Positions 1 to 64,000 of a DNA stretch of 64,000 nucleotides are shown here, in pieces (the first letter of the stretch is position 1; every line of letters begins with the position of its first letter). This DNA comes from a virus. The notes under the pieces are model-generated. The model saw nothing but the letters and a program-made list of their open reading frames with translations. It searched no databases and had not been told where the DNA came from. The DNA is taken from positions 1 to 64,000 of the IMG/VR virus record IMGVR_UViG_3300038309_000252; one strand, written 5' to 3'. Both the position numbers and the translations under genes were made by a program.

Positions 1-162
1 TGGTTCAATAAAACAAGAAACATTAAACAACAAATGATCTAGAACAACAAATTAACCCTGGATCAACCTGGTTCAATTAAACAAGAAACATTGAACAAGA
101 TAAGATTGAATCAATCATCCTTTGTTGGTTTGAGGCAGAAATCCATCTTTAAAATTAAATTT
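1..162. repeat. Modular non-coding repeat array (truncated by window start); inverted copy of 38424-38550
   Basis: Reverse complement of 1-162 matches 38424 onward (AAATTTAATTTTAAAGATGGATTTCTG...TCTTATCTTGTTCAATGTTTCTTGTTTAATTGAACCAG...) with few mismatches. Internal modules TGGTTCAATWAAACAAGAAACATT recur at 1 and about 69. Confidence 0.9.
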
Positions 163-219
163 AACATGTTGAAACACAAGGAACTAGACAACAAATTAAA
201 CATAACATTCATCAAATAC

Positions 220-226
220 CTAAATA
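220..226 (+). promoter_or_regulatory. Probable T4-type late promoter (CTAAATA)
   Basis: Variant of the T4 late TATAAATA motif upstream of gp25. The same CTAAATA lies upstream of three other late operons. Confidence 0.6.
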
Positions 227-259
227 AAATAATTCATCAATTTTACTATTTTAATTTCA

Positions 260-646
260 ATGCAAAAAACAACATATAGAGACTTAGACTTAAACTTTAT
301 TACCCATCCATTATCAAAGGATATTGTAAAAAAGTATGATGAGATTGCAATCAAGCAATCTATCAAAAACCTAGTTTTAACAAGAAACTATGAAAGACCA
401 TTTCATCCAGAAATTGGTTCACAAGTACAACAAATATTATTCGATCCTGCTACACCAGTAACAAAACATCTTCTTGAAACAACTATTACAAATACAATAC
501 AAAACTTTGAACCAAGAGTTCAATTATTAAAGGTTGTTGTTCAATTTGATGATTCACAATATACTGTAAATATTATAATTTATTTTAAAATAGTAAGCAC
601 AGAAAGACCTTTATCAATCGATTTTATATTAACGAGAACAAGGTAA
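260..646 (+). CDS. gp25: Baseplate wedge subunit gp25
   Basis: AIKQSIKNLVLT..ERPFHPEIGS and NFEPRV motifs; directly precedes gp6. Confidence 0.93.
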   Translation: MQKTTYRDLDLNFITHPLSKDIVKKYDEIAIKQSIKNLVLTRNYERPFHPEIGSQVQQILFDPATPVTKHLLETTITNTIQNFEPRVQLLKVVVQFDDSQYTVNIIIYFKIVSTERPLSIDFILTRTR

Positions 647-2463
647 TGCCATCAAGAAGAATAGTTACAACTGATCTTGATTTTGATCAAATTAAGCAAA
701 ATATTAAAAAATATTTTCAAGGGCAAGAACAATTTACAGATTATGATTTTGAAGGTTCTGGGTTATCAATATTAATTGATGTATTAGCATATAATACTCA
801 TTACAATGCTTTATATCTAAATCTTGCTTTGAATGAAACATTTCTAGATTCTGCTGTTAAAAGAAACTCTGTTGTTTCAAAAGCAAAAGAATTAGGTTAT
901 GTACCAATGTCTTCACAATGTGCTACTGCAATTGTTAATGTGCAAATGATTAACAATAGACTAGATGCACCAGAAACCTTGGAAATGGCAAAATATACTC
1001 CATTTGTTGCCAAACAAGGTGATTATAAGTTTACATTTTATACACAGAATTCACAGATTGCTTCTAAATATAATAATCAATACAATTTTGAAAATGTAGT
1101 CTTAAAAGAAGGAACACCAACAGTAAATACAATTATTTGGGATGGCAGTTCCAAAGTAACTATTCCTAATTACAACGTTGATATTACAACACTTAAAGTT
1201 CTAGTACAAGAATCTACTCAATCCACAACATATACAACATTTAACCTTGTTTCTACAATTGCAAATATTAATAATACAACACCTGTTTATTTCATCAATG
1301 AAATTGAAAATCAATATTTTGAATTGCAATTTGGTGATGGAATACTTGGAAAAGCATTAGAAATTGGTAATGTAATTAGATTAGAATATATGGTAACAGG
1401 TGGTGATATTGCAAATGGAGTATATTCATTTCAATATAATGGTGGAGCAGTAAATAATACTCAGATTTATACTACAACTGTTCAAGTATCTTCCAGAGGT
1501 GCACCAATTGAAGATATAGAATCTATTAAATGGAATGCACCAAGATATTACGCAGCACAAGATAGATGTGTTACTGCTGATGATTATAAATCAATGATAT
1601 ATCGTTTATATCCTACTGCTAAATCTGTTAATATTTGGGGAGGTGAACAAAATAATCCACCATCATATGGTGATGTTTTTATTTCTATTCAACCTGATAA
1701 TAATGAAACTTTATCGGAAGCAGAAAAACAATACATTATGTCAGAAATAATTGAACCAAGGAAATTAGTTACAATTCATCCAAAGTTTGTTGATCCAATT
1801 CATATTAATATTAGTATGGACGTAAACTATTATTATGATATTCAAAAATTAAGAAATACTGTTAGTGATTTATCAACAAGAGTATTTGCAACAGTTTTCA
1901 ATTTTGGTCAAACAAATCTGAATAAGTTTGGTGGCATCATGAAATATTCCAAACTTACAAGAGCTATTGATGATACTGATCAAGCTATTACAAGTTCAAT
2001 TGTTACTCTTAAATTACATCAAGTAATTGCTCCTATTTACAATCAGCAATATCAATATGTTATCAATATGGGGAATCCAATTTATAATTCAGGAGAACCA
2101 GAGCAATCTGTTATAACAACAGGTGTTTTTCTATTAAGTAGTTCTGATATTGTCTATTTTGATGATTTACCAATTGAAAATAGCAATAAAGGTTACATGA
2201 GAATGTATACATTATTGAACAATCAACGCAAATATATTAAAAATGTTGGAACTGTTGATTATTTACAAGGAATTATTACTTTAAATGACATTGTCATTAC
2301 TGGATTAGAAACAGGATCCTGGACATTTATTATTAAACCACAATCAAATGATGTTGTATCAAGGCATAATGAAATTGTCAATATTCCACAAACTCTTATT
2401 AGAGTGATTCCTGTACAAGATAAACCTGCAGATCAATATACATTTTCTTCAAGTAGAAATTAA
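646..2463 (+). CDS. gp6: Baseplate wedge subunit gp6
   Basis: LDFDQIKQN..FTDYDFEGSGLSILIDVLAYNTHY, FGDGILGK and QDRCVTADDY motifs. Confidence 0.95.
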   Translation: MPSRRIVTTDLDFDQIKQNIKKYFQGQEQFTDYDFEGSGLSILIDVLAYNTHYNALYLNLALNETFLDSAVKRNSVVSKAKELGYVPMSSQCATAIVNVQMINNRLDAPETLEMAKYTPFVAKQGDYKFTFYTQNSQIASKYNNQYNFENVVLKEGTPTVNTIIWDGSSKVTIPNYNVDITTLKVLVQESTQSTTYTTFNLVSTIANINNTTPVYFINEIENQYFELQFGDGILGKALEIGNVIRLEYMVTGGDIANGVYSFQYNGGAVNNTQIYTTTVQVSSRGAPIEDIESIKWNAPRYYAAQDRCVTADDYKSMIYRLYPTAKSVNIWGGEQNNPPSYGDVFISIQPDNNETLSEAEKQYIMSEIIEPRKLVTIHPKFVDPIHINISMDVNYYYDIQKLRNTVSDLSTRVFATVFNFGQTNLNKFGGIMKYSKLTRAIDDTDQAITSSIVTLKLHQVIAPIYNQQYQYVINMGNPIYNSGEPEQSVITTGVFLLSSSDIVYFDDLPIENSNKGYMRMYTLLNNQRKYIKNVGTVDYLQGIITLNDIVITGLETGSWTFIIKPQSNDVVSRHNEIVNIPQTLIRVIPVQDKPADQYTFSSSRN

Positions 2464-2468
2464 TAAAC

Positions 2469-4205
2469 ATGAGCAATACTTCATTATCTGTTCTTTATCA
2501 AGTACCTGAGTTTATAAGATCAGATTACCCACAATTTCTAGCTTTTCTTCAAACATATTACAAATGGTATGAAGAAGTTTTTATGCCTGGAAAGTTTTCT
2601 GAATTAACAGATATTGATTTAAGTATTGCTCCATATGTTGAACAATTCCAGAAACAATATGATGTTTATGGAATATCTGTCAATTTGACAAATCAAAGAT
2701 TTCTTTTAAAACATATTAAAGACATCTATAAATCAAAAGGTTCTGCTCGTGGTTTTGAGATGTTATTTAGAGCAATATTTAATACTGACGTTTCAATTAT
2801 TACACCATGGGATTATGTATTTAAAACATCTGCTGGGCAATGGACTCAAGATATATCTATTTTTGTAAAATCATTATCAGAAAACATTGGAGAATTGGTT
2901 AGTCAATTAATTACAGTAGTTGATAATAATAATAAAGAATATCAAACATATGTCAAAGCATTAACAGTTTTACCAAATAATGTTTATGAATTATTCATTA
3001 CTAGATTTGCTCCAACAACAGATCAAGAATTAGTATCTTTTTATACTTCTGATAAATCTATATCAGGTTCTTGCTTAAAAACAACTATTGGTATCGATAT
3101 TTTTCTTGCTGGCACTGGATTTAAAGCAGGGCAAGTGTATTCTGCTGACTCCTTTAGTGGTAAAGGTACTTTAGTCAAAATTAAACAAGTAGATAAGTTT
3201 GGTGGAATTAGATCAGTAGAAATTATTAAGTATGGATCAGGATATACAACAGATTTCAATATTTTAGTATCTCCATCTGGTTCTTTAGGTGCTGCATCTT
3301 TACAATCAAGAATACAACTTGGAGAATTAATTTATAAGACAAAGGATTATACAAATACCCAATTTGAACAAGGGTTAATTGTAAGACATAACTATACAAA
3401 TATAGATAATCATTATCTTACAGATCCAACTTATGTTGGTAGTATTGCTGGTGAAATTACAACTAATAATATTGAAAATATCCAAGATAATCAAAATTAT
3501 GCATCTTTAACATTAAAAATAGGTTCTATTTGTGTTTATCCTGGATATTACCAAAAGAACAATAATATCATTGGTGATTCAGTTTATCTTCAAGATTCAT
3601 TTTTTTATCAAACATTTTCATATCAGACATCATCAATTTTACCATTAGACACATATAGAAATATTGTAAGACAAGGATTTCATCCTGCAGGAACAAAGCA
3701 TTTTGGAAGAATTGATTGGACATATACAATTGATTTCAACACTGTGATGATTCCTGCATTAAATATTATTTCAAAAGATGACGCATTAAGAGATAATACT
3801 AAATTAATTGAATCTATTAGATTTGATATTAATGCATATTTCGAAACCCAATTCAGCAACATTGTTGATGCATTTAAACATGTAGCTAATTATATAAGAC
3901 AATATTCTGATCAAACTTCAGGATTAATTGATTCTATTACTAAGACTTTTACTAAATATAGTATTAATGATTCAATAACGATTCAATCTGTTATTAAAAC
4001 TATTCCAGGTATTACATTTTCTGATAAGACTACAATTATTTCAGCGCTGGCATTAACACCAAATAAGAATATATCAGATGTTGTTGTTACTGGATTTACT
4101 GATTTTAGTGGTGCTTATGGAACAGAATGGTATGTAGAACCATTATCTCCAATGCCATATTGGAAACCAACTTATACAGAAACAGAAAGAGCATTTACAA
4201 ATTAG
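2469..4205 (+). CDS. gp7: Baseplate wedge initiator, gp7-like
   Basis: VPEFIRSDYPQFLAFLQTYYKW, YKSKGS..FEMLFR and LQDSFFYQTFSY..HPAG motifs; lies between gp6 and gp8. Confidence 0.75.
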   Translation: MSNTSLSVLYQVPEFIRSDYPQFLAFLQTYYKWYEEVFMPGKFSELTDIDLSIAPYVEQFQKQYDVYGISVNLTNQRFLLKHIKDIYKSKGSARGFEMLFRAIFNTDVSIITPWDYVFKTSAGQWTQDISIFVKSLSENIGELVSQLITVVDNNNKEYQTYVKALTVLPNNVYELFITRFAPTTDQELVSFYTSDKSISGSCLKTTIGIDIFLAGTGFKAGQVYSADSFSGKGTLVKIKQVDKFGGIRSVEIIKYGSGYTTDFNILVSPSGSLGAASLQSRIQLGELIYKTKDYTNTQFEQGLIVRHNYTNIDNHYLTDPTYVGSIAGEITTNNIENIQDNQNYASLTLKIGSICVYPGYYQKNNNIIGDSVYLQDSFFYQTFSYQTSSILPLDTYRNIVRQGFHPAGTKHFGRIDWTYTIDFNTVMIPALNIISKDDALRDNTKLIESIRFDINAYFETQFSNIVDAFKHVANYIRQYSDQTSGLIDSITKTFTKYSINDSITIQSVIKTIPGITFSDKTTIISALALTPNKNISDVVVTGFTDFSGAYGTEWYVEPLSPMPYWKPTYTETERAFTN

Positions 4206-4214
4206 GGAGTCTCT

Positions 4215-4673
4215 ATGTCAGATTTAATTGAAAAACTTAAAGTAACAGGATTGGTTACATTATCTCAATATAGAGATAACCAATTGATTGCAACATATGA
4301 AGTTCCAAATATCATTGTTACTTCTGGATTACAACATATTGCTAGCTGTATGACTTCAGTTGCAGCTAATAATCCAGTAAGAATGACACATATGGCGCTT
4401 GGAAATTCATCTGTAACACCATCATTAGGACAAACTTCATTAGGTGGTGAATTAGGTCGTGTTGGATTAGGTGGTGGTGCTGGATCTGCTTCAGGTAATA
4501 CAATTACATATACAGCAATGTTTGGTGCTGGTGTTGCAACTGGTGCTGTTGTAGAAGCTGGCATTTTTAATAATGTAACACTTGGTGTAATGCTTTGCAG
4601 AACAACATTTCCAGTTATCAATAAAGGGGATTCTGACTCATTGGCAGTTACATGGTTGATTACAATCCAATAA
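4215..4673 (+). CDS. Small virion structural (baseplate/tail) protein
   Basis: NIIVTSG..MALGNSS..EAGIFN..MLCRTTFPVINK pattern typical of baseplate-region proteins; SD GGGAG. Confidence 0.65.
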   Translation: MSDLIEKLKVTGLVTLSQYRDNQLIATYEVPNIIVTSGLQHIASCMTSVAANNPVRMTHMALGNSSVTPSLGQTSLGGELGRVGLGGGAGSASGNTITYTAMFGAGVATGAVVEAGIFNNVTLGVMLCRTTFPVINKGDSDSLAVTWLITIQ

Positions 4674-4677
4674 AATC

Positions 4678-7569
4678 ATGGCAATTGACTTTTATATAAC
4701 AAATCCATCATTTAAGACTGCTTTAGCAGAAGCGCTTTATAATGAAATTCAATTTAATACAAATAATTATTATTATTTTTTAGGTAAGACTTTACCATGG
4801 AAAGATGATAAAGTTGCTGATCAACCAATAAATAATCTTTTTGTTGAAAATGAAATGCGTAAAAACATGATTTTCTGCAAAAAGGTAACTACATCAGATA
4901 CATCTTTTATTATCCCACGTATTACATGGATTGCAGATACAGTTTATGATCAATATGATAATATGATTGGACAATCTATTTCATATAATGTTTCATCTGG
5001 TCCTTATACCTTTGATTTAGATGGTAATTTTGATTTAACACAATTTGGTAGAGGATGGTTAGTTGAAGGTGAAGGTATTCCAGAAGAAACTTATGTTGAT
5101 GAAGCAACATCAACAAAATTATCTTTAACAAAAAGAACAACTAGTGATGTTTCTTATATTACAATTACAAAATTATCCACAAATGGTGCAAAATCATTAA
5201 ATGAATCTGATTTTTATGTTTTAACAGCTGACCAGCATGTTTATAAATGCCTATCAAACAATCAAGGAAAACCTTCAACTATACAACCATATTCTACAAC
5301 ACATGAAGTAATTCAAACATCTGATGGATATATTTGGAAGTTCATGTATACAATACCAAATGCCTTGATTAATAAGTTTTTAACCTTATCTTATATGCCA
5401 GTAACTACTGCTGTAAAAAGCGCTTTCTACTCAAATGGTGCAATTACATCAGCAACTGTTGATGCTTATGGAACAGGGTATAATTCACTTTCTCAATTAA
5501 CTGTTCTTGGTGATGGTTCAGGATCAAAAAGTTATTATAATATTAGAAATATTACAATAACAGATTCAGGAGAAGGGTATTCATTTACTCCAACTATAAC
5601 AATTCAACCACCATACCAAGCAGATTTGTTTATTGCAAATCACAAATATTATTCAGATCAATATATTAAAAATGCTCAAGGATTAATTTATAAAGTAATT
5701 GCAGAAGGAACGACAGGATTAACAGAACCAATTCATACTGGTGATGAACAAGTATTTAATGGAACTTGTATATTGCAATATGTTGGTGAACCACCATATG
5801 CAACAGCAGTAATGAATACTCCTGATAATGGAAAAATTAAATCTATAACAACTGCTGGTGTTATCTATAGAATATCTTTAATTTCTACTGGAAGTGGTTA
5901 TGATAGTAGTTATCCACCAAATATTACTTTTACTTCTGGTGATGGTGTAAATGCAAGTGCAATATCAGAAGTTGGTTATGATGGACATATTCGCGATATT
6001 AGAATGATTAATCGAGGTGTAGATTACACCAATGCGACAGTTGCTATTGATAGTCCAATTATTAATTCAATTACAATTAATTCAACTAGTTCTTCTGTTG
6101 TTAATTTAGAAAATAACACAATTACATTCAATAATCATCAATTTATTACTGGTGATAGAATAAGGTATATTGTTGGTAATATTGGTAGTAATCCAATTGG
6201 TGGATTAATTGATAAAGGTATATTTTATGTAATTGCTGTTGATCAAAATACTTTTAAATTAGCTTATTCAATAGTTAATGCAAAAAGAAATATTCCAATT
6301 GATTTTACCCAATTAGGTCAATCAATTAATGATATTATAGAAGATGATTATAATATTGCAACAGCAACTGTTGAGATTTATAAAGGGTTTGGGTATAAGT
6401 TTATTCCAACAGTTACTATTCAACCACCATTTAATCACGATTATGAATATAGTCCAAATCAAAATGTATTACTAGATAAAATTGTTCGTGTTGATATAAG
6501 ATTTTATAAAGTGACCACAGCAGGTGTTCTTGGAACAGAAATACCTATTCATACAGAAGGTTCTGCATCATGTGGAAGTGCAGTTCTGCAATATATGGGA
6601 AGAACAGCTTCTGCAATATTAACAGCTGATAAAACTTCAGCTAAATTGCTTCCTGTAATTGAAAATGGAGCAATTGTTGGTGTAATTGCTCAAGATCCTG
6701 GAATTGGATATACAACAGCAGATATTATAGCAAGTGGCGGTTTAGGTGCTATTATTAATCCTAATCTTCAAATTGGCAATCTTGATACAAGGCAAGCTAA
6801 TACAGAGTTATTGGCAATTCCAGGAAGTATTGACAGAATTGATATATTGCATAATGGGATTGATTATTCTTATGCCAATATTACTATTACAGGTGATGGT
6901 ACAGGTTGTACAGCACATGCTATTCTTAAAGAAGGAGCAATTGATAGAATTATTATTGATAATTCTGGGTATGGATACACATATGCCACAGTTACAATTA
7001 CTGGAAATACTAATGCAGTTCAAGCATATGCTAATCCTGTTATTTCACCTCTTGAAGGTCATGGAAAAAACGCTGTAAAAGAATTATTTTCTAAGAATAT
7101 TATTCTTTCCACTACAATTGCTAGGGATAAGAATCAAGGGTTTATCGTTAATAACGATTATAGGCAATTAGGAATTGTTAAGAATCCATTATTATATCAA
7201 TCAACAACAAGATATACTCAATTAACTGGTTCACCATGCTTTTCTGTTACAGGTGATTTTATTTACAGTATTATTGAAAAGGATATGATTTTAACAAGTT
7301 CCAATGGTGCGAAATATATTGTTATTGCTAAACCAGAAATTGAACCAACTGGAAGTATATTTCAAATATTAGTACAAACTTTGGATAATGAATTGATTTT
7401 TCCAAATACTGTTGTTACTTACAATAATATTAACCAAGCAACTATATCAACTGTACATACTCCAACCATTGATAAATATTCTGGTGATATTATGTTTATT
7501 GATAATAGACAAGCATTTCAACCAACATTAGAACAAACTATTTCTATTAAAACGATTATCAATTTCTGA
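4678..7569 (+). CDS. gp8: Baseplate wedge subunit gp8 with inserted beta-rich domains
   Basis: YYYFLGKTLPW, FYVLT..VYKCLSNN, DGYIWKFMYTI, NDYRQLGIVKNP and YSGDIMFIDNR motifs. Confidence 0.85.
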   Translation: MAIDFYITNPSFKTALAEALYNEIQFNTNNYYYFLGKTLPWKDDKVADQPINNLFVENEMRKNMIFCKKVTTSDTSFIIPRITWIADTVYDQYDNMIGQSISYNVSSGPYTFDLDGNFDLTQFGRGWLVEGEGIPEETYVDEATSTKLSLTKRTTSDVSYITITKLSTNGAKSLNESDFYVLTADQHVYKCLSNNQGKPSTIQPYSTTHEVIQTSDGYIWKFMYTIPNALINKFLTLSYMPVTTAVKSAFYSNGAITSATVDAYGTGYNSLSQLTVLGDGSGSKSYYNIRNITITDSGEGYSFTPTITIQPPYQADLFIANHKYYSDQYIKNAQGLIYKVIAEGTTGLTEPIHTGDEQVFNGTCILQYVGEPPYATAVMNTPDNGKIKSITTAGVIYRISLISTGSGYDSSYPPNITFTSGDGVNASAISEVGYDGHIRDIRMINRGVDYTNATVAIDSPIINSITINSTSSSVVNLENNTITFNNHQFITGDRIRYIVGNIGSNPIGGLIDKGIFYVIAVDQNTFKLAYSIVNAKRNIPIDFTQLGQSINDIIEDDYNIATATVEIYKGFGYKFIPTVTIQPPFNHDYEYSPNQNVLLDKIVRVDIRFYKVTTAGVLGTEIPIHTEGSASCGSAVLQYMGRTASAILTADKTSAKLLPVIENGAIVGVIAQDPGIGYTTADIIASGGLGAIINPNLQIGNLDTRQANTELLAIPGSIDRIDILHNGIDYSYANITITGDGTGCTAHAILKEGAIDRIIIDNSGYGYTYATVTITGNTNAVQAYANPVISPLEGHGKNAVKELFSKNIILSTTIARDKNQGFIVNNDYRQLGIVKNPLLYQSTTRYTQLTGSPCFSVTGDFIYSIIEKDMILTSSNGAKYIVIAKPEIEPTGSIFQILVQTLDNELIFPNTVVTYNNINQATISTVHTPTIDKYSGDIMFIDNRQAFQPTLEQTISIKTIINF

Positions 7570-7580
7570 AAGGATAATAA

Positions 7581-10500
7581 ATGGCAATTAATTTCAAATC
7601 AGGTCCATATTACGATGATTTTGATCCATCTAAAAATTACTATAAGGTGTTATTCAAACCTGGGTTTGCAGTTCAAGCAAGAGAATTAAACCAGCTTCAA
7701 TCAATTTTACAGCATCAAGTTTCAACTTTTGCTAATCATGTATTTAAGAAAAATGCTATCATTATTCCTGGTGGAATTGTAATTAATGGTGTTGCAGATA
7801 TGTTGCAGGTTACCAATATTGGTGATCCAACTGTTTTGATTGGAAAAACAATTACAAATGCTCCATATTTTGATCTTACTGATGATTCTACATTAAATGG
7901 ATATATTACTGCTGTAGTTATTGCAGTCAAACCAGAAACAGATACAACACCAGCAGTTTTATATTTGAAATATTTCAAAACTCAACAGAATAGTAATGGT
8001 ACATCTCGTTCTGTGTTTGATATTACAGATAATGTAAATGGGTTAAAAACTGTTGACCAATCTATTGTATCATTCAAAGTTCACCAAAATGGTGCAACAG
8101 TTGGAAAAGTAGTAACCTTAAACAAAGGAACATTTTTTACAAAAAATATATTTGTAGATGCTCCATTACAATCTTTTATTCTTGAAGTTGATAACCAAAC
8201 AGTAACAAATGCTGCTATTGGGTTAGATGTTGTTGAATCTTTTGTATCATCAGATGATGATAATAGTTTATTAGATAATGCTTATGGAGCACCAAATCAA
8301 TATGCTCCTGGTGCTGATAGATATAAAATTGATTTAGTATTAAACAGATATAATTTAACATCTATTCCAAACGATGAAAAGTTTATTTTAATGATGAGAG
8401 TTGAAGATAATACTGTAACTTATCTTAATTCAACAACAGAATATGCTGAATTAATGACAACTATGGCACAACGCTTATATGATGCCAATGGAAATTTTAT
8501 TGTAACTGGTCTGTCTACTAAAATCAGTCCAACAACAGATGATGAAAAACTATGGTGTACAGTAAATCCTGGTAGAGCATATCTTGGTGGATATCATTAT
8601 AATCAAATTGCTAAACAAACAGTTGTCATTGAAAAACCAAGAGACGCAGCACACCAAGAACAATTAAATGTTGTTAACAAATATGCAGATGATTTAACAT
8701 ATTTCTTTATTCCTGGTGGAACATATCTAAAACAAATCCCTGAAATCAATTCATTGGTTCAATTTGTAAATATTGATCCATCAGTTGTTGGAGGAAAAGT
8801 ATTAGGTTATGGTGTATTTCGTGATATTCAATATGCATTTGGTGATATTAATACAGGAAAGGGTATTTATAGAGCGTATTTTGATAACGTTACATTTGAA
8901 AAAGGTGTATCAACAAGTTCAATTGGTGGAATTAAAACAATTATCAATGGAGAAGGATTTCCAATTCTTCATGCATTAGGTATTTCAAACGTTATTAATG
9001 GTTCTGGTCCATTTACGATTGGAGATACTATTCAAGCAGCTAGTGATAGCACACAATCTGGATATTTGTACCATTATTTGAATAATATCTTGTATTTGAT
9101 TAAAAATACAGAAAATCCTATTCCAAATATGGATACAGTAAAAGATATTGCTAATGGAACTACAGCTCAACGTGGATCTACATTTGTAACTAATTATGAT
9201 CCAATGAAGATTCCATTATTTAATATCAATAAAGATACTATTAAAACTTTATATACAACTATTAATGGTAATAGTATTAATCCAACATCATTTACCATTA
9301 CAAGAAAACAAGTATTTTCAAATTTAGCTATTGGGGTAACAACATCTTCTGTTTTGAGTGGAAATGACAAGTATGCAGATATTTCTCCATTCAATTATGT
9401 TGTAGTTGTTGTAAATCAAGGATCAGAAACAACATATGATTTGACAGAAGATGGATTAATTACACTTGATGTTATTGGCGGTAGTAAAAGCTATTCTATT
9501 AATCTTCCTTCTGGGCACTCTTTACTAGGAAAAACTGTATGGATTTATAGTACAGTTATCAAGGAAAATGAATCTGAAGCTAAGAAAACTGTTAGTTCAT
9601 TAAAAACAATTACTGTAAAAACACCATCCGATGCTTATACTCCATTAGAGGATCAAGATATTATTTCTGTAAATAAAATTACAGAAGGAAGGACACAATC
9701 AATTTATTTACAAAGTAACCAAACTAATGCTATATTATTTGATCCTGATACAGGTAAAACAACTGTTAATACTGTTGAACAACATGGTCTATCTGTTGGT
9801 GATATTGTTGTAATTAAAGGTGTAGAAAGTTCAAATTATCCAACTAGTTATCCAACTGTTGGATATAATGGAATATTTACTGTTACTGATATTACATCAC
9901 AATTAGCTTTCAAAATTAGTACACCTTTAACTACAGTTACTTTTGATCCAACAACAAGTTTGAATGTTAGTACTGGAATATTTACTGTAAATAATCATGG
10001 GTTTACTACTGGAGATCAAGTAGTTTATACTCAAGGAACTACATCTATAGGTGGATTAACTAATAATCAAGTATACTATGCTATAGTATTAACAACTAAT
10101 ACATTTCAATTAGCTTCAACTAGAGCTAATGCTATTAATTTTATTCCAATTACTATTACTAGTGCTGGAACAGGAACAACACATAAATTAACAGATCAAG
10201 TACCTGGATCATATATTCCAGGATCAGGTTTTGTTGCTTTACCACCAAGTATTACAAATGATACTGATGTAACAACTAGATATTCATTTACTAGTGGACA
10301 AACCCATAGTTTAATTAATACTGGAGCAATTAAACTTAAGAAAAGCGCTATAGCACCAATTGGTCAATTAGCAGTTCAATATAATTATTACAATATTAAT
10401 TCTTCAGGTTCTTATGTTTCAGTGGATAGCTATGGTGATCATACAGATGATTTATCATATATTGGCAATATTAAAGATATATTGAGTCCAACAAAAACTA

Positions 10501-11957
10501 ATATTACTTTAAGAACATATCTTGATTTCAGAACTAGAACATCTTCATTTTTCTTTCAGAATATTGGAGTAATGGTTCCTGGTTCCAATGTTCTTGCCTT
10601 AACAGATTTAAATATATCGCAACATATTACAAACCTTATTGGAAAATATGTTGTTGGTCCAAGTCATTTGCAAGGTGTTCAGATTATTGGAGCATCATTA
10701 AATCCAATTACTGGTGATACTGAACTAGTGCTTGATTCAAAAGCATTACCAACTGGTGATCCAAAGAATCCAAAATGGCAAGGAATCTATTATATTGGTT
10801 TAACTTTACAAAATGGAACAGATTTAACATTGACATCAAATGGAACTGCTGGAGACATGTCATTCAATGTTCCAAGAGCAAATTATGCTATTAGTTATCA
10901 ACCAACAAAGTTTAAATCAAAACAAACCTTAATTTATTTAAATAGGTCAAATGATTTAATTGAGTTGACACAAAAAGAAGTCAATTCAATTGATGAAGCA
11001 AATCAATTACATAGAAGTCCATATCAATTACCATTAACTTATGTTGCTATGGATCCTTATTGTGTAGACATGTCAAATGTTAGAGTAACACCATATGAAA
11101 ATCCAGTATATACAATGTTGGATATTCATGAAATTAGCAAAAAGGTTGACAGACAAGAATATTATGTTTCATTAGCTTTGAACCCAGACTTGAATAGTGA
11201 TATTCAACAAGCAGGAAGCAATCTTGATGTTTCTGCCAAAGGATTCTGGAATGAAAACTTTTCAGATATGCAATCACAAGAATTTGATAGTCCAGATTAT
11301 TCTTGTACAATATATGATAAGTCTTATGTTTCACCTGGTGTTATTACAACACCAATTAATTTGCAATTAGATCCATTAACAAGCAATAATTACAAATTAT
11401 CAGGTTCAAGCATTACACTTCCATATACAGAGCAAATTGCAATTTCTCAAGAATTATCAACTAGGTTTAATAATCTAAATCCATATAATGTAATTAATTG
11501 GAATGGAAAAATTGTTCTTTCTCCAGCAGTTGACAATTGGGTAGATGTAACAACAATTCCTGCTCCTATTGCAACACCTGATCCTGCTCCTCCTCCTGTA
11601 TATGATCCTCCACCAAATACTTCTGTTCCACCACCAGTTTTACCTGAACCACCAGTAGAAGAAATTATAACAAAAATTACAAATTTAATTCCTCATTGGG
11701 GTCCAGATAGTATTGGTTGTCATCATGCAATTTCCTTTGATTGGGAAACAAATAAAGGTAAAAAGGGTAGAGTAAGTACTGATCCTCATATTTCCTGGCA
11801 TGTAAGAATACATGGTTGGAGAGGTATCAATGGTGATTATGCTAAATCATTAATAAATAAAAAATATAATGATCATTGGGTAAAAGAATATCTTCACGCT
11901 GGTAATCCATTAGATCATGGATTACATGGATTAATTCAAAGGATTAAATATGATTAA
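7581..11957 (+). CDS. Large virion structural protein, VrlC/DUF4815-like, N-terminal part
   Basis: PYYDDFD..YYKVLFKPGFAVQARELNQLQSILQ, LLDNA.G..NQYAPGADRYKI and NLNPYNVINWNG motifs. Confidence 0.8.
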   Translation: MAINFKSGPYYDDFDPSKNYYKVLFKPGFAVQARELNQLQSILQHQVSTFANHVFKKNAIIIPGGIVINGVADMLQVTNIGDPTVLIGKTITNAPYFDLTDDSTLNGYITAVVIAVKPETDTTPAVLYLKYFKTQQNSNGTSRSVFDITDNVNGLKTVDQSIVSFKVHQNGATVGKVVTLNKGTFFTKNIFVDAPLQSFILEVDNQTVTNAAIGLDVVESFVSSDDDNSLLDNAYGAPNQYAPGADRYKIDLVLNRYNLTSIPNDEKFILMMRVEDNTVTYLNSTTEYAELMTTMAQRLYDANGNFIVTGLSTKISPTTDDEKLWCTVNPGRAYLGGYHYNQIAKQTVVIEKPRDAAHQEQLNVVNKYADDLTYFFIPGGTYLKQIPEINSLVQFVNIDPSVVGGKVLGYGVFRDIQYAFGDINTGKGIYRAYFDNVTFEKGVSTSSIGGIKTIINGEGFPILHALGISNVINGSGPFTIGDTIQAASDSTQSGYLYHYLNNILYLIKNTENPIPNMDTVKDIANGTTAQRGSTFVTNYDPMKIPLFNINKDTIKTLYTTINGNSINPTSFTITRKQVFSNLAIGVTTSSVLSGNDKYADISPFNYVVVVVNQGSETTYDLTEDGLITLDVIGGSKSYSINLPSGHSLLGKTVWIYSTVIKENESEAKKTVSSLKTITVKTPSDAYTPLEDQDIISVNKITEGRTQSIYLQSNQTNAILFDPDTGKTTVNTVEQHGLSVGDIVVIKGVESSNYPTSYPTVGYNGIFTVTDITSQLAFKISTPLTTVTFDPTTSLNVSTGIFTVNNHGFTTGDQVVYTQGTTSIGGLTNNQVYYAIVLTTNTFQLASTRANAINFIPITITSAGTGTTHKLTDQVPGSYIPGSGFVALPPSITNDTDVTTRYSFTSGQTHSLINTGAIKLKKSAIAPIGQLAVQYNYYNINSSGSYVSVDSYGDHTDDLSYIGNIKDILSPTKTNITLRTYLDFRTRTSSFFFQNIGVMVPGSNVLALTDLNISQHITNLIGKYVVGPSHLQGVQIIGASLNPITGDTELVLDSKALPTGDPKNPKWQGIYYIGLTLQNGTDLTLTSNGTAGDMSFNVPRANYAISYQPTKFKSKQTLIYLNRSNDLIELTQKEVNSIDEANQLHRSPYQLPLTYVAMDPYCVDMSNVRVTPYENPVYTMLDIHEISKKVDRQEYYVSLALNPDLNSDIQQAGSNLDVSAKGFWNENFSDMQSQEFDSPDYSCTIYDKSYVSPGVITTPINLQLDPLTSNNYKLSGSSITLPYTEQIAISQELSTRFNNLNPYNVINWNGKIVLSPAVDNWVDVTTIPAPIATPDPAPPPVYDPPPNTSVPPPVLPEPPVEEIITKITNLIPHWGPDSIGCHHAISFDWETNKGKKGRVSTDPHISWHVRIHGWRGINGDYAKSLINKKYNDHWVKEYLHAGNPLDHGLHGLIQRIKYD

Positions 11958-11980
11958 TTTTTTAAAAGTGGTAACATTAA

Positions 11981-14944
11981 ATGTCTAAACCAATAAAAAA
12001 TGGGAATAATTCTGGTGGTTTAATTAAAAAGGTATTTTTTAGACATCGTAGAACACCAAAAATCAAAATATTGGCACCTTTTGATGTCAATGTTTCTGTA
12101 GAAATTAATTCTAATAAAGATAAAAATAACCAAACAACTGGTACAACAGTTAATTCTGATACCACTAATAATACACCAGTTACTCCAGTAATTGCTGTTG
12201 CTGATCCAACACCTCCTGCAACTACTACTGAATCAACTGCAACATTAATTAGTGAAACTGCTATCATGTATATGAGAGCAAAGACCATTACTTTTCAGAT
12301 TACAGGTTTGAAACCTAATACAAAATATTATCCATTTTTCAGTGATGTTTATGTTGGTCAATATTGCAGTACAGTATCAGGACAATTATCATCAAATATC
12401 ATCACAGATTCTATTGGTTCTGCAACAGGCAATTTCTATTTACCCGGTGGAGTATTTACAACAGGTTCGCATACTTTTGAATTAGTAGATCATGTGGATA
12501 ATGATTTAGCTCCAACTAAACCAGATCCATTATACGGAACTGCTTCAACAACATATGAGGCAAATGGTACATTAAAAACAATGCAATCTCAGGCAACACC
12601 TGAAGCACCAATTGAAAATGCTCCAGAACCTACACCACCAAATGTTGTGAATCCAGAACCACCAGAGTTACCAACTCCAATTACTCCAACAGAACCTAAA
12701 CAACATCAATGCTCTGAATGGGTTTTTGAATATCGTATTATTACAGATATGAATGTAAAAACATTCACAGTTACTACTACAGAAAGATTGCCTCCTGCAA
12801 GTCCATCTCCACAGGCAGGAAGTACTAGTATTGATCCAAATATTATCATTTCAAATGTAAATTATCTAGATACTAAAATTAACGATAAAGGTCAATATAA
12901 TCATAGATATAGCTATTTGGAAACAAATGTTTCAAGTGTAAAACAACAATTTTGGCGTGGACCATTCTTTGATGCAACAAGATGGTTTGATTTTCTTCCT
13001 GATACATCAAGGTTTAGACCATCTGGATTATTTGAAAATCAAACAGTACAAGTAACAAAAAACTGGGCATTGAGCAGAGAAGTAGTTGCCTGCCCAGTTA
13101 TACCAGGATTTTTTACATTATTAAAGAGAATAATAGATCCTCTAGCACAATCATTTTACGTAGATAATAATATCTATCCTAATGGAATGTATATTTCATC
13201 AATTGAGGTATTTTTCAAAACAGTAGATCAATCAACATCTGTTTCATTAGAATTACGTAATATGGAAAACGGTTTACCTGGTTCCACCATCCTTCCAAAT
13301 GGACAGGTAATTGTTCCAGGATTTGCCACAGCTCAATCTGATGATGCATCAATGGGTACTATTTTTAGATTTGATACACCAGTATATTTACAACCACAAA
13401 TGGATTATTGTTTTGTTCTAAAATCAACATCTTTAGGTTATAATTTATGGTGTTCAAGGGTTGGTGAAACTGATGTAACTACTGGACGTGTTGTAGATAC
13501 AAATCCATATATTGGAACCTTATTTAAATCAGAAAATGATGATACATGGGTTCCAGATTCATATGAAGATATAAAATTTAATATTAGAAATGCTATTTTT
13601 GACAATAATGTTACCAGCAATTTGGTATTTAGACCACAAAGTTTTTCATCTAATGGAATTGCCCAATATTTTGCCACAAAACAATCTTTACCATTATCAT
13701 ATATTGTAACAACATATAATACAAAAACAATTACTGCAACTATTCCAATGCATGGATTGAATAGTGGTGATTATCTTTATGCTACTGTTCCTGTTACAGA
13801 TCATCAATTCGCTTATAATGGGTTACATTATAATCAATTAATTGGAGAGTTTATAGTAACAAGAATTGATGATGATACAGTACAATATACTGCTAAAACT
13901 GGAACAACTGTTGGGTTAACACAAGATTATCTAGCAACACGATCTGGATCAATTCCAATTAAGGATGGATTAACAGTTTTAGATTATACTACTCCATTGC
14001 TTCCATTACAACCAACAAACTATGCAACTGCAAAAATTACTAATCCAGATACATTTTCACCATCAACAATTCCTTCACCTGTTAATTCTCCTACTGCCAT
14101 TGATCCACCAGCATTTTTACAATCACCTGTATTTACAGTCTACACTAATCTTTTAATTAATGAAGCAATGATTGATTATTTGGGAACAGAATTAGAGTCT
14201 ACGAATATTACTGAAAAATTAAAGTTAGCTGTTGGATATCCACAATTGCCTGATGGAGATAGTCCATATACAGAAAGAGATTTTATTGAAGTTGAAAAAG
14301 ATGGTTCATTCTATCAATTTGATGAACCTAGAATGTTAGCTGCACCAAGAAACGAATCAGATCATGCATTGGAATTAGGGCAGGAATCAAGTACTGTTGT
14401 TAACATCAATCTCCAATCATCAGATAAAAATATTTCACCAATTATTGATATTGGTGGAATGTCTTTGATGACAAAAACTTATAAAATTGATAATCAATCA
14501 GATGAATTAACAACATTATTTCAAAATCCAATTCTTGATGATTTTAATGATTCATTGAAAAATAGTGAGATTTTACCTGGTAAAGGAAAAGCAGCTGCTA
14601 AATATAAATCAACAGTTGTACAATTATCTGATTTTTATAAATCAATGCGTATATATGTTGTTGGTAATTGTATGTATCCAGCAGCATTTGATTGTTATAT
14701 TAGAACTTCTACCGATGAATCTACACATCGTGATAGAAATTGGGTATGGGTTCCATTCCAAGGCGATATTACAATTCCATTTGCATCAAGTCCAGATAAA
14801 AATACAATGTCAGAATGGGAGTTTGTTTACTCAAACACAGAGACTTTTAATGTCTTTGATATTAAATTAGTTTTTAGAACAACAAACCCAAGTATTGTTC
14901 CAAAAATCTATACAATAAGAACAATTACAGATATTCTAGTTTAG
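11981..14944 (+). CDS. Large virion structural protein, VrlC/DUF4815-like, C-terminal part
   Basis: YMRAKTITF..GLKPNTKYYPFF, DPLAQSFYVD and PYIGTLFKSEN..W..EDIKF motifs, usually found in the C-terminal half of the same family. Confidence 0.75.
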   Translation: MSKPIKNGNNSGGLIKKVFFRHRRTPKIKILAPFDVNVSVEINSNKDKNNQTTGTTVNSDTTNNTPVTPVIAVADPTPPATTTESTATLISETAIMYMRAKTITFQITGLKPNTKYYPFFSDVYVGQYCSTVSGQLSSNIITDSIGSATGNFYLPGGVFTTGSHTFELVDHVDNDLAPTKPDPLYGTASTTYEANGTLKTMQSQATPEAPIENAPEPTPPNVVNPEPPELPTPITPTEPKQHQCSEWVFEYRIITDMNVKTFTVTTTERLPPASPSPQAGSTSIDPNIIISNVNYLDTKINDKGQYNHRYSYLETNVSSVKQQFWRGPFFDATRWFDFLPDTSRFRPSGLFENQTVQVTKNWALSREVVACPVIPGFFTLLKRIIDPLAQSFYVDNNIYPNGMYISSIEVFFKTVDQSTSVSLELRNMENGLPGSTILPNGQVIVPGFATAQSDDASMGTIFRFDTPVYLQPQMDYCFVLKSTSLGYNLWCSRVGETDVTTGRVVDTNPYIGTLFKSENDDTWVPDSYEDIKFNIRNAIFDNNVTSNLVFRPQSFSSNGIAQYFATKQSLPLSYIVTTYNTKTITATIPMHGLNSGDYLYATVPVTDHQFAYNGLHYNQLIGEFIVTRIDDDTVQYTAKTGTTVGLTQDYLATRSGSIPIKDGLTVLDYTTPLLPLQPTNYATAKITNPDTFSPSTIPSPVNSPTAIDPPAFLQSPVFTVYTNLLINEAMIDYLGTELESTNITEKLKLAVGYPQLPDGDSPYTERDFIEVEKDGSFYQFDEPRMLAAPRNESDHALELGQESSTVVNINLQSSDKNISPIIDIGGMSLMTKTYKIDNQSDELTTLFQNPILDDFNDSLKNSEILPGKGKAAAKYKSTVVQLSDFYKSMRIYVVGNCMYPAAFDCYIRTSTDESTHRDRNWVWVPFQGDITIPFASSPDKNTMSEWEFVYSNTETFNVFDIKLVFRTTNPSIVPKIYTIRTITDILV

Positions 14945-14951
14945 GTAAAAA

Positions 14952-17276
14952 ATGTCTATAGATTTGCTACTTTCTAGTGAAACAGGTTCATCATTAACTG
15001 ATGAACAAATGGATAATAATCTGTTAACTATTGAACAAGCATTAAATAATGACTTTGCATTAATTCAGGAAACACAATATAATCTAGATTCAACTCAAAA
15101 TGATTTAGCAGCATTACGACATACTGTAGATTTGATTGTTCCATTAGATCCATTAGGAAATACATTCTATAGTCAATTAGTTCTTCGTGTCCAACAACAA
15201 AGAGCATTAACAAACGAGGAAGTAGATAGTAACTTTGTTTATTTGGATTCAAAATCCAATAGATTGCGTGTTGATGTTGATACAATCAATAATGTTACTA
15301 TTCCAAATGTACAATCTGATTATAATGCAAAATTAGCAACAAAACAAGATTTAAATTCTAAATTGACATCTTTATCCAATATCAATACATTAGGTATTTT
15401 ATGTACTCAACAGGATCAAGTTTTTACTAGAAAAATTATTAGTTCACCATATTTGGTACTTGCTAATCAAGATGGTGTTAATGGTGATATTATTCTAGAT
15501 ATTGCTCCAACTGTTGTTACAATTGATGGACAGCAAGTTTTAACAAGAAAAACTATTGATGGAACAACAAATACAATCAAAAACGTTTCATTGGTAACTG
15601 GGGTTAAAGATAATCTACCTGTTAATTATGGAGGTACAAATGCAAGTACTCCAGAGCAGGCAAGGACCAATCTTAATACTTTAGTTAAACCATCTGGTTC
15701 TGGTATTGTTGTAAAAACTGGTTCAGATCAATCTGTAACAAGATCATTGAATGTTTCAGGGGTTGGGTTATCAATTCAAAATCCTGATGCAACAGGTGGA
15801 GATATTGTAATTTCAAGTTCTGCTACAGCTAGCAATACACCAAATACAGTAGTTGCAAGAAATAGTTCTGGTGGATTTAATGCTGGAATGATAAATGCCA
15901 ATGTTACTGGTAATTTAACAGGAAATGCTTCTACAGTTACTAATGGAGTTTATACAAATCAATTTTATAATAATCCATCTTGGATGTCTGGATTAGCAGG
16001 AAATAAGGTTACAAATATTCCCAATTCTTCATTAGTCAATTCTGGTGTTACCTTAAATAATACTTTTGTTGGATTGGGAAGTTCCTACGATTTTGATACA
16101 GGAACAACTGAAAATCTTCCATCTAGAATCGTAAAACGTGATACAAATGGTAATTTTTCTGCAGGTGTTATTACTGCATCGATTAACGGAAGTGCAACGA
16201 CTGCTTTAAGTTGTATTACATCATTAAGATCAGATACATTATCCACACCAAGAGCAATTAATGGTGTTTTATTTGATGGATCAAAGGATATCATGATCCA
16301 AGATGGAACTAAATTACCTTTAACTGGTGGAAGTATGGTTGGTAATATTAATTTACCAAATGATCCATTATCTGCGTTACATGCAGTAACTAAAAGATAC
16401 ACAGATAATAATGATATTGAAATTACATTTGGAACAAGTGTTTTATATTCTATTCCTATTATTGGTGACAAAGATGTAGATATCTTTCCGCCACCAGGTA
16501 GAACAATGAATGATTTTAAAGGGTTTCTACCTGCATTAGGTTCGTCACATTATGCTAAACCCACATACATATCAAGAATTATGTTTGTAATTGATGTTTC
16601 CTTATCAATGTATCATAGGCATTTTTGGAATAATACATGGCATGATACTGTTTACAAAGCAGCAGGAAAAGCAGCACAAGCATTAATCAATCATTATGTT
16701 AGCTTAGGTGAAGCTACAATTTGCATTATTAGAACAGCTAATGAAAAAGCAAAAGATTATTGCTGGTTTGATTCATATAATGATGCTTATCTTGCCTTAG
16801 AGGATATTATGTCTTCTGAATGGGAACAACACCAGAATTATCATAGAGGATCTGTAATTAATGCTTTTGATAATAAACCATTTGCTGATGATGCATCACA
16901 TATTGCCTGCCATTATTTTTCAGATGGCATGGAAAATTATGGCAATTTTGAAGCATTTGGTGGTGCAATTGAAACATGGAGAAATTACTGTAATCAAAAG
17001 AAAATTATGGCATATTCTGCCTGCATGCATGAATTAGGAAAAATAGAAAATATTACCAAAATGGCATGGGATGGTATAACTAAAGCAAGTATTAGGGCAT
17101 TTAGAGCATTAATGGAAGTTGATATTCCAAGAATCTATCATCCTGGCATTTATAATAATGCAAGTATTGAATATGTTATTATGAGTGATAGAATCAGAGT
17201 ATCATTGACAAACGGAATTGGTGTTGATGCTGCTCCAGTTAATTGGATTGCATTTTGGGGAAAACCACCAGCTTAA
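14952..17276 (+). CDS. Tail fibre-like protein with C-terminal vWA domain
   Basis: LTxEEVDxNF N-terminal repeats; fibre motifs (LPVNYGGTNAS, PRAINGVLFDGSKDI, HAVTKRYTD); C-terminal FVIDVSLSM (DxSxS) and YFSDG. Confidence 0.7.
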   Translation: MSIDLLLSSETGSSLTDEQMDNNLLTIEQALNNDFALIQETQYNLDSTQNDLAALRHTVDLIVPLDPLGNTFYSQLVLRVQQQRALTNEEVDSNFVYLDSKSNRLRVDVDTINNVTIPNVQSDYNAKLATKQDLNSKLTSLSNINTLGILCTQQDQVFTRKIISSPYLVLANQDGVNGDIILDIAPTVVTIDGQQVLTRKTIDGTTNTIKNVSLVTGVKDNLPVNYGGTNASTPEQARTNLNTLVKPSGSGIVVKTGSDQSVTRSLNVSGVGLSIQNPDATGGDIVISSSATASNTPNTVVARNSSGGFNAGMINANVTGNLTGNASTVTNGVYTNQFYNNPSWMSGLAGNKVTNIPNSSLVNSGVTLNNTFVGLGSSYDFDTGTTENLPSRIVKRDTNGNFSAGVITASINGSATTALSCITSLRSDTLSTPRAINGVLFDGSKDIMIQDGTKLPLTGGSMVGNINLPNDPLSALHAVTKRYTDNNDIEITFGTSVLYSIPIIGDKDVDIFPPPGRTMNDFKGFLPALGSSHYAKPTYISRIMFVIDVSLSMYHRHFWNNTWHDTVYKAAGKAAQALINHYVSLGEATICIIRTANEKAKDYCWFDSYNDAYLALEDIMSSEWEQHQNYHRGSVINAFDNKPFADDASHIACHYFSDGMENYGNFEAFGGAIETWRNYCNQKKIMAYSACMHELGKIENITKMAWDGITKASIRAFRALMEVDIPRIYHPGIYNNASIEYVIMSDRIRVSLTNGIGVDAAPVNWIAFWGKPPA

Positions 17277-17285
17277 GAGGGAATT

Positions 17286-17525
17286 ATGGCAAATTTAAGT
17301 TTAAGAACATTGAGTAGTACTCCTGCTGCTGTTGGGGATACAGTTACTACATTAAATATTCCATTAACATTAGCTCAAGTAGATACCAATTTTATCAATC
17401 TAAACCTTGCTAAATTAGATAAGAATAACAATCTTAGTGATTTGACAAATCTAGTAACAGCAAGAAATAATCTTGATGTTGACCAAGCAGGAACAGCAAT
17501 TGCCATGGCGATTGCATTAGGATGA
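17286..17525 (+). CDS. Small tail-associated protein
   Basis: LTLAQVDTNF, NNLSDL..ARNNL, ends AIAMAIALG; SD GAGG. Confidence 0.7.
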   Translation: MANLSLRTLSSTPAAVGDTVTTLNIPLTLAQVDTNFINLNLAKLDKNNNLSDLTNLVTARNNLDVDQAGTAIAMAIALG

Positions 17526-17530
17526 TTTGA

Positions 17531-17878
17531 ATGGCAAATACATTTAAAAGAAAAGTTTCGCAATCTCTTGGAACAACTGCTTTGACAGATGGTTCAACAG
17601 CTGTTGGAAGTTATACTGTTCCAGCAGCAACTACAGCAACAATTATTGGTCTTCTTTGTTCAAATAGAACAACAACTGATATTACAGTAGATATTGGACA
17701 TTATACTGGTTCTGTATTAACTTATTTGGTTAAAGATGCACCAGTACAAACAGGAAGCACAATGATTGCTGTTGGTGGCACACAAAAACTAGTATTAGAA
17801 CCTGGTGACTCTATTAGAGTTAGGTCAAATATTGCTTCTTCTGTTGATGTAATTATGAGTATTCTGGAAATAACATAA
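17531..17878 (+). CDS. Small virion beta-sandwich protein
   Basis: MANTFK..YTVPAAT..KLVLEPGD..VIMSILEIT pattern, commonly found after AIALG-ending genes in phages. Confidence 0.7.
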   Translation: MANTFKRKVSQSLGTTALTDGSTAVGSYTVPAATTATIIGLLCSNRTTTDITVDIGHYTGSVLTYLVKDAPVQTGSTMIAVGGTQKLVLEPGDSIRVRSNIASSVDVIMSILEIT

Positions 17879-18651
17879 TGGACTTGAATTATATTGGAAG
17901 AACAACACCTTTTTCAAGAACAGATACAGGATTTATGTATCTTTCATTTGAAAATCGTAGTAAATTAAGAACAGCAAATCCTGGAAATGGTGACTTTGCA
18001 TTAGTAGATACCCTTGGTTTATTTCGTTATGTTGCTGGTAGCACAATGACTGATGATGATCAAAGTTGTTTTGCTACTACAAATGGAAGATGGATTATTG
18101 ATCTAGTTACATGGGAATATATCCAAGCAATTGATATGGCATGGAGAGATAATGTAGATCATTCATTAATCAAGATGGTACCATATACGAATAGAGATTC
18201 TTTGAGAACTGGTGGATATCATAATCAACCAGCATTGGTGGACCAACTTGGTTTATTTCGGTTTGATGTCAATTCAACAATTGAAATTGATGATGATGAA
18301 ACCTGCTTTAGAGCACCAGCAGGAGCATGGTTATTGCAAGCTGTTCATTGGCAACAAGCAGCAAAAATGATTGATCGTTATTGGTCAAATTATCCAGCAG
18401 TACGAGCTAAAATACCAATGACATCTGCAGGATTAGGTTCTATTTCTTCCCATTCTATTACTTCATTTACTTTAACAGCTGCAAATGCACAAGTAAATGA
18501 TCATGTTTTAGTTACATCTAATTCTAATATTGTATCTGCATGGGGATATATTAGTGCAACAAATGTTTTGACAATTATGGTTAGAAATCCAATTGCAAGT
18601 ACAATTGATGCATCTGGACTTAAAGTTTCTGCAATAGTATTCGTTCAATAA
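17878..18651 (+). CDS. Tail fibre-module protein with internal duplication
   Basis: Two copies of NRxxLRT...ALVDxLGLFR...DDDxxCF...GxW; translationally coupled (TAATG). Confidence 0.65.
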   Translation: MDLNYIGRTTPFSRTDTGFMYLSFENRSKLRTANPGNGDFALVDTLGLFRYVAGSTMTDDDQSCFATTNGRWIIDLVTWEYIQAIDMAWRDNVDHSLIKMVPYTNRDSLRTGGYHNQPALVDQLGLFRFDVNSTIEIDDDETCFRAPAGAWLLQAVHWQQAAKMIDRYWSNYPAVRAKIPMTSAGLGSISSHSITSFTLTAANAQVNDHVLVTSNSNIVSAWGYISATNVLTIMVRNPIASTIDASGLKVSAIVFVQ

Positions 18652-19976
18652 TGCATTCAAATCAAGCAAATCAATTAATTAATGCAATTTTAATAGGATC
18701 AATTGATTCTGTTATTCTAGAACGTTTGCTTAATGATTCCACAAATGGAATTGCTTATCAGAATGCATATAAAGAAGCATTATTTTCTTATAAAGACTTA
18801 TTTTCTTCTTCAGATGTTATTGATAGACATCTAGGTTCAAATACAGCATTTAGTATTTTTACTCAAAATATTGAGTACATATCTAATGCATTTTTACCAC
18901 AATATACATTGAATATTGCAAATAGTTCTTTATTTATGACAAAAGTTCTTGGAAACACTACTTGTTTAGATTATTTAATGGTATATGATAACTGTGTTAA
19001 TTTTCCTAATTCAATGACAATATGTGAAAAACTGGCAACAACATCATATGCTTGCCAGAAAATTAGAGATGATGCATCTTTAAGAACACTATTCAATACT
19101 GACACTGCAGCATTGGCATTTCTTTTTAATAGTAATACAATTGGAACAACAGTTTCTGGTGATAATGGATATTCATTAACTATGCAAGATAAGTGGATTC
19201 CAAGCAAAAAGTTATGGGATACGACAAGTTATATCCCAATGAGAAAATATAACAATATATCTAGGTTTTTCATGGAAATCAGACATAATACAACATTATG
19301 TACTGATATTGTCTTAAATAGACCAGAAATATTCAAAACTGATATGTTGGGACAAACTCGTGAAAATGGGTTAAATCACTTAGCCTGGGGTACTGAATTT
19401 AGAAATGCATTAAGTAATAATTTAAATAATACCAATGCTAAATTGTCTGTTGATAATTGGTTAAGTTCTAGTAATGGCAGATCAACATATTATACTAATT
19501 TATGTAATATAGTTAATGGAGTTGATTTAAGATTGGTAATGGAAAATATGTCACATTCTATAATATATTCAACACCACAACAACAATTTAATAATGGAAA
19601 TGGTGTTGAAATAATACCACAAAATAACATTGCTAATTCTGATTTAGGAATTATTACACAAATTATGCTTGTTGGTAATATCAGATATGATATTAATGAT
19701 AATATTATTAAAAGGATTAACACAACTGGTAATGTTAATACATTTATTAGTGGTATTAGAATTTCATCTAGTTTTTGGAACGGTTCTAATCAATACTATG
19801 ATGAAGAAGGAATATATTATTCTTTTACCAGAGGAAATTATTGTAAAATAAATTGTATAACATGGTCTGGACATCAATATAATCTGAAAATAGATAAAAA
19901 AACATATAAATATACATTAAATGTACCTTCTACAGAATTATTTACATGTGATACATATGTTTTACCATGCGAGTGA
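18651..19976 (+). CDS. Hypothetical helical-repeat tail-associated protein
   Basis: 441-aa coupled ORF; N-terminus resembles that of 20449-22434. Confidence 0.6.
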   Translation: MHSNQANQLINAILIGSIDSVILERLLNDSTNGIAYQNAYKEALFSYKDLFSSSDVIDRHLGSNTAFSIFTQNIEYISNAFLPQYTLNIANSSLFMTKVLGNTTCLDYLMVYDNCVNFPNSMTICEKLATTSYACQKIRDDASLRTLFNTDTAALAFLFNSNTIGTTVSGDNGYSLTMQDKWIPSKKLWDTTSYIPMRKYNNISRFFMEIRHNTTLCTDIVLNRPEIFKTDMLGQTRENGLNHLAWGTEFRNALSNNLNNTNAKLSVDNWLSSSNGRSTYYTNLCNIVNGVDLRLVMENMSHSIIYSTPQQQFNNGNGVEIIPQNNIANSDLGIITQIMLVGNIRYDINDNIIKRINTTGNVNTFISGIRISSSFWNGSNQYYDEEGIYYSFTRGNYCKINCITWSGHQYNLKIDKKTYKYTLNVPSTELFTCDTYVLPCE

Positions 19977-19979
19977 CAA

Positions 19980-20462
19980 ATGAAATTAGTTATTGATAAT
20001 AATAAAATTATTGCAACTGTATCTGATGATTTTATGACAGAAATGGAAACTATTTCTTGTCCTGATATCTTCCATCCAATGCTTATTGATTTTTATATAA
20101 TCAAAGAAGATAAATCAGTTTCTTTTGACTCTCATAGATATCTAAAACAAGTTGCACAAGAAAATCTAGATAAGTTTGCTCAAGAAAAACATTATGATAA
20201 TATGTTGACTCTTTGCTCTTATGCATCAGATATAAATCCTGTTTATGCTAAAGATGCTAAAATTGGATTAGAATTGCGTAGTTCTTATTGGTCAAAGATT
20301 TTTGAAATCATTGCTGATATTGAATCAGGAAAAAGACCACAAGTTACATTGTTTGAAGAAATAGAATCTGAATTACCAGTTTTGCAATGGAAGGCAGAAA
20401 CACAAGAAGTAATTCCAGAAGTAGCAAAACCTGTAAGAAAACGTAAGAATGCTACAACGTGA
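19980..20462 (+). CDS. Tail fibre assembly/chaperone-like protein
   Basis: LDKFAQEKHYDNMLTLCSYA..W..IESELPVLQW pattern of fibre assembly proteins. Confidence 0.6.
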   Translation: MKLVIDNNKIIATVSDDFMTEMETISCPDIFHPMLIDFYIIKEDKSVSFDSHRYLKQVAQENLDKFAQEKHYDNMLTLCSYASDINPVYAKDAKIGLELRSSYWSKIFEIIADIESGKRPQVTLFEEIESELPVLQWKAETQEVIPEVAKPVRKRKNATT

Positions 20463-22434
20463 TTTAGTAATAGTTGATCAATTAATTGATGGAACTATGA
20501 CTGGTCCACAATTAAATACCTATGTTCAAAACTCAGATCAATTAGCAATTATTGTATCTCTTCTTGATAGCTTTTCAATAAGAAAAAGATTACTTGATTC
20601 TACTACAGCAGTTAATACTTTATTATACCCTGTAAAAGTTGTCGATAGTATTTTTGATGCTCCTCATATCTATAGTGATTTTATTTCAAAATATCTAGAT
20701 TTATTAGTGAATAGTAATCAGTTAATTGCAAAAGTGATTGCATATTGTACAAAGTTAAATCATAGAAGTTATATAACTTACCAACAACTTTGTACTACTT
20801 CTTTACAAACAACTATCAGTCAATATCCATTGGCAATAAGATATAGAAATCTTTCAAATATAGCTCTTGCTAAAACTATAGCATTTCAAGCAGGACAAAA
20901 TGCAGCAAACTTTACTGATCTAGATCAATTGTTTGCTAACCAAACTGCTGTCAATGCAATTACAGGCAATTCAACAGCAATTTCTACTATTTGTTCTTTA
21001 GATTTAACTATTAATAAGTTTTTTGCTTCAAGTATTACAGTTCCAACTTTAGATACCAAAACTACACAATTAAATCAAGTATTAGCATTATCAAATGGGT
21101 GTACAAAGTATATTGCCAAGAAATCTGGAATTGATCATACATTATATAATAATCCTTCTGATCTAGTAAATACTGGATCAAATGCAACTACTATTGCTAG
21201 TTCTTCTGATGCTATTATAACTATTACGAAATTATTAAATAATTCATTCATTAATACATTTATTGGTAATTCTTTAATATCTCAAGCTATTAGTCAAAAT
21301 AGTACAGCATTAACTAATATTGCTTCTATGAAACAAATTACTCCATGGGAAGCATGGAAAACAAATGATACTATTATGACTGCTGTTGGAACAGATTCTA
21401 TAGCATCAGATGCTTTAGTAAAAAATATTAGTTATAATACTCATTCCCCTGATGTATCTATATGGGGGCATATTATTTCATCATCAAGTCTTATTTCAGC
21501 ATTAGCTAATAATTCAAATGCTTTAATTACATTATCATTACAAAATCAAAATGTATGGGTATGGCAAATTATTTGTAAATCAGTAGAATTATCAAGAGCA
21601 TTAGCTTATAACAATGCTGCTGTACATAATATTATCAATGAATCAAATGATGTAAACCATTGGATAGCAAGAAACTTTATTGATTTTGCTCCAGCAAGAA
21701 GTATTATTATGACAATGGATAATCCTTACATTTCTGATTGGTTTAGTTCAGAGTATGCACAAAAATATATTATTGCTGGTTCAAATGAAATACTAGATAT
21801 AATCTGCTCAAATCAAAATATGTATAATCTTGCTATAAGTATCCCATCATTTGCAAGAAATCTGTTAGGAAATTATTATTTCATTAATAATATTATTCCT
21901 AATTCACCTGCAGGTTCTAGTTATGTAAGAAACTGGTTTTTTAATAATCAATCAACAATTCAAGATGGTATAAATAATGGGTGGTTTAGACAAATGATGT
22001 TTGCATCAGATACTGTTCTGAATGCATTGACTAGCAGTTCTAATGCAGTAAACGCAGCTCGTAATTCAATTGCTTACAAAATTATATCGTGGGATGAACC
22101 ATCTACAACAGATGCAAATGGTAATACAATTCCTGCATCTTATAATTTTTCTTCACTCGTTTCATCAGATTGGAAAAAAGCACTAGTAATTGGATTATCT
22201 AGAAGTGAAGGTGGAATAGTATTTGGAAATGCAACTTTGACTATATCTACACCTCGTGATGGAACAAGTTATTCTAGTTCATATACAGTTAGTAGAAATA
22301 ATTCAAATGCATCTAATGCATCAACTGTAACAACTGCATTACCAATTATTAAACCATATTCTGCAATAAGTACTAGAGTTGGTGGAAAATGGTATATGGG
22401 ACTTTTAAGAGTAGATAGTAACTACGCTAGCTAA
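20449..22434 (+). CDS. Hypothetical protein with short helical repeats (tail-associated)
   Basis: Repeats of xxAIxxNSxA type (AITGNSTAI, AISQNSTAL, ALANNSNAL). Confidence 0.6.
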   Translation: MLQRDLVIVDQLIDGTMTGPQLNTYVQNSDQLAIIVSLLDSFSIRKRLLDSTTAVNTLLYPVKVVDSIFDAPHIYSDFISKYLDLLVNSNQLIAKVIAYCTKLNHRSYITYQQLCTTSLQTTISQYPLAIRYRNLSNIALAKTIAFQAGQNAANFTDLDQLFANQTAVNAITGNSTAISTICSLDLTINKFFASSITVPTLDTKTTQLNQVLALSNGCTKYIAKKSGIDHTLYNNPSDLVNTGSNATTIASSSDAIITITKLLNNSFINTFIGNSLISQAISQNSTALTNIASMKQITPWEAWKTNDTIMTAVGTDSIASDALVKNISYNTHSPDVSIWGHIISSSSLISALANNSNALITLSLQNQNVWVWQIICKSVELSRALAYNNAAVHNIINESNDVNHWIARNFIDFAPARSIIMTMDNPYISDWFSSEYAQKYIIAGSNEILDIICSNQNMYNLAISIPSFARNLLGNYYFINNIIPNSPAGSSYVRNWFFNNQSTIQDGINNGWFRQMMFASDTVLNALTSSSNAVNAARNSIAYKIISWDEPSTTDANGNTIPASYNFSSLVSSDWKKALVIGLSRSEGGIVFGNATLTISTPRDGTSYSSSYTVSRNNSNASNASTVTTALPIIKPYSAISTRVGGKWYMGLLRVDSNYAS

Positions 22435-22446
22435 AGGAATATTATC

Positions 22447-22728
22447 ATGGATTTAGAAACAGGGAAAAAGGTTGTTGACTTTTTATCTGAAGGTGGTTCA
22501 TCAGCAATTATTGCTATTTTGTTTGCTGTAATTCTTGCTCTAGTGTGGGATAGAAAAACACTTGTAAAATCTGTTGATACGACTACACAAAGAGTTTTTG
22601 AAGCAAAAGATAATGAATTGAAATCAATTAAAGAAATTATTGATAAGTACCATCAAGGTCATATGGATCTTATCCAAGCATTAAATGAAATTAGAGTTGT
22701 ATTATCTACTATTAAATCAGGAAATTAA
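22447..22728 (+). CDS. Single-TM membrane protein with coiled-coil tail (holin-like)
   Basis: Hydrophobic AIIAILFAVILALVW followed by a charged helical tail; SD AAGGA; at the end of the tail block. Confidence 0.55.
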   Translation: MDLETGKKVVDFLSEGGSSAIIAILFAVILALVWDRKTLVKSVDTTTQRVFEAKDNELKSIKEIIDKYHQGHMDLIQALNEIRVVLSTIKSGN

Positions 22729-22731
22729 GTT

Positions 22732-23634
22732 ATGTTCAAATGGTGGAAAGATTTATGGAAAAATCCTGATGTAATTAAATCTCCTATTATTACTGAAAAT
22801 GATGTATCATCTGAGTTAGTTAATAAAAGTTTTCAATTATTGCATCAAACAACTAAAAATGTTTCTGCAGTTGCTTCAGAAGCAGCAGAAGTCTTGCAAA
22901 AAAGATTTTCTACATTGGAAAGTAATTATAATTCCATTTTAGATAATACAGATGATGTTATTATTGTGAAAAATAAAGATTTAAAATGGACTTTAATCAA
23001 CAAAAGTGCCAAGAATATGCTTGGAGTACTACAAGATGATGTAATTGGTAAAACAAACAAAGAAATTGGTATTCTATATCCATATTTGGCGACATTGATG
23101 AGGCAGCACGATATTTTAGATAAAAAAGTATTAGATGAAAATAAGTCATTTAGAAATGAAGAATCTTTTGTTATAAATGGTAATACTTTTTCAATAGATG
23201 TAATTCGTACACCACAATGTAATGTATTAAAAAATCAACAAGAACTGATTTATGTTGGTAGAGATTTATCAAACATTGTTTTGTATTCAAAAAGAATACA
23301 AATCTGCTTCCAAGCATTAAACTTAGTAGACACACCAATTGCTATTGTAGAAAATAATTTAAATCTATTTTTTTGTAATACATCTTTCATGCAAACTTTA
23401 TCAATTGGTCCTGTAGAAAAGATTGCCAATAGACCTATTACTAATTTTTTAAAACTTGATGATATATCTAATGCATTAAAGTCTGCAACTATTAACAAGA
23501 TATTTACAACAAATCTTGGTGATTTAAATAAAAAGCTAACTATTGTGCCAATGTGTAATATAAATATCCCATATTATTTCATTTTCAAAATAGATCCTAT
23601 GTCCTCATTTTCATTAAAAGCAAGAATCCCATAG
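22732..23634 (+). CDS. Tandem PAS-domain protein with no output domain
   Basis: SILDNTDDVIIVKNKDLKWTLINKSAKNMLG..DVIGKT..VGRDL is a PAS fold; second PAS start ALNLVDTPIAIVENN..FCNTSF. Confidence 0.75.
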   Translation: MFKWWKDLWKNPDVIKSPIITENDVSSELVNKSFQLLHQTTKNVSAVASEAAEVLQKRFSTLESNYNSILDNTDDVIIVKNKDLKWTLINKSAKNMLGVLQDDVIGKTNKEIGILYPYLATLMRQHDILDKKVLDENKSFRNEESFVINGNTFSIDVIRTPQCNVLKNQQELIYVGRDLSNIVLYSKRIQICFQALNLVDTPIAIVENNLNLFFCNTSFMQTLSIGPVEKIANRPITNFLKLDDISNALKSATINKIFTTNLGDLNKKLTIVPMCNINIPYYFIFKIDPMSSFSLKARIP

Positions 23635-23667
23635 TTGTGTAGTTCACTATTTCAAAACTAATAAAAT

Positions 23668-23674
23668 CTAAATA
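23668..23674 (+). promoter_or_regulatory. Probable late promoter (CTAAATA)
   Basis: Intergenic, just before the SD (GGAG) of 23687. Confidence 0.55.
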
Positions 23675-23686
23675 ATTGGAGTGGTT

Positions 23687-23881
23687 ATGAATCAAGTAGA
23701 AACAAATAAAGGTTTAATTGATAGAGATCAATTAACAACTGAAGATTTGGTGCATGAAACATCAGATGCTCGTGTAATCCAAACTGTCTGGAAAGATGTT
23801 AATACAAATGAAGAAGTACGTCGTGATGTTACAATTTCAATTTTACGTGGTCTAGACCTCGAAAAGACTCAAGGAGCATAA
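23687..23881 (+). CDS. Small hypothetical protein
   Basis: ATG at 23687 with SD GGAG; 64 aa. Confidence 0.65.
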   Translation: MNQVETNKGLIDRDQLTTEDLVHETSDARVIQTVWKDVNTNEEVRRDVTISILRGLDLEKTQGA

Positions 23882-23887
23882 AAAACA

Positions 23888-24313
23888 ATGGCTAATACTA
23901 CTGCAATTGCAAGTTCTTTTAAGAAAGAACTAATGCAAGGTGTTCACAATCTAGAAACTAATACTGTAAAAGCTGCTTTATATCTAGCTTCTGCAACTAT
24001 TGGTGCTGCAACAACTGTTTATGTTACAACTGGTGAAGTAACCGGTTCAGGGTATACTGCTGGTGGTATTACTACTGCTGCTGGTACTGTTGGACTAACA
24101 GGAACAACTGCATTCTGGCAACCTGGTGCTGCTTTATCTTTTGGAACTGTAACATTATCAACTGCTTTTGACTGTGTCCTTCTTTATAATAGTACTCAAA
24201 CTAATAAGGCAATTGCATCTTGGAACTTTGGTTCTACTACCATTAACAATGGTACTTTTACCATTAACCTTCCAACTAATGATGCAACTAATGCTTTAAT
24301 TCGTTTGAGTTAA
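23888..24313 (+). CDS. Abundant small structural subunit (Thr/Ala/Gly-rich)
   Basis: SFKKELMQGVHNL..KAALY..EVTGSGYTAGG..NGTFTI..ALIRL; strong SD AAGGAG; followed by a terminator. Confidence 0.75.
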   Translation: MANTTAIASSFKKELMQGVHNLETNTVKAALYLASATIGAATTVYVTTGEVTGSGYTAGGITTAAGTVGLTGTTAFWQPGAALSFGTVTLSTAFDCVLLYNSTQTNKAIASWNFGSTTINNGTFTINLPTNDATNALIRLS

Positions 24314-24333
24314 AATAATTAATATTACTAATG

Positions 24334-24365
24334 AAAAAGACGCATTCGTGCGTCTTTTTTTTTTT
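24334..24365 (+). terminator. Rho-independent terminator with UUCG loop
   Basis: AAAAAGACGCA-TTCG-TGCGTCTTTTT followed by a T run. Confidence 0.9.
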
Positions 24366-24375
24366 AGGGGATCCA

Positions 24376-25200
24376 ATGTTTCATAATAGACCACCAGAAG
24401 TTGGAAGATCAGTAACAAATAGTTCTGTTGCTAATAACTGGGGTACAGATATTACATCAGGAACAGCAAATGCTTATGGTTCATGGATTCAAATCCATGC
24501 TGGATTCCCATATGATGTATACCAAGTTTATATTGCAATGGGAAAGAATTATGTAGCTGCAGCTAACAGAAATTCATATATTGATATTGGTTATGGACCA
24601 AATAATACAACAGTTCAAATAGTAATTCCTAAATTATGTGGTTCCAATTCTGGTGGAATTGATATGGGATATCGTTATTATGTTTTACCAATGTATTTAC
24701 CAAAAAATACACCAATTTGGGCAAGGCATCAATGTACTACAGCATCTACAGTTATAAATGTAAATATTACTGCATTATGTGGTGAATATATTCCTTACAT
24801 GCCTAAAATTAAATATTATAATCCATTAGGAACACTTGGAACTACTCTTGGTGTGGCAATAGTACCTGGAAATAATACAGAAGGTGCATGGACAGAAATG
24901 ATTGCTTCAACACCTAGAAACTATGTTGGAATGTTAATTACAGGATTATTTGCTGTTGATACTACAATGACTGCGGTTTCATATACTGGTGATGTTGGTA
25001 TTGGTCCATCAGGTTCTGAACAAGTAATTATTGAAAACGGATTTGTTACAACACATGGAACTAATGAAACTGCTTGTGGAATAGCTATAGCTTATTATGT
25101 TGATGTAAAAGCTAATAGTAGAATAGTTGCAAGAGTTTCTTGTAGTGGAACTCCAGATAGCTCATTATCAACTATTGTTTACGGAATGGAAACAATGTAA
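24376..25200 (+). CDS. Cassette 1 protein A (two-domain beta protein)
   Basis: Start moved to ATG 24376 (SD AGGGG, after the terminator). AYGSW..YIDIGYGP..PIWAR and GDVGIGPSG motifs are shared with three paralogues. Confidence 0.75.
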   Translation: MFHNRPPEVGRSVTNSSVANNWGTDITSGTANAYGSWIQIHAGFPYDVYQVYIAMGKNYVAAANRNSYIDIGYGPNNTTVQIVIPKLCGSNSGGIDMGYRYYVLPMYLPKNTPIWARHQCTTASTVINVNITALCGEYIPYMPKIKYYNPLGTLGTTLGVAIVPGNNTEGAWTEMIASTPRNYVGMLITGLFAVDTTMTAVSYTGDVGIGPSGSEQVIIENGFVTTHGTNETACGIAIAYYVDVKANSRIVARVSCSGTPDSSLSTIVYGMETM

Positions 25201-26036
25201 TGCTTCATATTCCAGCAAATCAATATGGAAGAATTGTAACTAGTGGATCATCACTTAATAATTGGGGTCCAACAGTAATTTCTGGACCACAAAATCAATA
25301 TGGTGATTGGATTCAGACTAATCCAGGTTTACCATATGAATCATCATCATTGTTCATTGCTATAGGAACATTATTTTCTTCCGGAAATAGACGTGCTGCA
25401 TATATTGATTTTGCTTATGGACCAGATTCAAGTAATTTGACAGTTGTACTTCCATATTTAAATGGAACTAATTCTGGTGGAATGACCAATGGATGTATAT
25501 TCTATTATTTGCCATTGTGTATACCTCCAAATCAACCATTATGGTCTAGACATCAGAATTATAAATCTAGTGGAAGTACTCCTGTTGTTATTCATACAAC
25601 AATGCAATGTGGCAGAACCATGCCATATTATCCAAGAGTTTATAGGTATGAACCTTTAAGTTCATTGGATACCTCTACTACAACAGCAACACTTATAACA
25701 CCTGGAACATCTGGAGAAGGAGCATGGACAGAAATGATTGCTTCAACACCTAAAAAATATATTGGTACATTGTTAGCAGGATTATATACATTTAATAATA
25801 ACTTAAATGCTGCAGCATATACCGGTGATGTTGGTATTGGTCCATCAGGTTCAGAACAAGTTTTAGTAGAAAACTCATTTTCAATGACACAACAAACAAC
25901 AGAAACATCTCAAGGATTTACCACAGCATTTTATAATGATATTCCTGCTGGTTCTAGACTTTCAGCAAGGGTTTCATGTAGTGCTACACCTTCTAATAAT
26001 GTTTCTGTTTTACTTTATGGAATGATTGGAGGATAG
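25200..26036 (+). CDS. Cassette 1 protein A' (paralogue of A)
   Basis: QYGDW..YIDFAYGP..PLWSRH, EGAWTEMIASTP and GDVGIGPSGSEQV motifs. Confidence 0.75.
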   Translation: MLHIPANQYGRIVTSGSSLNNWGPTVISGPQNQYGDWIQTNPGLPYESSSLFIAIGTLFSSGNRRAAYIDFAYGPDSSNLTVVLPYLNGTNSGGMTNGCIFYYLPLCIPPNQPLWSRHQNYKSSGSTPVVIHTTMQCGRTMPYYPRVYRYEPLSSLDTSTTTATLITPGTSGEGAWTEMIASTPKKYIGTLLAGLYTFNNNLNAAAYTGDVGIGPSGSEQVLVENSFSMTQQTTETSQGFTTAFYNDIPAGSRLSARVSCSATPSNNVSVLLYGMIGG

Positions 26037-26038
26037 TA

Positions 26039-26377
26039 ATGTCAATTTTAATTCAATCTGATGGGCAATATACAGCAGGAACACCACCAGAAGCAGCATT
26101 TACAGTTCTTGGTGGTAATTCTATTGCTGGTGTTTATCAATATTTTATTAATTGTGTAAATATGGCATTGGGCGATGAAATACAAATCCAAGTACTTGAA
26201 AAGTCTCGTGCTGCTGATGCTCCTCAAATCATTTATGAAGCAGTTGTTTCTGGACCACAAAATCAACCATTATGGGTAAGTCCATGTGTTGTAATGTTTC
26301 ATGGATGGTCATTACAAATGAGGCAAACATTAGGTACAGCACGTTCTTTTCCATGGTCAATTCGCATTGTTTCTTAA
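26039..26377 (+). CDS. Cassette 1 protein B
   Basis: GVYQYF..LEK..VVSGPQNQPLWVSP..HGW..WSIR; paralogue of 30673-31023. Confidence 0.75.
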   Translation: MSILIQSDGQYTAGTPPEAAFTVLGGNSIAGVYQYFINCVNMALGDEIQIQVLEKSRAADAPQIIYEAVVSGPQNQPLWVSPCVVMFHGWSLQMRQTLGTARSFPWSIRIVS

Positions 26378-26396
26378 TCATCAAAGAAGTTAATTA

Positions 26397-28964
26397 ATGT
26401 GGGGATATTCACCAGCTCTTATTACTACTGCAGTACTTGGTTCTCCAATATCAGTTACATTAACTAGTCAATTAATTCAAGGAAATCAAAAATCACCATA
26501 TATTGCTTTAGGACCAAAATTAACAGGTACTTCTTCATCTGTTATTAATGGCATAGCAAAATCTGGCATTCAAGAAAATCTAATATCTGTTTCAGGTATT
26601 TCTTCTTCTAATATAACTGTTTTAACAGAAATATGTAGCGTAAAATTAACTGGGCAATCTACTTCAAGTGATAAAGCACCAATCTATATTATAAATGAAG
26701 AATTACTTCCATCAAAATCGTTTACTGTTCTTTATCCAACATCAGTTAATAATAAAACAGAATATTCATATCCTCAATATGATGTAATATCATCATTTCA
26801 AAATTCTGATGTTGAAATATCATGGTCTAGAACAACAAGTATTACAAAACAAACAATTACTTCTGCAATACAGTTATTATCTCCAAATGAGTATACTCAA
26901 TATCAACTTGTTGGTAGACAAATTGCAAGTAATCAAGGGATTCTAAAAAATAAAACTGATGTAGTTTTATCTTCTTTATTATCTTTATCCCTGTATCAAG
27001 AAGATTTAGTTTCTAAAGAATCAGAAGGAATCAAACCTTCTTCACAACTATTTCAATTTACACAAGGAATTGTTACTTTATCAGCATCTGGAAGTACATC
27101 TATTTCCTCTGTAATTGCAAATGTAATTCAAAATGCAGTAATTCCTTCTAGCATTCAAAAAATTACAAGTTATAGTGGAGTTTCTTTAAATCAAGGAATT
27201 ATTTTAGAATGGGTTCAGAAATATTTAACAACTAAAATCATCACCTCTATTTCTGGATCAATTCTGCCATGGATTTCATCATTACAGATGATGTCAATGC
27301 AGCAGCAATTGTTATCATCTATCAAAACTCCAAGTAGTTTTATAAGTCAATTATTTTCTGGATTATCCATTACAGCAATTTCAAATGATATATTGCCAGA
27401 TAATAAATTATCACTTGATAGTATTACTCAATATATCGATATTAATAATATTATAGGTAATCTATCCAATAATATTAATGGTCGACAAGTAAGCAGTTTT
27501 ATTTCACCTAGTCCAAGAAGTACTATTACCCAGTTATTAACAAAGCAATTTCTTGATATTTCCTTGCCATATATTGATTATAAATTAGGAATTACTTTAG
27601 ATTTAATTGAAGCTGTAATAGACCAACAAAAATCTATTGATTATTATAATTCAGGTATTATTGATCTTCTAGTTAATAATCCTATTAATTCATCTATTGC
27701 TTTTTATGGTTATGCTTCACAAATATCACCAATTTTGAATGCAAAGCAGATCATTGCAAATCAAAATGATTTAGAAAGCAATCTATGGGTTGATTTATTA
27801 CAGCAAGAACTTAATCAAGATCTTCAAGACATAGATTTATCTTTTTATTATCGGTTGAAATCCTTATCTTTTAATGGTTATTATCATGATGTTATTCCAA
27901 GTCAGTATTTTGATGCTTTAAGTCAGTCAATTAATAGTGATTATGGAATTGATTTATTGCCACGTATATTCCAGAATATGGACAATCAAACAATTGATTC
28001 CAGATATGGTGATATCAATTTTCTATTTTCACATACATTAATAACGCAATTACTTTATTCTAAACAAGACAGAGTATTACAAAGAATTAGAGAAGGGTTA
28101 GATAACCTTTTCTTTGGTCCTACTCAAGGACTATTGAGTAGCAATATTGAAGAAAAGGTAACAAAACCAAATACATTTATTATATCACAAAAAGAACAAT
28201 TGCCGCCACCAGCATCAAAAGTACGTTTATTGAATACAACTTTATATGGATTGAATGGCAATTTCAAATCTAATAATAGATATACATTATCCTCACAGAA
28301 TACCTATTCAATATTAAGTCCTATAATTGGAAACAATTATTATTCATATGGTAAGTTTTTATTTGATCAAGAGATTAAGTCTATTCAAAATGATATTAAA
28401 CCGAAGTTAAGTTCATTGATTGGATTTCAGAAAATCCATTCTAAATCTAATTTTATAACAACAGAAATTGAATTAAGAGCAATTTCTTCACAATTAGCTT
28501 CTTTATTTCAAGGCAATTTAATTGAAAATTATCTTAAGAATCTTAGAAGTTTAGTAATAGATTCAATTGCCAATTCATTATTACCATATTATTCATTACC
28601 AATAGAATCACAGAATATTTCTAGTTCTTTATATGATTTGCAAGAAGTGCAATTATATCAACAGTTACCAAGAATAAACTTTATTATAAAACAAAATCCA
28701 TTAATTATGGATCATAGTTTATTGCTTAACAATATATCTATTTTAACTAATCAAAATGATATTCTTAATCAGATATATCAAAGCATCATAAGTCAAAATA
28801 TAAATATTGATAATCAACAATTACCCGATTTCAATATATTACTTGCAGGTTTATTCAATAATTTTGATATATCTGATGTATTTCCAAGAATTATATTGCC
28901 ATATGATTTAGCATATGCTCATGTAATTTTTGAACCATTAATTAACAGTGTAATTGAGGAATAA
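26397..28964 (+). CDS. Cassette 1 protein C (long, S/Q/I/L-rich, periodic)
   Basis: Starts MWGYSP; roughly 20-residue periodicity; paralogue of 31031-33298. Confidence 0.7.
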   Translation: MWGYSPALITTAVLGSPISVTLTSQLIQGNQKSPYIALGPKLTGTSSSVINGIAKSGIQENLISVSGISSSNITVLTEICSVKLTGQSTSSDKAPIYIINEELLPSKSFTVLYPTSVNNKTEYSYPQYDVISSFQNSDVEISWSRTTSITKQTITSAIQLLSPNEYTQYQLVGRQIASNQGILKNKTDVVLSSLLSLSLYQEDLVSKESEGIKPSSQLFQFTQGIVTLSASGSTSISSVIANVIQNAVIPSSIQKITSYSGVSLNQGIILEWVQKYLTTKIITSISGSILPWISSLQMMSMQQQLLSSIKTPSSFISQLFSGLSITAISNDILPDNKLSLDSITQYIDINNIIGNLSNNINGRQVSSFISPSPRSTITQLLTKQFLDISLPYIDYKLGITLDLIEAVIDQQKSIDYYNSGIIDLLVNNPINSSIAFYGYASQISPILNAKQIIANQNDLESNLWVDLLQQELNQDLQDIDLSFYYRLKSLSFNGYYHDVIPSQYFDALSQSINSDYGIDLLPRIFQNMDNQTIDSRYGDINFLFSHTLITQLLYSKQDRVLQRIREGLDNLFFGPTQGLLSSNIEEKVTKPNTFIISQKEQLPPPASKVRLLNTTLYGLNGNFKSNNRYTLSSQNTYSILSPIIGNNYYSYGKFLFDQEIKSIQNDIKPKLSSLIGFQKIHSKSNFITTEIELRAISSQLASLFQGNLIENYLKNLRSLVIDSIANSLLPYYSLPIESQNISSSLYDLQEVQLYQQLPRINFIIKQNPLIMDHSLLLNNISILTNQNDILNQIYQSIISQNINIDNQQLPDFNILLAGLFNNFDISDVFPRIILPYDLAYAHVIFEPLINSVIEE

Positions 28965-28968
28965 TTTA

Positions 28969-29820
28969 ATGCTTTATGGACCAACACCATTTGTCAGTAA
29001 CATTGTAAGTAATGGTCAAACAGCTCAAACAGCTTATAAGCTGTTTACTACATTAACTAGTTCATCTACTGCCAATCAATATGGTGATTGGACACAAGTT
29101 TTTTCTGGATTGCCTGATGATGCTTATATGATAAGAGTATTTTCTGGTGCAAATTGGGGGTATGGTCAATCCAGACGTTCTTATATTGATATTGGATATG
29201 GACCAGATGTAGATCATATTACAACAGTTATTCCATATCTTAATGCCTCATATTCAGGAGGATATGATTTTGGATATATTAAACATATTTTACCTTTATA
29301 TATTCCAAAAAATATACCTATTTGGGCAAGAATGCAGCATAATTATGCTAATGTATCATTTGGCATTAATATTACAGCACATTGTGGAGAATATTTGCCA
29401 TTTCAACCTAAAATAACCAAATATACTCCATTAGGATCATTTAATACATCATCAACTGTTGGAGTTCCATTACCTGCAGTAACAACAGGTGGTAGTAATT
29501 GTCCATGGACTATTATTGATACAACAAATAGAGATTTTTGTGGTCTTTTAATGTCAGGGTTTTATTCAACAGATACATCATTAGATAATAATACTTATTG
29601 GGGTGATATTGGAATTGGTCCAAGTGGTAATATTCAAATTGCTGGAAATAATTGTTTAACATGGACCTCTAATACAACAGAACAAGCATTATCAGTATCT
29701 TTTGCTACTTTTATGTCAATAAAATCTGGAACACAAATCTGGGCAAGATACGGTATGGCAAATAATAGGACAGGAAATTATGGATTTACAACAATTGTAT
29801 ATGGATTGGAAAAACTCTAA
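28969..29820 (+). CDS. Cassette 2 protein A
   Basis: ATG 28969 with SD GAGGA; QYGDW..SYIDIGYGP..PIWAR and GDIGIGPSG motifs. Confidence 0.75.
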   Translation: MLYGPTPFVSNIVSNGQTAQTAYKLFTTLTSSSTANQYGDWTQVFSGLPDDAYMIRVFSGANWGYGQSRRSYIDIGYGPDVDHITTVIPYLNASYSGGYDFGYIKHILPLYIPKNIPIWARMQHNYANVSFGINITAHCGEYLPFQPKITKYTPLGSFNTSSTVGVPLPAVTTGGSNCPWTIIDTTNRDFCGLLMSGFYSTDTSLDNNTYWGDIGIGPSGNIQIAGNNCLTWTSNTTEQALSVSFATFMSIKSGTQIWARYGMANNRTGNYGFTTIVYGLEKL

Positions 29821-30668
29821 TGTTTTATACAAATAGTAATCCACAAGGAAATATCAATGTATATTCTGTTAACCCAACATGGTGGGGAGTAAATGCTATA
29901 TCTGGAACACCTGCATATACCTATGGTTCGTGGGTTAAATTATCTAATGGATATAATTATGATATTAATTTTGCTAATATAATGATAGGTGGTGTCTGGA
30001 CATCTGGAGGAATTAGAACAGGATTTATTGATATAGCATATGGTCCAGATGAAAATAATTTGAATATAATTATTCCATATCTTAATATTTGTAAATCTGG
30101 TGGAACTTTACGTAGTCCATTGCAATATTTACTGCCAATGTATGTTCCAAAAAATACTCCAATTTGGGCAAGACATGCAAATGCGTATGGTGGATTAAAT
30201 TGTGCAATTTATATATCTACAAATATTGGATTAATGTATCCTTATGCTCCACAAGTTTTATATTATGAACCATTAGGTGTTGAAAATCTTGGATTATCAA
30301 ATTGTACTGGTATTTCTGTGCCAAATCCATCAACTAATGATCAAGGATTATGGGTAGAAATGACAGCATCAACAACAAAAAACTATATTGGATTAATGAT
30401 GTGTGGTCCTATAACAGATTCAAATAACATTCCTGGTTATGGAACATTAATAACAGGAGATATTGGAATTGGACCAGTAGGTCAAGAAACTTTAATATAT
30501 CCATTTGCAATACAAGCAGTTGTTACAAGTGATGAGGCAACAAATGGGTATTCAATTCCAGAGTTTATTAGTATTCCAAAAAATACAAGAGTAGTTGCTA
30601 GAATATCATCATATGCTAGCTGTGATGTTCCATGCTCTGTAATTGTTTATGGTTTAGTAGGAGTCTGA
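29820..30668 (+). CDS. Cassette 2 protein A'
   Basis: YGSW..FIDIAYGP..PIWARH, WVEMTASTTKNYIG and GDIGIGP motifs. Confidence 0.75.
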   Translation: MFYTNSNPQGNINVYSVNPTWWGVNAISGTPAYTYGSWVKLSNGYNYDINFANIMIGGVWTSGGIRTGFIDIAYGPDENNLNIIIPYLNICKSGGTLRSPLQYLLPMYVPKNTPIWARHANAYGGLNCAIYISTNIGLMYPYAPQVLYYEPLGVENLGLSNCTGISVPNPSTNDQGLWVEMTASTTKNYIGLMMCGPITDSNNIPGYGTLITGDIGIGPVGQETLIYPFAIQAVVTSDEATNGYSIPEFISIPKNTRVVARISSYASCDVPCSVIVYGLVGV

Positions 30669-30672
30669 TATT

Positions 30673-31023
30673 ATGGCAATGCAAGTTTTTGCAAATGGAA
30701 CATATACGCCAACAACAGTTCCAGAAACAGTTTATGTTGCTACTGGTACTGCAAATAATACACAAGTTGGAGTATATCAATTCTTTTTAGATACATCTAC
30801 ATTATCCTATGGTGAATCGGTTTCTATTCAATTGCTTGAAAAAGTATTGCCTACAAGTGTTAATCAACAAATTGTTTTTGAATCTGTTGTATCAGGACCA
30901 CAAACACAACCATTATGGGTAAGTCCATCAATTTTATTAATGCATGCATGGACATTTCAAATTATGCAATCTGCTGGTTCAATAATCAGATCATTTGAAT
31001 GGTCTATTAGATCTATTTCTTAG
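30673..31023 (+). CDS. Cassette 2 protein B
   Basis: GVYQFF..LEK..VVSGPQTQPLWVSP..HAW..WSIR. Confidence 0.75.
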   Translation: MAMQVFANGTYTPTTVPETVYVATGTANNTQVGVYQFFLDTSTLSYGESVSIQLLEKVLPTSVNQQIVFESVVSGPQTQPLWVSPSILLMHAWTFQIMQSAGSIIRSFEWSIRSIS

Positions 31024-31030
31024 TAATTAA

Positions 31031-33298
31031 ATGTTCTGGGGATTCACACCATTACAATCTGCTGCTGTAACATCTCATAATGTAACTATATACTTATCTT
31101 CACAGAATCTATCATTTACATCAAATGATTTTAATACACAAGTAAAATATTATATATGGTCGCAGAATCCACAATTAAGTACAAGTAATCCACATCAAAA
31201 TATACAGTATAAACTTAATAGTTTATCATTAATTAATTTAAGTCAAAATAATTTAAATTCTTTTTATTATTATAACCTAGAAAGTTTACAAGTATCATTA
31301 TATCAATCATCACTTAAAGGTATTCAAATACCTTCTCAAAGTATTGCATTTTCTTTAGGCAATATTACTTCATTCGATCGATCAACAACTGTTGGAACAC
31401 AGATATTAAACAGTTATTTATTTTCACCATATGAAAATATTCAATATAATTTAGAAAATCAACCAGCAATTCAATCTGTCGTAAATACATCACTTCCAAC
31501 ACGTGATTTTTATATTACTTTACCACATATTGACCTTTCTATACCAGTAAATCCTTTTATTGAAAAAATAACAGAAGGTCTTGATAATCTTTCGTTTGGA
31601 ACCACACAAGGTTTAATAGAACCTTTAATAAATGCATTAGTTAATACAGTTAATATTGAATCTATTACTGGATCTTATTCAAATACTCTTGATTATTTAA
31701 TCAATAAGCAAGATATTTCTGTATTGTATAATATTTCAAATAATCAAGACAATGTTAGTTACTCTTTAGAAACTAGATCAATTAATTCATTTATTAATGA
31801 TCTGCATATTATTAGAAATATATTTTTAAATTCACAACTTTTATCGGTAACAACCAATAATACACTTGAGAAAATAACAGAAGGTCTTAATAATTTTTCA
31901 TTAGGAATAACACAAGGATTACCATCTGTATTATCACAGTCATATATTACTAATATTAAAACAGATAGTATTATTGGATACCCATTACAAAATATTGATT
32001 ATATCTCAAATAATCAAATTATTAATATAATTTATGGTGTTTTAGGACAATCAGATAATCAAAAATTATTAAGTTCACAAAGCATTTCTTCAGTAATACG
32101 TGTTTTAACTATCGATAGAGTTGTTTTCATTTCAACACAAAATCTATCAATATCAGTTAATCCAAATATTGAAAAAATAACAGAAGGTCTTGATAACCTT
32201 TCCTTTGGATTTACACAAGGACAAGTTAATAATCAATTTCAATTAACATTGCAATCTATTGCATTTTCAAGCAATCAAAACACACAATTTGATTCTATTT
32301 ATTTTACAAATTCATTAGATTTCCAAGAACTAACATCTAAAATATCAAACATAAAATTAACATCTGATAAAGACATTTCTCAACAAAATATCAGTTCATT
32401 TGTAAATCCAATCACTATTCCTTTAACAATTGGAGTAAAATTATCTAAGATTGATTCTTATATTTCCATTGCTCCATTTGTTGAACAAATCTATGAAAAT
32501 ATTAATACTGCATCACCTAGTTTGTTTGCTCAAGGAACAATAAAATATCAAGTTAATTTAATACCACAACCTATTCCAATCGTAGCATTCAATCAATCCG
32601 ATATCTCATTACAATATTCTAAACTTTTGTATGCACAGCAAATTATTTTTAATCAAACACCTTATATTTTTCAAAATATAAGTGAAAGTTTATCCACAGA
32701 AAATGCTTTACTTACTCAAAATACAGAACTACGTTTTATAATAAGAAAGCTACTGGATTCATCATTAAATCTAGCTATAGAGCAAAACTTTAATTCTATT
32801 AATTATGATTATAATATCATTTCTAACGTAATTACCATTCCAATTACTTCTTTATTACCATCATTTAATGCAAATTTGCCTGTATTAAATGAATTAATTT
32901 CAAATTGTTCTGATATAAAATCAAATCCATCTTATCAATTAAATGGTTTTGATTTAACTGATTTATCAATGTATCAATCCTCATATTTAACACAGTATCA
33001 ATTACAATTATCTTCTTCTGATCAAATAGTATCTAATCAAAATGATATTATTAATGAAATTGATTATGTTATAAACAGCATTGATACTAAATTATACATA
33101 GAAGAACTTTTAGATCATTATTCATATATCTATGGTCTTGATCTTGGACTAGTAAATGGTGAAATAGAATCTTACTTAATGCTTCCATATAAAATTAAAT
33201 ATGGTTCATTTGTTGTTGCGCCAGCAATTAATGGAATAATTCCAAACACTTCAAAAATTAACAAAATTACCTATCCACAAATGAAAAAGGCAATCTAA
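31031..33298 (+). CDS. Cassette 2 protein C (long periodic protein)
   Basis: Starts MFWGFTP; EKITEGLxNxSxGxTQG occurs three times, about 100 aa apart. Confidence 0.7.
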   Translation: MFWGFTPLQSAAVTSHNVTIYLSSQNLSFTSNDFNTQVKYYIWSQNPQLSTSNPHQNIQYKLNSLSLINLSQNNLNSFYYYNLESLQVSLYQSSLKGIQIPSQSIAFSLGNITSFDRSTTVGTQILNSYLFSPYENIQYNLENQPAIQSVVNTSLPTRDFYITLPHIDLSIPVNPFIEKITEGLDNLSFGTTQGLIEPLINALVNTVNIESITGSYSNTLDYLINKQDISVLYNISNNQDNVSYSLETRSINSFINDLHIIRNIFLNSQLLSVTTNNTLEKITEGLNNFSLGITQGLPSVLSQSYITNIKTDSIIGYPLQNIDYISNNQIINIIYGVLGQSDNQKLLSSQSISSVIRVLTIDRVVFISTQNLSISVNPNIEKITEGLDNLSFGFTQGQVNNQFQLTLQSIAFSSNQNTQFDSIYFTNSLDFQELTSKISNIKLTSDKDISQQNISSFVNPITIPLTIGVKLSKIDSYISIAPFVEQIYENINTASPSLFAQGTIKYQVNLIPQPIPIVAFNQSDISLQYSKLLYAQQIIFNQTPYIFQNISESLSTENALLTQNTELRFIIRKLLDSSLNLAIEQNFNSINYDYNIISNVITIPITSLLPSFNANLPVLNELISNCSDIKSNPSYQLNGFDLTDLSMYQSSYLTQYQLQLSSSDQIVSNQNDIINEIDYVINSIDTKLYIEELLDHYSYIYGLDLGLVNGEIESYLMLPYKIKYGSFVVAPAINGIIPNTSKINKITYPQMKKAI

Positions 33299-33618
33299 TG
33301 TTTAATGCTGTTTATTACAAAAATGATACTGTATTTAAAATTTTAAATGTAACTAATGCTACTACTGGTGAACCCATTACAAATGCACATGCAAAGGTTA
33401 ATGGCATTAAGTTATATGGCACAGAAACTTTTATTTCTCCTGATATGTTTCCAATAAATCTTGATTCAATGGATAATGGTATCTATTTGGGTATTTTGCC
33501 ACATACACTAGATTTAATCCCAAATACAAAATACATTTGCATGATAGAATTAGATACAGAGGAAGGAATGCAAGCATATTGGGAGTTTACTTTTACTTGC
33601 AGATTAAGGCAGGAATAA
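33298..33618 (+). CDS. Small Ig-like/adaptor hypothetical protein
   Basis: Coupled ORF before gp13 with a beta-strand pattern (TGEPITNA..GIYLGIL). Confidence 0.6.
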   Translation: MFNAVYYKNDTVFKILNVTNATTGEPITNAHAKVNGIKLYGTETFISPDMFPINLDSMDNGIYLGILPHTLDLIPNTKYICMIELDTEEGMQAYWEFTFTCRLRQE

Positions 33619-33619
33619 C

Positions 33620-34579
33620 ATGATTTATACCAGACAAGATTTTGCTGATTATTGTCTTAGGTCACTTGGTGCACCAGTTGTTGAAATCAATATTGATGAT
33701 ACACAATTAGAAGATAGAATTGATGAAGCACTTTTATATTGGCAATTATACCATAATGAAGGTGTGGAAAAGATGTATTTGAAACAGAAACTTAATTGTT
33801 CAGTACTTAAACTTGCATCAAATAATGCAGAATATTTTAAACTTGGAAGTATTCTTAAAGGACAAACATCTGGTGCAACAGCACAAGTTGTTGAGCAAAT
33901 AGACAAGAAATCAGAAGGTTCTGATCTTATTGTTAGATTTGTAAAAGGTGAATTTGTAAGCAATGAAACAATTGTTGCGGACCAAATAACAGGACAATTG
34001 ACAACAACAGATTTTTATATTCCTGGAGAAATTGAACAGAAATGGATTCAATTGCCAGATTATATTTTTGGAGTAACACGGGTTCTTCCTTTAACAGGAA
34101 CTCAAACTTCAAAATCTATGTTTGATATTCAATATCAATTAAGATTAAATGATTTATATGATTTAACATCAACTTCTATTGTTTACTATACCCAAGTAAT
34201 GCAACATTTATCATTGCTTGATCTTGAATTGAATGGTAAACCAATGTTCAGATTTAATCGTATTATGGGAAGAATATTTATTGATACAAATTGGGAAGCA
34301 AATATCATACCTGGATCATTTATTGTTTTAGAATGCTATAGAGCATTGGACCCATCATCTTTCTATAAAGTATGGAATGAACCATGGTTAAAATCATATA
34401 CTTCTGCTTTAATAAAAAAACAATGGGGTACTAATCTAAAGAAGTTTTCTGGTATTCAATTGCCTGGTGGTGTTACATTAGATGGACAATCAATGTATAC
34501 AGAAGCTATGGATGAAATTAGAAATCTTATTGAAGAATTGCAAATGAAATCTGCTCCATTAGAGTTTTTCATGGGATAA
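33620..34579 (+). CDS. gp13: Neck protein gp13
   Basis: DYCLRSLGAPVVEINID..QLEDRIDEAL and KKQWGTNLKKFSGIQLPGGVTLDG motifs. Confidence 0.95.
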   Translation: MIYTRQDFADYCLRSLGAPVVEINIDDTQLEDRIDEALLYWQLYHNEGVEKMYLKQKLNCSVLKLASNNAEYFKLGSILKGQTSGATAQVVEQIDKKSEGSDLIVRFVKGEFVSNETIVADQITGQLTTTDFYIPGEIEQKWIQLPDYIFGVTRVLPLTGTQTSKSMFDIQYQLRLNDLYDLTSTSIVYYTQVMQHLSLLDLELNGKPMFRFNRIMGRIFIDTNWEANIIPGSFIVLECYRALDPSSFYKVWNEPWLKSYTSALIKKQWGTNLKKFSGIQLPGGVTLDGQSMYTEAMDEIRNLIEELQMKSAPLEFFMG

Positions 34580-34585
34580 TAAGAC

Positions 34586-35242
34586 ATGGCAAACCTTAAG
34601 AATCCATATTTTACTATGGGAACATCACATGAACAGAATCTTATTGAAAATTTGATTATTGAATCATTGCAAATCTTTGGTCAGATTTTATATTATATAC
34701 CTCGTACATTAGTATCCAAAGATGAAATCTTTGGTGAGGATAGATTAAGTAAGTTTATTAGATCTTATCCCATTGAAATGTACCTAGAAAGTGTTGATAG
34801 TTTTGACGGTCAAGGTGCTTTCATTCAAAAGTTTGGATTAATGATGGAGCAATCAGCAACATTGGTTGTGGCAAGAAAAAGATGGGAACAGTTGATTGGT
34901 GAATATAATAAAACTATTCTTCCAAATAGACCAGCAGAAGGTGATTTACTTTACTTTCCATTGTCTAAAGGATTATTTGAAATTAAGTTTGTAAAGCATC
35001 AAGATCCATTTTATCAATTAGGTCGCCTTTATGTTTACAAATTACAAGTTGAATTATTTCAATATAATTCAGAAAGAATTGATACAAATATCCCTGAAAT
35101 TGATATCTTTGAAAGTCTCAAAACTTTTGACGTTGATAAACAACCAGATGTCGATAAACCAGATTCATTTGGTGATAATAACAAATATGCAGAATTAAGT
35201 GATTTTATTCTTGATACAGATAATCCATTTGGAGATCCATAA
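34586..35242 (+). CDS. gp14: Neck protein gp14
   Basis: EQNLIENLIIESLQIFG..YIPR, RPAEGDLLYFP and PFYQLGR motifs. Confidence 0.95.
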   Translation: MANLKNPYFTMGTSHEQNLIENLIIESLQIFGQILYYIPRTLVSKDEIFGEDRLSKFIRSYPIEMYLESVDSFDGQGAFIQKFGLMMEQSATLVVARKRWEQLIGEYNKTILPNRPAEGDLLYFPLSKGLFEIKFVKHQDPFYQLGRLYVYKLQVELFQYNSERIDTNIPEIDIFESLKTFDVDKQPDVDKPDSFGDNNKYAELSDFILDTDNPFGDP

Positions 35243-35979
35243 TGTTGAATGAAAACATTTTCTATTATGGGGTAATTAAAAAAACAATAATTTCATTTGG
35301 ACGATTATTTTCAAATATTAGAATTGAAAGAAGGGAAAATGATTCTGTAAATGGAACCATTGTGCAAAATTTGCACATTCCTATATCATATGCTCCCAAA
35401 GAAAAGTGGGTAACTAGAATCGATTCTGCTCCAAATCTAGAAAATAATACTTATGTTTCTTTGCCAAGAATGTCTTATGAAATATCATCAATTTCTTATG
35501 ACAGTACACGCAAAATGTCAAAGATGCAAAAGATTATTTGTAATTCGGAAACTTCACAAAAGTCAATGTATAGTCCTGTTCCTTATGATATTGCAATTAC
35601 ATTGAATATTTTAACTAAAACTCAAGAAGATGGATTACAAATTATTGAACAGATATTACCAACATTTACTCCTGAATATAATATGTCAATAATGATTGTT
35701 CCTGATTTCAACGTTGTTCAGAATATTCCAATTGTATTGAATGGTGTTAGCATGACAGATGAATATGATGGGGATTTTCAAACAAGAAGATTCGTTACCT
35801 ATAATCTAAACTTCAATTTAAAAGTAAATCTATTTGGTCCATCATTAGATAATAAGATTATCCTTAAAACAGAAACAAATGTACGTAATATAAATACTGA
35901 ATTTATTCAAAACACACACCATTCTGAAGGTAATGCAGAAACTTTTGATGTTGTATTAGATGAATGGACAAATAATTAA
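35242..35979 (+). CDS. gp15: Tail sheath stabilizer/terminator gp15
   Basis: FGRLFSNI, IPISYAPKEKW, LPRMSYE and QIIEQILPTFTP motifs. Confidence 0.95.
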   Translation: MLNENIFYYGVIKKTIISFGRLFSNIRIERRENDSVNGTIVQNLHIPISYAPKEKWVTRIDSAPNLENNTYVSLPRMSYEISSISYDSTRKMSKMQKIICNSETSQKSMYSPVPYDIAITLNILTKTQEDGLQIIEQILPTFTPEYNMSIMIVPDFNVVQNIPIVLNGVSMTDEYDGDFQTRRFVTYNLNFNLKVNLFGPSLDNKIILKTETNVRNINTEFIQNTHHSEGNAETFDVVLDEWTNN

Positions 35980-38408
35980 TGTTACTTTATAGAGATAAAC
36001 CAAATCTTAAAGCAGCAGGTGTACCTATTGCTTATACTAAGGAACAATTGAATGAATATATCAAATGTTCTAAAGATCCATTATATTTCATTAAGAACTA
36101 TGCCAAGATCGTTTCTTTAGATAAAGGGATTATTCCATTTTCTCCATTTCCTTATCAAGAAAGAATCATCAAAACAATTCATAATAACAAAAATACCTTA
36201 GCAAAGTTATTTCGTCAAGCTGGTAAAGCACTGCCATTATTTACAGAAATTCCAACACCAACTGGATTCATGAAGATAAAAGATATCCATATTGGGGATC
36301 AAGTCTTTGATTCACAAGGTAACATTTGTAATGTAATTGCTGAATCAAAAGAACAAGAATTAGAAATGTATTACATGAAATTTGATACTGGTGAACATGT
36401 TATTTCATGTAAAGACCATCAATGGGTTGTGTTTAATAAAGAAGATCAAGATACTCCAATTACATGTACTACTTTAGAATTACTTGATTTAATAAATGGT
36501 TCAAATAAATATATTATCAAAAACACTAAACCAGTAAATTATCCTGAAAAGATTCATTTAATAGAACCATATGAATATGGTTATGCTATTGGGTTATTTA
36601 CTAGAGAAATACCACAACAATATTTGTTTGGAGGTATTGAGAAAAGAATAGCATTGGTACAAGGTATCATGGATGCCATTGGGAAAGTAGCAATGCATGC
36701 ATGTAGTGTTTCTGTATTAAATCATAAATGGAGATTTATTGAATCATTCAAGATATTATTACAAAGTCTTGGATTGAATGTAAAAATAAAATATGATCAT
36801 GATATTTACAGAATAATAACATTATCATTTAATGAGTCAAACTTTCCTGTATTTCGTAATTCAGAGTTGCAATCAAAATTACCAAAATCTGTTGAATGTT
36901 GCAAAACAATTATTAGTATTTCAGAAATACCTTCATTAATTTGGGGCAAATGCATTCAAGTAGATAGTCCAGACTCTACTTATCTTTGCACAAAAGAATA
37001 TATTCCAACACATAATTCAACTATTGTTGCAGGTTATTTTGCTTGGTATACATTATTTAATGACAATAAAACATCTATTATTCTTGCAAATAAACAACAA
37101 ATTGCTATTGAGATTTTTAGCAGAGTACAATTTATTATTGAACATCTTCCAATTTGGTTGCAACAAGGTGTTTTAGAATGGAATAAAAAGTCATTGGTAT
37201 TGGAAAATGGTTCAAGATGTTTAGCATCAGCAACATCTATTTCTGCAATTCGTGGTATGTCTGCAAATATGATTTTGCTAGATGAGTTTGCTCATTTACT
37301 TCCTTCTTTAGCTGATGAGTTTATTGCATCAGTGTTTCCAACATTATCATCATCAGAATCATCAAAATTAGTAATTGTTTCTACACCTAATGGATTAAAT
37401 CATTACCATAAATTGTGGATAGAAGCTATCAACAAAAATAATGATTTTGTTACAGTTGAAGGTCATTGGTCTGAAAATCCAACAAGAAATCAAAAATGGG
37501 CAGATGAACAATTATTAAAATTAGGTGAAGTAAAGTATAGACAAGAAATTGAATGCTCTTTTGAAGGATCATCATATACTTTAATTAGTGGTGTTAAATT
37601 AGCAACATTACCAATTATTAATCCATTATTTACTCGTGATGGATTAGAAATATATAAAAGACCAGAACCTAACACACAATATGTTATAACAGTTGATGTT
37701 GCAAGAGGAACTTATTCAGACTATACAGCATTTTCAATATTTGATATATCAGAAATGCCTTATGAAATTGTAGCAATTTATAAAAATAATTTAATATCAA
37801 CACTTGAATTTCCACATTTATTATATAATATGACACAACAATATAATAATGCTTATTTGCTTATTGAATTAAATGATTTAGGTGAAGAAGTATCAAATAT
37901 AATTTGGTATGATTATGAATATGAAAATATTTACTTTACAACAGAAAATTACAAAACAAGAAATAGTCAATTATCACAGAGTGGTGGAAAACCTGGTATT
38001 AGAACTACATTAAAAGTAAAATCACTTGGTTGTTCTATTCTTAAAGAACTAGTTGAAAAGGATCAATTAATAATTAATTCATATAAAATTATAGAAGAAC
38101 TAGGTGTTTTTGTAGTTAATAAAAGATCATATCAAGCTATTAATACAACAATAAATGATGATTTAGTAACAACATTATGGTTGTTTGCATGGTTAACAAA
38201 ACAAACTGTTTTTCAACAATTAACAGATATTAATTTGAGACAAAAATTAACAGAACAAAAACAACAATATATTGATTCGACACTAACACCATTTGGTTTT
38301 TATGATAACGGATTTAATCCAATAGAGAATCAAATGGTTGATAATTCAAGAATTCCGGAAGGTCCATTATTTAATTTAACAGATGATCAAAACCAATTAT
38401 TGAGATGA
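35979..38408 (+). CDS. gp17: Terminase large subunit gp17 (intein-containing)
   Basis: Walker A RQAGK/ST split by an intein; ILLDEFAH, VSTPNG, VDVARG and DDLVTTL motifs. Confidence 0.95.
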   Translation: MLLYRDKPNLKAAGVPIAYTKEQLNEYIKCSKDPLYFIKNYAKIVSLDKGIIPFSPFPYQERIIKTIHNNKNTLAKLFRQAGKALPLFTEIPTPTGFMKIKDIHIGDQVFDSQGNICNVIAESKEQELEMYYMKFDTGEHVISCKDHQWVVFNKEDQDTPITCTTLELLDLINGSNKYIIKNTKPVNYPEKIHLIEPYEYGYAIGLFTREIPQQYLFGGIEKRIALVQGIMDAIGKVAMHACSVSVLNHKWRFIESFKILLQSLGLNVKIKYDHDIYRIITLSFNESNFPVFRNSELQSKLPKSVECCKTIISISEIPSLIWGKCIQVDSPDSTYLCTKEYIPTHNSTIVAGYFAWYTLFNDNKTSIILANKQQIAIEIFSRVQFIIEHLPIWLQQGVLEWNKKSLVLENGSRCLASATSISAIRGMSANMILLDEFAHLLPSLADEFIASVFPTLSSSESSKLVIVSTPNGLNHYHKLWIEAINKNNDFVTVEGHWSENPTRNQKWADEQLLKLGEVKYRQEIECSFEGSSYTLISGVKLATLPIINPLFTRDGLEIYKRPEPNTQYVITVDVARGTYSDYTAFSIFDISEMPYEIVAIYKNNLISTLEFPHLLYNMTQQYNNAYLLIELNDLGEEVSNIIWYDYEYENIYFTTENYKTRNSQLSQSGGKPGIRTTLKVKSLGCSILKELVEKDQLIINSYKIIEELGVFVVNKRSYQAINTTINDDLVTTLWLFAWLTKQTVFQQLTDINLRQKLTEQKQQYIDSTLTPFGFYDNGFNPIENQMVDNSRIPEGPLFNLTDDQNQLLR
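36228..37016 (+). mobile_element. Class 3 intein (263 aa) in terminase Walker A, with degenerate LAGLIDADG remnant
   Basis: Starts Ala (ALPLFTEIPTPTGF), block B DHQW, block F KCIQVDS, ends IPTHN before Ser; LVQGIMDAIG remnant. Confidence 0.88.
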
Positions 38409-38423
38409 GACACAGTTTCTTTA

Positions 38424-38805
38424 AAATTTAATTTTAAAGATGGATTTCTGCTTCAAACCAACAAAGGACGATTGATTCAATCTTATCTTGTTCAATGTTT
38501 CTTGTTTAATTGAACCAGCTTGATCTAGGTTAATTTGTTGTTCTAGATTATTTATTGTTCAAGGTTACATTGTTTAATTGAACCAGCTTGATCTAGGTTA
38601 ATTTGTTGTTTAAGGTTTCTTGTTTTATTGTTCTAGATCATTTGTTGTTTAATGTTTCTTGTTTAATTGAACCAGGTTGATCCATGGTTAATTTGTTGTT
38701 CTAGATCATTTATTGTTCAAGGTTACATTGTTTTATGTTACCTTTTATGGTATAATGTTTCTTGTTTTATTGATCTAGGTTAATTTAATGTTCTAGATCG
38801 TTAAA
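38424..38805. repeat. Modular non-coding repeat array between gp17 and gp18
   Basis: TTGTTTAATTGAACCAG(C/G)TTGATC..GGTTAATTTGTTGTT at about 38502, 38570 and 38659, interleaved with TTCTAGAT, TGTTCAAGGTTACATTG and GTTTCTTGTTT modules. No ORF of 60 aa or more. Confidence 0.9.
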
Positions 38806-38833
38806 GTTTTTTTGTTCCTTAAAGAACACATTT

Positions 38834-38862
38834 ATTATACCATATTTTTGGACAAAAGTCAA
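38834..38862 (-). promoter_or_regulatory. Sigma70-type promoter pointing into the repeat array
   Basis: Minus strand TTGACT-17 nt-TATAAT with TG extended -10. Confidence 0.75.
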
Positions 38863-38907
38863 CTGTATACAGGATTTCATGATTATTCTACAAAAAACTG
38901 GTAAATA

Positions 38908-38914
38908 CTAAATA
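38908..38914 (+). promoter_or_regulatory. Probable late promoter (CTAAATA) for gp18
   Basis: Intergenic motif upstream of the gp18 SD GAGGGG. Confidence 0.6.
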
Positions 38915-38968
38915 TTTTCGAAATTGTAGAATATTAAAGCAAATATTCATTATTAAGAGGGGTTTCAT

Positions 38969-40915
38969 ATGCCATTCCAACTATCACCTGGTGTTTTAAT
39001 CGTAGAAAAGGATTTAACAAATATCATTCCAGCAGTTGCTACTTCAACAGGTGCATTTGTTGGTACATTCCCATGGGGACCAGTATTAGATCCTACTTTA
39101 GTAGATTCAGAAATTAGTTTAGTAAATCGATTTGGAAAACCACAAACAGATAATGCTACATCATTTTTTACAGCAGCAAACTTTTTATCATATACAAATA
39201 ATTTGCAACTTATCCGTGTTGATACAGATAATCACCGTAATGCTGTTGCTGTACAATCTGGAACAGTAACAGGAGTAACTATTACAAATGGTGGTACAGG
39301 ATTTGCTGATCCTGTTACAGTAATATTTGGACCACCACAAGAAGTTGGTGGTGTACAAGCTACTGGTCATGCAATAGTTGGTGCTGGAGGAGCAATAGAA
39401 AGTATTATAATTGATAATCCAGGATCAGGATATACTAATGAACCGTCTATTACAGTTTCTAGTCAAGATGGAATTGGTTTTGTTGGTGATGTTAATATTA
39501 TTATTGGTGGTATTAAAATCAATAATGAACAAGATTATATGGAACAATACGTCAATGGCGCAGGATTAGTTGGTTGTTTTGCTGCCAAGTTTCCTGGTGC
39601 TTTAGGGAATAGTATTAGAGTTGAAATGGCAGATGAATCAACCTTTACCAATTGGGTTTATAATGCAGAATTTGATTCACCACCAAATACTTCAACTTAT
39701 GCATCTTCAGTTGGTGGTGCAAATGATGAAGTCCATATTATTATTATTGATGACGATGGACTATGGACTGGTCAACGTGGTGCTATTATTGAGAAATTTG
39801 CTTTTGCCTCAAAAGCTAGTGATGCTCGTAATTCTGATGGTACAAATATGTACTATAAGAATGTTATTAATACTAATTCAAAGTATATTTGGTGGATGGA
39901 CCATCCTGAGTCTTCTGCTTTAGAAACATCTGGTTCAGATTGGGGTAGTGAAGCTCATAATCATACTTTTAAATCATTAAATACAGTTTATGGGGTTTCT
40001 TTATCAGGTGGTGTTGATGATTTAATTGCAACTGAAGGTCAATTAATGAGAGCATGGTCAATATTTGCTAATGCAGAACTTTATGACATTAGTTTACTTC
40101 CAACTGGTCAAGTAACACCTCTTGTTGCCGCATATGTTCTTCAGAATGTAGTAGATGCAAGACGTGATTGTGTAGCATTTATTTCTCCAACTACTCCAGA
40201 AGGTTCTGTTATTCGTGGTATGGACCTTGCAGAACAGACTGTTAATTTCAGAAATAATGTTCCATTTAATATCACTAGTTCTTATGGAGTACTTGATTCT
40301 GGATGGAAATATCAATATGATAGTTATAATGACGTATACCGATGGGTACCTTTGAATGGTGATATTGCTGGTCTTTGCGCAAGAACAGATTATACCAATG
40401 ATCCATGGTGGTCTCCTGGTGGATTAAATCGTGGACAGATCAAGAACGTTGTGAAATTATCTTTCAACCCATCTAAGGCAGAACGAGATGAACTTTATAA
40501 AAATGGTATTAATCCAGTATGTTCATTCCCTGGTCAAGGAACTGTACTTTTTGGTGATAAAACTTTATTAGCAAAACCAAGTGCATTTGATAGGATTAAC
40601 GTTAGAAGATTGTTTATTGTTCTAGAAAAAGCAATTGCAATTGCCGCTAAGTACCAATTGTTCGAGTTCAATGATTCATTCACTAGAGCACAATTTCGCT
40701 CAATGGTAGAACCATTTTTACGTGATGTACAAGGACGACGTGGTATTATTGATTTCCGTGTTAAGTGTGATGATACCAATAATACTGGTGAAGTAATTGA
40801 TAGAAATGAATTTATTGCTGATATTTACATCAAACCTGCAAGATCAATCAATTTCATTACCTTAAATTTCGTAGCTGTACGTACAGGTGTTTCTTTTGAT
40901 GAAGTTGGAGCATAA
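38969..40915 (+). CDS. gp18: Tail sheath protein gp18
   Basis: QLSPGVLIVEKDLT, WGP, PWWSPGGLNRG and FDRINVRRLF motifs. Confidence 0.97.
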   Translation: MPFQLSPGVLIVEKDLTNIIPAVATSTGAFVGTFPWGPVLDPTLVDSEISLVNRFGKPQTDNATSFFTAANFLSYTNNLQLIRVDTDNHRNAVAVQSGTVTGVTITNGGTGFADPVTVIFGPPQEVGGVQATGHAIVGAGGAIESIIIDNPGSGYTNEPSITVSSQDGIGFVGDVNIIIGGIKINNEQDYMEQYVNGAGLVGCFAAKFPGALGNSIRVEMADESTFTNWVYNAEFDSPPNTSTYASSVGGANDEVHIIIIDDDGLWTGQRGAIIEKFAFASKASDARNSDGTNMYYKNVINTNSKYIWWMDHPESSALETSGSDWGSEAHNHTFKSLNTVYGVSLSGGVDDLIATEGQLMRAWSIFANAELYDISLLPTGQVTPLVAAYVLQNVVDARRDCVAFISPTTPEGSVIRGMDLAEQTVNFRNNVPFNITSSYGVLDSGWKYQYDSYNDVYRWVPLNGDIAGLCARTDYTNDPWWSPGGLNRGQIKNVVKLSFNPSKAERDELYKNGINPVCSFPGQGTVLFGDKTLLAKPSAFDRINVRRLFIVLEKAIAIAAKYQLFEFNDSFTRAQFRSMVEPFLRDVQGRRGIIDFRVKCDDTNNTGEVIDRNEFIADIYIKPARSINFITLNFVAVRTGVSFDEVGA

Positions 40916-40923
40916 ATAGTAAT

Positions 40924-42405
40924 ATGAAATCCAATGCTGCTCTATGGGAAAAATATGACAAAGATCAGTTAATTTCTGATCTTAATGTTATGCCTATAGA
41001 GCAGCTAATGGAGAAATACAATTCTTCAAGAAGATGCATTCATGTAGCTTGTAGAAAGTTTGATATTCTATTAGATTCTAGACTGTTTGGTAAAAAGCTA
41101 AAACATCAAATACCGGAAAAAGATATTTTAATGGAGCAATTAAAACAAGGCAAACAACACGCTGCTCAAGTATTCAATTGTTCTATTCCTGTTGTTAATT
41201 CTTGGATTAAGAAGCATAACATCACTATAGAATCATATTATGGAGTGAAAGCTGTTTTAGACAAGAATCTAGTACTTGATTTAATTTCTCAAGGATTATC
41301 AGATCGAGATATAGCAAAACGTTTTGGGGTTTCTTTTGCTACAATTGAAAGATTTGCTTCTAGACATAATGTAACAGTCCACAAGAAAGGTATTTCCTGG
41401 AAAGACGTTGATCAGAAATTAGAAACTAATTTCAATTGGATTTGTGAACAGAATCAGACTAGAACCATTTTAGACATTAGTACAGAATTGGGTATTTCTG
41501 CATCCAAGACACTTAAGTTTCTAGATTCCAAAGGGTTTGATATTGTTAGTCATTCAATAAATAAATCAAAAGGTGAATTGGAAGTCAAGGATTACATTTC
41601 TTCTTTGGGGGTTTCTTGTCAATCTGTTAAAAGAAAGTTCAATGACAAAGTATTTGAACTGGACATCTTTGTGCAAGACAAAATGTTTGCCATTGAATAC
41701 TGCGGGGAATATTGGCATTCTGACGAACAGAAACCCAAAATGTATCATTATCAGAAATATCAATGGTGTAAAGATCAAGGGATTACATTATTTACTATAT
41801 TTGAGCATCAATGGAAACACAAGAAAGAAATCATTAAATCCATGATCAAAGCTAGATTAGGTCTAGCAAAGAAGATTCATGCCAGACAGACAATTGTCAA
41901 AGACATTTCTGCTGATGAAGCAAAGACATTCTATGAAGAAAATCATTTGCAAGGTTATACACCTAGTACAATTCACAAAGGATTGTTTTTCGAAAATGAA
42001 CTAGTTGCAGCTATGTCAATCGTCAAGTCTAGATTCAGAAAAGATGAAGAATGGGAAATGTCCAGACTGGCATTCAAACTACACCATGTGATTGTTGGTG
42101 GTGCATCTAAGCTGCTGAAACAATTTAAAGATTACTCAATGATATCTTATGCTGATCTTTGTATTGGTGACGGGCAAGTCTATGAAAAGATGGGATTTAT
42201 CAGATTAAAGAACACTACACCTAACTATTTCTACTTTCATAAATATTCTGGAATTATTCATTCACGAATGACATGCCAGAAAAAGAATCTAAATAATATT
42301 TTATCATCATTTAATCCGATTTTGACAGAATATGAAAATATGTCAAATAATGGTTATTTACGAGTTTGGACTTGTGGCAATGCAATTTTTCAAAGAAAAT
42401 TATAA
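40924..42405 (+). CDS. Free-standing endonuclease (HTH repeats + Vsr/Hef-like PD-(D/E)XK + GNAT-like C-terminus)
   Basis: ELDIF..AIEYCGEYWHS nuclease motif; HTH repeats; HLQG..WEMSRL..ISYAD. Interrupts gp18-gp19. Confidence 0.75.
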   Translation: MKSNAALWEKYDKDQLISDLNVMPIEQLMEKYNSSRRCIHVACRKFDILLDSRLFGKKLKHQIPEKDILMEQLKQGKQHAAQVFNCSIPVVNSWIKKHNITIESYYGVKAVLDKNLVLDLISQGLSDRDIAKRFGVSFATIERFASRHNVTVHKKGISWKDVDQKLETNFNWICEQNQTRTILDISTELGISASKTLKFLDSKGFDIVSHSINKSKGELEVKDYISSLGVSCQSVKRKFNDKVFELDIFVQDKMFAIEYCGEYWHSDEQKPKMYHYQKYQWCKDQGITLFTIFEHQWKHKKEIIKSMIKARLGLAKKIHARQTIVKDISADEAKTFYEENHLQGYTPSTIHKGLFFENELVAAMSIVKSRFRKDEEWEMSRLAFKLHHVIVGGASKLLKQFKDYSMISYADLCIGDGQVYEKMGFIRLKNTTPNYFYFHKYSGIIHSRMTCQKKNLNNILSSFNPILTEYENMSNNGYLRVWTCGNAIFQRKL

Positions 42406-42418
42406 GGAGTAATTTTTA

Positions 42419-42943
42419 ATGGCAACAATTACTGGGTTTACTTCACAATTACTAGGTGGTGGTGCAAGACCAAACCAATTTAAGGTAGAATTAGCTTTTC
42501 CAACATCTGCACCAGATAATAATGCTGGTAAATCTGCAGAGTTTCTGTGTAAAGCAGCTTCACTACCTGGTTCTACAATTGGTGATATTGCAGTAGCGTA
42601 TCGTGGCAGAGAAATTCATTTAGCTGGTGAACGTACTTTTGAATCATGGAATATTACCATTATTAGTGATATTGATTTTCTACTACGTAATGCTTTTGAA
42701 AGATGGCATAATTCTATGGTGCAATATGCGGCAACAAATGGTACTCTAGAACCAAGGGATTATCTAGTAGATCTGTCAGTACATCAATTAGACAGAAATG
42801 ATACTATTCTAAAAAGCTATAAGTTCTTTGATGCTTATCCTTCTTCCATTGCATCAATCGATTTAGGATTTGATTCTAATGCTGCAATTGAAGAGTTTAC
42901 TGTAACTTTTGAATATAGTTATTTTACACCAACAGATATTTAA
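42419..42943 (+). CDS. gp19: Tail tube protein gp19
   Basis: GGARPNQFKV, CKAASLPGS, YRGR..AGERTF and IEEFTVTF motifs. Confidence 0.95.
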   Translation: MATITGFTSQLLGGGARPNQFKVELAFPTSAPDNNAGKSAEFLCKAASLPGSTIGDIAVAYRGREIHLAGERTFESWNITIISDIDFLLRNAFERWHNSMVQYAATNGTLEPRDYLVDLSVHQLDRNDTILKSYKFFDAYPSSIASIDLGFDSNAAIEEFTVTFEYSYFTPTDI

Positions 42944-42960
42944 TCTAATAAAGGTACATA

Positions 42961-44499
42961 ATGAACTTATTTGGGTTTGAGATTAAGAGAAAGAAACCTG
43001 ATTTTATTGGGAAAGCTAACATTATATCTCCATCTATTGATGATGGATCGACTATTATTGATTCCGCTGCTGCATATTATGGATTAGTAGTTGATATAGA
43101 TGGTGTTATTAAAAATGAAAATGATTTAATACGTAGATATAGAGAATCAGCACAATATGTTGATTGTAATTCAGCAATAGAAGAAATTGTCAGTGAAGCT
43201 ATTATTGCTGATACATCTGAACATATTGTTTCTCTAATTACAGATTATATTACAGCATCAGCTAAAATCAAAAAGATGTTTGTGACAGAGTTTCAAAATA
43301 TAATTGACCTACTAAACTTTTCAGAAAAAGGTTATGACCTTTTTAGACAATGGTATATTGATGGAAGATTATTTTTCCAAATTATTATTGATGATGAAAA
43401 TCCAAAAGATGGTATTGTAGAACTACGTCAAATTGATCCCAGAAAAATAAGAAAGATTAAAAATATTAAAAAAGAAAAAACATCGGATGGATTAGATGTT
43501 ATTACAGATATTGAAGAATATTATCTGTATAATGATAAGGGAATTACTGAACAAACAACACAAGGTGCAAAGATATCTCCAGATTCAATTATCCATGTAA
43601 CATCTGGTTTATTTGATCCAAATACAAATATGGGTCTTAGTTATTTACATCAAGCTATTAAACCAGTAAATCAATTGAAAATGATGGAAGATGCTTTAAT
43701 CATTTATCGTATTAGTAGGGCACCAGAAAGAAGAATCTTTTATATTGATGTAGGAAACTTGCCTAAAGTACGTGCAGAACAATATGTCAACGATATTATG
43801 AATAAGTTCAGAAATAAAGTTGTTTATGATGCATCAACTGGAGAAATTAAAGATAATAGGCAGCATTTAAGCATTATGGAAGATTTCTGGATGCCAAGAC
43901 GTGAAGGTGGTAAAGGAACAGAAATTACAACATTAGAAGGTGGTCAGAATCTAGGGGAAATTGAAGATATTATTTATTTTCAGAAAAAGCTATATCATAC
44001 ATTGAATGTTCCTTTATCGAGACTTCTTCCAGAAACAACATTTTCATTAGGTCGTGCTGCTGAAATCACCAGAGAAGAATTAAAGTTTGCAAAGTTTATT
44101 GATAGACTTCGTAAAAAGTTTTCATCATTATTTTTACAAGCATTACGTGTCCAATTAATTATTAAAGGCATTATTAGTGCAGATGATTGGGAGTCTTTTT
44201 CAAATAAATTAAGAATAGATTATCAAAGAGATAACTATTATGCTGAATTAAAAGAAGCAGAAATATATACAAATAGATCAACATTAATGCAATCTTTAGA
44301 TATGTTTGCTGGCAAATATTATTCAATAGAATGGATTCGTCGTAATGTACTAAAACAAAGTACAGAAGAAATGAAACAGATTGATTTAGAAAATAAAGCA
44401 GCAGCTGATAAAGAAGCAGCTGCTTCATCAGAAGATTCTGCTGATGGTGAAGAAGGTGGAGATTCAGGTGGTGGTGGAGAATTTGACATTGAAATGTAG
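42961..44499 (+). CDS. gp20: Portal protein gp20
   Basis: WYIDGRL, YRISRAPERRIFYIDVGNLP and EDFWMPRREGGKGTEITTL motifs. Confidence 0.97.
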   Translation: MNLFGFEIKRKKPDFIGKANIISPSIDDGSTIIDSAAAYYGLVVDIDGVIKNENDLIRRYRESAQYVDCNSAIEEIVSEAIIADTSEHIVSLITDYITASAKIKKMFVTEFQNIIDLLNFSEKGYDLFRQWYIDGRLFFQIIIDDENPKDGIVELRQIDPRKIRKIKNIKKEKTSDGLDVITDIEEYYLYNDKGITEQTTQGAKISPDSIIHVTSGLFDPNTNMGLSYLHQAIKPVNQLKMMEDALIIYRISRAPERRIFYIDVGNLPKVRAEQYVNDIMNKFRNKVVYDASTGEIKDNRQHLSIMEDFWMPRREGGKGTEITTLEGGQNLGEIEDIIYFQKKLYHTLNVPLSRLLPETTFSLGRAAEITREELKFAKFIDRLRKKFSSLFLQALRVQLIIKGIISADDWESFSNKLRIDYQRDNYYAELKEAEIYTNRSTLMQSLDMFAGKYYSIEWIRRNVLKQSTEEMKQIDLENKAAADKEAAASSEDSADGEEGGDSGGGGEFDIEM

Positions 44500-44520
44500 T
44501 TTAGTTTAGGGGTTAAGTAA

Positions 44521-44685
44521 ATGAGTAGTAAAGATTTATTAGAGTTAATTGAAAATAATGATGAAAATGATATTGAAAAAATGTTTAATAAAGAATTTAG
44601 TAATAAGATTATGGAACGTTTACAAGTATATCGTGAACAAATTGCTAAAAAACTTTTTGAGCAGATCATCAATCAAGACAAATAG
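44521..44685 (+). CDS. Small prohead core protein, gp67-like (not in ORF track)
   Basis: MSSKDLLELIENND..FSNKIMERLQVYREQIAKKLF; 54 aa, directly after the portal gene. Confidence 0.6.
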   Translation: MSSKDLLELIENNDENDIEKMFNKEFSNKIMERLQVYREQIAKKLFEQIINQDK

Positions 44686-44697
44686 ACAATTAAGTTC

Positions 44698-45264
44698 ATG
44701 ATTACATTTAATGAATTGTACCAAAAATTGATATCAGATCAATATGATTCTGATATCAATGTAATTGCTTACGACAAATATAATGATCATTATCTTATTG
44801 AAACTGATCAAAAACAAGTGTATATTGATCAACAATTGACACATTTTACAAGTATAAATGAAGCTAAGAATTATTTAAAATCATTGAATGGATTGCTTGA
44901 TTTAAAAGATTCAATTTCAGAGCAAAATTACAAAAATATCCCAGATTATAAAGTAATAGATGTAATTAAAAAATATTCAAAAACACCAATCAATAATACG
45001 CTATTAGAAGCATATAATGCTCGTGTATTAAGCAAAGAGTTTACAAATAATAAAATTGTTAATGAATTAAGATCAATGACAAATGTTCATTTATCATCAG
45101 GAATCAAAGACTTTTATCTTAAAGATGGTTCTCATGTTGCCATTCATGAAAATACATTTGCTAAGTTAGAAGAATTATTTGAATACCCAGAAATTATTGA
45201 ATATATGGTAGAAAACAAAGAACAATTTACAGATGTAATACGTCAATTAATGACAGAAGGATAA
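44698..45264 (+). CDS. Hypothetical head-region protein
   Basis: 188-aa ORF between portal and protease. Confidence 0.65.
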   Translation: MITFNELYQKLISDQYDSDINVIAYDKYNDHYLIETDQKQVYIDQQLTHFTSINEAKNYLKSLNGLLDLKDSISEQNYKNIPDYKVIDVIKKYSKTPINNTLLEAYNARVLSKEFTNNKIVNELRSMTNVHLSSGIKDFYLKDGSHVAIHENTFAKLEELFEYPEIIEYMVENKEQFTDVIRQLMTEG

Positions 45265-45270
45265 ACCATC

Positions 45271-45702
45271 ATGGCAGTTACAACCACTATTCTTAGAAAT
45301 TCATTAAAAGAAGTTTTTGTCAAATTTTCTGGTGATGGTGAATCAGATCCATTAGACATTTCAGCACATTTATTAACACCAAAAGAAAAATTAGATCCAA
45401 ATAATCCTGTGATAGTAAATATTGTTAATATTGTATGGGCAGGTCGACCAGCAAATTATGTTGAAGTTGTACGAGATGGTAATATTATTATAACATTAAC
45501 AACTGATGGTCCAGCAGTATTACCTTTTGGTTCTGCCAATGATATGTACCCAGAAAGTTCTTTCAATGATAAAAATATAACTGTTATTCATACCGGTATT
45601 TGCCAATGTTGGTTAACACTTCATAAAGTAAGTGGGTTCGTTGCTACTGTTGAAACAGCTCAATTTGGAGTATATGATGATCCTACCCAAGCAGGACAGT
45701 AA
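45271..45702 (+). CDS. Hypothetical head-region protein
   Basis: 143-aa ORF directly before gp21. Confidence 0.65.
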   Translation: MAVTTTILRNSLKEVFVKFSGDGESDPLDISAHLLTPKEKLDPNNPVIVNIVNIVWAGRPANYVEVVRDGNIIITLTTDGPAVLPFGSANDMYPESSFNDKNITVIHTGICQCWLTLHKVSGFVATVETAQFGVYDDPTQAGQ

Positions 45703-45704
45703 TC

Positions 45705-46349
45705 ATGAAATTAATTAAAGAATACGTAGAAAAAGTTCAATTAATTGTGGAAGGTACAACCAAAGATAAAGATTATTTCATAGAAGGAATATTTCTTCAA
45801 TCTGATTTGAAAAATCGTAATGGTAGAGTATACCCAAGCAATATTCTTGATAAAGAAGTAGATCGATATACAAAAGAATATATTGACAAGAATAGAGCAT
45901 ATGGTGAGTTAGGTCATCCTGATAATCCATCTATTAATCTTGATAGAGTATCACATATGATCAAAAGTTTAACAAAAGAAGGAAAGAATTATATTGGTAA
46001 AGCTAAGATTATTGATACACCACATGGAAAAATTGTAAAGTCATTAATCAATGAAGGTGCTGCTCTTGGTGTTTCTTCAAGGGGATTGGGTTCTTTAGTT
46101 GTTAAAGATGGCGTAAATATCGTGCAAGATGATTTTATGCTTGCAACAGCAGCAGATATTGTAGCTGACCCATCAGCACCAGATGCCTTTGTAGAAGGAA
46201 TTATGGAAAGTGCAGAATGGGCATTTAATGCTTCAACAAAATCTTGGCAAACAGCAGAAATTATTCAATCAAAACTTAAAAAAATGTCATTAACTGAAAT
46301 TGAACAACGTAAATTAGAATTATTTAAACAATTCTTAAAAGAACTTTGA
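45705..46349 (+). CDS. gp21: Prohead protease gp21
   Basis: IEGIFLQ..NRNGRVYP, GELGHP, GVSSRGLGS and DIVADPSAPDA motifs. Confidence 0.97.
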   Translation: MKLIKEYVEKVQLIVEGTTKDKDYFIEGIFLQSDLKNRNGRVYPSNILDKEVDRYTKEYIDKNRAYGELGHPDNPSINLDRVSHMIKSLTKEGKNYIGKAKIIDTPHGKIVKSLINEGAALGVSSRGLGSLVVKDGVNIVQDDFMLATAADIVADPSAPDAFVEGIMESAEWAFNASTKSWQTAEIIQSKLKKMSLTEIEQRKLELFKQFLKEL

Positions 46350-46362
46350 ATAATAATAATTA

Positions 46363-46369
46363 CTAAATA
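46363..46369 (+). promoter_or_regulatory. Probable late promoter (CTAAATA) for gp22/gp23
   Basis: Intergenic TACTAAATA upstream of the gp22 SD GGAG. Confidence 0.6.
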
Positions 46370-46393
46370 ATGAATAATTAGTTGGAGAAGTAA

Positions 46394-47107
46394 ATGTCTA
46401 ATTACAACCATTATGATAATTTTAAAGAATTAGATTCTGAAGAATTATCAGAAGAATTCAAAGAACAAACATCAATTCTATTTGAAGAAGCTGTTACAGA
46501 GCGTGTAAACTTTGAATCTAAAAAATTAAATGAAAAGTTTGATACATATTTAGAATTAATGAAAGAAGGTTTAATTGAAAAAATTGATGGGTATCTTAGC
46601 TATCTTGCTGAGAAGTGGTTTGAAAAAAATGAATTGTCCTTAGAGCAAAATGTTACTAAAGATGTTTTTGAACAATTTACTAATGGAATGAGGTCTTTAG
46701 AAGGCACAGATGATCATAAAACATCGCAACATTATGAAATGGTGGATAAGCTTGATAATCAAGTAACTAAGTTATCTGAAAAGCTAGCTCTACAACTTAG
46801 TGAAAACGTAAAACTTCGTAAAAAGTTATTTGATTATAAGAAGACAGAAATTGTTAATGAATATGCAGAGGATTTATCTTTGAATGACAAAGAAAAGTTC
46901 CATGCTCTAGTTGAAGATTTATCATTTAAAAATATTGAACAGTTTGAAGAAAAAGTTCAATCTGTACGTGAAAATTATTTTAACAACCACAAACCCAAAA
47001 AGCATATCAGATCTGTTGTAACAGATATTCCAATTACTGTTATTGAGGATACTCAAATTCCATCAAACATTAAAGGTTATCTAACAGTTCTTGATAGTAT
47101 GAAATAA
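46394..47107 (+). CDS. gp22: Prohead scaffolding protein gp22
   Basis: LSEEFK..FEEAV, KIDGYLSYLAEKW and RENYF motifs; between gp21 and gp23. Confidence 0.9.
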   Translation: MSNYNHYDNFKELDSEELSEEFKEQTSILFEEAVTERVNFESKKLNEKFDTYLELMKEGLIEKIDGYLSYLAEKWFEKNELSLEQNVTKDVFEQFTNGMRSLEGTDDHKTSQHYEMVDKLDNQVTKLSEKLALQLSENVKLRKKLFDYKKTEIVNEYAEDLSLNDKEKFHALVEDLSFKNIEQFEEKVQSVRENYFNNHKPKKHIRSVVTDIPITVIEDTQIPSNIKGYLTVLDSMK

Positions 47108-47120
47108 AGGAAAAAATTAA

Positions 47121-48467
47121 ATGAACTATAATCGTAAAATGCTCTTAGAAAAGTGGGAACCTGTATTAAGTCACAGGTCTTGCGATCCAATTAAAGATAA
47201 TTATCGTCGAGAAGTAACTGCTATTCTTCTTGAGAACCAAGAACGTGAAATTCGTAAGTCTGCCATGGAAATGGCACATCCTCTTAATTCTTCAGTAACT
47301 TTAAATGAAGATGCTCCTGCTAACTCTGGTGGACTTGGTGTCGCTATGGGTGGTGCTGGTTCTGCTACCGGAACAGTAGCTGGTTATGATCCTGTTCTAA
47401 TTAGTCTTGTACGTCGCGCAATGCCACAACTAATTGCCTATGATGTGTGTGGTGTACAACCTATGACACAACCAACTGGTTTAATCTTCGCTATGAAGTC
47501 TCGCTATACTAGTCAAAATGGGGTAGAAGCTCTTTATAATGAAGCTAACACAGGTTTCAGTGGTACTGGTACCCATTCAGGTTCTAACTGGACTTCTGGC
47601 ACAGATACAACTGGCACTGGAATGACCACAGAAGCTGGAGAACGTCTAGGTCAAGGTGGTGTTGGTGACGGCAATTTCAACCAAATGGCATTCAGCATTG
47701 AAAAGACCTCTGTAGTTGCCAAGACTCGTGCTTTGAAAGCTGAATATAGTTTGGAACTAGCACAAGACCTTAAGGCAGTTCATGGTCTAGATGCAGAAGG
47801 TGAACTATCCAATATTCTATCTTCTGAAATCCTAGCTGAGATCAACCGTGAAGTTATTCGTACCGTATATATGACCGCTCGTCCTGGTGCTCAAGTAGGA
47901 ACTGCAGCTTCTGGAACGTTTGACCTAGATATCGATTCAAATGGACGCTGGTCTGTTGAAAAGTTTAAGGGTCTTCTATTCCAACTAGAGCGTGAAGCTA
48001 ACGCAATTGCCCAAATGACACGTCGTGGACGAGGAAACTTTGTAATTTGTTCATCTGACGTGGCATCAGCATTTGCCATGGCAGGTGTACTTGATTACGC
48101 TCCTGCATTGTCAACTGGTCTAAATGTAGATGAAGCATCAACTACATTTGCTGGTGTTCTGAATGGTAAGTTCAAAGTATATGTTGATCCATATGCTGCT
48201 AACCAATCATCTGTACAATACTTTGTTGTAGGTTATAAAGGAACCTCAGCATTTGACGCTGGTATCTTCTATTGCCCATATGTTCCATTACAAATGGTAC
48301 GTGCTGTTGATCCAAATAGTTTTCAACCCAAAATTGGTTTCAAAACAAGGTATGGTATCGTAGCAAACCCATTCGTAGATTTAGATGATGGTTCTGCAAA
48401 CACTGGTGACATTGTTGCAGATAAGAACTACTACTACCGTAAAGTAAGAGTAACTAACCTAATCTAA
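47121..48467 (+). CDS. gp23: Major capsid protein gp23
   Basis: LISLVRRAMP, GVQPMTQPTGLIFAM, ELAQDLKAVHGLDAE, YCPYVPL and FQPKIGFKTRYG motifs. Confidence 0.98.
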   Translation: MNYNRKMLLEKWEPVLSHRSCDPIKDNYRREVTAILLENQEREIRKSAMEMAHPLNSSVTLNEDAPANSGGLGVAMGGAGSATGTVAGYDPVLISLVRRAMPQLIAYDVCGVQPMTQPTGLIFAMKSRYTSQNGVEALYNEANTGFSGTGTHSGSNWTSGTDTTGTGMTTEAGERLGQGGVGDGNFNQMAFSIEKTSVVAKTRALKAEYSLELAQDLKAVHGLDAEGELSNILSSEILAEINREVIRTVYMTARPGAQVGTAASGTFDLDIDSNGRWSVEKFKGLLFQLEREANAIAQMTRRGRGNFVICSSDVASAFAMAGVLDYAPALSTGLNVDEASTTFAGVLNGKFKVYVDPYAANQSSVQYFVVGYKGTSAFDAGIFYCPYVPLQMVRAVDPNSFQPKIGFKTRYGIVANPFVDLDDGSANTGDIVADKNYYYRKVRVTNLI

Positions 48468-48496
48468 TTGACATCCTCTAAAAAATAGATTATAAT
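48468..48496 (+). promoter_or_regulatory. Perfect-consensus sigma70 promoter
   Basis: TTGACA (48468-48473), 17 nt, TATAAT (48491-48496). Confidence 0.85.
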
Positions 48497-48531
48497 AAGG
48501 ACTCCAGGAATAAATCTTGGAGTCCTTTTTT
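48497..48531 (+). terminator. Rho-independent terminator of gp23
   Basis: AAGGACTCCAGG-loop-CTTGGAGTCCTT followed by a T run. Confidence 0.85.
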
Positions 48532-48548
48532 GTTGGTTAATTGGCATC

Positions 48549-50003
48549 ATGAACAAAGAACAATTTCTAGACTGTTTGAAATTAAATGGCAAACTAGTAA
48601 CCAAAAGATGTACAGAAGCATACTTGGTTAAACATGATTTAATTCAATATTTGGATCAATTGATTGATCCTTCTTTTGGAACGATTAGCGACAGAATCAG
48701 ATTCTTGATTCATGGTGGTGGTTATTGTCTTGTTTGCGGTATCAGAACAAATGTTCATGTATCCGGCAAAGGGTTTGCCAAGTATTGTAATGCGCATTTC
48801 CATGAACCCAAAAAAGGAAAAAAAGCACACAATAGCATCGATGTCGACAAGACACAATTGTGGCAACTGTATGTGATCGAAAAGAAATCCTTGTCCGAAA
48901 TTGCCAAGATTTTGGGCAATGTCAGTAACGTTACATTAAGAAAGAAATTGATTGAACATGATATCCCACAAAGAACTCATTCAGAAAATCAAAGACTTCA
49001 TGTTAATCCAAAACCTAAAGGATTTGATTTCCCTAAAGAATGGTGGATTGAACAATACAAGACCAAAACATCAGAAACCATAGCAAACGAGCTAGGTTGT
49101 TCACCAGCATTAGTATTGCAAAGACTTTATGCTTTTGACATTCCAAGAATTACTTTTCTAAAAGACTCTATACCAGAACTTGTTATTCATGAAATCTTGA
49201 AGAAGAATAACGTTCCATTTCAAACTAGAGTTCGTGGTTTGCTGTCAAACAATCAAGAATTGGATGTTTTTATTCCGGATTGTAATCTAGCAATCGAAGT
49301 GAACGGTTTGTATTGGCATTCTGAACTAGCAGGCAAAGGACCAAAGTATCATTTGAACAAAACTATTCAATGTGATGCCAAAGGGATTCAATTGCTACAA
49401 TTCTGGGATTCCGAAATCAGGGATCATCCAGAAATCATTGAATCGATGATTTTGTCTAAGCTTAAGAAAACCAAAAGAATCTTTGCCCGAAAGACTGTTT
49501 TGACAGAAATCGATTACCAAACAGGAAAAACATTCTTTGAGCGTACGCATCTTCAAGGCAATGCAGCTGCACCATTGTTTCTTGGATTATTTTATGATAA
49601 TCAATTAGTTTGTTGTGCTTCATTTGCAAAACCTAGGTTTTCCAAGAATCATGATTGGGAATTGATCAGGTTTGCTTCAGAATTAAATGTTACTGTTATT
49701 GGAGGTTTATCAAAAATTATAAATAAAGTAACAGGAACAATTGTTTCTTATGCCAATCGCAGATGGTCTAAGGGCAATTGTTATTCTGCTTTAAGCATGA
49801 ATCTGATTGGTCAAACCAAACCAGGGTATTGGTATACTAAAGATTTCAAGCATCTTGAAAATCGCATGAAGTTTCAAAAACACCTCTTAGAAAAAACAAG
49901 TGTACATTTTGAACCAACTCTTTCTGAATCAGAAATCATGCAGAAATCAGGGTATTCAAAGGTTTGGGATTGCGGTAATCTAATTTTTCAAAAATTAAAA
50001 TAA
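48549..50003 (+). CDS. Second free-standing endonuclease of the same family as 40924-42405
   Basis: CxxC..C..H, HTH repeats, ELDVFIP..AIEVNGLYWHS, HLQG..WELIRFA..VSYAN..WDCG. Confidence 0.75.
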   Translation: MNKEQFLDCLKLNGKLVTKRCTEAYLVKHDLIQYLDQLIDPSFGTISDRIRFLIHGGGYCLVCGIRTNVHVSGKGFAKYCNAHFHEPKKGKKAHNSIDVDKTQLWQLYVIEKKSLSEIAKILGNVSNVTLRKKLIEHDIPQRTHSENQRLHVNPKPKGFDFPKEWWIEQYKTKTSETIANELGCSPALVLQRLYAFDIPRITFLKDSIPELVIHEILKKNNVPFQTRVRGLLSNNQELDVFIPDCNLAIEVNGLYWHSELAGKGPKYHLNKTIQCDAKGIQLLQFWDSEIRDHPEIIESMILSKLKKTKRIFARKTVLTEIDYQTGKTFFERTHLQGNAAAPLFLGLFYDNQLVCCASFAKPRFSKNHDWELIRFASELNVTVIGGLSKIINKVTGTIVSYANRRWSKGNCYSALSMNLIGQTKPGYWYTKDFKHLENRMKFQKHLLEKTSVHFEPTLSESEIMQKSGYSKVWDCGNLIFQKLK

Positions 50004-50008
50004 GAACT

Positions 50009-51313
50009 ATGAACACATCAAATGATTTAATGGATTATTTGGACACCTTAAATGAAGGTGTATGTGAGTTTTCTGCAGATGGTACTATTTTTTTGTCAAA
50101 CCAGGCATTTCCAAAATTAATTGGTTACACTGTTAAAGAAGTAATGTCACCTATTTTTAATTGGAAACTTGTAACACATCCTGATGATGTTTTAAATGAT
50201 GAATTACAAATTAGAAAAGTACTTAAATACAATAATAATGTAAAATATGAAAAAAGATTCATTCATAGAAATGGGTCAATTGTTTATGTAACTACATCAT
50301 ACAAACAGTTAAAAATTCAACATGATCCTAATTGTATTCACATGGTAGCTGTTATTACTGACATTACTGTTCTTAAAAAGAAAGATGAACAATTGATATC
50401 CATGTACAATGAACAGCATGAAGTTTTAGAATCGATCAATGAAAGATTAAAATTATTAGCTAAAGGTGATATTAAATCACCAATTAGTAATTTTAATGGT
50501 AAATGGAAGTCTTTAAGTGATAATTTAACTAGTGTGATTAATACTTTTAGTAATCTAGCTAATACAGCTAAAGAAATGTCTTCCCATCTTAAAATTAGCT
50601 TATATGAATTAGAATCAGAAACAATAGAAATTAATAAAAAATCACAAGTACAAGCTAGCAGTACAGAAGAAATTTCTTCTTCTATGGAAGAACTTAATAC
50701 TTCATTTTCAGAGATAATAAATAAAATAGATGAAGGAAGTAAATTACTTAATTTAATATTAAAAAGAATTATAGAAGGATCTAAAGACCTAGTTAAATTA
50801 AATGACATTATGAGTACCATTAATAATTCTGGTGAATCAATCAATAATTTTGCGTCACTTATAAATGAAATATCAGTAAAGACAAATATTATTGCAATTA
50901 ATGCATTAATTGAAGCAGCACATTACGATTCACAGTCAAATGGGTTCACTGTTATTGCAAATGAAATTAGAAATTTGTCTAATTTAACAGCTTTAAATTC
51001 AAAGGAAATTAAAAAAAGTGTTGATGAAATTATAATGAATTTTGTTAATGGAATTAATTTATCAAATGAAGTACTAGAATTATTTAATAGAATAACCATA
51101 AAAACAGATACATGCAATAATATTTTTGATTTTATTAATCAAAGCATTAAGCAGCAAGAAAATAATACTGAATATGTTAATACCAGTCTTCAAGAAATAG
51201 CTAAAATAACTCAATTTAATAGTGTTCTTGTGGAAGAATTGAATAATACCATATCAATAATTAAAGAGAAATCAAATAAACTTGACGAATTGCTGCAATC
51301 TTTAAAAACTTAA
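50009..51313 (+). CDS. Soluble PAS-HAMP methyl-accepting chemotaxis protein
   Basis: PAS (NQAFPKLIGY..THPDD..EKRFIHRNGS..ITDIT); HAMP-like (LAKGDI); methylation helix QASSTEEISSSMEEL; signalling hairpin TNIIAINALIEAA..GFTVIANEIRNLS. Confidence 0.85.
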   Translation: MNTSNDLMDYLDTLNEGVCEFSADGTIFLSNQAFPKLIGYTVKEVMSPIFNWKLVTHPDDVLNDELQIRKVLKYNNNVKYEKRFIHRNGSIVYVTTSYKQLKIQHDPNCIHMVAVITDITVLKKKDEQLISMYNEQHEVLESINERLKLLAKGDIKSPISNFNGKWKSLSDNLTSVINTFSNLANTAKEMSSHLKISLYELESETIEINKKSQVQASSTEEISSSMEELNTSFSEIINKIDEGSKLLNLILKRIIEGSKDLVKLNDIMSTINNSGESINNFASLINEISVKTNIIAINALIEAAHYDSQSNGFTVIANEIRNLSNLTALNSKEIKKSVDEIIMNFVNGINLSNEVLELFNRITIKTDTCNNIFDFINQSIKQQENNTEYVNTSLQEIAKITQFNSVLVEELNNTISIIKEKSNKLDELLQSLKT

Positions 51314-51335
51314 TTATTAAAGGTGAAAATACATC

Positions 51336-51689
51336 ATGCACAAAGTGTTAGGAAATCATCTCATTATTGAATATTATGATTGTGATTATGCTGTTCTTAA
51401 TGATGTGAATGCTATAGAATCTATTATGCTGGAAGCAGCTAATTTAGCTAAAGCTACAATAATTGATTCAGTCTTTCACAAGTTTTCACCACAAGGTGTT
51501 TCTGGTGTTGTTGTTATTGCAGAAAGTCACCTTTCAATCCATACCTTTCCTGAACTTAATTATGCTGCTGTTGATGTTTTCACGTGTGGAAACATTGATT
51601 ACATGATTGCTCATAATTATTTAAAACTAAAATTACAATGCAACAATTGTAATGTGAAAGTAATTAAAAGAGGAATCATTAATGATTGA
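51336..51689 (+). CDS. speD: S-adenosylmethionine decarboxylase proenzyme
   Basis: GNHLIIEYYDC, FSPQGVSGVVVIAE/SHLSIHTFPE (pyruvoyl cleavage site) and DVFTCG motifs. Confidence 0.93.
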   Translation: MHKVLGNHLIIEYYDCDYAVLNDVNAIESIMLEAANLAKATIIDSVFHKFSPQGVSGVVVIAESHLSIHTFPELNYAAVDVFTCGNIDYMIAHNYLKLKLQCNNCNVKVIKRGIIND

Positions 51690-52326
51690 TAAAAATATGA
51701 AATTAATTCAAAACAATCAAAAACAAATTGATCTTTTAGAAGAAAAAGCTAAGCTGATCTATAATAAAGTTAACACTGGCAAATTAAATAAGTTCATCAT
51801 TGATGATGTTATTAATATTATTGATGGTCCAGGTATTGGAAGAAATCAGCATAAATCATCTGGAATTAGATTAGTAAATGTAAGGTTATTTCATAATGAT
51901 GAGTTTAATTTTAATACAAGTAATTTTATTGATCAGTTAGAAGTTGAAAAGAAATATAAAAAATATCTTCTAAAAGAAAATGATTTACTTGTAGTATCAG
52001 GAACAATGTCTTTTGGTAAACATATTACAATTAGACATATTCATTTACCATTACTTCTTAATAGCTATATCTATAATTTCACTCCAAAAGAACCATTAAA
52101 TACATGGTATCTTAAAGCATATATTACCCATGGTGGTTTCAAAGAAAAGTTAAAGTCTGTAACATCAGGTTCAATTGTTATTGGATCAAATAAAAATAAT
52201 ATTAAATTATTAAATATAGGGTTACCTAATATAAATACTTTATGTGATATAGAAGAACAGTTTTCTGAAATATACAACAAGAAAAAGTTATTATTAGATG
52301 AAAATTATTGCTTGAGAAATAATTAG
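51682..52326 (+). CDS. hsdS: Half-size type I R-M specificity subunit (single TRD)
   Basis: N-terminal helix QIDLLEEKAKLIY, TRD features (KYLLKENDLLV, SGS, IKLLNIGLPN) and a C-terminal helix; next to hsdM. Confidence 0.7.
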   Translation: MIDKNMKLIQNNQKQIDLLEEKAKLIYNKVNTGKLNKFIIDDVINIIDGPGIGRNQHKSSGIRLVNVRLFHNDEFNFNTSNFIDQLEVEKKYKKYLLKENDLLVVSGTMSFGKHITIRHIHLPLLLNSYIYNFTPKEPLNTWYLKAYITHGGFKEKLKSVTSGSIVIGSNKNNIKLLNIGLPNINTLCDIEEQFSEIYNKKKLLLDENYCLRNN

Positions 52327-52336
52327 GAAATTAATC

Positions 52337-53446
52337 ATGTGGGATGAATTTGAAAAATTTAAAAATACAGTTAAACTTGATAACAACCTTGTGTCTAATG
52401 ATTCGTTTGGTGATTTATACCAACTTTTCTTAGCTAAGAAAGGAAACAGTGTTATTGATGGAGAATACTACACTCCAAAACCCATTGTATCTATTCTTTT
52501 GAGTTTAATTAAACCAAATAAAGGTCTTCTTTTAGATCCATCATGTGGTACAGGTGGAATGTTTGTACAATGTGCGGAATTATTAAATACGTCTGATCTT
52601 ACCTTTTATGGTATTGAAAAAAATGAATTACCTGCTGAGTTAGCAAGACTTAATTTGAAAAATAATAACATGAATGGAACTATTGTTACAGCAAGTACTT
52701 ATTATAAAGATCCATTAGATATGGTTGGGAAATTTGATTTTATTCTTGCAAATCCTCCTTATAACGTTAAGGACATCGATGCAATTAAATTGCGACAAGA
52801 CACAAGACTTCCATTTGGCATGCCACCATTTTCATCAAAACAGAAAATATTAAATGGAAATTATTTGTGGTTAAGTTATTTTTATAGTTACTTGAATGAA
52901 CATGGAAAAGCAGCATGTGTAATGCCTTCCCAAACAAGTGCTGGTTCAATATTTTTTGCAGATTATAAAAAGAAATTAATTGAATCACAATCTATTGAAA
53001 TGATTATTGCTCTTAGCAGATGTTTTTTCAAATATACTTCAGTTCCATGTGAATTATGGATTATTGATAAAAACGTCAATAGACCAAATCGCGATAAAGT
53101 GTTGTTTATTAACATGGAAAATTATAAAGTAAAAAACTATTCAATAGACTATGAAAATGAAATTATGGATATAGTCAATTTCTATAGAAATAATCCGGAA
53201 TCTACAATAAACATTGCAGAAAAAGCAAAATCAATAAAAATTAGTGATTTAGGAAAAAATAATTACTGGTTAACACCAAGGTTTCATATAGATATTAAAG
53301 AGCAAGAAATTATTGGAAATGCTGATGAGAGGTTAATGGAAATTGATAATGAATTGGCATTGTTAGAAGAAGAATCAATTATTCTTAGAAAAGAATTGGA
53401 ATCCAATTTTGGAAATCATACTATTAATACTTTTGCTATTGGTTAA
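52337..53446 (+). CDS. hsdM: Type I-like N6-adenine DNA methyltransferase (HsdM, shortened N-terminus)
   Basis: GEYYTP, LDPSCGTGGMF, FDFILANPPY and NGNYLW motifs. Confidence 0.88.
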   Translation: MWDEFEKFKNTVKLDNNLVSNDSFGDLYQLFLAKKGNSVIDGEYYTPKPIVSILLSLIKPNKGLLLDPSCGTGGMFVQCAELLNTSDLTFYGIEKNELPAELARLNLKNNNMNGTIVTASTYYKDPLDMVGKFDFILANPPYNVKDIDAIKLRQDTRLPFGMPPFSSKQKILNGNYLWLSYFYSYLNEHGKAACVMPSQTSAGSIFFADYKKKLIESQSIEMIIALSRCFFKYTSVPCELWIIDKNVNRPNRDKVLFINMENYKVKNYSIDYENEIMDIVNFYRNNPESTINIAEKAKSIKISDLGKNNYWLTPRFHIDIKEQEIIGNADERLMEIDNELALLEEESIILRKELESNFGNHTINTFAIG

Positions 53447-53448
53447 CT

Positions 53449-54102
53449 ATGAAAAAAATAACTCATGATTTCATTCAAAATAATCAAAAACAAATTGATC
53501 TTTTAGAAGAAAAAGCTAAATTAATCTATAATAAATCATTATCAAACCAAACAGAAAAATTAAATTTTGATGATGTTATTGATATCATTGAAGGACCAGG
53601 TATTGGAAGAAATCAGCATAGACAAAATGGGATTAGAATAAGTAATATTAGACTATTCAACAATGATGAATTTAATTTTAAAACAGCTAACTTTATTGAC
53701 GCATTAGAAGTTGAAAATAAATATAAAAAATATCTTCTAAAAGAAAATGATATTCTAGTAGTTGCTGCAACTACAGTATTAGGAAAATCTGTATTAGTTA
53801 GAAGTAATCATTTACCTTTGTTATTAAATGTACATCTTTATAGATTAACACCAAAAGAACCATTAAATACATGGTATCTTAAAGCATATATTACACATGG
53901 TGATTTTAAAAAGAAATTAAATTCAATAAGATCTGGATCAACATCAATATGGCAGACACAGATTGACAGCATAAAATCATTGAACATAAAGTTGCCAAAT
54001 CTAAACACATTGTGTGATATAGAAGAACAGTTTTCTGAAATATACAGTAAAAAAAAGGCATTATTAGATGAAAATCACAAAATCATGCATGCGGATTCAT
54101 AG
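53449..54102 (+). CDS. hsdS: Second half-size type I specificity subunit
   Basis: Close paralogue of 51682-52326. Confidence 0.7.
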   Translation: MKKITHDFIQNNQKQIDLLEEKAKLIYNKSLSNQTEKLNFDDVIDIIEGPGIGRNQHRQNGIRISNIRLFNNDEFNFKTANFIDALEVENKYKKYLLKENDILVVAATTVLGKSVLVRSNHLPLLLNVHLYRLTPKEPLNTWYLKAYITHGDFKKKLNSIRSGSTSIWQTQIDSIKSLNIKLPNLNTLCDIEEQFSEIYSKKKALLDENHKIMHADS

Positions 54103-54142
54103 AATATAACCAATTTCTCATTTTAATTCAATTATCATTTTC

Positions 54143-54150
54143 TATAAATA
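54143..54150 (+). promoter_or_regulatory. Possible late promoter TATAAATA
   Basis: Exact T4 late consensus in intergenic DNA upstream of 54275; the region is very AT-rich, so a chance match is possible. Confidence 0.4.
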
Positions 54151-54274
54151 TAAAAATGTTAATTATGTGATAATATGATGATATGATAACATGAAAACAA
54201 AAGAATGGTTTAATCTTTTTAAGATTATCTATTATACTTAAGAACTTAAGTATAATTAAAAATAGGAAACATAT

Positions 54275-54889
54275 ATGGATATTAAAAACTATACCGGTAT
54301 TGAGCTAGCAGTTCAATACATGAATGAAAGCGTTATCCATGAAGATGCTAGTGTATCAACTAAGATTGCCCCGCCAGCAAAAGGACTAGTATTACGCAAA
54401 GTTAAAGACAAGTTCGGGCAAGTGAGTGAATATTTAATTGTCGCTGCTGCGCCAAATGCCATCAAAGAAATACCTACTCAACGTAAAACATGGAGTCCAG
54501 GCAGTGATGGTGGAAAATTACAATTGACAGTAGGTTCATCAATTCCGGCATATGAATTGCAATTGATTAAGTTCCACCAGATTCCATACAAAATTGAACG
54601 TCAACGTAATTCCATGAATGAAAACAAAAATGAAAATATAGACAAAAAAATTGTACAAGAATTACAAGATGCCTTTTTGACTATTTTAGAAGATTCTGGT
54701 CGGTTAGAATCACTTGATACAGTAGCAAGCAATGCTTCTTCAATAAGTATTTCACCAAGGCAATTAGATGTGCTTCATGCTTTGAATCTTGTATTATCAT
54801 ACTTTGCAACATCTGCTGAATATGCTCTTTGGAAAAAACACTTGGAACAAATTAAAGGTGCCTTGAAAAACGTAGATTTGTCTATTTGA
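54275..54889 (+). CDS. Hypothetical protein, possibly a chimera
   Basis: 204-aa ORF with SD AGGA; an internal Met (MNENK) follows the 23-bp repeat. Confidence 0.6.
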   Translation: MDIKNYTGIELAVQYMNESVIHEDASVSTKIAPPAKGLVLRKVKDKFGQVSEYLIVAAAPNAIKEIPTQRKTWSPGSDGGKLQLTVGSSIPAYELQLIKFHQIPYKIERQRNSMNENKNENIDKKIVQELQDAFLTILEDSGRLESLDTVASNASSISISPRQLDVLHALNLVLSYFATSAEYALWKKHLEQIKGALKNVDLSI

Positions 54890-55137
54890 TCAAGGTGGAG
54901 ATTATAAAGATTCCATACAAAATTGAACGTTAATCCACAAAATCATGCATGCGGATTCATAGAATATAACCAATTTCTTATTTTTTTAACTGCTGTGTGA
55001 ACTGGTGTTGCAATTCTTGTGTATAATGATAATTTCACTTGGTCATCTGAAGATTGATAAGAATAATCTTTTTGATTTTTATTATTAGTTGTATTCGTAA
55101 CTTTTTTCTTCATTTTTTGTCCTAGGGGTATTAATTG

Positions 55138-57063
55138 ATGAAAAATCAAAAAGGTGTGGTTCTTTTGATAATGTTAGCTTTATTATTTATAGCAACTGTA
55201 CTTGCAATTGCAATGGTTAATTCAACTATTAGTGAAATCAGAATATCAGCGCTAAGAACACAAAGAGAAGTAAGCTACTCATTAGCTGAATTAGCAGCTA
55301 ACCAAGTTATTAATAAATTAAATAATAATGATACAGATTTACCATTAACACCATTTAAATTAAATTGTAGTCAAAACAAGTGGATTGGTGGATTAGATAC
55401 ATCTGAATTTGATTGCCTTACTGAATTAATACCAATTTTAGATTATAGTGGCTATATTAAAATACATGCTGGTATGGCAGGAAATGTTAATCAATTACGT
55501 GCCAGATCAGCAGTAATTCCAATTCCTTCAGGGTTTGGTCCTATTATTGGAACACCAGGAAGATATCAATATGTATTAGTTACTAACTCTATTTTTCCAA
55601 ATACAAACAAAGAAAATATAAATTGGATTGATAGAAAAAATGGTGCTATTTGGATTAAGCAGCAAAATCAATCAAATATATTAGAAAAAGCACCATTTAA
55701 TTTAGTTAATATTCCTACACCTTTATCATTAAATAATAATCCATGGGAATCATTCAAATGGAGTGATTACAACAGATATCTTAAAAATGATGCTATCTCT
55801 GCATTAAAAGAACGTGCTGGATTAGTTGAAGGAACAGAACTTAAAGATTCTGTTAGTCAGAGATATCAAAGACTTAAAGATGCCTACCAAAATTGGGAAG
55901 ACTTAGGGAATCAATATAATGGATTAAAAACTGCTGTTTTAATAGAAGCAATTTTACTTGATGCTGGACAATCAATTATTTTATCTCCACAAATGATAGC
56001 ATCTGTTGCTGGAATAGTGAGTGGATTAGCAACATTAGGAACTACTACTTTAATAACAGCAGCAGCTACGACAGCATTATCTAATGTGGAAAATAGCATA
56101 ACAACAGCGGCATTTCAAAATATATACAATGAATTTGAATCTATTGGAAATGATTATGTCAATGCGTCAATTCGTGTAATTGAAGCAAGAAATGATATTA
56201 GACGTCCATGGATATCTCTTGATAATCTGCATGATGCAGAAAAATCTGAATCAACTTGGAAATGTGGTAAAAATGATACTGATAGAGTATTCTTGACTGA
56301 AAAAACAATGAAGGATCAACAGTTTTATGATCAAACATTTTCTAATTTAGCTATAAAAAATGTTCAATTATTATTGAATTTAATTAACCCTATTCTTATG
56401 TTATCAAAAACTGTAGGTTATGGGCAACATTTGACAAATGTGTTATCACTAATAGATGAACTTAAAAAAAATGAAAAACAAATTCTTGATATTATAAAAT
56501 CAGGAATTGATAACAAATCTACAAAAAATGAAATTGAACCTATATTTATGCTTGTCGACATAAATCCTTTGGATATAGAATCCATAAGTACAGGAGATGG
56601 ATATATTCAATCACATGTTATGTGTAATGATGATTCTGTGTTAACTTTAACATCACAAGCAAAAAGATTCAGACCATTTCAAACCAATACACCATCAAGA
56701 ATACAATATGCAACAATCATTCATTCTGGTGTTATAAAATTAGCATCTGAATCACGTTTAATTAATAATAAAGTTAATGTTGTCATTATTTCAAATGACG
56801 ATATTACTATTGCACAAGATAAATTATTACAAAAATTACAAACAGGTCAAGATGAAGGATTTATTCTTTGGACAGATAAAGATATTCAATTAAATAGACC
56901 AATTCATGGTGCAATTATTGCTGGTGGAACTTTATCTATAGATAATACATTAACAGAAATGCTAAAATATAATCCAGCATTAGATATAACTTTACTTGGG
57001 AAAGGAAAATATCCTATTGCTGGATATACTCTTGGAAGTTGGTCAGGTTTAGACTCAAACTGA
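55138..57063 (+). CDS. PilX-like type IV minor pilin with a large C-terminal region
   Basis: MKNQKG/VVLLIMLALLFIATVLAIAMVNS..E..IS..Q..SYSLAELA: class III prepilin leader and PilX N-terminal pattern (no Glu at +5). Confidence 0.72.
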   Translation: MKNQKGVVLLIMLALLFIATVLAIAMVNSTISEIRISALRTQREVSYSLAELAANQVINKLNNNDTDLPLTPFKLNCSQNKWIGGLDTSEFDCLTELIPILDYSGYIKIHAGMAGNVNQLRARSAVIPIPSGFGPIIGTPGRYQYVLVTNSIFPNTNKENINWIDRKNGAIWIKQQNQSNILEKAPFNLVNIPTPLSLNNNPWESFKWSDYNRYLKNDAISALKERAGLVEGTELKDSVSQRYQRLKDAYQNWEDLGNQYNGLKTAVLIEAILLDAGQSIILSPQMIASVAGIVSGLATLGTTTLITAAATTALSNVENSITTAAFQNIYNEFESIGNDYVNASIRVIEARNDIRRPWISLDNLHDAEKSESTWKCGKNDTDRVFLTEKTMKDQQFYDQTFSNLAIKNVQLLLNLINPILMLSKTVGYGQHLTNVLSLIDELKKNEKQILDIIKSGIDNKSTKNEIEPIFMLVDINPLDIESISTGDGYIQSHVMCNDDSVLTLTSQAKRFRPFQTNTPSRIQYATIIHSGVIKLASESRLINNKVNVVIISNDDITIAQDKLLQKLQTGQDEGFILWTDKDIQLNRPIHGAIIAGGTLSIDNTLTEMLKYNPALDITLLGKGKYPIAGYTLGSWSGLDSN

Positions 57064-57070
57064 ATCTATT

Positions 57071-57447
57071 TCATGAAGCATTAGATGTCCTAATCAATAC
57101 ATTGCAATTATCCAAAAATGAAATCACACAATCTGTAATCCATGTTGGGTGTATGGCATCTTTAATGTGGTCACGCATATATTTTTCAGGATTTTTCAAA
57201 AAGTCTTGAAGTTCATTTTCATTTGGTTCAGGTATACCTGCAGCATGCAGTGCTTCATTATATGTCATTACCATGTATTCCTGCTTAATTATACTTGGAT
57301 TAGCATCGATATCACAAGTTTGAGCATATTGCTCAAATGATCAAAAAGCGCATCGGTCACTTTTCGATTTTTCCACCTGGCGCCTAATGAGGACATGGCA
57401 CCTCGAAACGCATATTTGTCTGATATACACCAGGTTAGATTACCCAT
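57071..57447 (-). pseudogene. Frameshifted paralogue 3 of a small phage protein family
   Basis: ATG 57447 frame gives ..WKNRKVTDALFDHLS; homology continues in the -1 frame (QYAQTCDIDANP..AAGIPEP..PTWIT..NCNVLI). Confidence 0.65.
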
Positions 57448-57482
57448 TTCGTTATCCAATTTCTTGTCATAGACTGCGCAGT

Positions 57483-57510
57483 CATGGACCGGATTTAAAT
57501 CCGGTCCATG
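57483..57510. other. Perfect 28-bp palindrome (hairpin, terminator or operator)
   Basis: CATGGACCGGATTT-AAATCCGGTCCATG. Confidence 0.8.
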
Positions 57511-57533
57511 GTTAAATTAATAACACATTTCCA

Positions 57534-57868
57534 TTACTCATGCAGCTGAATCAACACATTTCCATTACTCATGAACTCAATTACAAATCTAGTTGTCCAT
57601 GATGGATTACGTGCCATAAAATATTTCTCAGGATCGTCTTTCAGTGCCGCTTTGACAACTGTAGTATTTGGCGCAGGTATACCTGCCTTCTTCAAGGCAA
57701 CAGACAAATTAATTTCAGCAAACTTGCGAGCTATTTTCGATGGATCTACCTCAATAGTGGCATTGTATGATAGCGCTTGACTACTTAAATGTTGGTAAAG
57801 CGCTTCTACTGCTGCCATTCACCATTAGAGATTAGCTCTTCGAACTCATTAATAGTCATAGTTTGCAC
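57534..57868 (-). pseudogene. Frameshifted paralogue 2 of the small phage protein family
   Basis: GTG 57868 (SD GAGG) gives VQTMTINEFEELISNGEW, then homology continues in the -1 frame (AVEALYQHL..AGIPAP..NPSW..NGNVLI). A 21-bp duplication lies at the 3' end (57522-57542, 57553-57573). Confidence 0.65.
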
Positions 57869-57908
57869 TACATTACCCTCTTCTTTTAACCATCCAAACC
57901 ATGATTAA

Positions 57909-57937
57909 ATTATCTCACATTCTGCATCATGTGTCAA
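57909..57937 (-). promoter_or_regulatory. Sigma70-type promoter for paralogue 2
   Basis: Minus strand TTGACA-17 nt-GATAAT with TG extension. Confidence 0.65.
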
Positions 57938-57961
57938 CTATGCAGAAAATGCGCATTGGAG

Positions 57962-58294
57962 TCAATGCCCAATTACAATATTGCCGTTCCTTAAAAAACC
58001 AACTGCGGTTTCATCTACCCAGGTTGGATTATGTTCGCGAAAATATGATTCCAGATTGTTTTTTTCCACATCAGTTGTTGGTGCAGGAATCCTGGCAAGA
58101 AGTAACGCTTTTTCTAAATTGATTTCAGAAAAATCGGTTTGAAACTCTTCAGGATCAAGTTCTATATTCTCATGATACATTTTTGCGTAATCACGTAAAT
58201 ATATGTAGATCGCTTCAGCAGCTTCCCTAGACCAATGATTTTTCACATTGATGATGTGATAGAAATCATCAAAGCTGTGTACAATTTCGCCCAT
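57962..58294 (-). CDS. Intact paralogue 1 of the small phage protein family
   Basis: WSREAAEAIYIYL..IELDP..FSEINL..ARIPAP..NPTW..NGNIVI; SD GAGG. Confidence 0.75.
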   Translation of the reverse strand: MGEIVHSFDDFYHIINVKNHWSREAAEAIYIYLRDYAKMYHENIELDPEEFQTDFSEINLEKALLLARIPAPTTDVEKNNLESYFREHNPTWVDETAVGFLRNGNIVIGH

Positions 58295-58326
58295 CTCAAA
58301 TACCTCTTGCTTAACTTGATGTGATT

Positions 58327-58355
58327 ATAATAGCAAAGACAAAATGAATTGTCAA
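58327..58355 (-). promoter_or_regulatory. Sigma70-type promoter for paralogue 1
   Basis: Minus strand TTGACA-17 nt-TATTAT(AAT) with TG extension. Confidence 0.7.
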
Positions 58356-58370
58356 CTGTCCACTAATCAT

Positions 58371-59513
58371 TCACTGCTTGCTTGATTCTTGCTTGTCGAG
58401 AAGATGTTTGATGGCATCAAATATTTTTTCTGTTCTATTAATTATTTTATATTGATATTTGCTGTCTAATTTGGATAATCTAGAAAAAAGTATCGACATT
58501 TCTGTTCTTATTATGTTCTCATTATCTTGCAACCATGGATTAATTTCAGTATAACCAATCAATTCTGCATTATTTTTCATAATGTTTAATTCGTTCAATG
58601 CACCATCATTATCATAATCCATGTTATCGCCATCAGAAGCATAGAAAAAGTAACATGAATAACCTTTTGGAATATATTGTTCTTGAAGAATTGAATTGGC
58701 TAATTTGAAACAACTAGATGCTGAAGTTCCACCAGTAGCAGATACTTGAAAAAATTGTTCTTCCTCAAATTGCCATGCTTCATCTGTATGCGCCAGAAAA
58801 ACTACTTCTACATTCTTGTATGTTCTTCTGATACCTTGCAGCATCCAAAAGAAAAATGACTTTGCTAAAATACGATGGGTATCTGTCATTGAACCAGATA
58901 CATCAAGACCGAATACACAGACCGCTTTCGAATCAGGTACAGGTTTTTGCCTAATTTGCCTGAACCTCAAATCTTCATTTATGATAGCTGGTTGATCGTC
59001 AGAAATAGAGCGCCTTTTAATTGCTTCTTTCAAGGTTCTTCTACGATCCAGTCGCGACCGAGCGCCTTTCTTGTCTATGCCTTCTTTTACCCATTCCTGC
59101 TCTGAAACGTTTCCTGAAGTCTTTTTGAGGTCTGGTAATTTTAATTCTTCCCATAACCAATCTACAACTTCATCCAAAGACATTTCAATGGCAAAGGATA
59201 TTTCACCTTGACCTGAACCTCCTTGACCTTGTTGTCCTTGTTGATCAGCAGGTTTTAATTTGTCTCCTGATTTAGTATCACCTTGTCCAACACCTGTTTC
59301 TTCATCTGGATTTAATAATTTAAACCGATAATGTTGCAACATTTTGATTGGCAATTGAAACTTTTGATCCTTGGAAACTGTACCATTGACAATTTCAGGT
59401 ATCCCTAAAGTAATTTGTTCTTTGATCTTTTGATTATGCCTAGACCAGTCTTTAAGACCTCGTGAAAACAAATCAAACCATTTGATATTGGTTGTATCAA
59501 AAGAACTAATCAT
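58371..59513 (-). CDS. yeaH: YeaH/YhbH (DUF444) family vWA-like protein
   Basis: WLWEELKLPDL, LDRRRTLKEAIKR, EDLRFR, LDVSGSM, GGTSASS and YASDGDN motifs; start placed at ATG 59513 (SD GAGG). Confidence 0.85.
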   Translation of the reverse strand: MISSFDTTNIKWFDLFSRGLKDWSRHNQKIKEQITLGIPEIVNGTVSKDQKFQLPIKMLQHYRFKLLNPDEETGVGQGDTKSGDKLKPADQQGQQGQGGSGQGEISFAIEMSLDEVVDWLWEELKLPDLKKTSGNVSEQEWVKEGIDKKGARSRLDRRRTLKEAIKRRSISDDQPAIINEDLRFRQIRQKPVPDSKAVCVFGLDVSGSMTDTHRILAKSFFFWMLQGIRRTYKNVEVVFLAHTDEAWQFEEEQFFQVSATGGTSASSCFKLANSILQEQYIPKGYSCYFFYASDGDNMDYDNDGALNELNIMKNNAELIGYTEINPWLQDNENIIRTEMSILFSRLSKLDSKYQYKIINRTEKIFDAIKHLLDKQESSKQ

Positions 59514-59527
59514 GTTTAACCTCAAAT

Positions 59528-60703
59528 TCAATTTTTTTCAAGAAAAAATAAATATTCCGTTACATCCAATATAGAATCCATAATTTTATCCTTATACCTT
59601 TTAGTTTTATATTTTTTATAATTGATATCAATTTTTTCTAATTTTCCATATTTTTTTAATGTATCGATCATATCATTTAATTCAATTAATCCACCACTAC
59701 TATATGATAAAAGGATATATGGGGAATTAGTATCATTAATTAATTGATTAATTGATTCTAATGCTGTTTTTTTATTATTATATGATGATGAATTTGATTC
59801 TACTATAGGAGCACCAACAATATTAGTTATTTTATCTGGTCTTTTATAATCAAGAAAAAGATTAAACATAAAATATTGCTTTGAATATTTTCCAACTGTA
59901 TATGGTGGATCAAAATAGGCAAAGTCTAATTCATGAATATTTTTAATAACTGAATTAATATTATCTTTATACACTACAAATTCACTTTCAAAATTACTTA
60001 ATATCGGTAGTTCCAATATTATTGGTTTTAATATTCTATTTAAAATTGAATTATTTGCATATGTTCCACCAAATTTGCCTATACCTGTATTTTTATTTTT
60101 TAAAAATGCTGTAAAATGACCAACAGTGTTAACGTTCTTTGACATCTTATTAAATAATGGACCATACAAATATTTTTGTTTATCTTCTGGAATATCATTG
60201 ATTCCTTGTCTGAATGAGTCAAGTCTTTTGGCATTATAATTAGTAAAAAACACTCGCTCATTTGGTTGAATATCATTATCGTCTTTTGGTGCATATAGTT
60301 CTTCAATAAATCCAGGTGGATAATAATTTGTTTCAAACCTGTGATTTAATAATTCAATATATTCTAACAATTCTTTTTTATCAACTTGACTATGATTACT
60401 TAAATAACACTCTGAAATAACTGAAGCATAATTTTCTTGATCACATGTATAAATTAATTCACTATGTTTTTTCAGTAATCTAGAAATTACTCCAGAACCA
60501 GAAAACCCATCTAAAGTTTTCATTCTTTTTTTATTTAATTTTTTTGATACCTTTAATATTGCCTCTTCAATCAATGGAAGAAACTTTCTTTTATTTCCAA
60601 AATAAGCTATTAATTGTGAAGTTAAATAATCTTTATTTTCCGCAGTATTTTCTGGAAATATGTAATTATAATCCACATTGTCTATATTATTTTCAATAAT
60701 CAT
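59528..60703 (-). CDS. Orphan DNA adenine methyltransferase (Dam/FokI-type, DPPY)
   Basis: YFGNKRK, DGFSGSGVIS, YFDPPY and ILLSYSSGG motifs. Confidence 0.85.
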   Translation of the reverse strand: MIIENNIDNVDYNYIFPENTAENKDYLTSQLIAYFGNKRKFLPLIEEAILKVSKKLNKKRMKTLDGFSGSGVISRLLKKHSELIYTCDQENYASVISECYLSNHSQVDKKELLEYIELLNHRFETNYYPPGFIEELYAPKDDNDIQPNERVFFTNYNAKRLDSFRQGINDIPEDKQKYLYGPLFNKMSKNVNTVGHFTAFLKNKNTGIGKFGGTYANNSILNRILKPIILELPILSNFESEFVVYKDNINSVIKNIHELDFAYFDPPYTVGKYSKQYFMFNLFLDYKRPDKITNIVGAPIVESNSSSYNNKKTALESINQLINDTNSPYILLSYSSGGLIELNDMIDTLKKYGKLEKIDINYKKYKTKRYKDKIMDSILDVTEYLFFLEKN

Positions 60704-60757
60704 GATTAACTCCAATTGTTTGATTCATGTCCTTATTATTTTATTAGATTGTTTAAA

Positions 60758-61189
60758 TTATACGCTCGTATAATTTATCCCACAATTTGTTGAATAAATT
60801 ATACGCTTTACACCATTCTTTGTTAATGAATCAAAACAAATAGCACAAGGAAATGATAATCCTAAAGATCCTTGTCTTTTAATCCTTATACATATTGCAG
60901 TATGAATATCTTGTGTTATTTGGTTTGCCTTTATAATAGCATGTACTTCAGCATGTAAAAATATACGTGATGGAAAATGCTGCTTTGCATATAGTGCTTG
61001 AATAGGATGTGTTTTCTTACAATTATTACAAGCATATGTAATAATGTTATGTCTCTTATCAAGTAATATACAAGAATGCTTAAATTGATCAGCATCCTCA
61101 TTATTAGAAGCTAGTTCTATAGCTTTATTTATTGCCCTAGTCAACTTTTTGTTCAATTTTAACCCATAATTAAGGTGATTTCTATGCAA
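60758..61189 (-). CDS. Zn-dependent cytidine/dCMP deaminase-like protein (start uncertain, possibly 61156)
   Basis: HAE...PCAIC zinc motif. Confidence 0.75.
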   Translation of the reverse strand: MHRNHLNYGLKLNKKLTRAINKAIELASNNEDADQFKHSCILLDKRHNIITYACNNCKKTHPIQALYAKQHFPSRIFLHAEVHAIIKANQITQDIHTAICIRIKRQGSLGLSFPCAICFDSLTKNGVKRIIYSTNCGINYTSV

Positions 61190-61720
61190 AAATTAACTTG
61201 TCCGATTCCAGAAAATATTAATCCAATTCAAAATAGTGGTTTTAATTTCAGTATCCTTAAACTACCAGAAATACAATATTTTTGTCAAGAGGTTAATCTT
61301 CCAAGTCTATCAATATCTGCTGCTGAAGGATATGTTACACCATTAGTAAATATAATGCATCCTGGTGACAAAATCACGTTTGAAACATTAGAAGTCCAAT
61401 TCATGATTGATGAAGGATTCGTCAATTATACAGCAATATACAATTGGATTATTGGTCTAGGGTTTCCAGAATCACATAGTCAATTTGCTGATTTTATTAC
61501 CAAAAATACTTCAGGTGTTTCAAATACTCCAACATTAGCTTCTGTATCTGACGCTATGTTGCATATATTATCACCTTCTGGTAAAATAGTCAAGTCAATT
61601 AGATTTATTGATGTGTTTCCTGTTAGCTTATCATCTGTAACATTATCATCCACAACTTCTGATGTATCCTATATTGTAGGAACTTCATCATTCGCCTATA
61701 CATATTATAAGTTTGAATGA
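61184..61720 (+). CDS. gp3: Tail completion/sheath stabilizer gp3-like
   Basis: FNFSILKLPEIQYFCQEVNLP, PGDKITFETL..IDE..NY..YNW, SDAML and FPVSLS motifs; directly before uvsY. Confidence 0.85.
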   Translation: MQKLTCPIPENINPIQNSGFNFSILKLPEIQYFCQEVNLPSLSISAAEGYVTPLVNIMHPGDKITFETLEVQFMIDEGFVNYTAIYNWIIGLGFPESHSQFADFITKNTSGVSNTPTLASVSDAMLHILSPSGKIVKSIRFIDVFPVSLSSVTLSSTTSDVSYIVGTSSFAYTYYKFE

Positions 61721-61730
61721 GGATTAGTTT

Positions 61731-62171
61731 ATGCTTTCAATTGATGACATTATTGATTTATGGAATAATGATTGTATAATAGATTCAAACCAACTTGGTA
61801 ATGCATCAACATCTACAGCTAAATTACATGCAAAGTATATTAGTATGTTAATTCCAGCTAAACTGAAAAAGACTCAATTAGAAGCTCATTATAATACCAC
61901 AAAAAAACTTAAAATTAAATACTATCGCGGAGAAATGTCTAAAGAAGAATTAAAAGAAAACAATTGGGATCAATATCAATTTAATAAACCTTTGAAAGCA
62001 GAAATTGATGATATTTTACGTGGGGATGATGATTTGATTAAAATAACTTCTCGTATTGAATATATGGATCATATGATTTATTTATTAGAGTCTATTCTAG
62101 GGCAAATTAAGCAGCGTGATTTTCAAGTATCTAATCATATAAAGTGGAAGCAATTCCTTGCTGGAAATTGA
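61731..62171 (+). CDS. uvsY: Recombination mediator UvsY
   Basis: W..D..ID..LHAKY..KIKYYRGE..IKQRDFQVSNHIKWKQFLAG. Confidence 0.9.
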   Translation: MLSIDDIIDLWNNDCIIDSNQLGNASTSTAKLHAKYISMLIPAKLKKTQLEAHYNTTKKLKIKYYRGEMSKEELKENNWDQYQFNKPLKAEIDDILRGDDDLIKITSRIEYMDHMIYLLESILGQIKQRDFQVSNHIKWKQFLAGN

Positions 62172-62179
62172 GGTCGATT

Positions 62180-63580
62180 ATGGAAATTATATCTGTTGAA
62201 AAAATTAATGAAGTTTTTATGCATGTTACATCATCAGAAGATATAGAACAACAGATAAAAGATACATTTACCTATGAATATCCTGGAGCAAGATATACTC
62301 CACAATTCAAAAAAAGGATTTGGGATGGAAAAGTTTGTCTATATCATACACAAAGAAAGGTATTATATCTTGGTCTTTTAGGTGAATTACAGCAATTCGC
62401 TAATAAGTTTCAATATCAAATTGAATATAAAAATGAAGTAATATCTAAACCAAATAACTGTTCATTTGAAGAAATTAATCAATACGTAAATAGTCTTAAA
62501 ATTGCCTCTAAAGACAATTTATTAGATGTAAGAGATTATCAGTTAGAAGCTATCCATAAAGGTTTATTTCATAAAAGAATTGTTCTTTTAAGTCCAACTG
62601 GTTCTGGAAAATCATTGATCATATATGCAATGATGAGATGGTTAACAGAACAAGGGTTAAAAGTAATTATTGTAGTTCCAACAACAACACTTGTTGAGCA
62701 ACTTTATAGCGATTTTCAAGATTATTCCTCTATAAACAAATGGAGTGTAGAAGATCATTGTCAAAAGTTATATTATGGATTTCCTAAGAAGTTTGATAGA
62801 AATATATTGATTTCTACCTGGCAATCCATCTATAAACAACCTAAAGAATGGTTTCAGCAATTTAATGCTATTATTGGTGATGAAGCACACCAATTCAAAG
62901 CAAAAAGTTTAACAACAATCATGGAAAGATTGATTAATGTTGAATATAAAATTGGAACAACAGGGTCTGTAGACAACAAAAAACTAAATCATCTAATTTT
63001 GCAAGGTATATTTGGAGCAATTCATAAAGTTGTTTCTACAAAGCAATTACAAGATAAAGGACAATTAGCTAATCTTGAAATAACAAGACTTGTATTAGAA
63101 CATTCTGATGACATGCAACCTATGGATATAAATCAAGAAATCGATTTCTTGATTAAAAACCAAAGAAGAAATAAGTTTATTGTTAATCTAGCTGATCAAT
63201 GCAAAGGAAATACTCTTATTTTATTCCAATATGTTGAAAAGCATGGAAATGTATTATATGAGTTATTAAAATCTAAGATAACTAATAGACCAATATATTA
63301 TATTCATGGTCAAACAGAAGTTTCTACAAGAGAAAAAATCAGAAAGATATTATCCTCTGATAAAATTGTTTTAACCTTTGGTGATCATGAAATAACAATA
63401 CAATATGATGAAGATGTTAGAATGATTGATCAATCTATTAAGAAAGGTGAAACGATTACTACAGAAGATAATATCTGTCCACAATGGGTTTATCTTAAAA
63501 TGCAACAACAAAATAATATGAATCTCATGAGTAACATGAACATTAGAACTACTTTAGAGGAATTTTGTAATGAAACCTGA
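62180..63580 (+). CDS. uvsW: UvsW helicase, N-terminal part (motifs I-IV)
   Basis: WDGKVCLY, RDYQ, SPTGSGKSLI, DEAHQFKAKSL, GTTGS and YVEKHG motifs; lacks motifs V-VI. Confidence 0.88.
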   Translation: MEIISVEKINEVFMHVTSSEDIEQQIKDTFTYEYPGARYTPQFKKRIWDGKVCLYHTQRKVLYLGLLGELQQFANKFQYQIEYKNEVISKPNNCSFEEINQYVNSLKIASKDNLLDVRDYQLEAIHKGLFHKRIVLLSPTGSGKSLIIYAMMRWLTEQGLKVIIVVPTTTLVEQLYSDFQDYSSINKWSVEDHCQKLYYGFPKKFDRNILISTWQSIYKQPKEWFQQFNAIIGDEAHQFKAKSLTTIMERLINVEYKIGTTGSVDNKKLNHLILQGIFGAIHKVVSTKQLQDKGQLANLEITRLVLEHSDDMQPMDINQEIDFLIKNQRRNKFIVNLADQCKGNTLILFQYVEKHGNVLYELLKSKITNRPIYYIHGQTEVSTREKIRKILSSDKIVLTFGDHEITIQYDEDVRMIDQSIKKGETITTEDNICPQWVYLKMQQQNNMNLMSNMNIRTTLEEFCNET

Positions 63581-63890
63581 TAAGATAACTAAAAAATCTA
63601 TCAATGCAATAATTATTGCTTCTTATGGAACAACTAGTACAGGTATTAATATTCCAACTCTAGAAAATATTATTTTTGCATCACCAACTAGTTCTATTAT
63701 TAGAGTGTTGCAATCTATTGGTAGAGGTCTTAGAGTTACAAAAACAAAAACAAAATGTAAGTTATTTGATATAGTAGACCACATAAATTGTCTAGGAAAA
63801 GATAATATAACATATAGACAAGGAATTGCACGTCTAAAAATCTATAACGACGAAGAATTTCAAATAAAAACTATAAAGGTTAAAATATGA
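63570..63890 (+). CDS. uvsW: UvsW helicase, C-terminal part (motifs V-VI)
   Basis: IIIASYGTTSTGINIP..IIFASP..RVLQSIGRGLR..LFDIVD; own SD GAGGA. Confidence 0.85.
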   Translation: MKPDKITKKSINAIIIASYGTTSTGINIPTLENIIFASPTSSIIRVLQSIGRGLRVTKTKTKCKLFDIVDHINCLGKDNITYRQGIARLKIYNDEEFQIKTIKVKI

Positions 63891-64000
63891 TATTACCACC
63901 AGTAGTGGTCTTAACTACAATTGCTAATGAGTACATTGTTGGATTTTATCATGGTGAGCATGTGGAAAATGAAATTAATTTAACATTAATTGAATTACCA
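63887..64000 (+). CDS. Hypothetical protein, truncated by window end
   Basis: ATGA overlap with the uvsW stop; MILPPVVVLTTIANEYIVG.., open to the window end. Confidence 0.55.
   Translation, partial: MILPPVVVLTTIANEYIVGFYHGEHVENEINLTLIELP

What the first reader, a model, noticed from the sequence alone, without database searches (positions are those of the whole stretch)
38424..38862. Promoter-driven non-coding modular repeat array: candidate phage ncRNA or transcription-primed origin
Seen: a near-consensus sigma70 promoter (TTGACT-17-TATAAT, TG extended) on the minus strand points into about 400 bp with no ORF. The array is built from shuffled modules (AACAACAAATTAACC, GATCAAGCTGGTTCAATTAAACAA, TCTAGAACAA, AAACAAGAAACATT), and the predicted RNA is very A-rich and G-poor. 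It sits back-to-back with the gp18 late promoter and converges on the 3' end of gp17. Known: T4 origins are primed by transcripts forming R-loops, and oriE has iterons near an early promoter. Inference: an iteron/R-loop origin, or a multivalent RNA sponge for a host RNA-binding or defence protein (type III antitoxin-like repeat RNA is one possibility). It is not a CRISPR array because there are no unique spacers.
Basis: partly seen in the sequence, partly recalled or inferred. Interest (0 to 1): 0.75.

Follow-up and report, generated by a model that had tools for sequence, protein, structure and literature searches.

The report
Four-copy promoter-driven A-rich phage element
A marine T4-like phage carries four scattered copies of a 350-440-base non-coding unit, each with the same very strong early promoter and a shuffled array of A-rich modules; it is probably an abundant decoy RNA or a set of replication origins, and nothing like it was found elsewhere.

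Summary
The 132.5-kb circular genome holds copy A at window 38421-38877 (minus strand), B across the contig junction (window 1-162 is its end), C at genome 64313-64745 and D at 103420-103892. All four share an identical TTGACT-17-TATAAT promoter with TG extension, of the phage's early class. They also share a nearly identical ~100-nt leader and a ~68-nt 3' block. The middle is built of modules that all end in AACAA. The predicted RNA is 46-49% A and 11% G, with 8-12 AACAANAAA motifs predicted to be unpaired. No ORF, Rfam family, relative or public sequence matches it. Related phages lack it at three of the four sites. No expression data exist. My best reading (0.4) is a high-dosage early ncRNA that acts as a multivalent decoy for a protein binding A-rich single strands, with host Hfq as the lead candidate and phage RegA or gp32 as others. 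The main rival (0.25) is a set of transcription-primed R-loop origins. A type III antitoxin or oriE-type iteron identity is not supported. The element is an orphan and is interesting but functionally unproven.

The parts
38863..38877 (-). 5' boundary of copy A. It holds AATC plus the perfect 10-bp palindrome CTGTATACAG, which abuts the -35 hexamer. Copies A, B and C share this stretch; D does not.
   Evidence: homology among A, B and C starts here, whereas D's homology starts exactly at the -35 hexamer.
38834..38862 (-). Sigma70-type promoter TTGACT-17-TATAAT with TG extension, identical in all four copies. It belongs to the phage's early class (A-Y-A-G before TTGAC[A/T]).
   Evidence: 11 of 12, TG yes; four identical copies at 38862-, 64730-, 103420+, 132331+; early promoter family cATAG-TTGACA at 104.9-111.8 kb.
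38734..38833 (-). Conserved 5' domain of the predicted RNA. It has a 5'-proximal hairpin GUUCU-UUAA-GGAAC (38814-38827), a hairpin GAUCUAG-[14-nt A-rich loop]-CUAGAUC (38772-38799) and a small hairpin UACC-AUAAAA-GGUA (38739-38752).
   Evidence: the GAUCUAG/CUAGAUC and UACC/GGUA hairpins are in the whole-element folds of all four copies, the 5'-proximal hairpin in two of them, C and B; 1-4 mismatches in 130 nt among A, C and D.
38489..38733 (-). Variable array of modules that all end in AACAA. The modules are ..GATCTAGAACAA, ATTAACCYRGATCAASCTGGTTCAATTAAACAA, GAAACMTTRAACAA, TGTAACCTTGAACAA, TAAAACAA and CAA. The array carries most of the AACAANAAA motifs, and module order and number differ between copies.
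   Evidence: segmentation; AACAA spacings 3, 8, 14, 17, 33-34; 12 motifs in A; motifs unpaired with probability 0.80; balanced half-sites.
38421..38488 (-). Conserved 3' block, the only U/G-rich part (..GAUUGAAUCAAUC.UCCUUUGUUGGUUUGA.GCAGAAAUCC..). It ends in an all-A/U hairpin CUUUAAAAU-UAA-AUUUUAAAG. There is no canonical intrinsic terminator.
   Evidence: 1-4 mismatches in 68 nt among the four copies; folds; 0 terminator-like sites.
1..162 (+). 3' part of copy B, comprising the last modules and the 3' block. Its promoter and 5' part lie at genome 132317-132535, across the circular junction. It is inverted relative to copy A.
   Evidence: inverted pair, 113 nt, 94%; 65-nt terminal overlap; alignment of A and B.
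35979..38408 (+). Large terminase (gp17-like, 809 aa). Its 3' end converges on copy A.
   Evidence: PHROG terminase large subunit, 4e-83; Pfam Terminase_6N and Terminase_6C.
38969..40915 (+). Tail sheath (gp18-like, 648 aa). A candidate late promoter word CTAAATA at 38908-38914 lies back-to-back with the element's promoter.
   Evidence: PHROG tail sheath, 1e-131; CTAAATA also upstream of the gp25-like gene and of the ORF at 46394.

Best explanation
The element is a stand-alone gene for a non-coding RNA of about 350-440 nt, present in four copies. Host sigma70 RNA polymerase transcribes it very strongly at the start of infection.

The RNA has a 5' hairpin domain and a 3' U/G-rich block. Between them is a largely single-stranded 'beads on a string' array that displays 8-12 copies of AACAANAAA, a word that fits the A-rich AAnAAnAA pattern.

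I infer that it acts in trans and stoichiometrically, as a multivalent decoy for a protein that binds A-rich single-stranded RNA. The lead candidate is the distal face of host Hfq, in the way that the 407-nt CrcZ RNA with six A-rich stretches titrates Hfq in Pseudomonas. The phage's own RegA or gp32 are the alternatives. Four copies, the strongest promoter in the genome and many motifs per RNA would together give the high dosage a sponge needs.

Shown here: copy number, promoter identity and class, composition, motif content, predicted accessibility, absence of coding capacity and absence of homologues.

Inferred only: that the element is transcribed, that the RNA is the active product, and which protein it binds.
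For: - The identical near-consensus promoter is an integral part of all 4 copies. In copy D the homology begins exactly at the -35 hexamer.
- The promoter has the A-Y-A-G extension of this phage's early promoters and the only exact extended -10 among them.
- The RNA strand is 46-49% A and 11% G in every copy, whatever its orientation in the genome. The copies hold four of the six most A-rich, G-poor 300-nt windows of the genome, including the top two.
- There are 8-12 AACAANAAA motifs per copy against 0.5-0.6 in shuffles. Their predicted unpaired probability is 0.78-0.90, against 0.45-0.49 for non-motif positions.
- The half-sites GAUCUAG and CURGAUC are balanced in all copies (4/4, 4/4, 3/3, 3/3) and can be paired as neighbours. 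The CUAGAUC to CUGGAUC change keeps pairing as G-U only on the promoter-driven strand.
- Copy A folds with z = -5.0 against dinucleotide shuffles.
- The AACAA grid is 14, 17 and 34 nt, not a DNA helical repeat.
- Three of the four copies point against their neighbouring genes, so the element is not a leader of a downstream gene.
- Precedent: CrcZ is 407 nt with six A-rich stretches and binds the Hfq distal face (PMC4063720, passages). RegA and gp32 operators are A+U-rich and unstructured (PMC3014915, passages), and RegA is encoded here.
Against: - There is no expression evidence: no RNA run was listed, so this question is simply untested.
- No homologue exists anywhere, so there is no covariation. 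All pairing support rests on one-sided changes among four paralogues.
- Permuting module order leaves the folding energy unchanged (z -0.5, -2.1, +1.1, -0.5). No defined global fold is therefore indicated, and the z of -5 only reflects repeated complementary words.
- Generic (ARN) tracts of 3 or of 4 or more triplets are not enriched over composition-matched shuffles. The Hfq link therefore rests on one 9-mer, which owes its count to module duplication.
- No intrinsic terminator was found.
- The translation start regions of this phage do not resemble the modules, so a RegA-operator mimic is not indicated.
- The host is unknown, so the presence of Hfq in it is unknown.
- Even spacing around the genome, and sites next to replication and recombination genes, fit origins equally well.
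Confidence: 0.4

Rival explanations
1. The four copies are transcription-activated replication origins. The early promoter fires into the repeat region, the purine-rich RNA stays annealed to the T-rich template as an R-loop, and it primes leading-strand synthesis, as at T4 oriF and oriG. Four dispersed copies give a multi-origin genome like that of T4.
For: - T4 uses at least five dispersed origins. oriF and oriG consist of a promoter plus a downstream A+T-rich unwinding element with a persistent R-loop. oriE depends on an early promoter and has direct repeats (PMC3016281, passages).
- Here there are four copies 26-39 kb apart around a 132.5-kb circle.
- Copy D is back-to-back with the promoter of the primase gene. 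Copy C lies beside the UvsW-like helicase genes. Copy B lies directly upstream of the gp25-like gene.
- The promoter is integral to the element, and the strand asymmetry puts purines in the RNA.
- The elements have the highest GATC density in the genome: 26 of 462 sites lie in 1.3% of the DNA. The phage also encodes a D12-class adenine methyltransferase.
Against: - According to the same review, R-loop formation at oriF needs no specific sequence. Conserved modules, a conserved 3' block and balanced half-sites are therefore not explained.
- A+T content is 70-74% against 69.6% genome-wide, so the region is not a marked unwinding element.
- There is no inflection of cumulative GC or AT skew at any copy, although skew in such phages follows transcription, so this is weak evidence.
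- None of the copies lies at a switch of coding strand.
- Repeat spacing is irregular and off the helical repeat, unlike the evenly spaced 12-mers of oriE.
- The element is absent from relatives at the sites examined.
Confidence: 0.25
2. It is a selfish or merely tolerated promoter-bearing repeat that has spread to four intergenic sites. Its modules expand and shuffle by slippage and recombination at the shared AACAA ends. It would matter only as a substrate for homologous recombination, such as inversions, deletions and module exchange, like an oversized relative of the PeSL cassettes of T4-type phages.
For: - All four copies sit in gaps between conserved core genes that are tight in relatives. 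The terminase|sheath junction is tight in 15 of 15 loci. The gp5-like|gp25 gap is about 10 nt in the closest long relative.
- The element is an orphan in every collection searched.
- Every module ends in the same 5-mer, which is a natural crossover point.
- Module order is not tuned for folding.
- Copy D carries about 95 nt of unrelated insert.
- Related phage G003 has dispersed stem-loop + early promoter + ribosome-binding-site cassettes of the PeSL type (PeSL concept from the abstract of PMC4122927).
- The genome carries other mobile-looking DNA: a 493-aa endonuclease-like gene after the sheath gene and a 260-aa insert in the terminase.
Against: - The promoter, leader and 3' block differ by only 1-4 positions among the copies, while the middle is rearranged. 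That pattern points to constraint or homogenisation of functional ends rather than uniform decay.
- No terminal inverted repeats or target-site duplications were seen.
- About 1.7 kb, with the strongest promoter of the genome firing against late and replication genes, is costly for a lytic phage to tolerate.
- PeSLs are small and drive ORFs; this element drives none.
Confidence: 0.15
3. It is an anti-defence decoy RNA for a host RNA-cleaving abortive-infection toxin. It would be either a mimic of a type III antitoxin repeat RNA or a bulk substrate rich in single-stranded AAAU or ACA sites that soaks up a ToxN- or MazF-like endoribonuclease.
For: - Precedent: phage phiTE carries pseudo-ToxI repeats that expand and recombine to neutralise ToxN (PMC3475682, passages).
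- Here the array is a repeat ncRNA with variable repeat number, under an early promoter and present at high dosage.
- There are 10-12 AAAU and 19-24 ACA words per copy. That these words are cleavage preferences of ToxN- and MazF-like enzymes is recalled, not shown by any search.
Against: - The units are irregular: Tandem Repeats Finder gives periods of 14-90 with 60-87% matches. Known type III antitoxins have fixed 36-nt-type units.
- No toxin gene lies next to any copy.
- There is no match to any Rfam family.
- The word counts follow from the A-rich composition.
Confidence: 0.1
4. It is a double-stranded DNA site array bound by a phage or host protein, for example a packaging, partition or methylation-controlled site that recognises GATCTAG or TTGTTYWA words. 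On this reading the promoter is incidental.
For: - 19 of the 27 GATCTAG sites in the genome, counting both orientations, lie in the four elements.
- GATC sites are clustered there.
- Copy A adjoins the terminase gene.
- The phage encodes an adenine methyltransferase.
Against: - A duplex-binding array needs neither a strong strand asymmetry nor a perfectly conserved promoter as its 5' boundary.
- Site spacing is not in phase with the helix.
- T4-type headful packaging is not known to need a pac site; this is recalled, not shown by any search.
Confidence: 0.07

Closest known systems
CrcZ (and CrcY) Hfq-titrating RNAs of Pseudomonas
   Same: Both are about 400 nt and non-coding, and both have several A-rich AAnAAnAA-type stretches presented single-stranded. 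The proposed action is the same: stoichiometric titration of a protein that binds A-rich RNA. CrcZ is 407 nt with six A-rich stretches and binds the Hfq distal face (PMC4063720).
   Different: There is no sequence or Rfam relationship. This element is phage-encoded, present in four copies, and driven by a sigma70 early promoter rather than an RpoN/CbrB-dependent one. It has 8-12 motifs set in shuffled modules with hairpins. Binding to Hfq is untested and the host is unknown.
pseudo-ToxI repeat RNA of phage phiTE (mimic of a type III antitoxin)
   Same: Both are phage-encoded non-coding repeat RNAs whose repeat number changes by expansion and recombination, and which work by dosage as a decoy (PMC3475682).
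   Different: phiTE has one locus of regular 36-nt units homologous to a known antitoxin. This element has four loci of irregular modules, no similarity to any catalogued antitoxin, and no known toxin target.
T4 replication origins oriF/oriG (promoter + unwinding element, R-loop) and oriE (early promoter + 12-nt repeats)
   Same: A promoter fires into an A+T-rich non-coding stretch. There are several dispersed copies per genome. An early-type promoter and direct repeats occur as at oriE (PMC3016281).
   Different: T4 origins share no sequence with each other, whereas these four are one family. The repeats here are heterogeneous modules on a 14, 17 and 34-nt grid, not evenly spaced 12-mers. Origin activity is untested.
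PeSL cassettes (promoter-early stem-loop) of T4-type phages
   Same: Both are dispersed repeats carrying an early promoter, lie between genes, and are likely substrates for homologous recombination (PMC4122927 abstract). Such cassettes were seen in relative G003.
   Different: PeSLs are small terminator-plus-promoter units that drive ORFs in hyperplastic regions. This element is 380-470 bp, drives no ORF, lies between core genes, and consists mostly of an A-rich module array.

Membership tests
Type III antitoxin repeat RNA (ToxI/CptI/TenpI type) | Head-to-tail repeats of one fixed unit (about 34-45 nt), nearly identical to each other | tested here: not met
   Tandem Repeats Finder gives overlapping periods of 14, 17, 33, 36, 51 and 90 with 60-87% matches. 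Segmentation shows six different module types in varying order.
Type III antitoxin repeat RNA (ToxI/CptI/TenpI type) | Endoribonuclease toxin gene directly downstream | tested here: not met
   The downstream neighbours of the four copies are the terminase 3' end, a 126-aa ORF with no family, an 86-aa ORF with no family (on the opposite strand) and the gp25-like baseplate gene. A phage mimic would not need a toxin gene.
Type III antitoxin repeat RNA (ToxI/CptI/TenpI type) | Similarity to a known antitoxin RNA | tested here: not met
   No Rfam 15 family matches at gathering score in the window. None matches at E<=1 in loci holding copies C and D and the 5' half of copy B (the 3' half of B, window 1-162, was covered only at gathering score). 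Only three chance-level hits at E 1-3.8, to eukaryotic and viral RNA families (two microRNA precursors, one of a herpesvirus, and a snoRNA), appear over copy A. Which antitoxins Rfam holds was not checked.
CrcZ-type Hfq sponge | Several A-rich AAnAAnAA stretches in an RNA of about 400 nt | tested here: met
   There are 8-12 AACAANAAA motifs per copy in 341-433 nt, predicted unpaired with probability 0.78-0.90.
CrcZ-type Hfq sponge | Homology to CrcZ/CrcY, and an RpoN/CbrB-dependent promoter | tested here: not met
   There is no Rfam match. The promoter is of the sigma70 type. The crcZ promoter type is taken from PMC4063720.
CrcZ-type Hfq sponge | [quoted passage not shown] | not testable with these tools
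   This needs EMSA or co-immunoprecipitation, and the host is unknown. (ARN) tracts of 4 or more triplets are not enriched over shuffles: 1 observed against 2.2-2.9 expected.
T4 oriF/oriG-type R-loop origin | Promoter followed by an A+T-rich DNA unwinding element | tested here: inconclusive
   The promoter is present. The downstream region is only 70-74% A+T against 69.6% genome-wide.
T4 oriF/oriG-type R-loop origin | Persistent R-loop and origin activity | not testable with these tools
   Only DNA contigs of 4 runs were available. Cumulative skew shows no inflection at the copies, which is weak evidence either way.
T4 oriE-type iteron cluster | [quoted passage not shown] | tested here: not met
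   AACAA-to-AACAA spacings are 3 (14 times), 14 (17 times), 17 (5 times), 33-34 (11 times) and others. The modules are heterogeneous.
PeSL cassette | Small terminator stem-loop plus early promoter that drives an adjacent ORF | tested here: not met
   An early-class promoter is present. No terminator-like stem-loop was found, and no ORF follows in 3 of the 4 copies.
CsrB/RsmZ-type CsrA sponge | Many GGA motifs in hairpin loops | tested here: not met
   There are only 2-3 GGA per copy.
CRISPR array | Identical repeats separated by unique spacers | tested here: not met
   All segments between repeats are themselves repeated modules.

The most novel reading that the evidence does not exclude
A lytic T4-like phage encodes a four-gene family of 'super-sponge' RNAs. 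Within minutes of infection these RNAs would flood the cell with dozens of single-stranded AAnAAnAA sites per genome copy. They would strip the host's Hfq, or another A-rich-RNA-binding regulator, from its targets. This would be a virus-made functional analogue of CrcZ, used for host takeover.
Probability: 0.2. Interest if true: 0.85.

Novelty: new variant of a known kind. Interest (0 to 1): 0.58.

Why it matters
A 2010 review states that no trans-acting regulatory RNA had been functionally characterised in T4 (PMC3014915, passage). It is also not known how marine T4-like phages start replication.

This element offers a concrete, clonable candidate for one of these two gaps. [quoted passage not shown] Or it may be the first sequence-defined origin family in this group.

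Four nearly identical repeats of 100 bp or more, in both orientations, should also drive inversions of the 38-kb baseplate-to-terminase block. Long reads could show this.

Tried and rejected
Homologue searches, all negative:
- blastn 'distant' of 38409-38968 against GenBank phages: no match.
- blastn of copy A against 80 IMG/VR loci found through the sheath protein: only 15-26-nt chance hits.
- Search of 5 large related records: best E 0.096.
- Five exact-pattern scans of viral contigs: one chance hit inside a coding region and four blanks among.
- One scan of metagenome contigs: 12 hits, all unrelated on inspection.
- One scan of genome contigs: 3 hits, all unrelated.
- Earlier-findings look-up for look-alikes: none.

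Rfam: nothing.

Expression: no RNA holder was listed. The only holders are 4 DNA runs of one marine-sediment study, kept as contigs. They show copy number and flanks only.

Other tests that gave nothing useful:
- Leaderless 12-codon ORF at the RNA start: set aside, because the likely start lies inside or after the AUG.
- Two-codon AUG-AUC-UAG mini-ORFs: set aside, because the AUG is AUA in two units and absent in the leader unit.
- An 11-codon ORF on the opposite strand of the 3' block: no ribosome-binding site, so set aside.
- tRNA-like T-arm (GGUUCAAUU): no complementary stem; aragorn found nothing in the loci holding copies C and D and the 5' half of copy B; copy A and window 1-162 were not scanned.
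- Antisense targets of the 3' block in the phage genome: only chance matches of 11 nt or less.
- RegA-operator mimicry: the start regions of 31 genes printed do not resemble the modules.
- DGR or retron: no reverse transcriptase.
- Phage-encoded Hfq or cold-shock protein: none.
- TATAAATA as the late promoter: 16 sites, mostly inside genes. CTAAATA looks more likely.
- Hybrid-stability calculation for R-loops: not run, because I have the RNA-DNA parameters only from memory.

Literature: the search 'phage-encoded / Hfq / sponge / non-coding RNA' found 14 papers. None of the 13 listed titles or abstract starts describes a phage RNA that titrates Hfq (listing only). Supplements were not opened.
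Full report
WHAT IS THERE

The window is the first 64 kb of a single 132,600-base virus record. Its last 65 bases repeat its first 65, so it closes into a 132,535-bp circle with 30.4% G+C.

The closure is backed by synteny. In the two long related records, the homologue of the 1512-aa gene at the contig end is followed directly by the gp25-like gene, which opens the contig.

The phage is a distant T4-like myovirus. Its sheath protein is 45-57% identical to those of Stenotrophomonas, Pelagibacter, Methylophilales and Sinorhizobium myophages. It is at most 76% identical to any IMG/VR contig. Four DNA runs of one marine-sediment study hold it.

THE OBSERVATION

- Promoter: TTGACT-17-TATAAT with TG lies on the minus strand at 38862-38834. 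It scores 11 of 12.
- ORFs: nothing longer than 38 aa.
- Repeats: overlapping tandem-repeat calls with scores up to 264, and the named modules.
- Composition: the predicted RNA is 48.6% A and 11% G.
- Flanks: large terminase at 35979-38408 and tail sheath at 38969-40915.

The main correction is the copy number. An exact-promoter scan of the whole genome finds the same 29-bp promoter four times, at 38862(-), 64730(-), 103420(+) and 132331(+). Self-comparison gives these element limits:

- A: 38421-38877
- C: 64313-64745
- D: 103420-103892
- B: 132317-132535 plus 1-162

The 'copy at the window start' is therefore the 3' end of copy B.

In the four DNA runs, unitigs shared by the copies have 3.0-5.4 times the depth of the single-copy flanks. 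The loose ends at the promoter side are the flanks of B, C and D. The copies are real.

ANATOMY

Each copy begins at the promoter. Copies A, B and C also have AATC plus the palindrome CTGTATACAG just upstream.

About 100 nt of leader follow, differing at 1-4 of 130 positions among A, C and D. The leader holds three hairpins:

- a 5'-proximal hairpin GUUCU-UUAA-GGAAC;
- a hairpin GAUCUAG-[14 nt]-CUAGAUC;
- a small hairpin UACC-AUAAAA-GGUA.

Each copy ends in a 68-nt block with 1-4 mismatches between copies. This block is the only U/G-rich part. It closes with an all-A/U hairpin, and no canonical terminator was found.

Between the two ends lie 10-16 modules of six kinds, and every module ends in AACAA. 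Order and number differ between copies:

- A has 83 nt that B lacks.
- B has an 11-nt loop duplication.
- D carries about 95 nt of unrelated sequence.

The AACAA-to-AACAA spacings are 3, 14, 17 and 33-34 nt. That is a 17-nt grid, not a DNA helical repeat.

The predicted RNAs are 341-433 nt and 46-49% A.

CONTEXT

- The promoter has the A-Y-A-G extension before TTGAC[A/T] that marks about a dozen promoters of the early island at 104.9-111.8 kb. It has a better -10 than any of them. The element should therefore be transcribed early, by host polymerase.
- The copies lie between core genes:
  - A: terminase|sheath.
  - C: UvsW-like helicase plus a 126-aa ORF | late sigma gp55. It is back-to-back with an early promoter.
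  - D: directly upstream of the primase gene, back-to-back with that gene's promoter.
  - B: 1512-aa gene | gp25-like baseplate gene.
- Three of the four point against their neighbours, so the element is not a leader of a downstream gene.
- On the circle, B and A face each other across the 38-kb baseplate-to-terminase block.

IS IT CONSERVED? NO.

- In 15 of 15 related IMG/VR loci that I inspected, the terminase ORF is followed by the sheath ORF after a gap of about 25-75 bp. These 15 were chosen as the closest or longest of the 80 loci returned.
- The closest long relative (G001, 69% sheath identity) has about 10 nt between the gp5-like gene and gp25. G003 has an ordinary ORF and a promoter between uvsW and gp55.
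- The primase site could not be checked, because neither record holds a primase match.
- Every similarity or pattern search came back empty or with chance hits. This covers GenBank phages, IMG/VR, JGI metagenome contigs, GTDB genomes, five large related records, Rfam and the scan's own earlier notes.
- Records very near the window's own may have been withheld by the tools.

RNA OR DNA?

For an RNA product:

- The promoter is the conserved 5' boundary of the element.
- The strand bias follows the promoter, not the genome strand.
- The two half-sites GAUCUAG and CURGAUC are equal in number in every copy (4/4, 4/4, 3/3, 3/3). They can always be paired with a neighbour.
- The common variant CUGGAUC keeps the pairing as a G-U pair on the transcribed strand only.
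- Copy A folds 5 sd better than dinucleotide shuffles.
- The AACAANAAA motifs are predicted unpaired with probability 0.78-0.90, against 0.45-0.49 for non-motif positions.

Against a defined fold:

- Permuting the modules of each copy gives the same folding energy (z -0.5, -2.1, +1.1, -0.5; 250 permutations each).
- There is no two-sided compensatory change.
- All comparisons are among four paralogues.

I therefore read the RNA as hairpins strung on long single-stranded A-rich linkers, not as an ornate structure.

WHAT MIGHT IT DO?

The most economical reading of three facts together is a stoichiometric decoy. Those facts are four copies, the strongest early promoter, and 8-12 exposed copies of one A-rich word per RNA.

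- Hfq. AACAANAAA fits the AAnAAnAA pattern. Hfq binds A-rich stretches of mRNA with its distal face. CrcZ is 407 nt with six A-rich stretches and titrates Hfq (PMC4063720, passages). [quoted passage not shown]
- Phage RegA. T4 sites are 'A+U rich ... [quoted passage not shown] RB69 SELEX gives AAUAAUAAUAAnA.
- Phage gp32. It spreads over an unstructured A+U-rich stretch with UUAA(A) repeats (PMC3014915, passages). RegA is encoded at 72590-72952.

Caveats:

- Generic (ARN) runs are not enriched over composition-matched shuffles. All AAnAAnAA hits are the one duplicated 9-mer.
- The phage's own start regions do not look like the modules.
- The host is unknown.

THE ORIGIN RIVAL

- T4 has at least five dispersed origins.
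- oriF and oriG are a promoter plus an A+T-rich unwinding element that holds the transcript as an R-loop.
- oriE uses an early promoter and has 12-nt repeats (PMC3016281, passages).

Several features here fit that pattern:

- Four copies lie 26-39 kb apart.
- Two copies lie beside primase and UvsW-like genes.
- The RNA is purine-rich.
- The elements have the densest GATC clusters of the genome, with 26 of 462 sites.
- The phage encodes a D12-class methyltransferase.

Against it:

- The same review says the oriF R-loop needs no specific sequence.
- The region is barely more A+T-rich than the genome.
- The repeats are not evenly spaced.
- There is no skew inflection or strand switch at the copies.

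From memory only, T4 oriF lies just upstream of gene 25, as copy B does. I did not verify this.

OTHER RIVALS

- A selfish or recombinogenic cassette. Relative G003 has ordinary PeSL-type stem-loop + promoter + ribosome-binding-site repeats. This reading explains the orphan status and the shared AACAA junctions. It does not explain the near-identity of both ends.
- A type III antitoxin mimic, as in phiTE. It fails on unit regularity and on similarity.
- A duplex-DNA site array. It explains neither the promoter nor the strand bias.

VERDICT

The element is a lineage-specific, four-copy unit with an early promoter and a modular A-rich array, and it has no catalogued relative. I put 0.40 on a decoy ncRNA, 0.25 on R-loop origins, 0.15 on a selfish or recombination cassette, 0.10 on an anti-toxin decoy and 0.07 on a DNA site array.

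It is worth an experiment, because both leading readings would fill a known gap for T4-like phages. Everything beyond the anatomy is inference.

Noticed in passing
window 35979-38408 (residues about 85-346 of the 809-aa terminase): The large terminase carries an insert of about 260 aa that is absent from the homologues in G001 and G003, where alignments cover residues 1-84 and 347-808 only. Pfam finds nothing in the insert. It could be an intein-like or other mobile insertion.
   Followed up: partly
window 40924-42405: A 493-aa gene lies directly after the sheath gene. It matches PHROG 'homing endonuclease / HNH endonuclease' families and has Pfam helix-turn-helix hits plus a weak hit to an MTES_1575-type restriction endonuclease domain. 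It looks like a free-standing mobile endonuclease between core tail genes.
   Followed up: partly
genome 104932-111769 (outside the window) and 64764: This is a family of early promoters with the extended form cATAG-TTGACA-17-TAtcAT, firing in both directions from about 106.5 kb. One of them (64764+, upstream of gp55) is back-to-back with copy C.
   Followed up: partly
genome 106868-107069, 108554-110188 and 115357-115885 (outside the window): The early region holds a perfect 108-bp tandem duplication and several 80-93% duplicated segments (self-blast).
   Followed up: no
window 59732-60604 (minus strand): The phage encodes a D12-class N6-adenine DNA methyltransferase (Pfam MethyltransfD12, 40.7 bits). 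GATC is not avoided in the genome: 462 sites, against 370-547 expected.
   Followed up: partly
G003 (IMG/VR relative, 126.8 kb): 15452-15623, 25924-26005, 28439-28522, 94229-94361, 108877-108928 and 114724-114863: These are dispersed cassettes of 60-130 bp. On the opposite strand they read as a stem-loop, a TTTACA-17-TATAAT promoter, a conserved leader, a ribosome-binding site and an ATG. They are the classical PeSL type and are unrelated to the element studied here.
   Followed up: partly
window 24469-26036 and 29074-30668; 51703-52305 and 53470-54075: These are duplicated coding cassettes within the tail-fibre and late region, with direct repeat families D1-D3, D6, D8 and D10 at 62-92% identity.
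   Followed up: no
genome 103646-103653, inside copy D: The insert of about 95 nt that is unique to copy D contains a perfect T4-type late promoter word, TATAAATA, in the sense direction. No ORF follows it.
   Followed up: no
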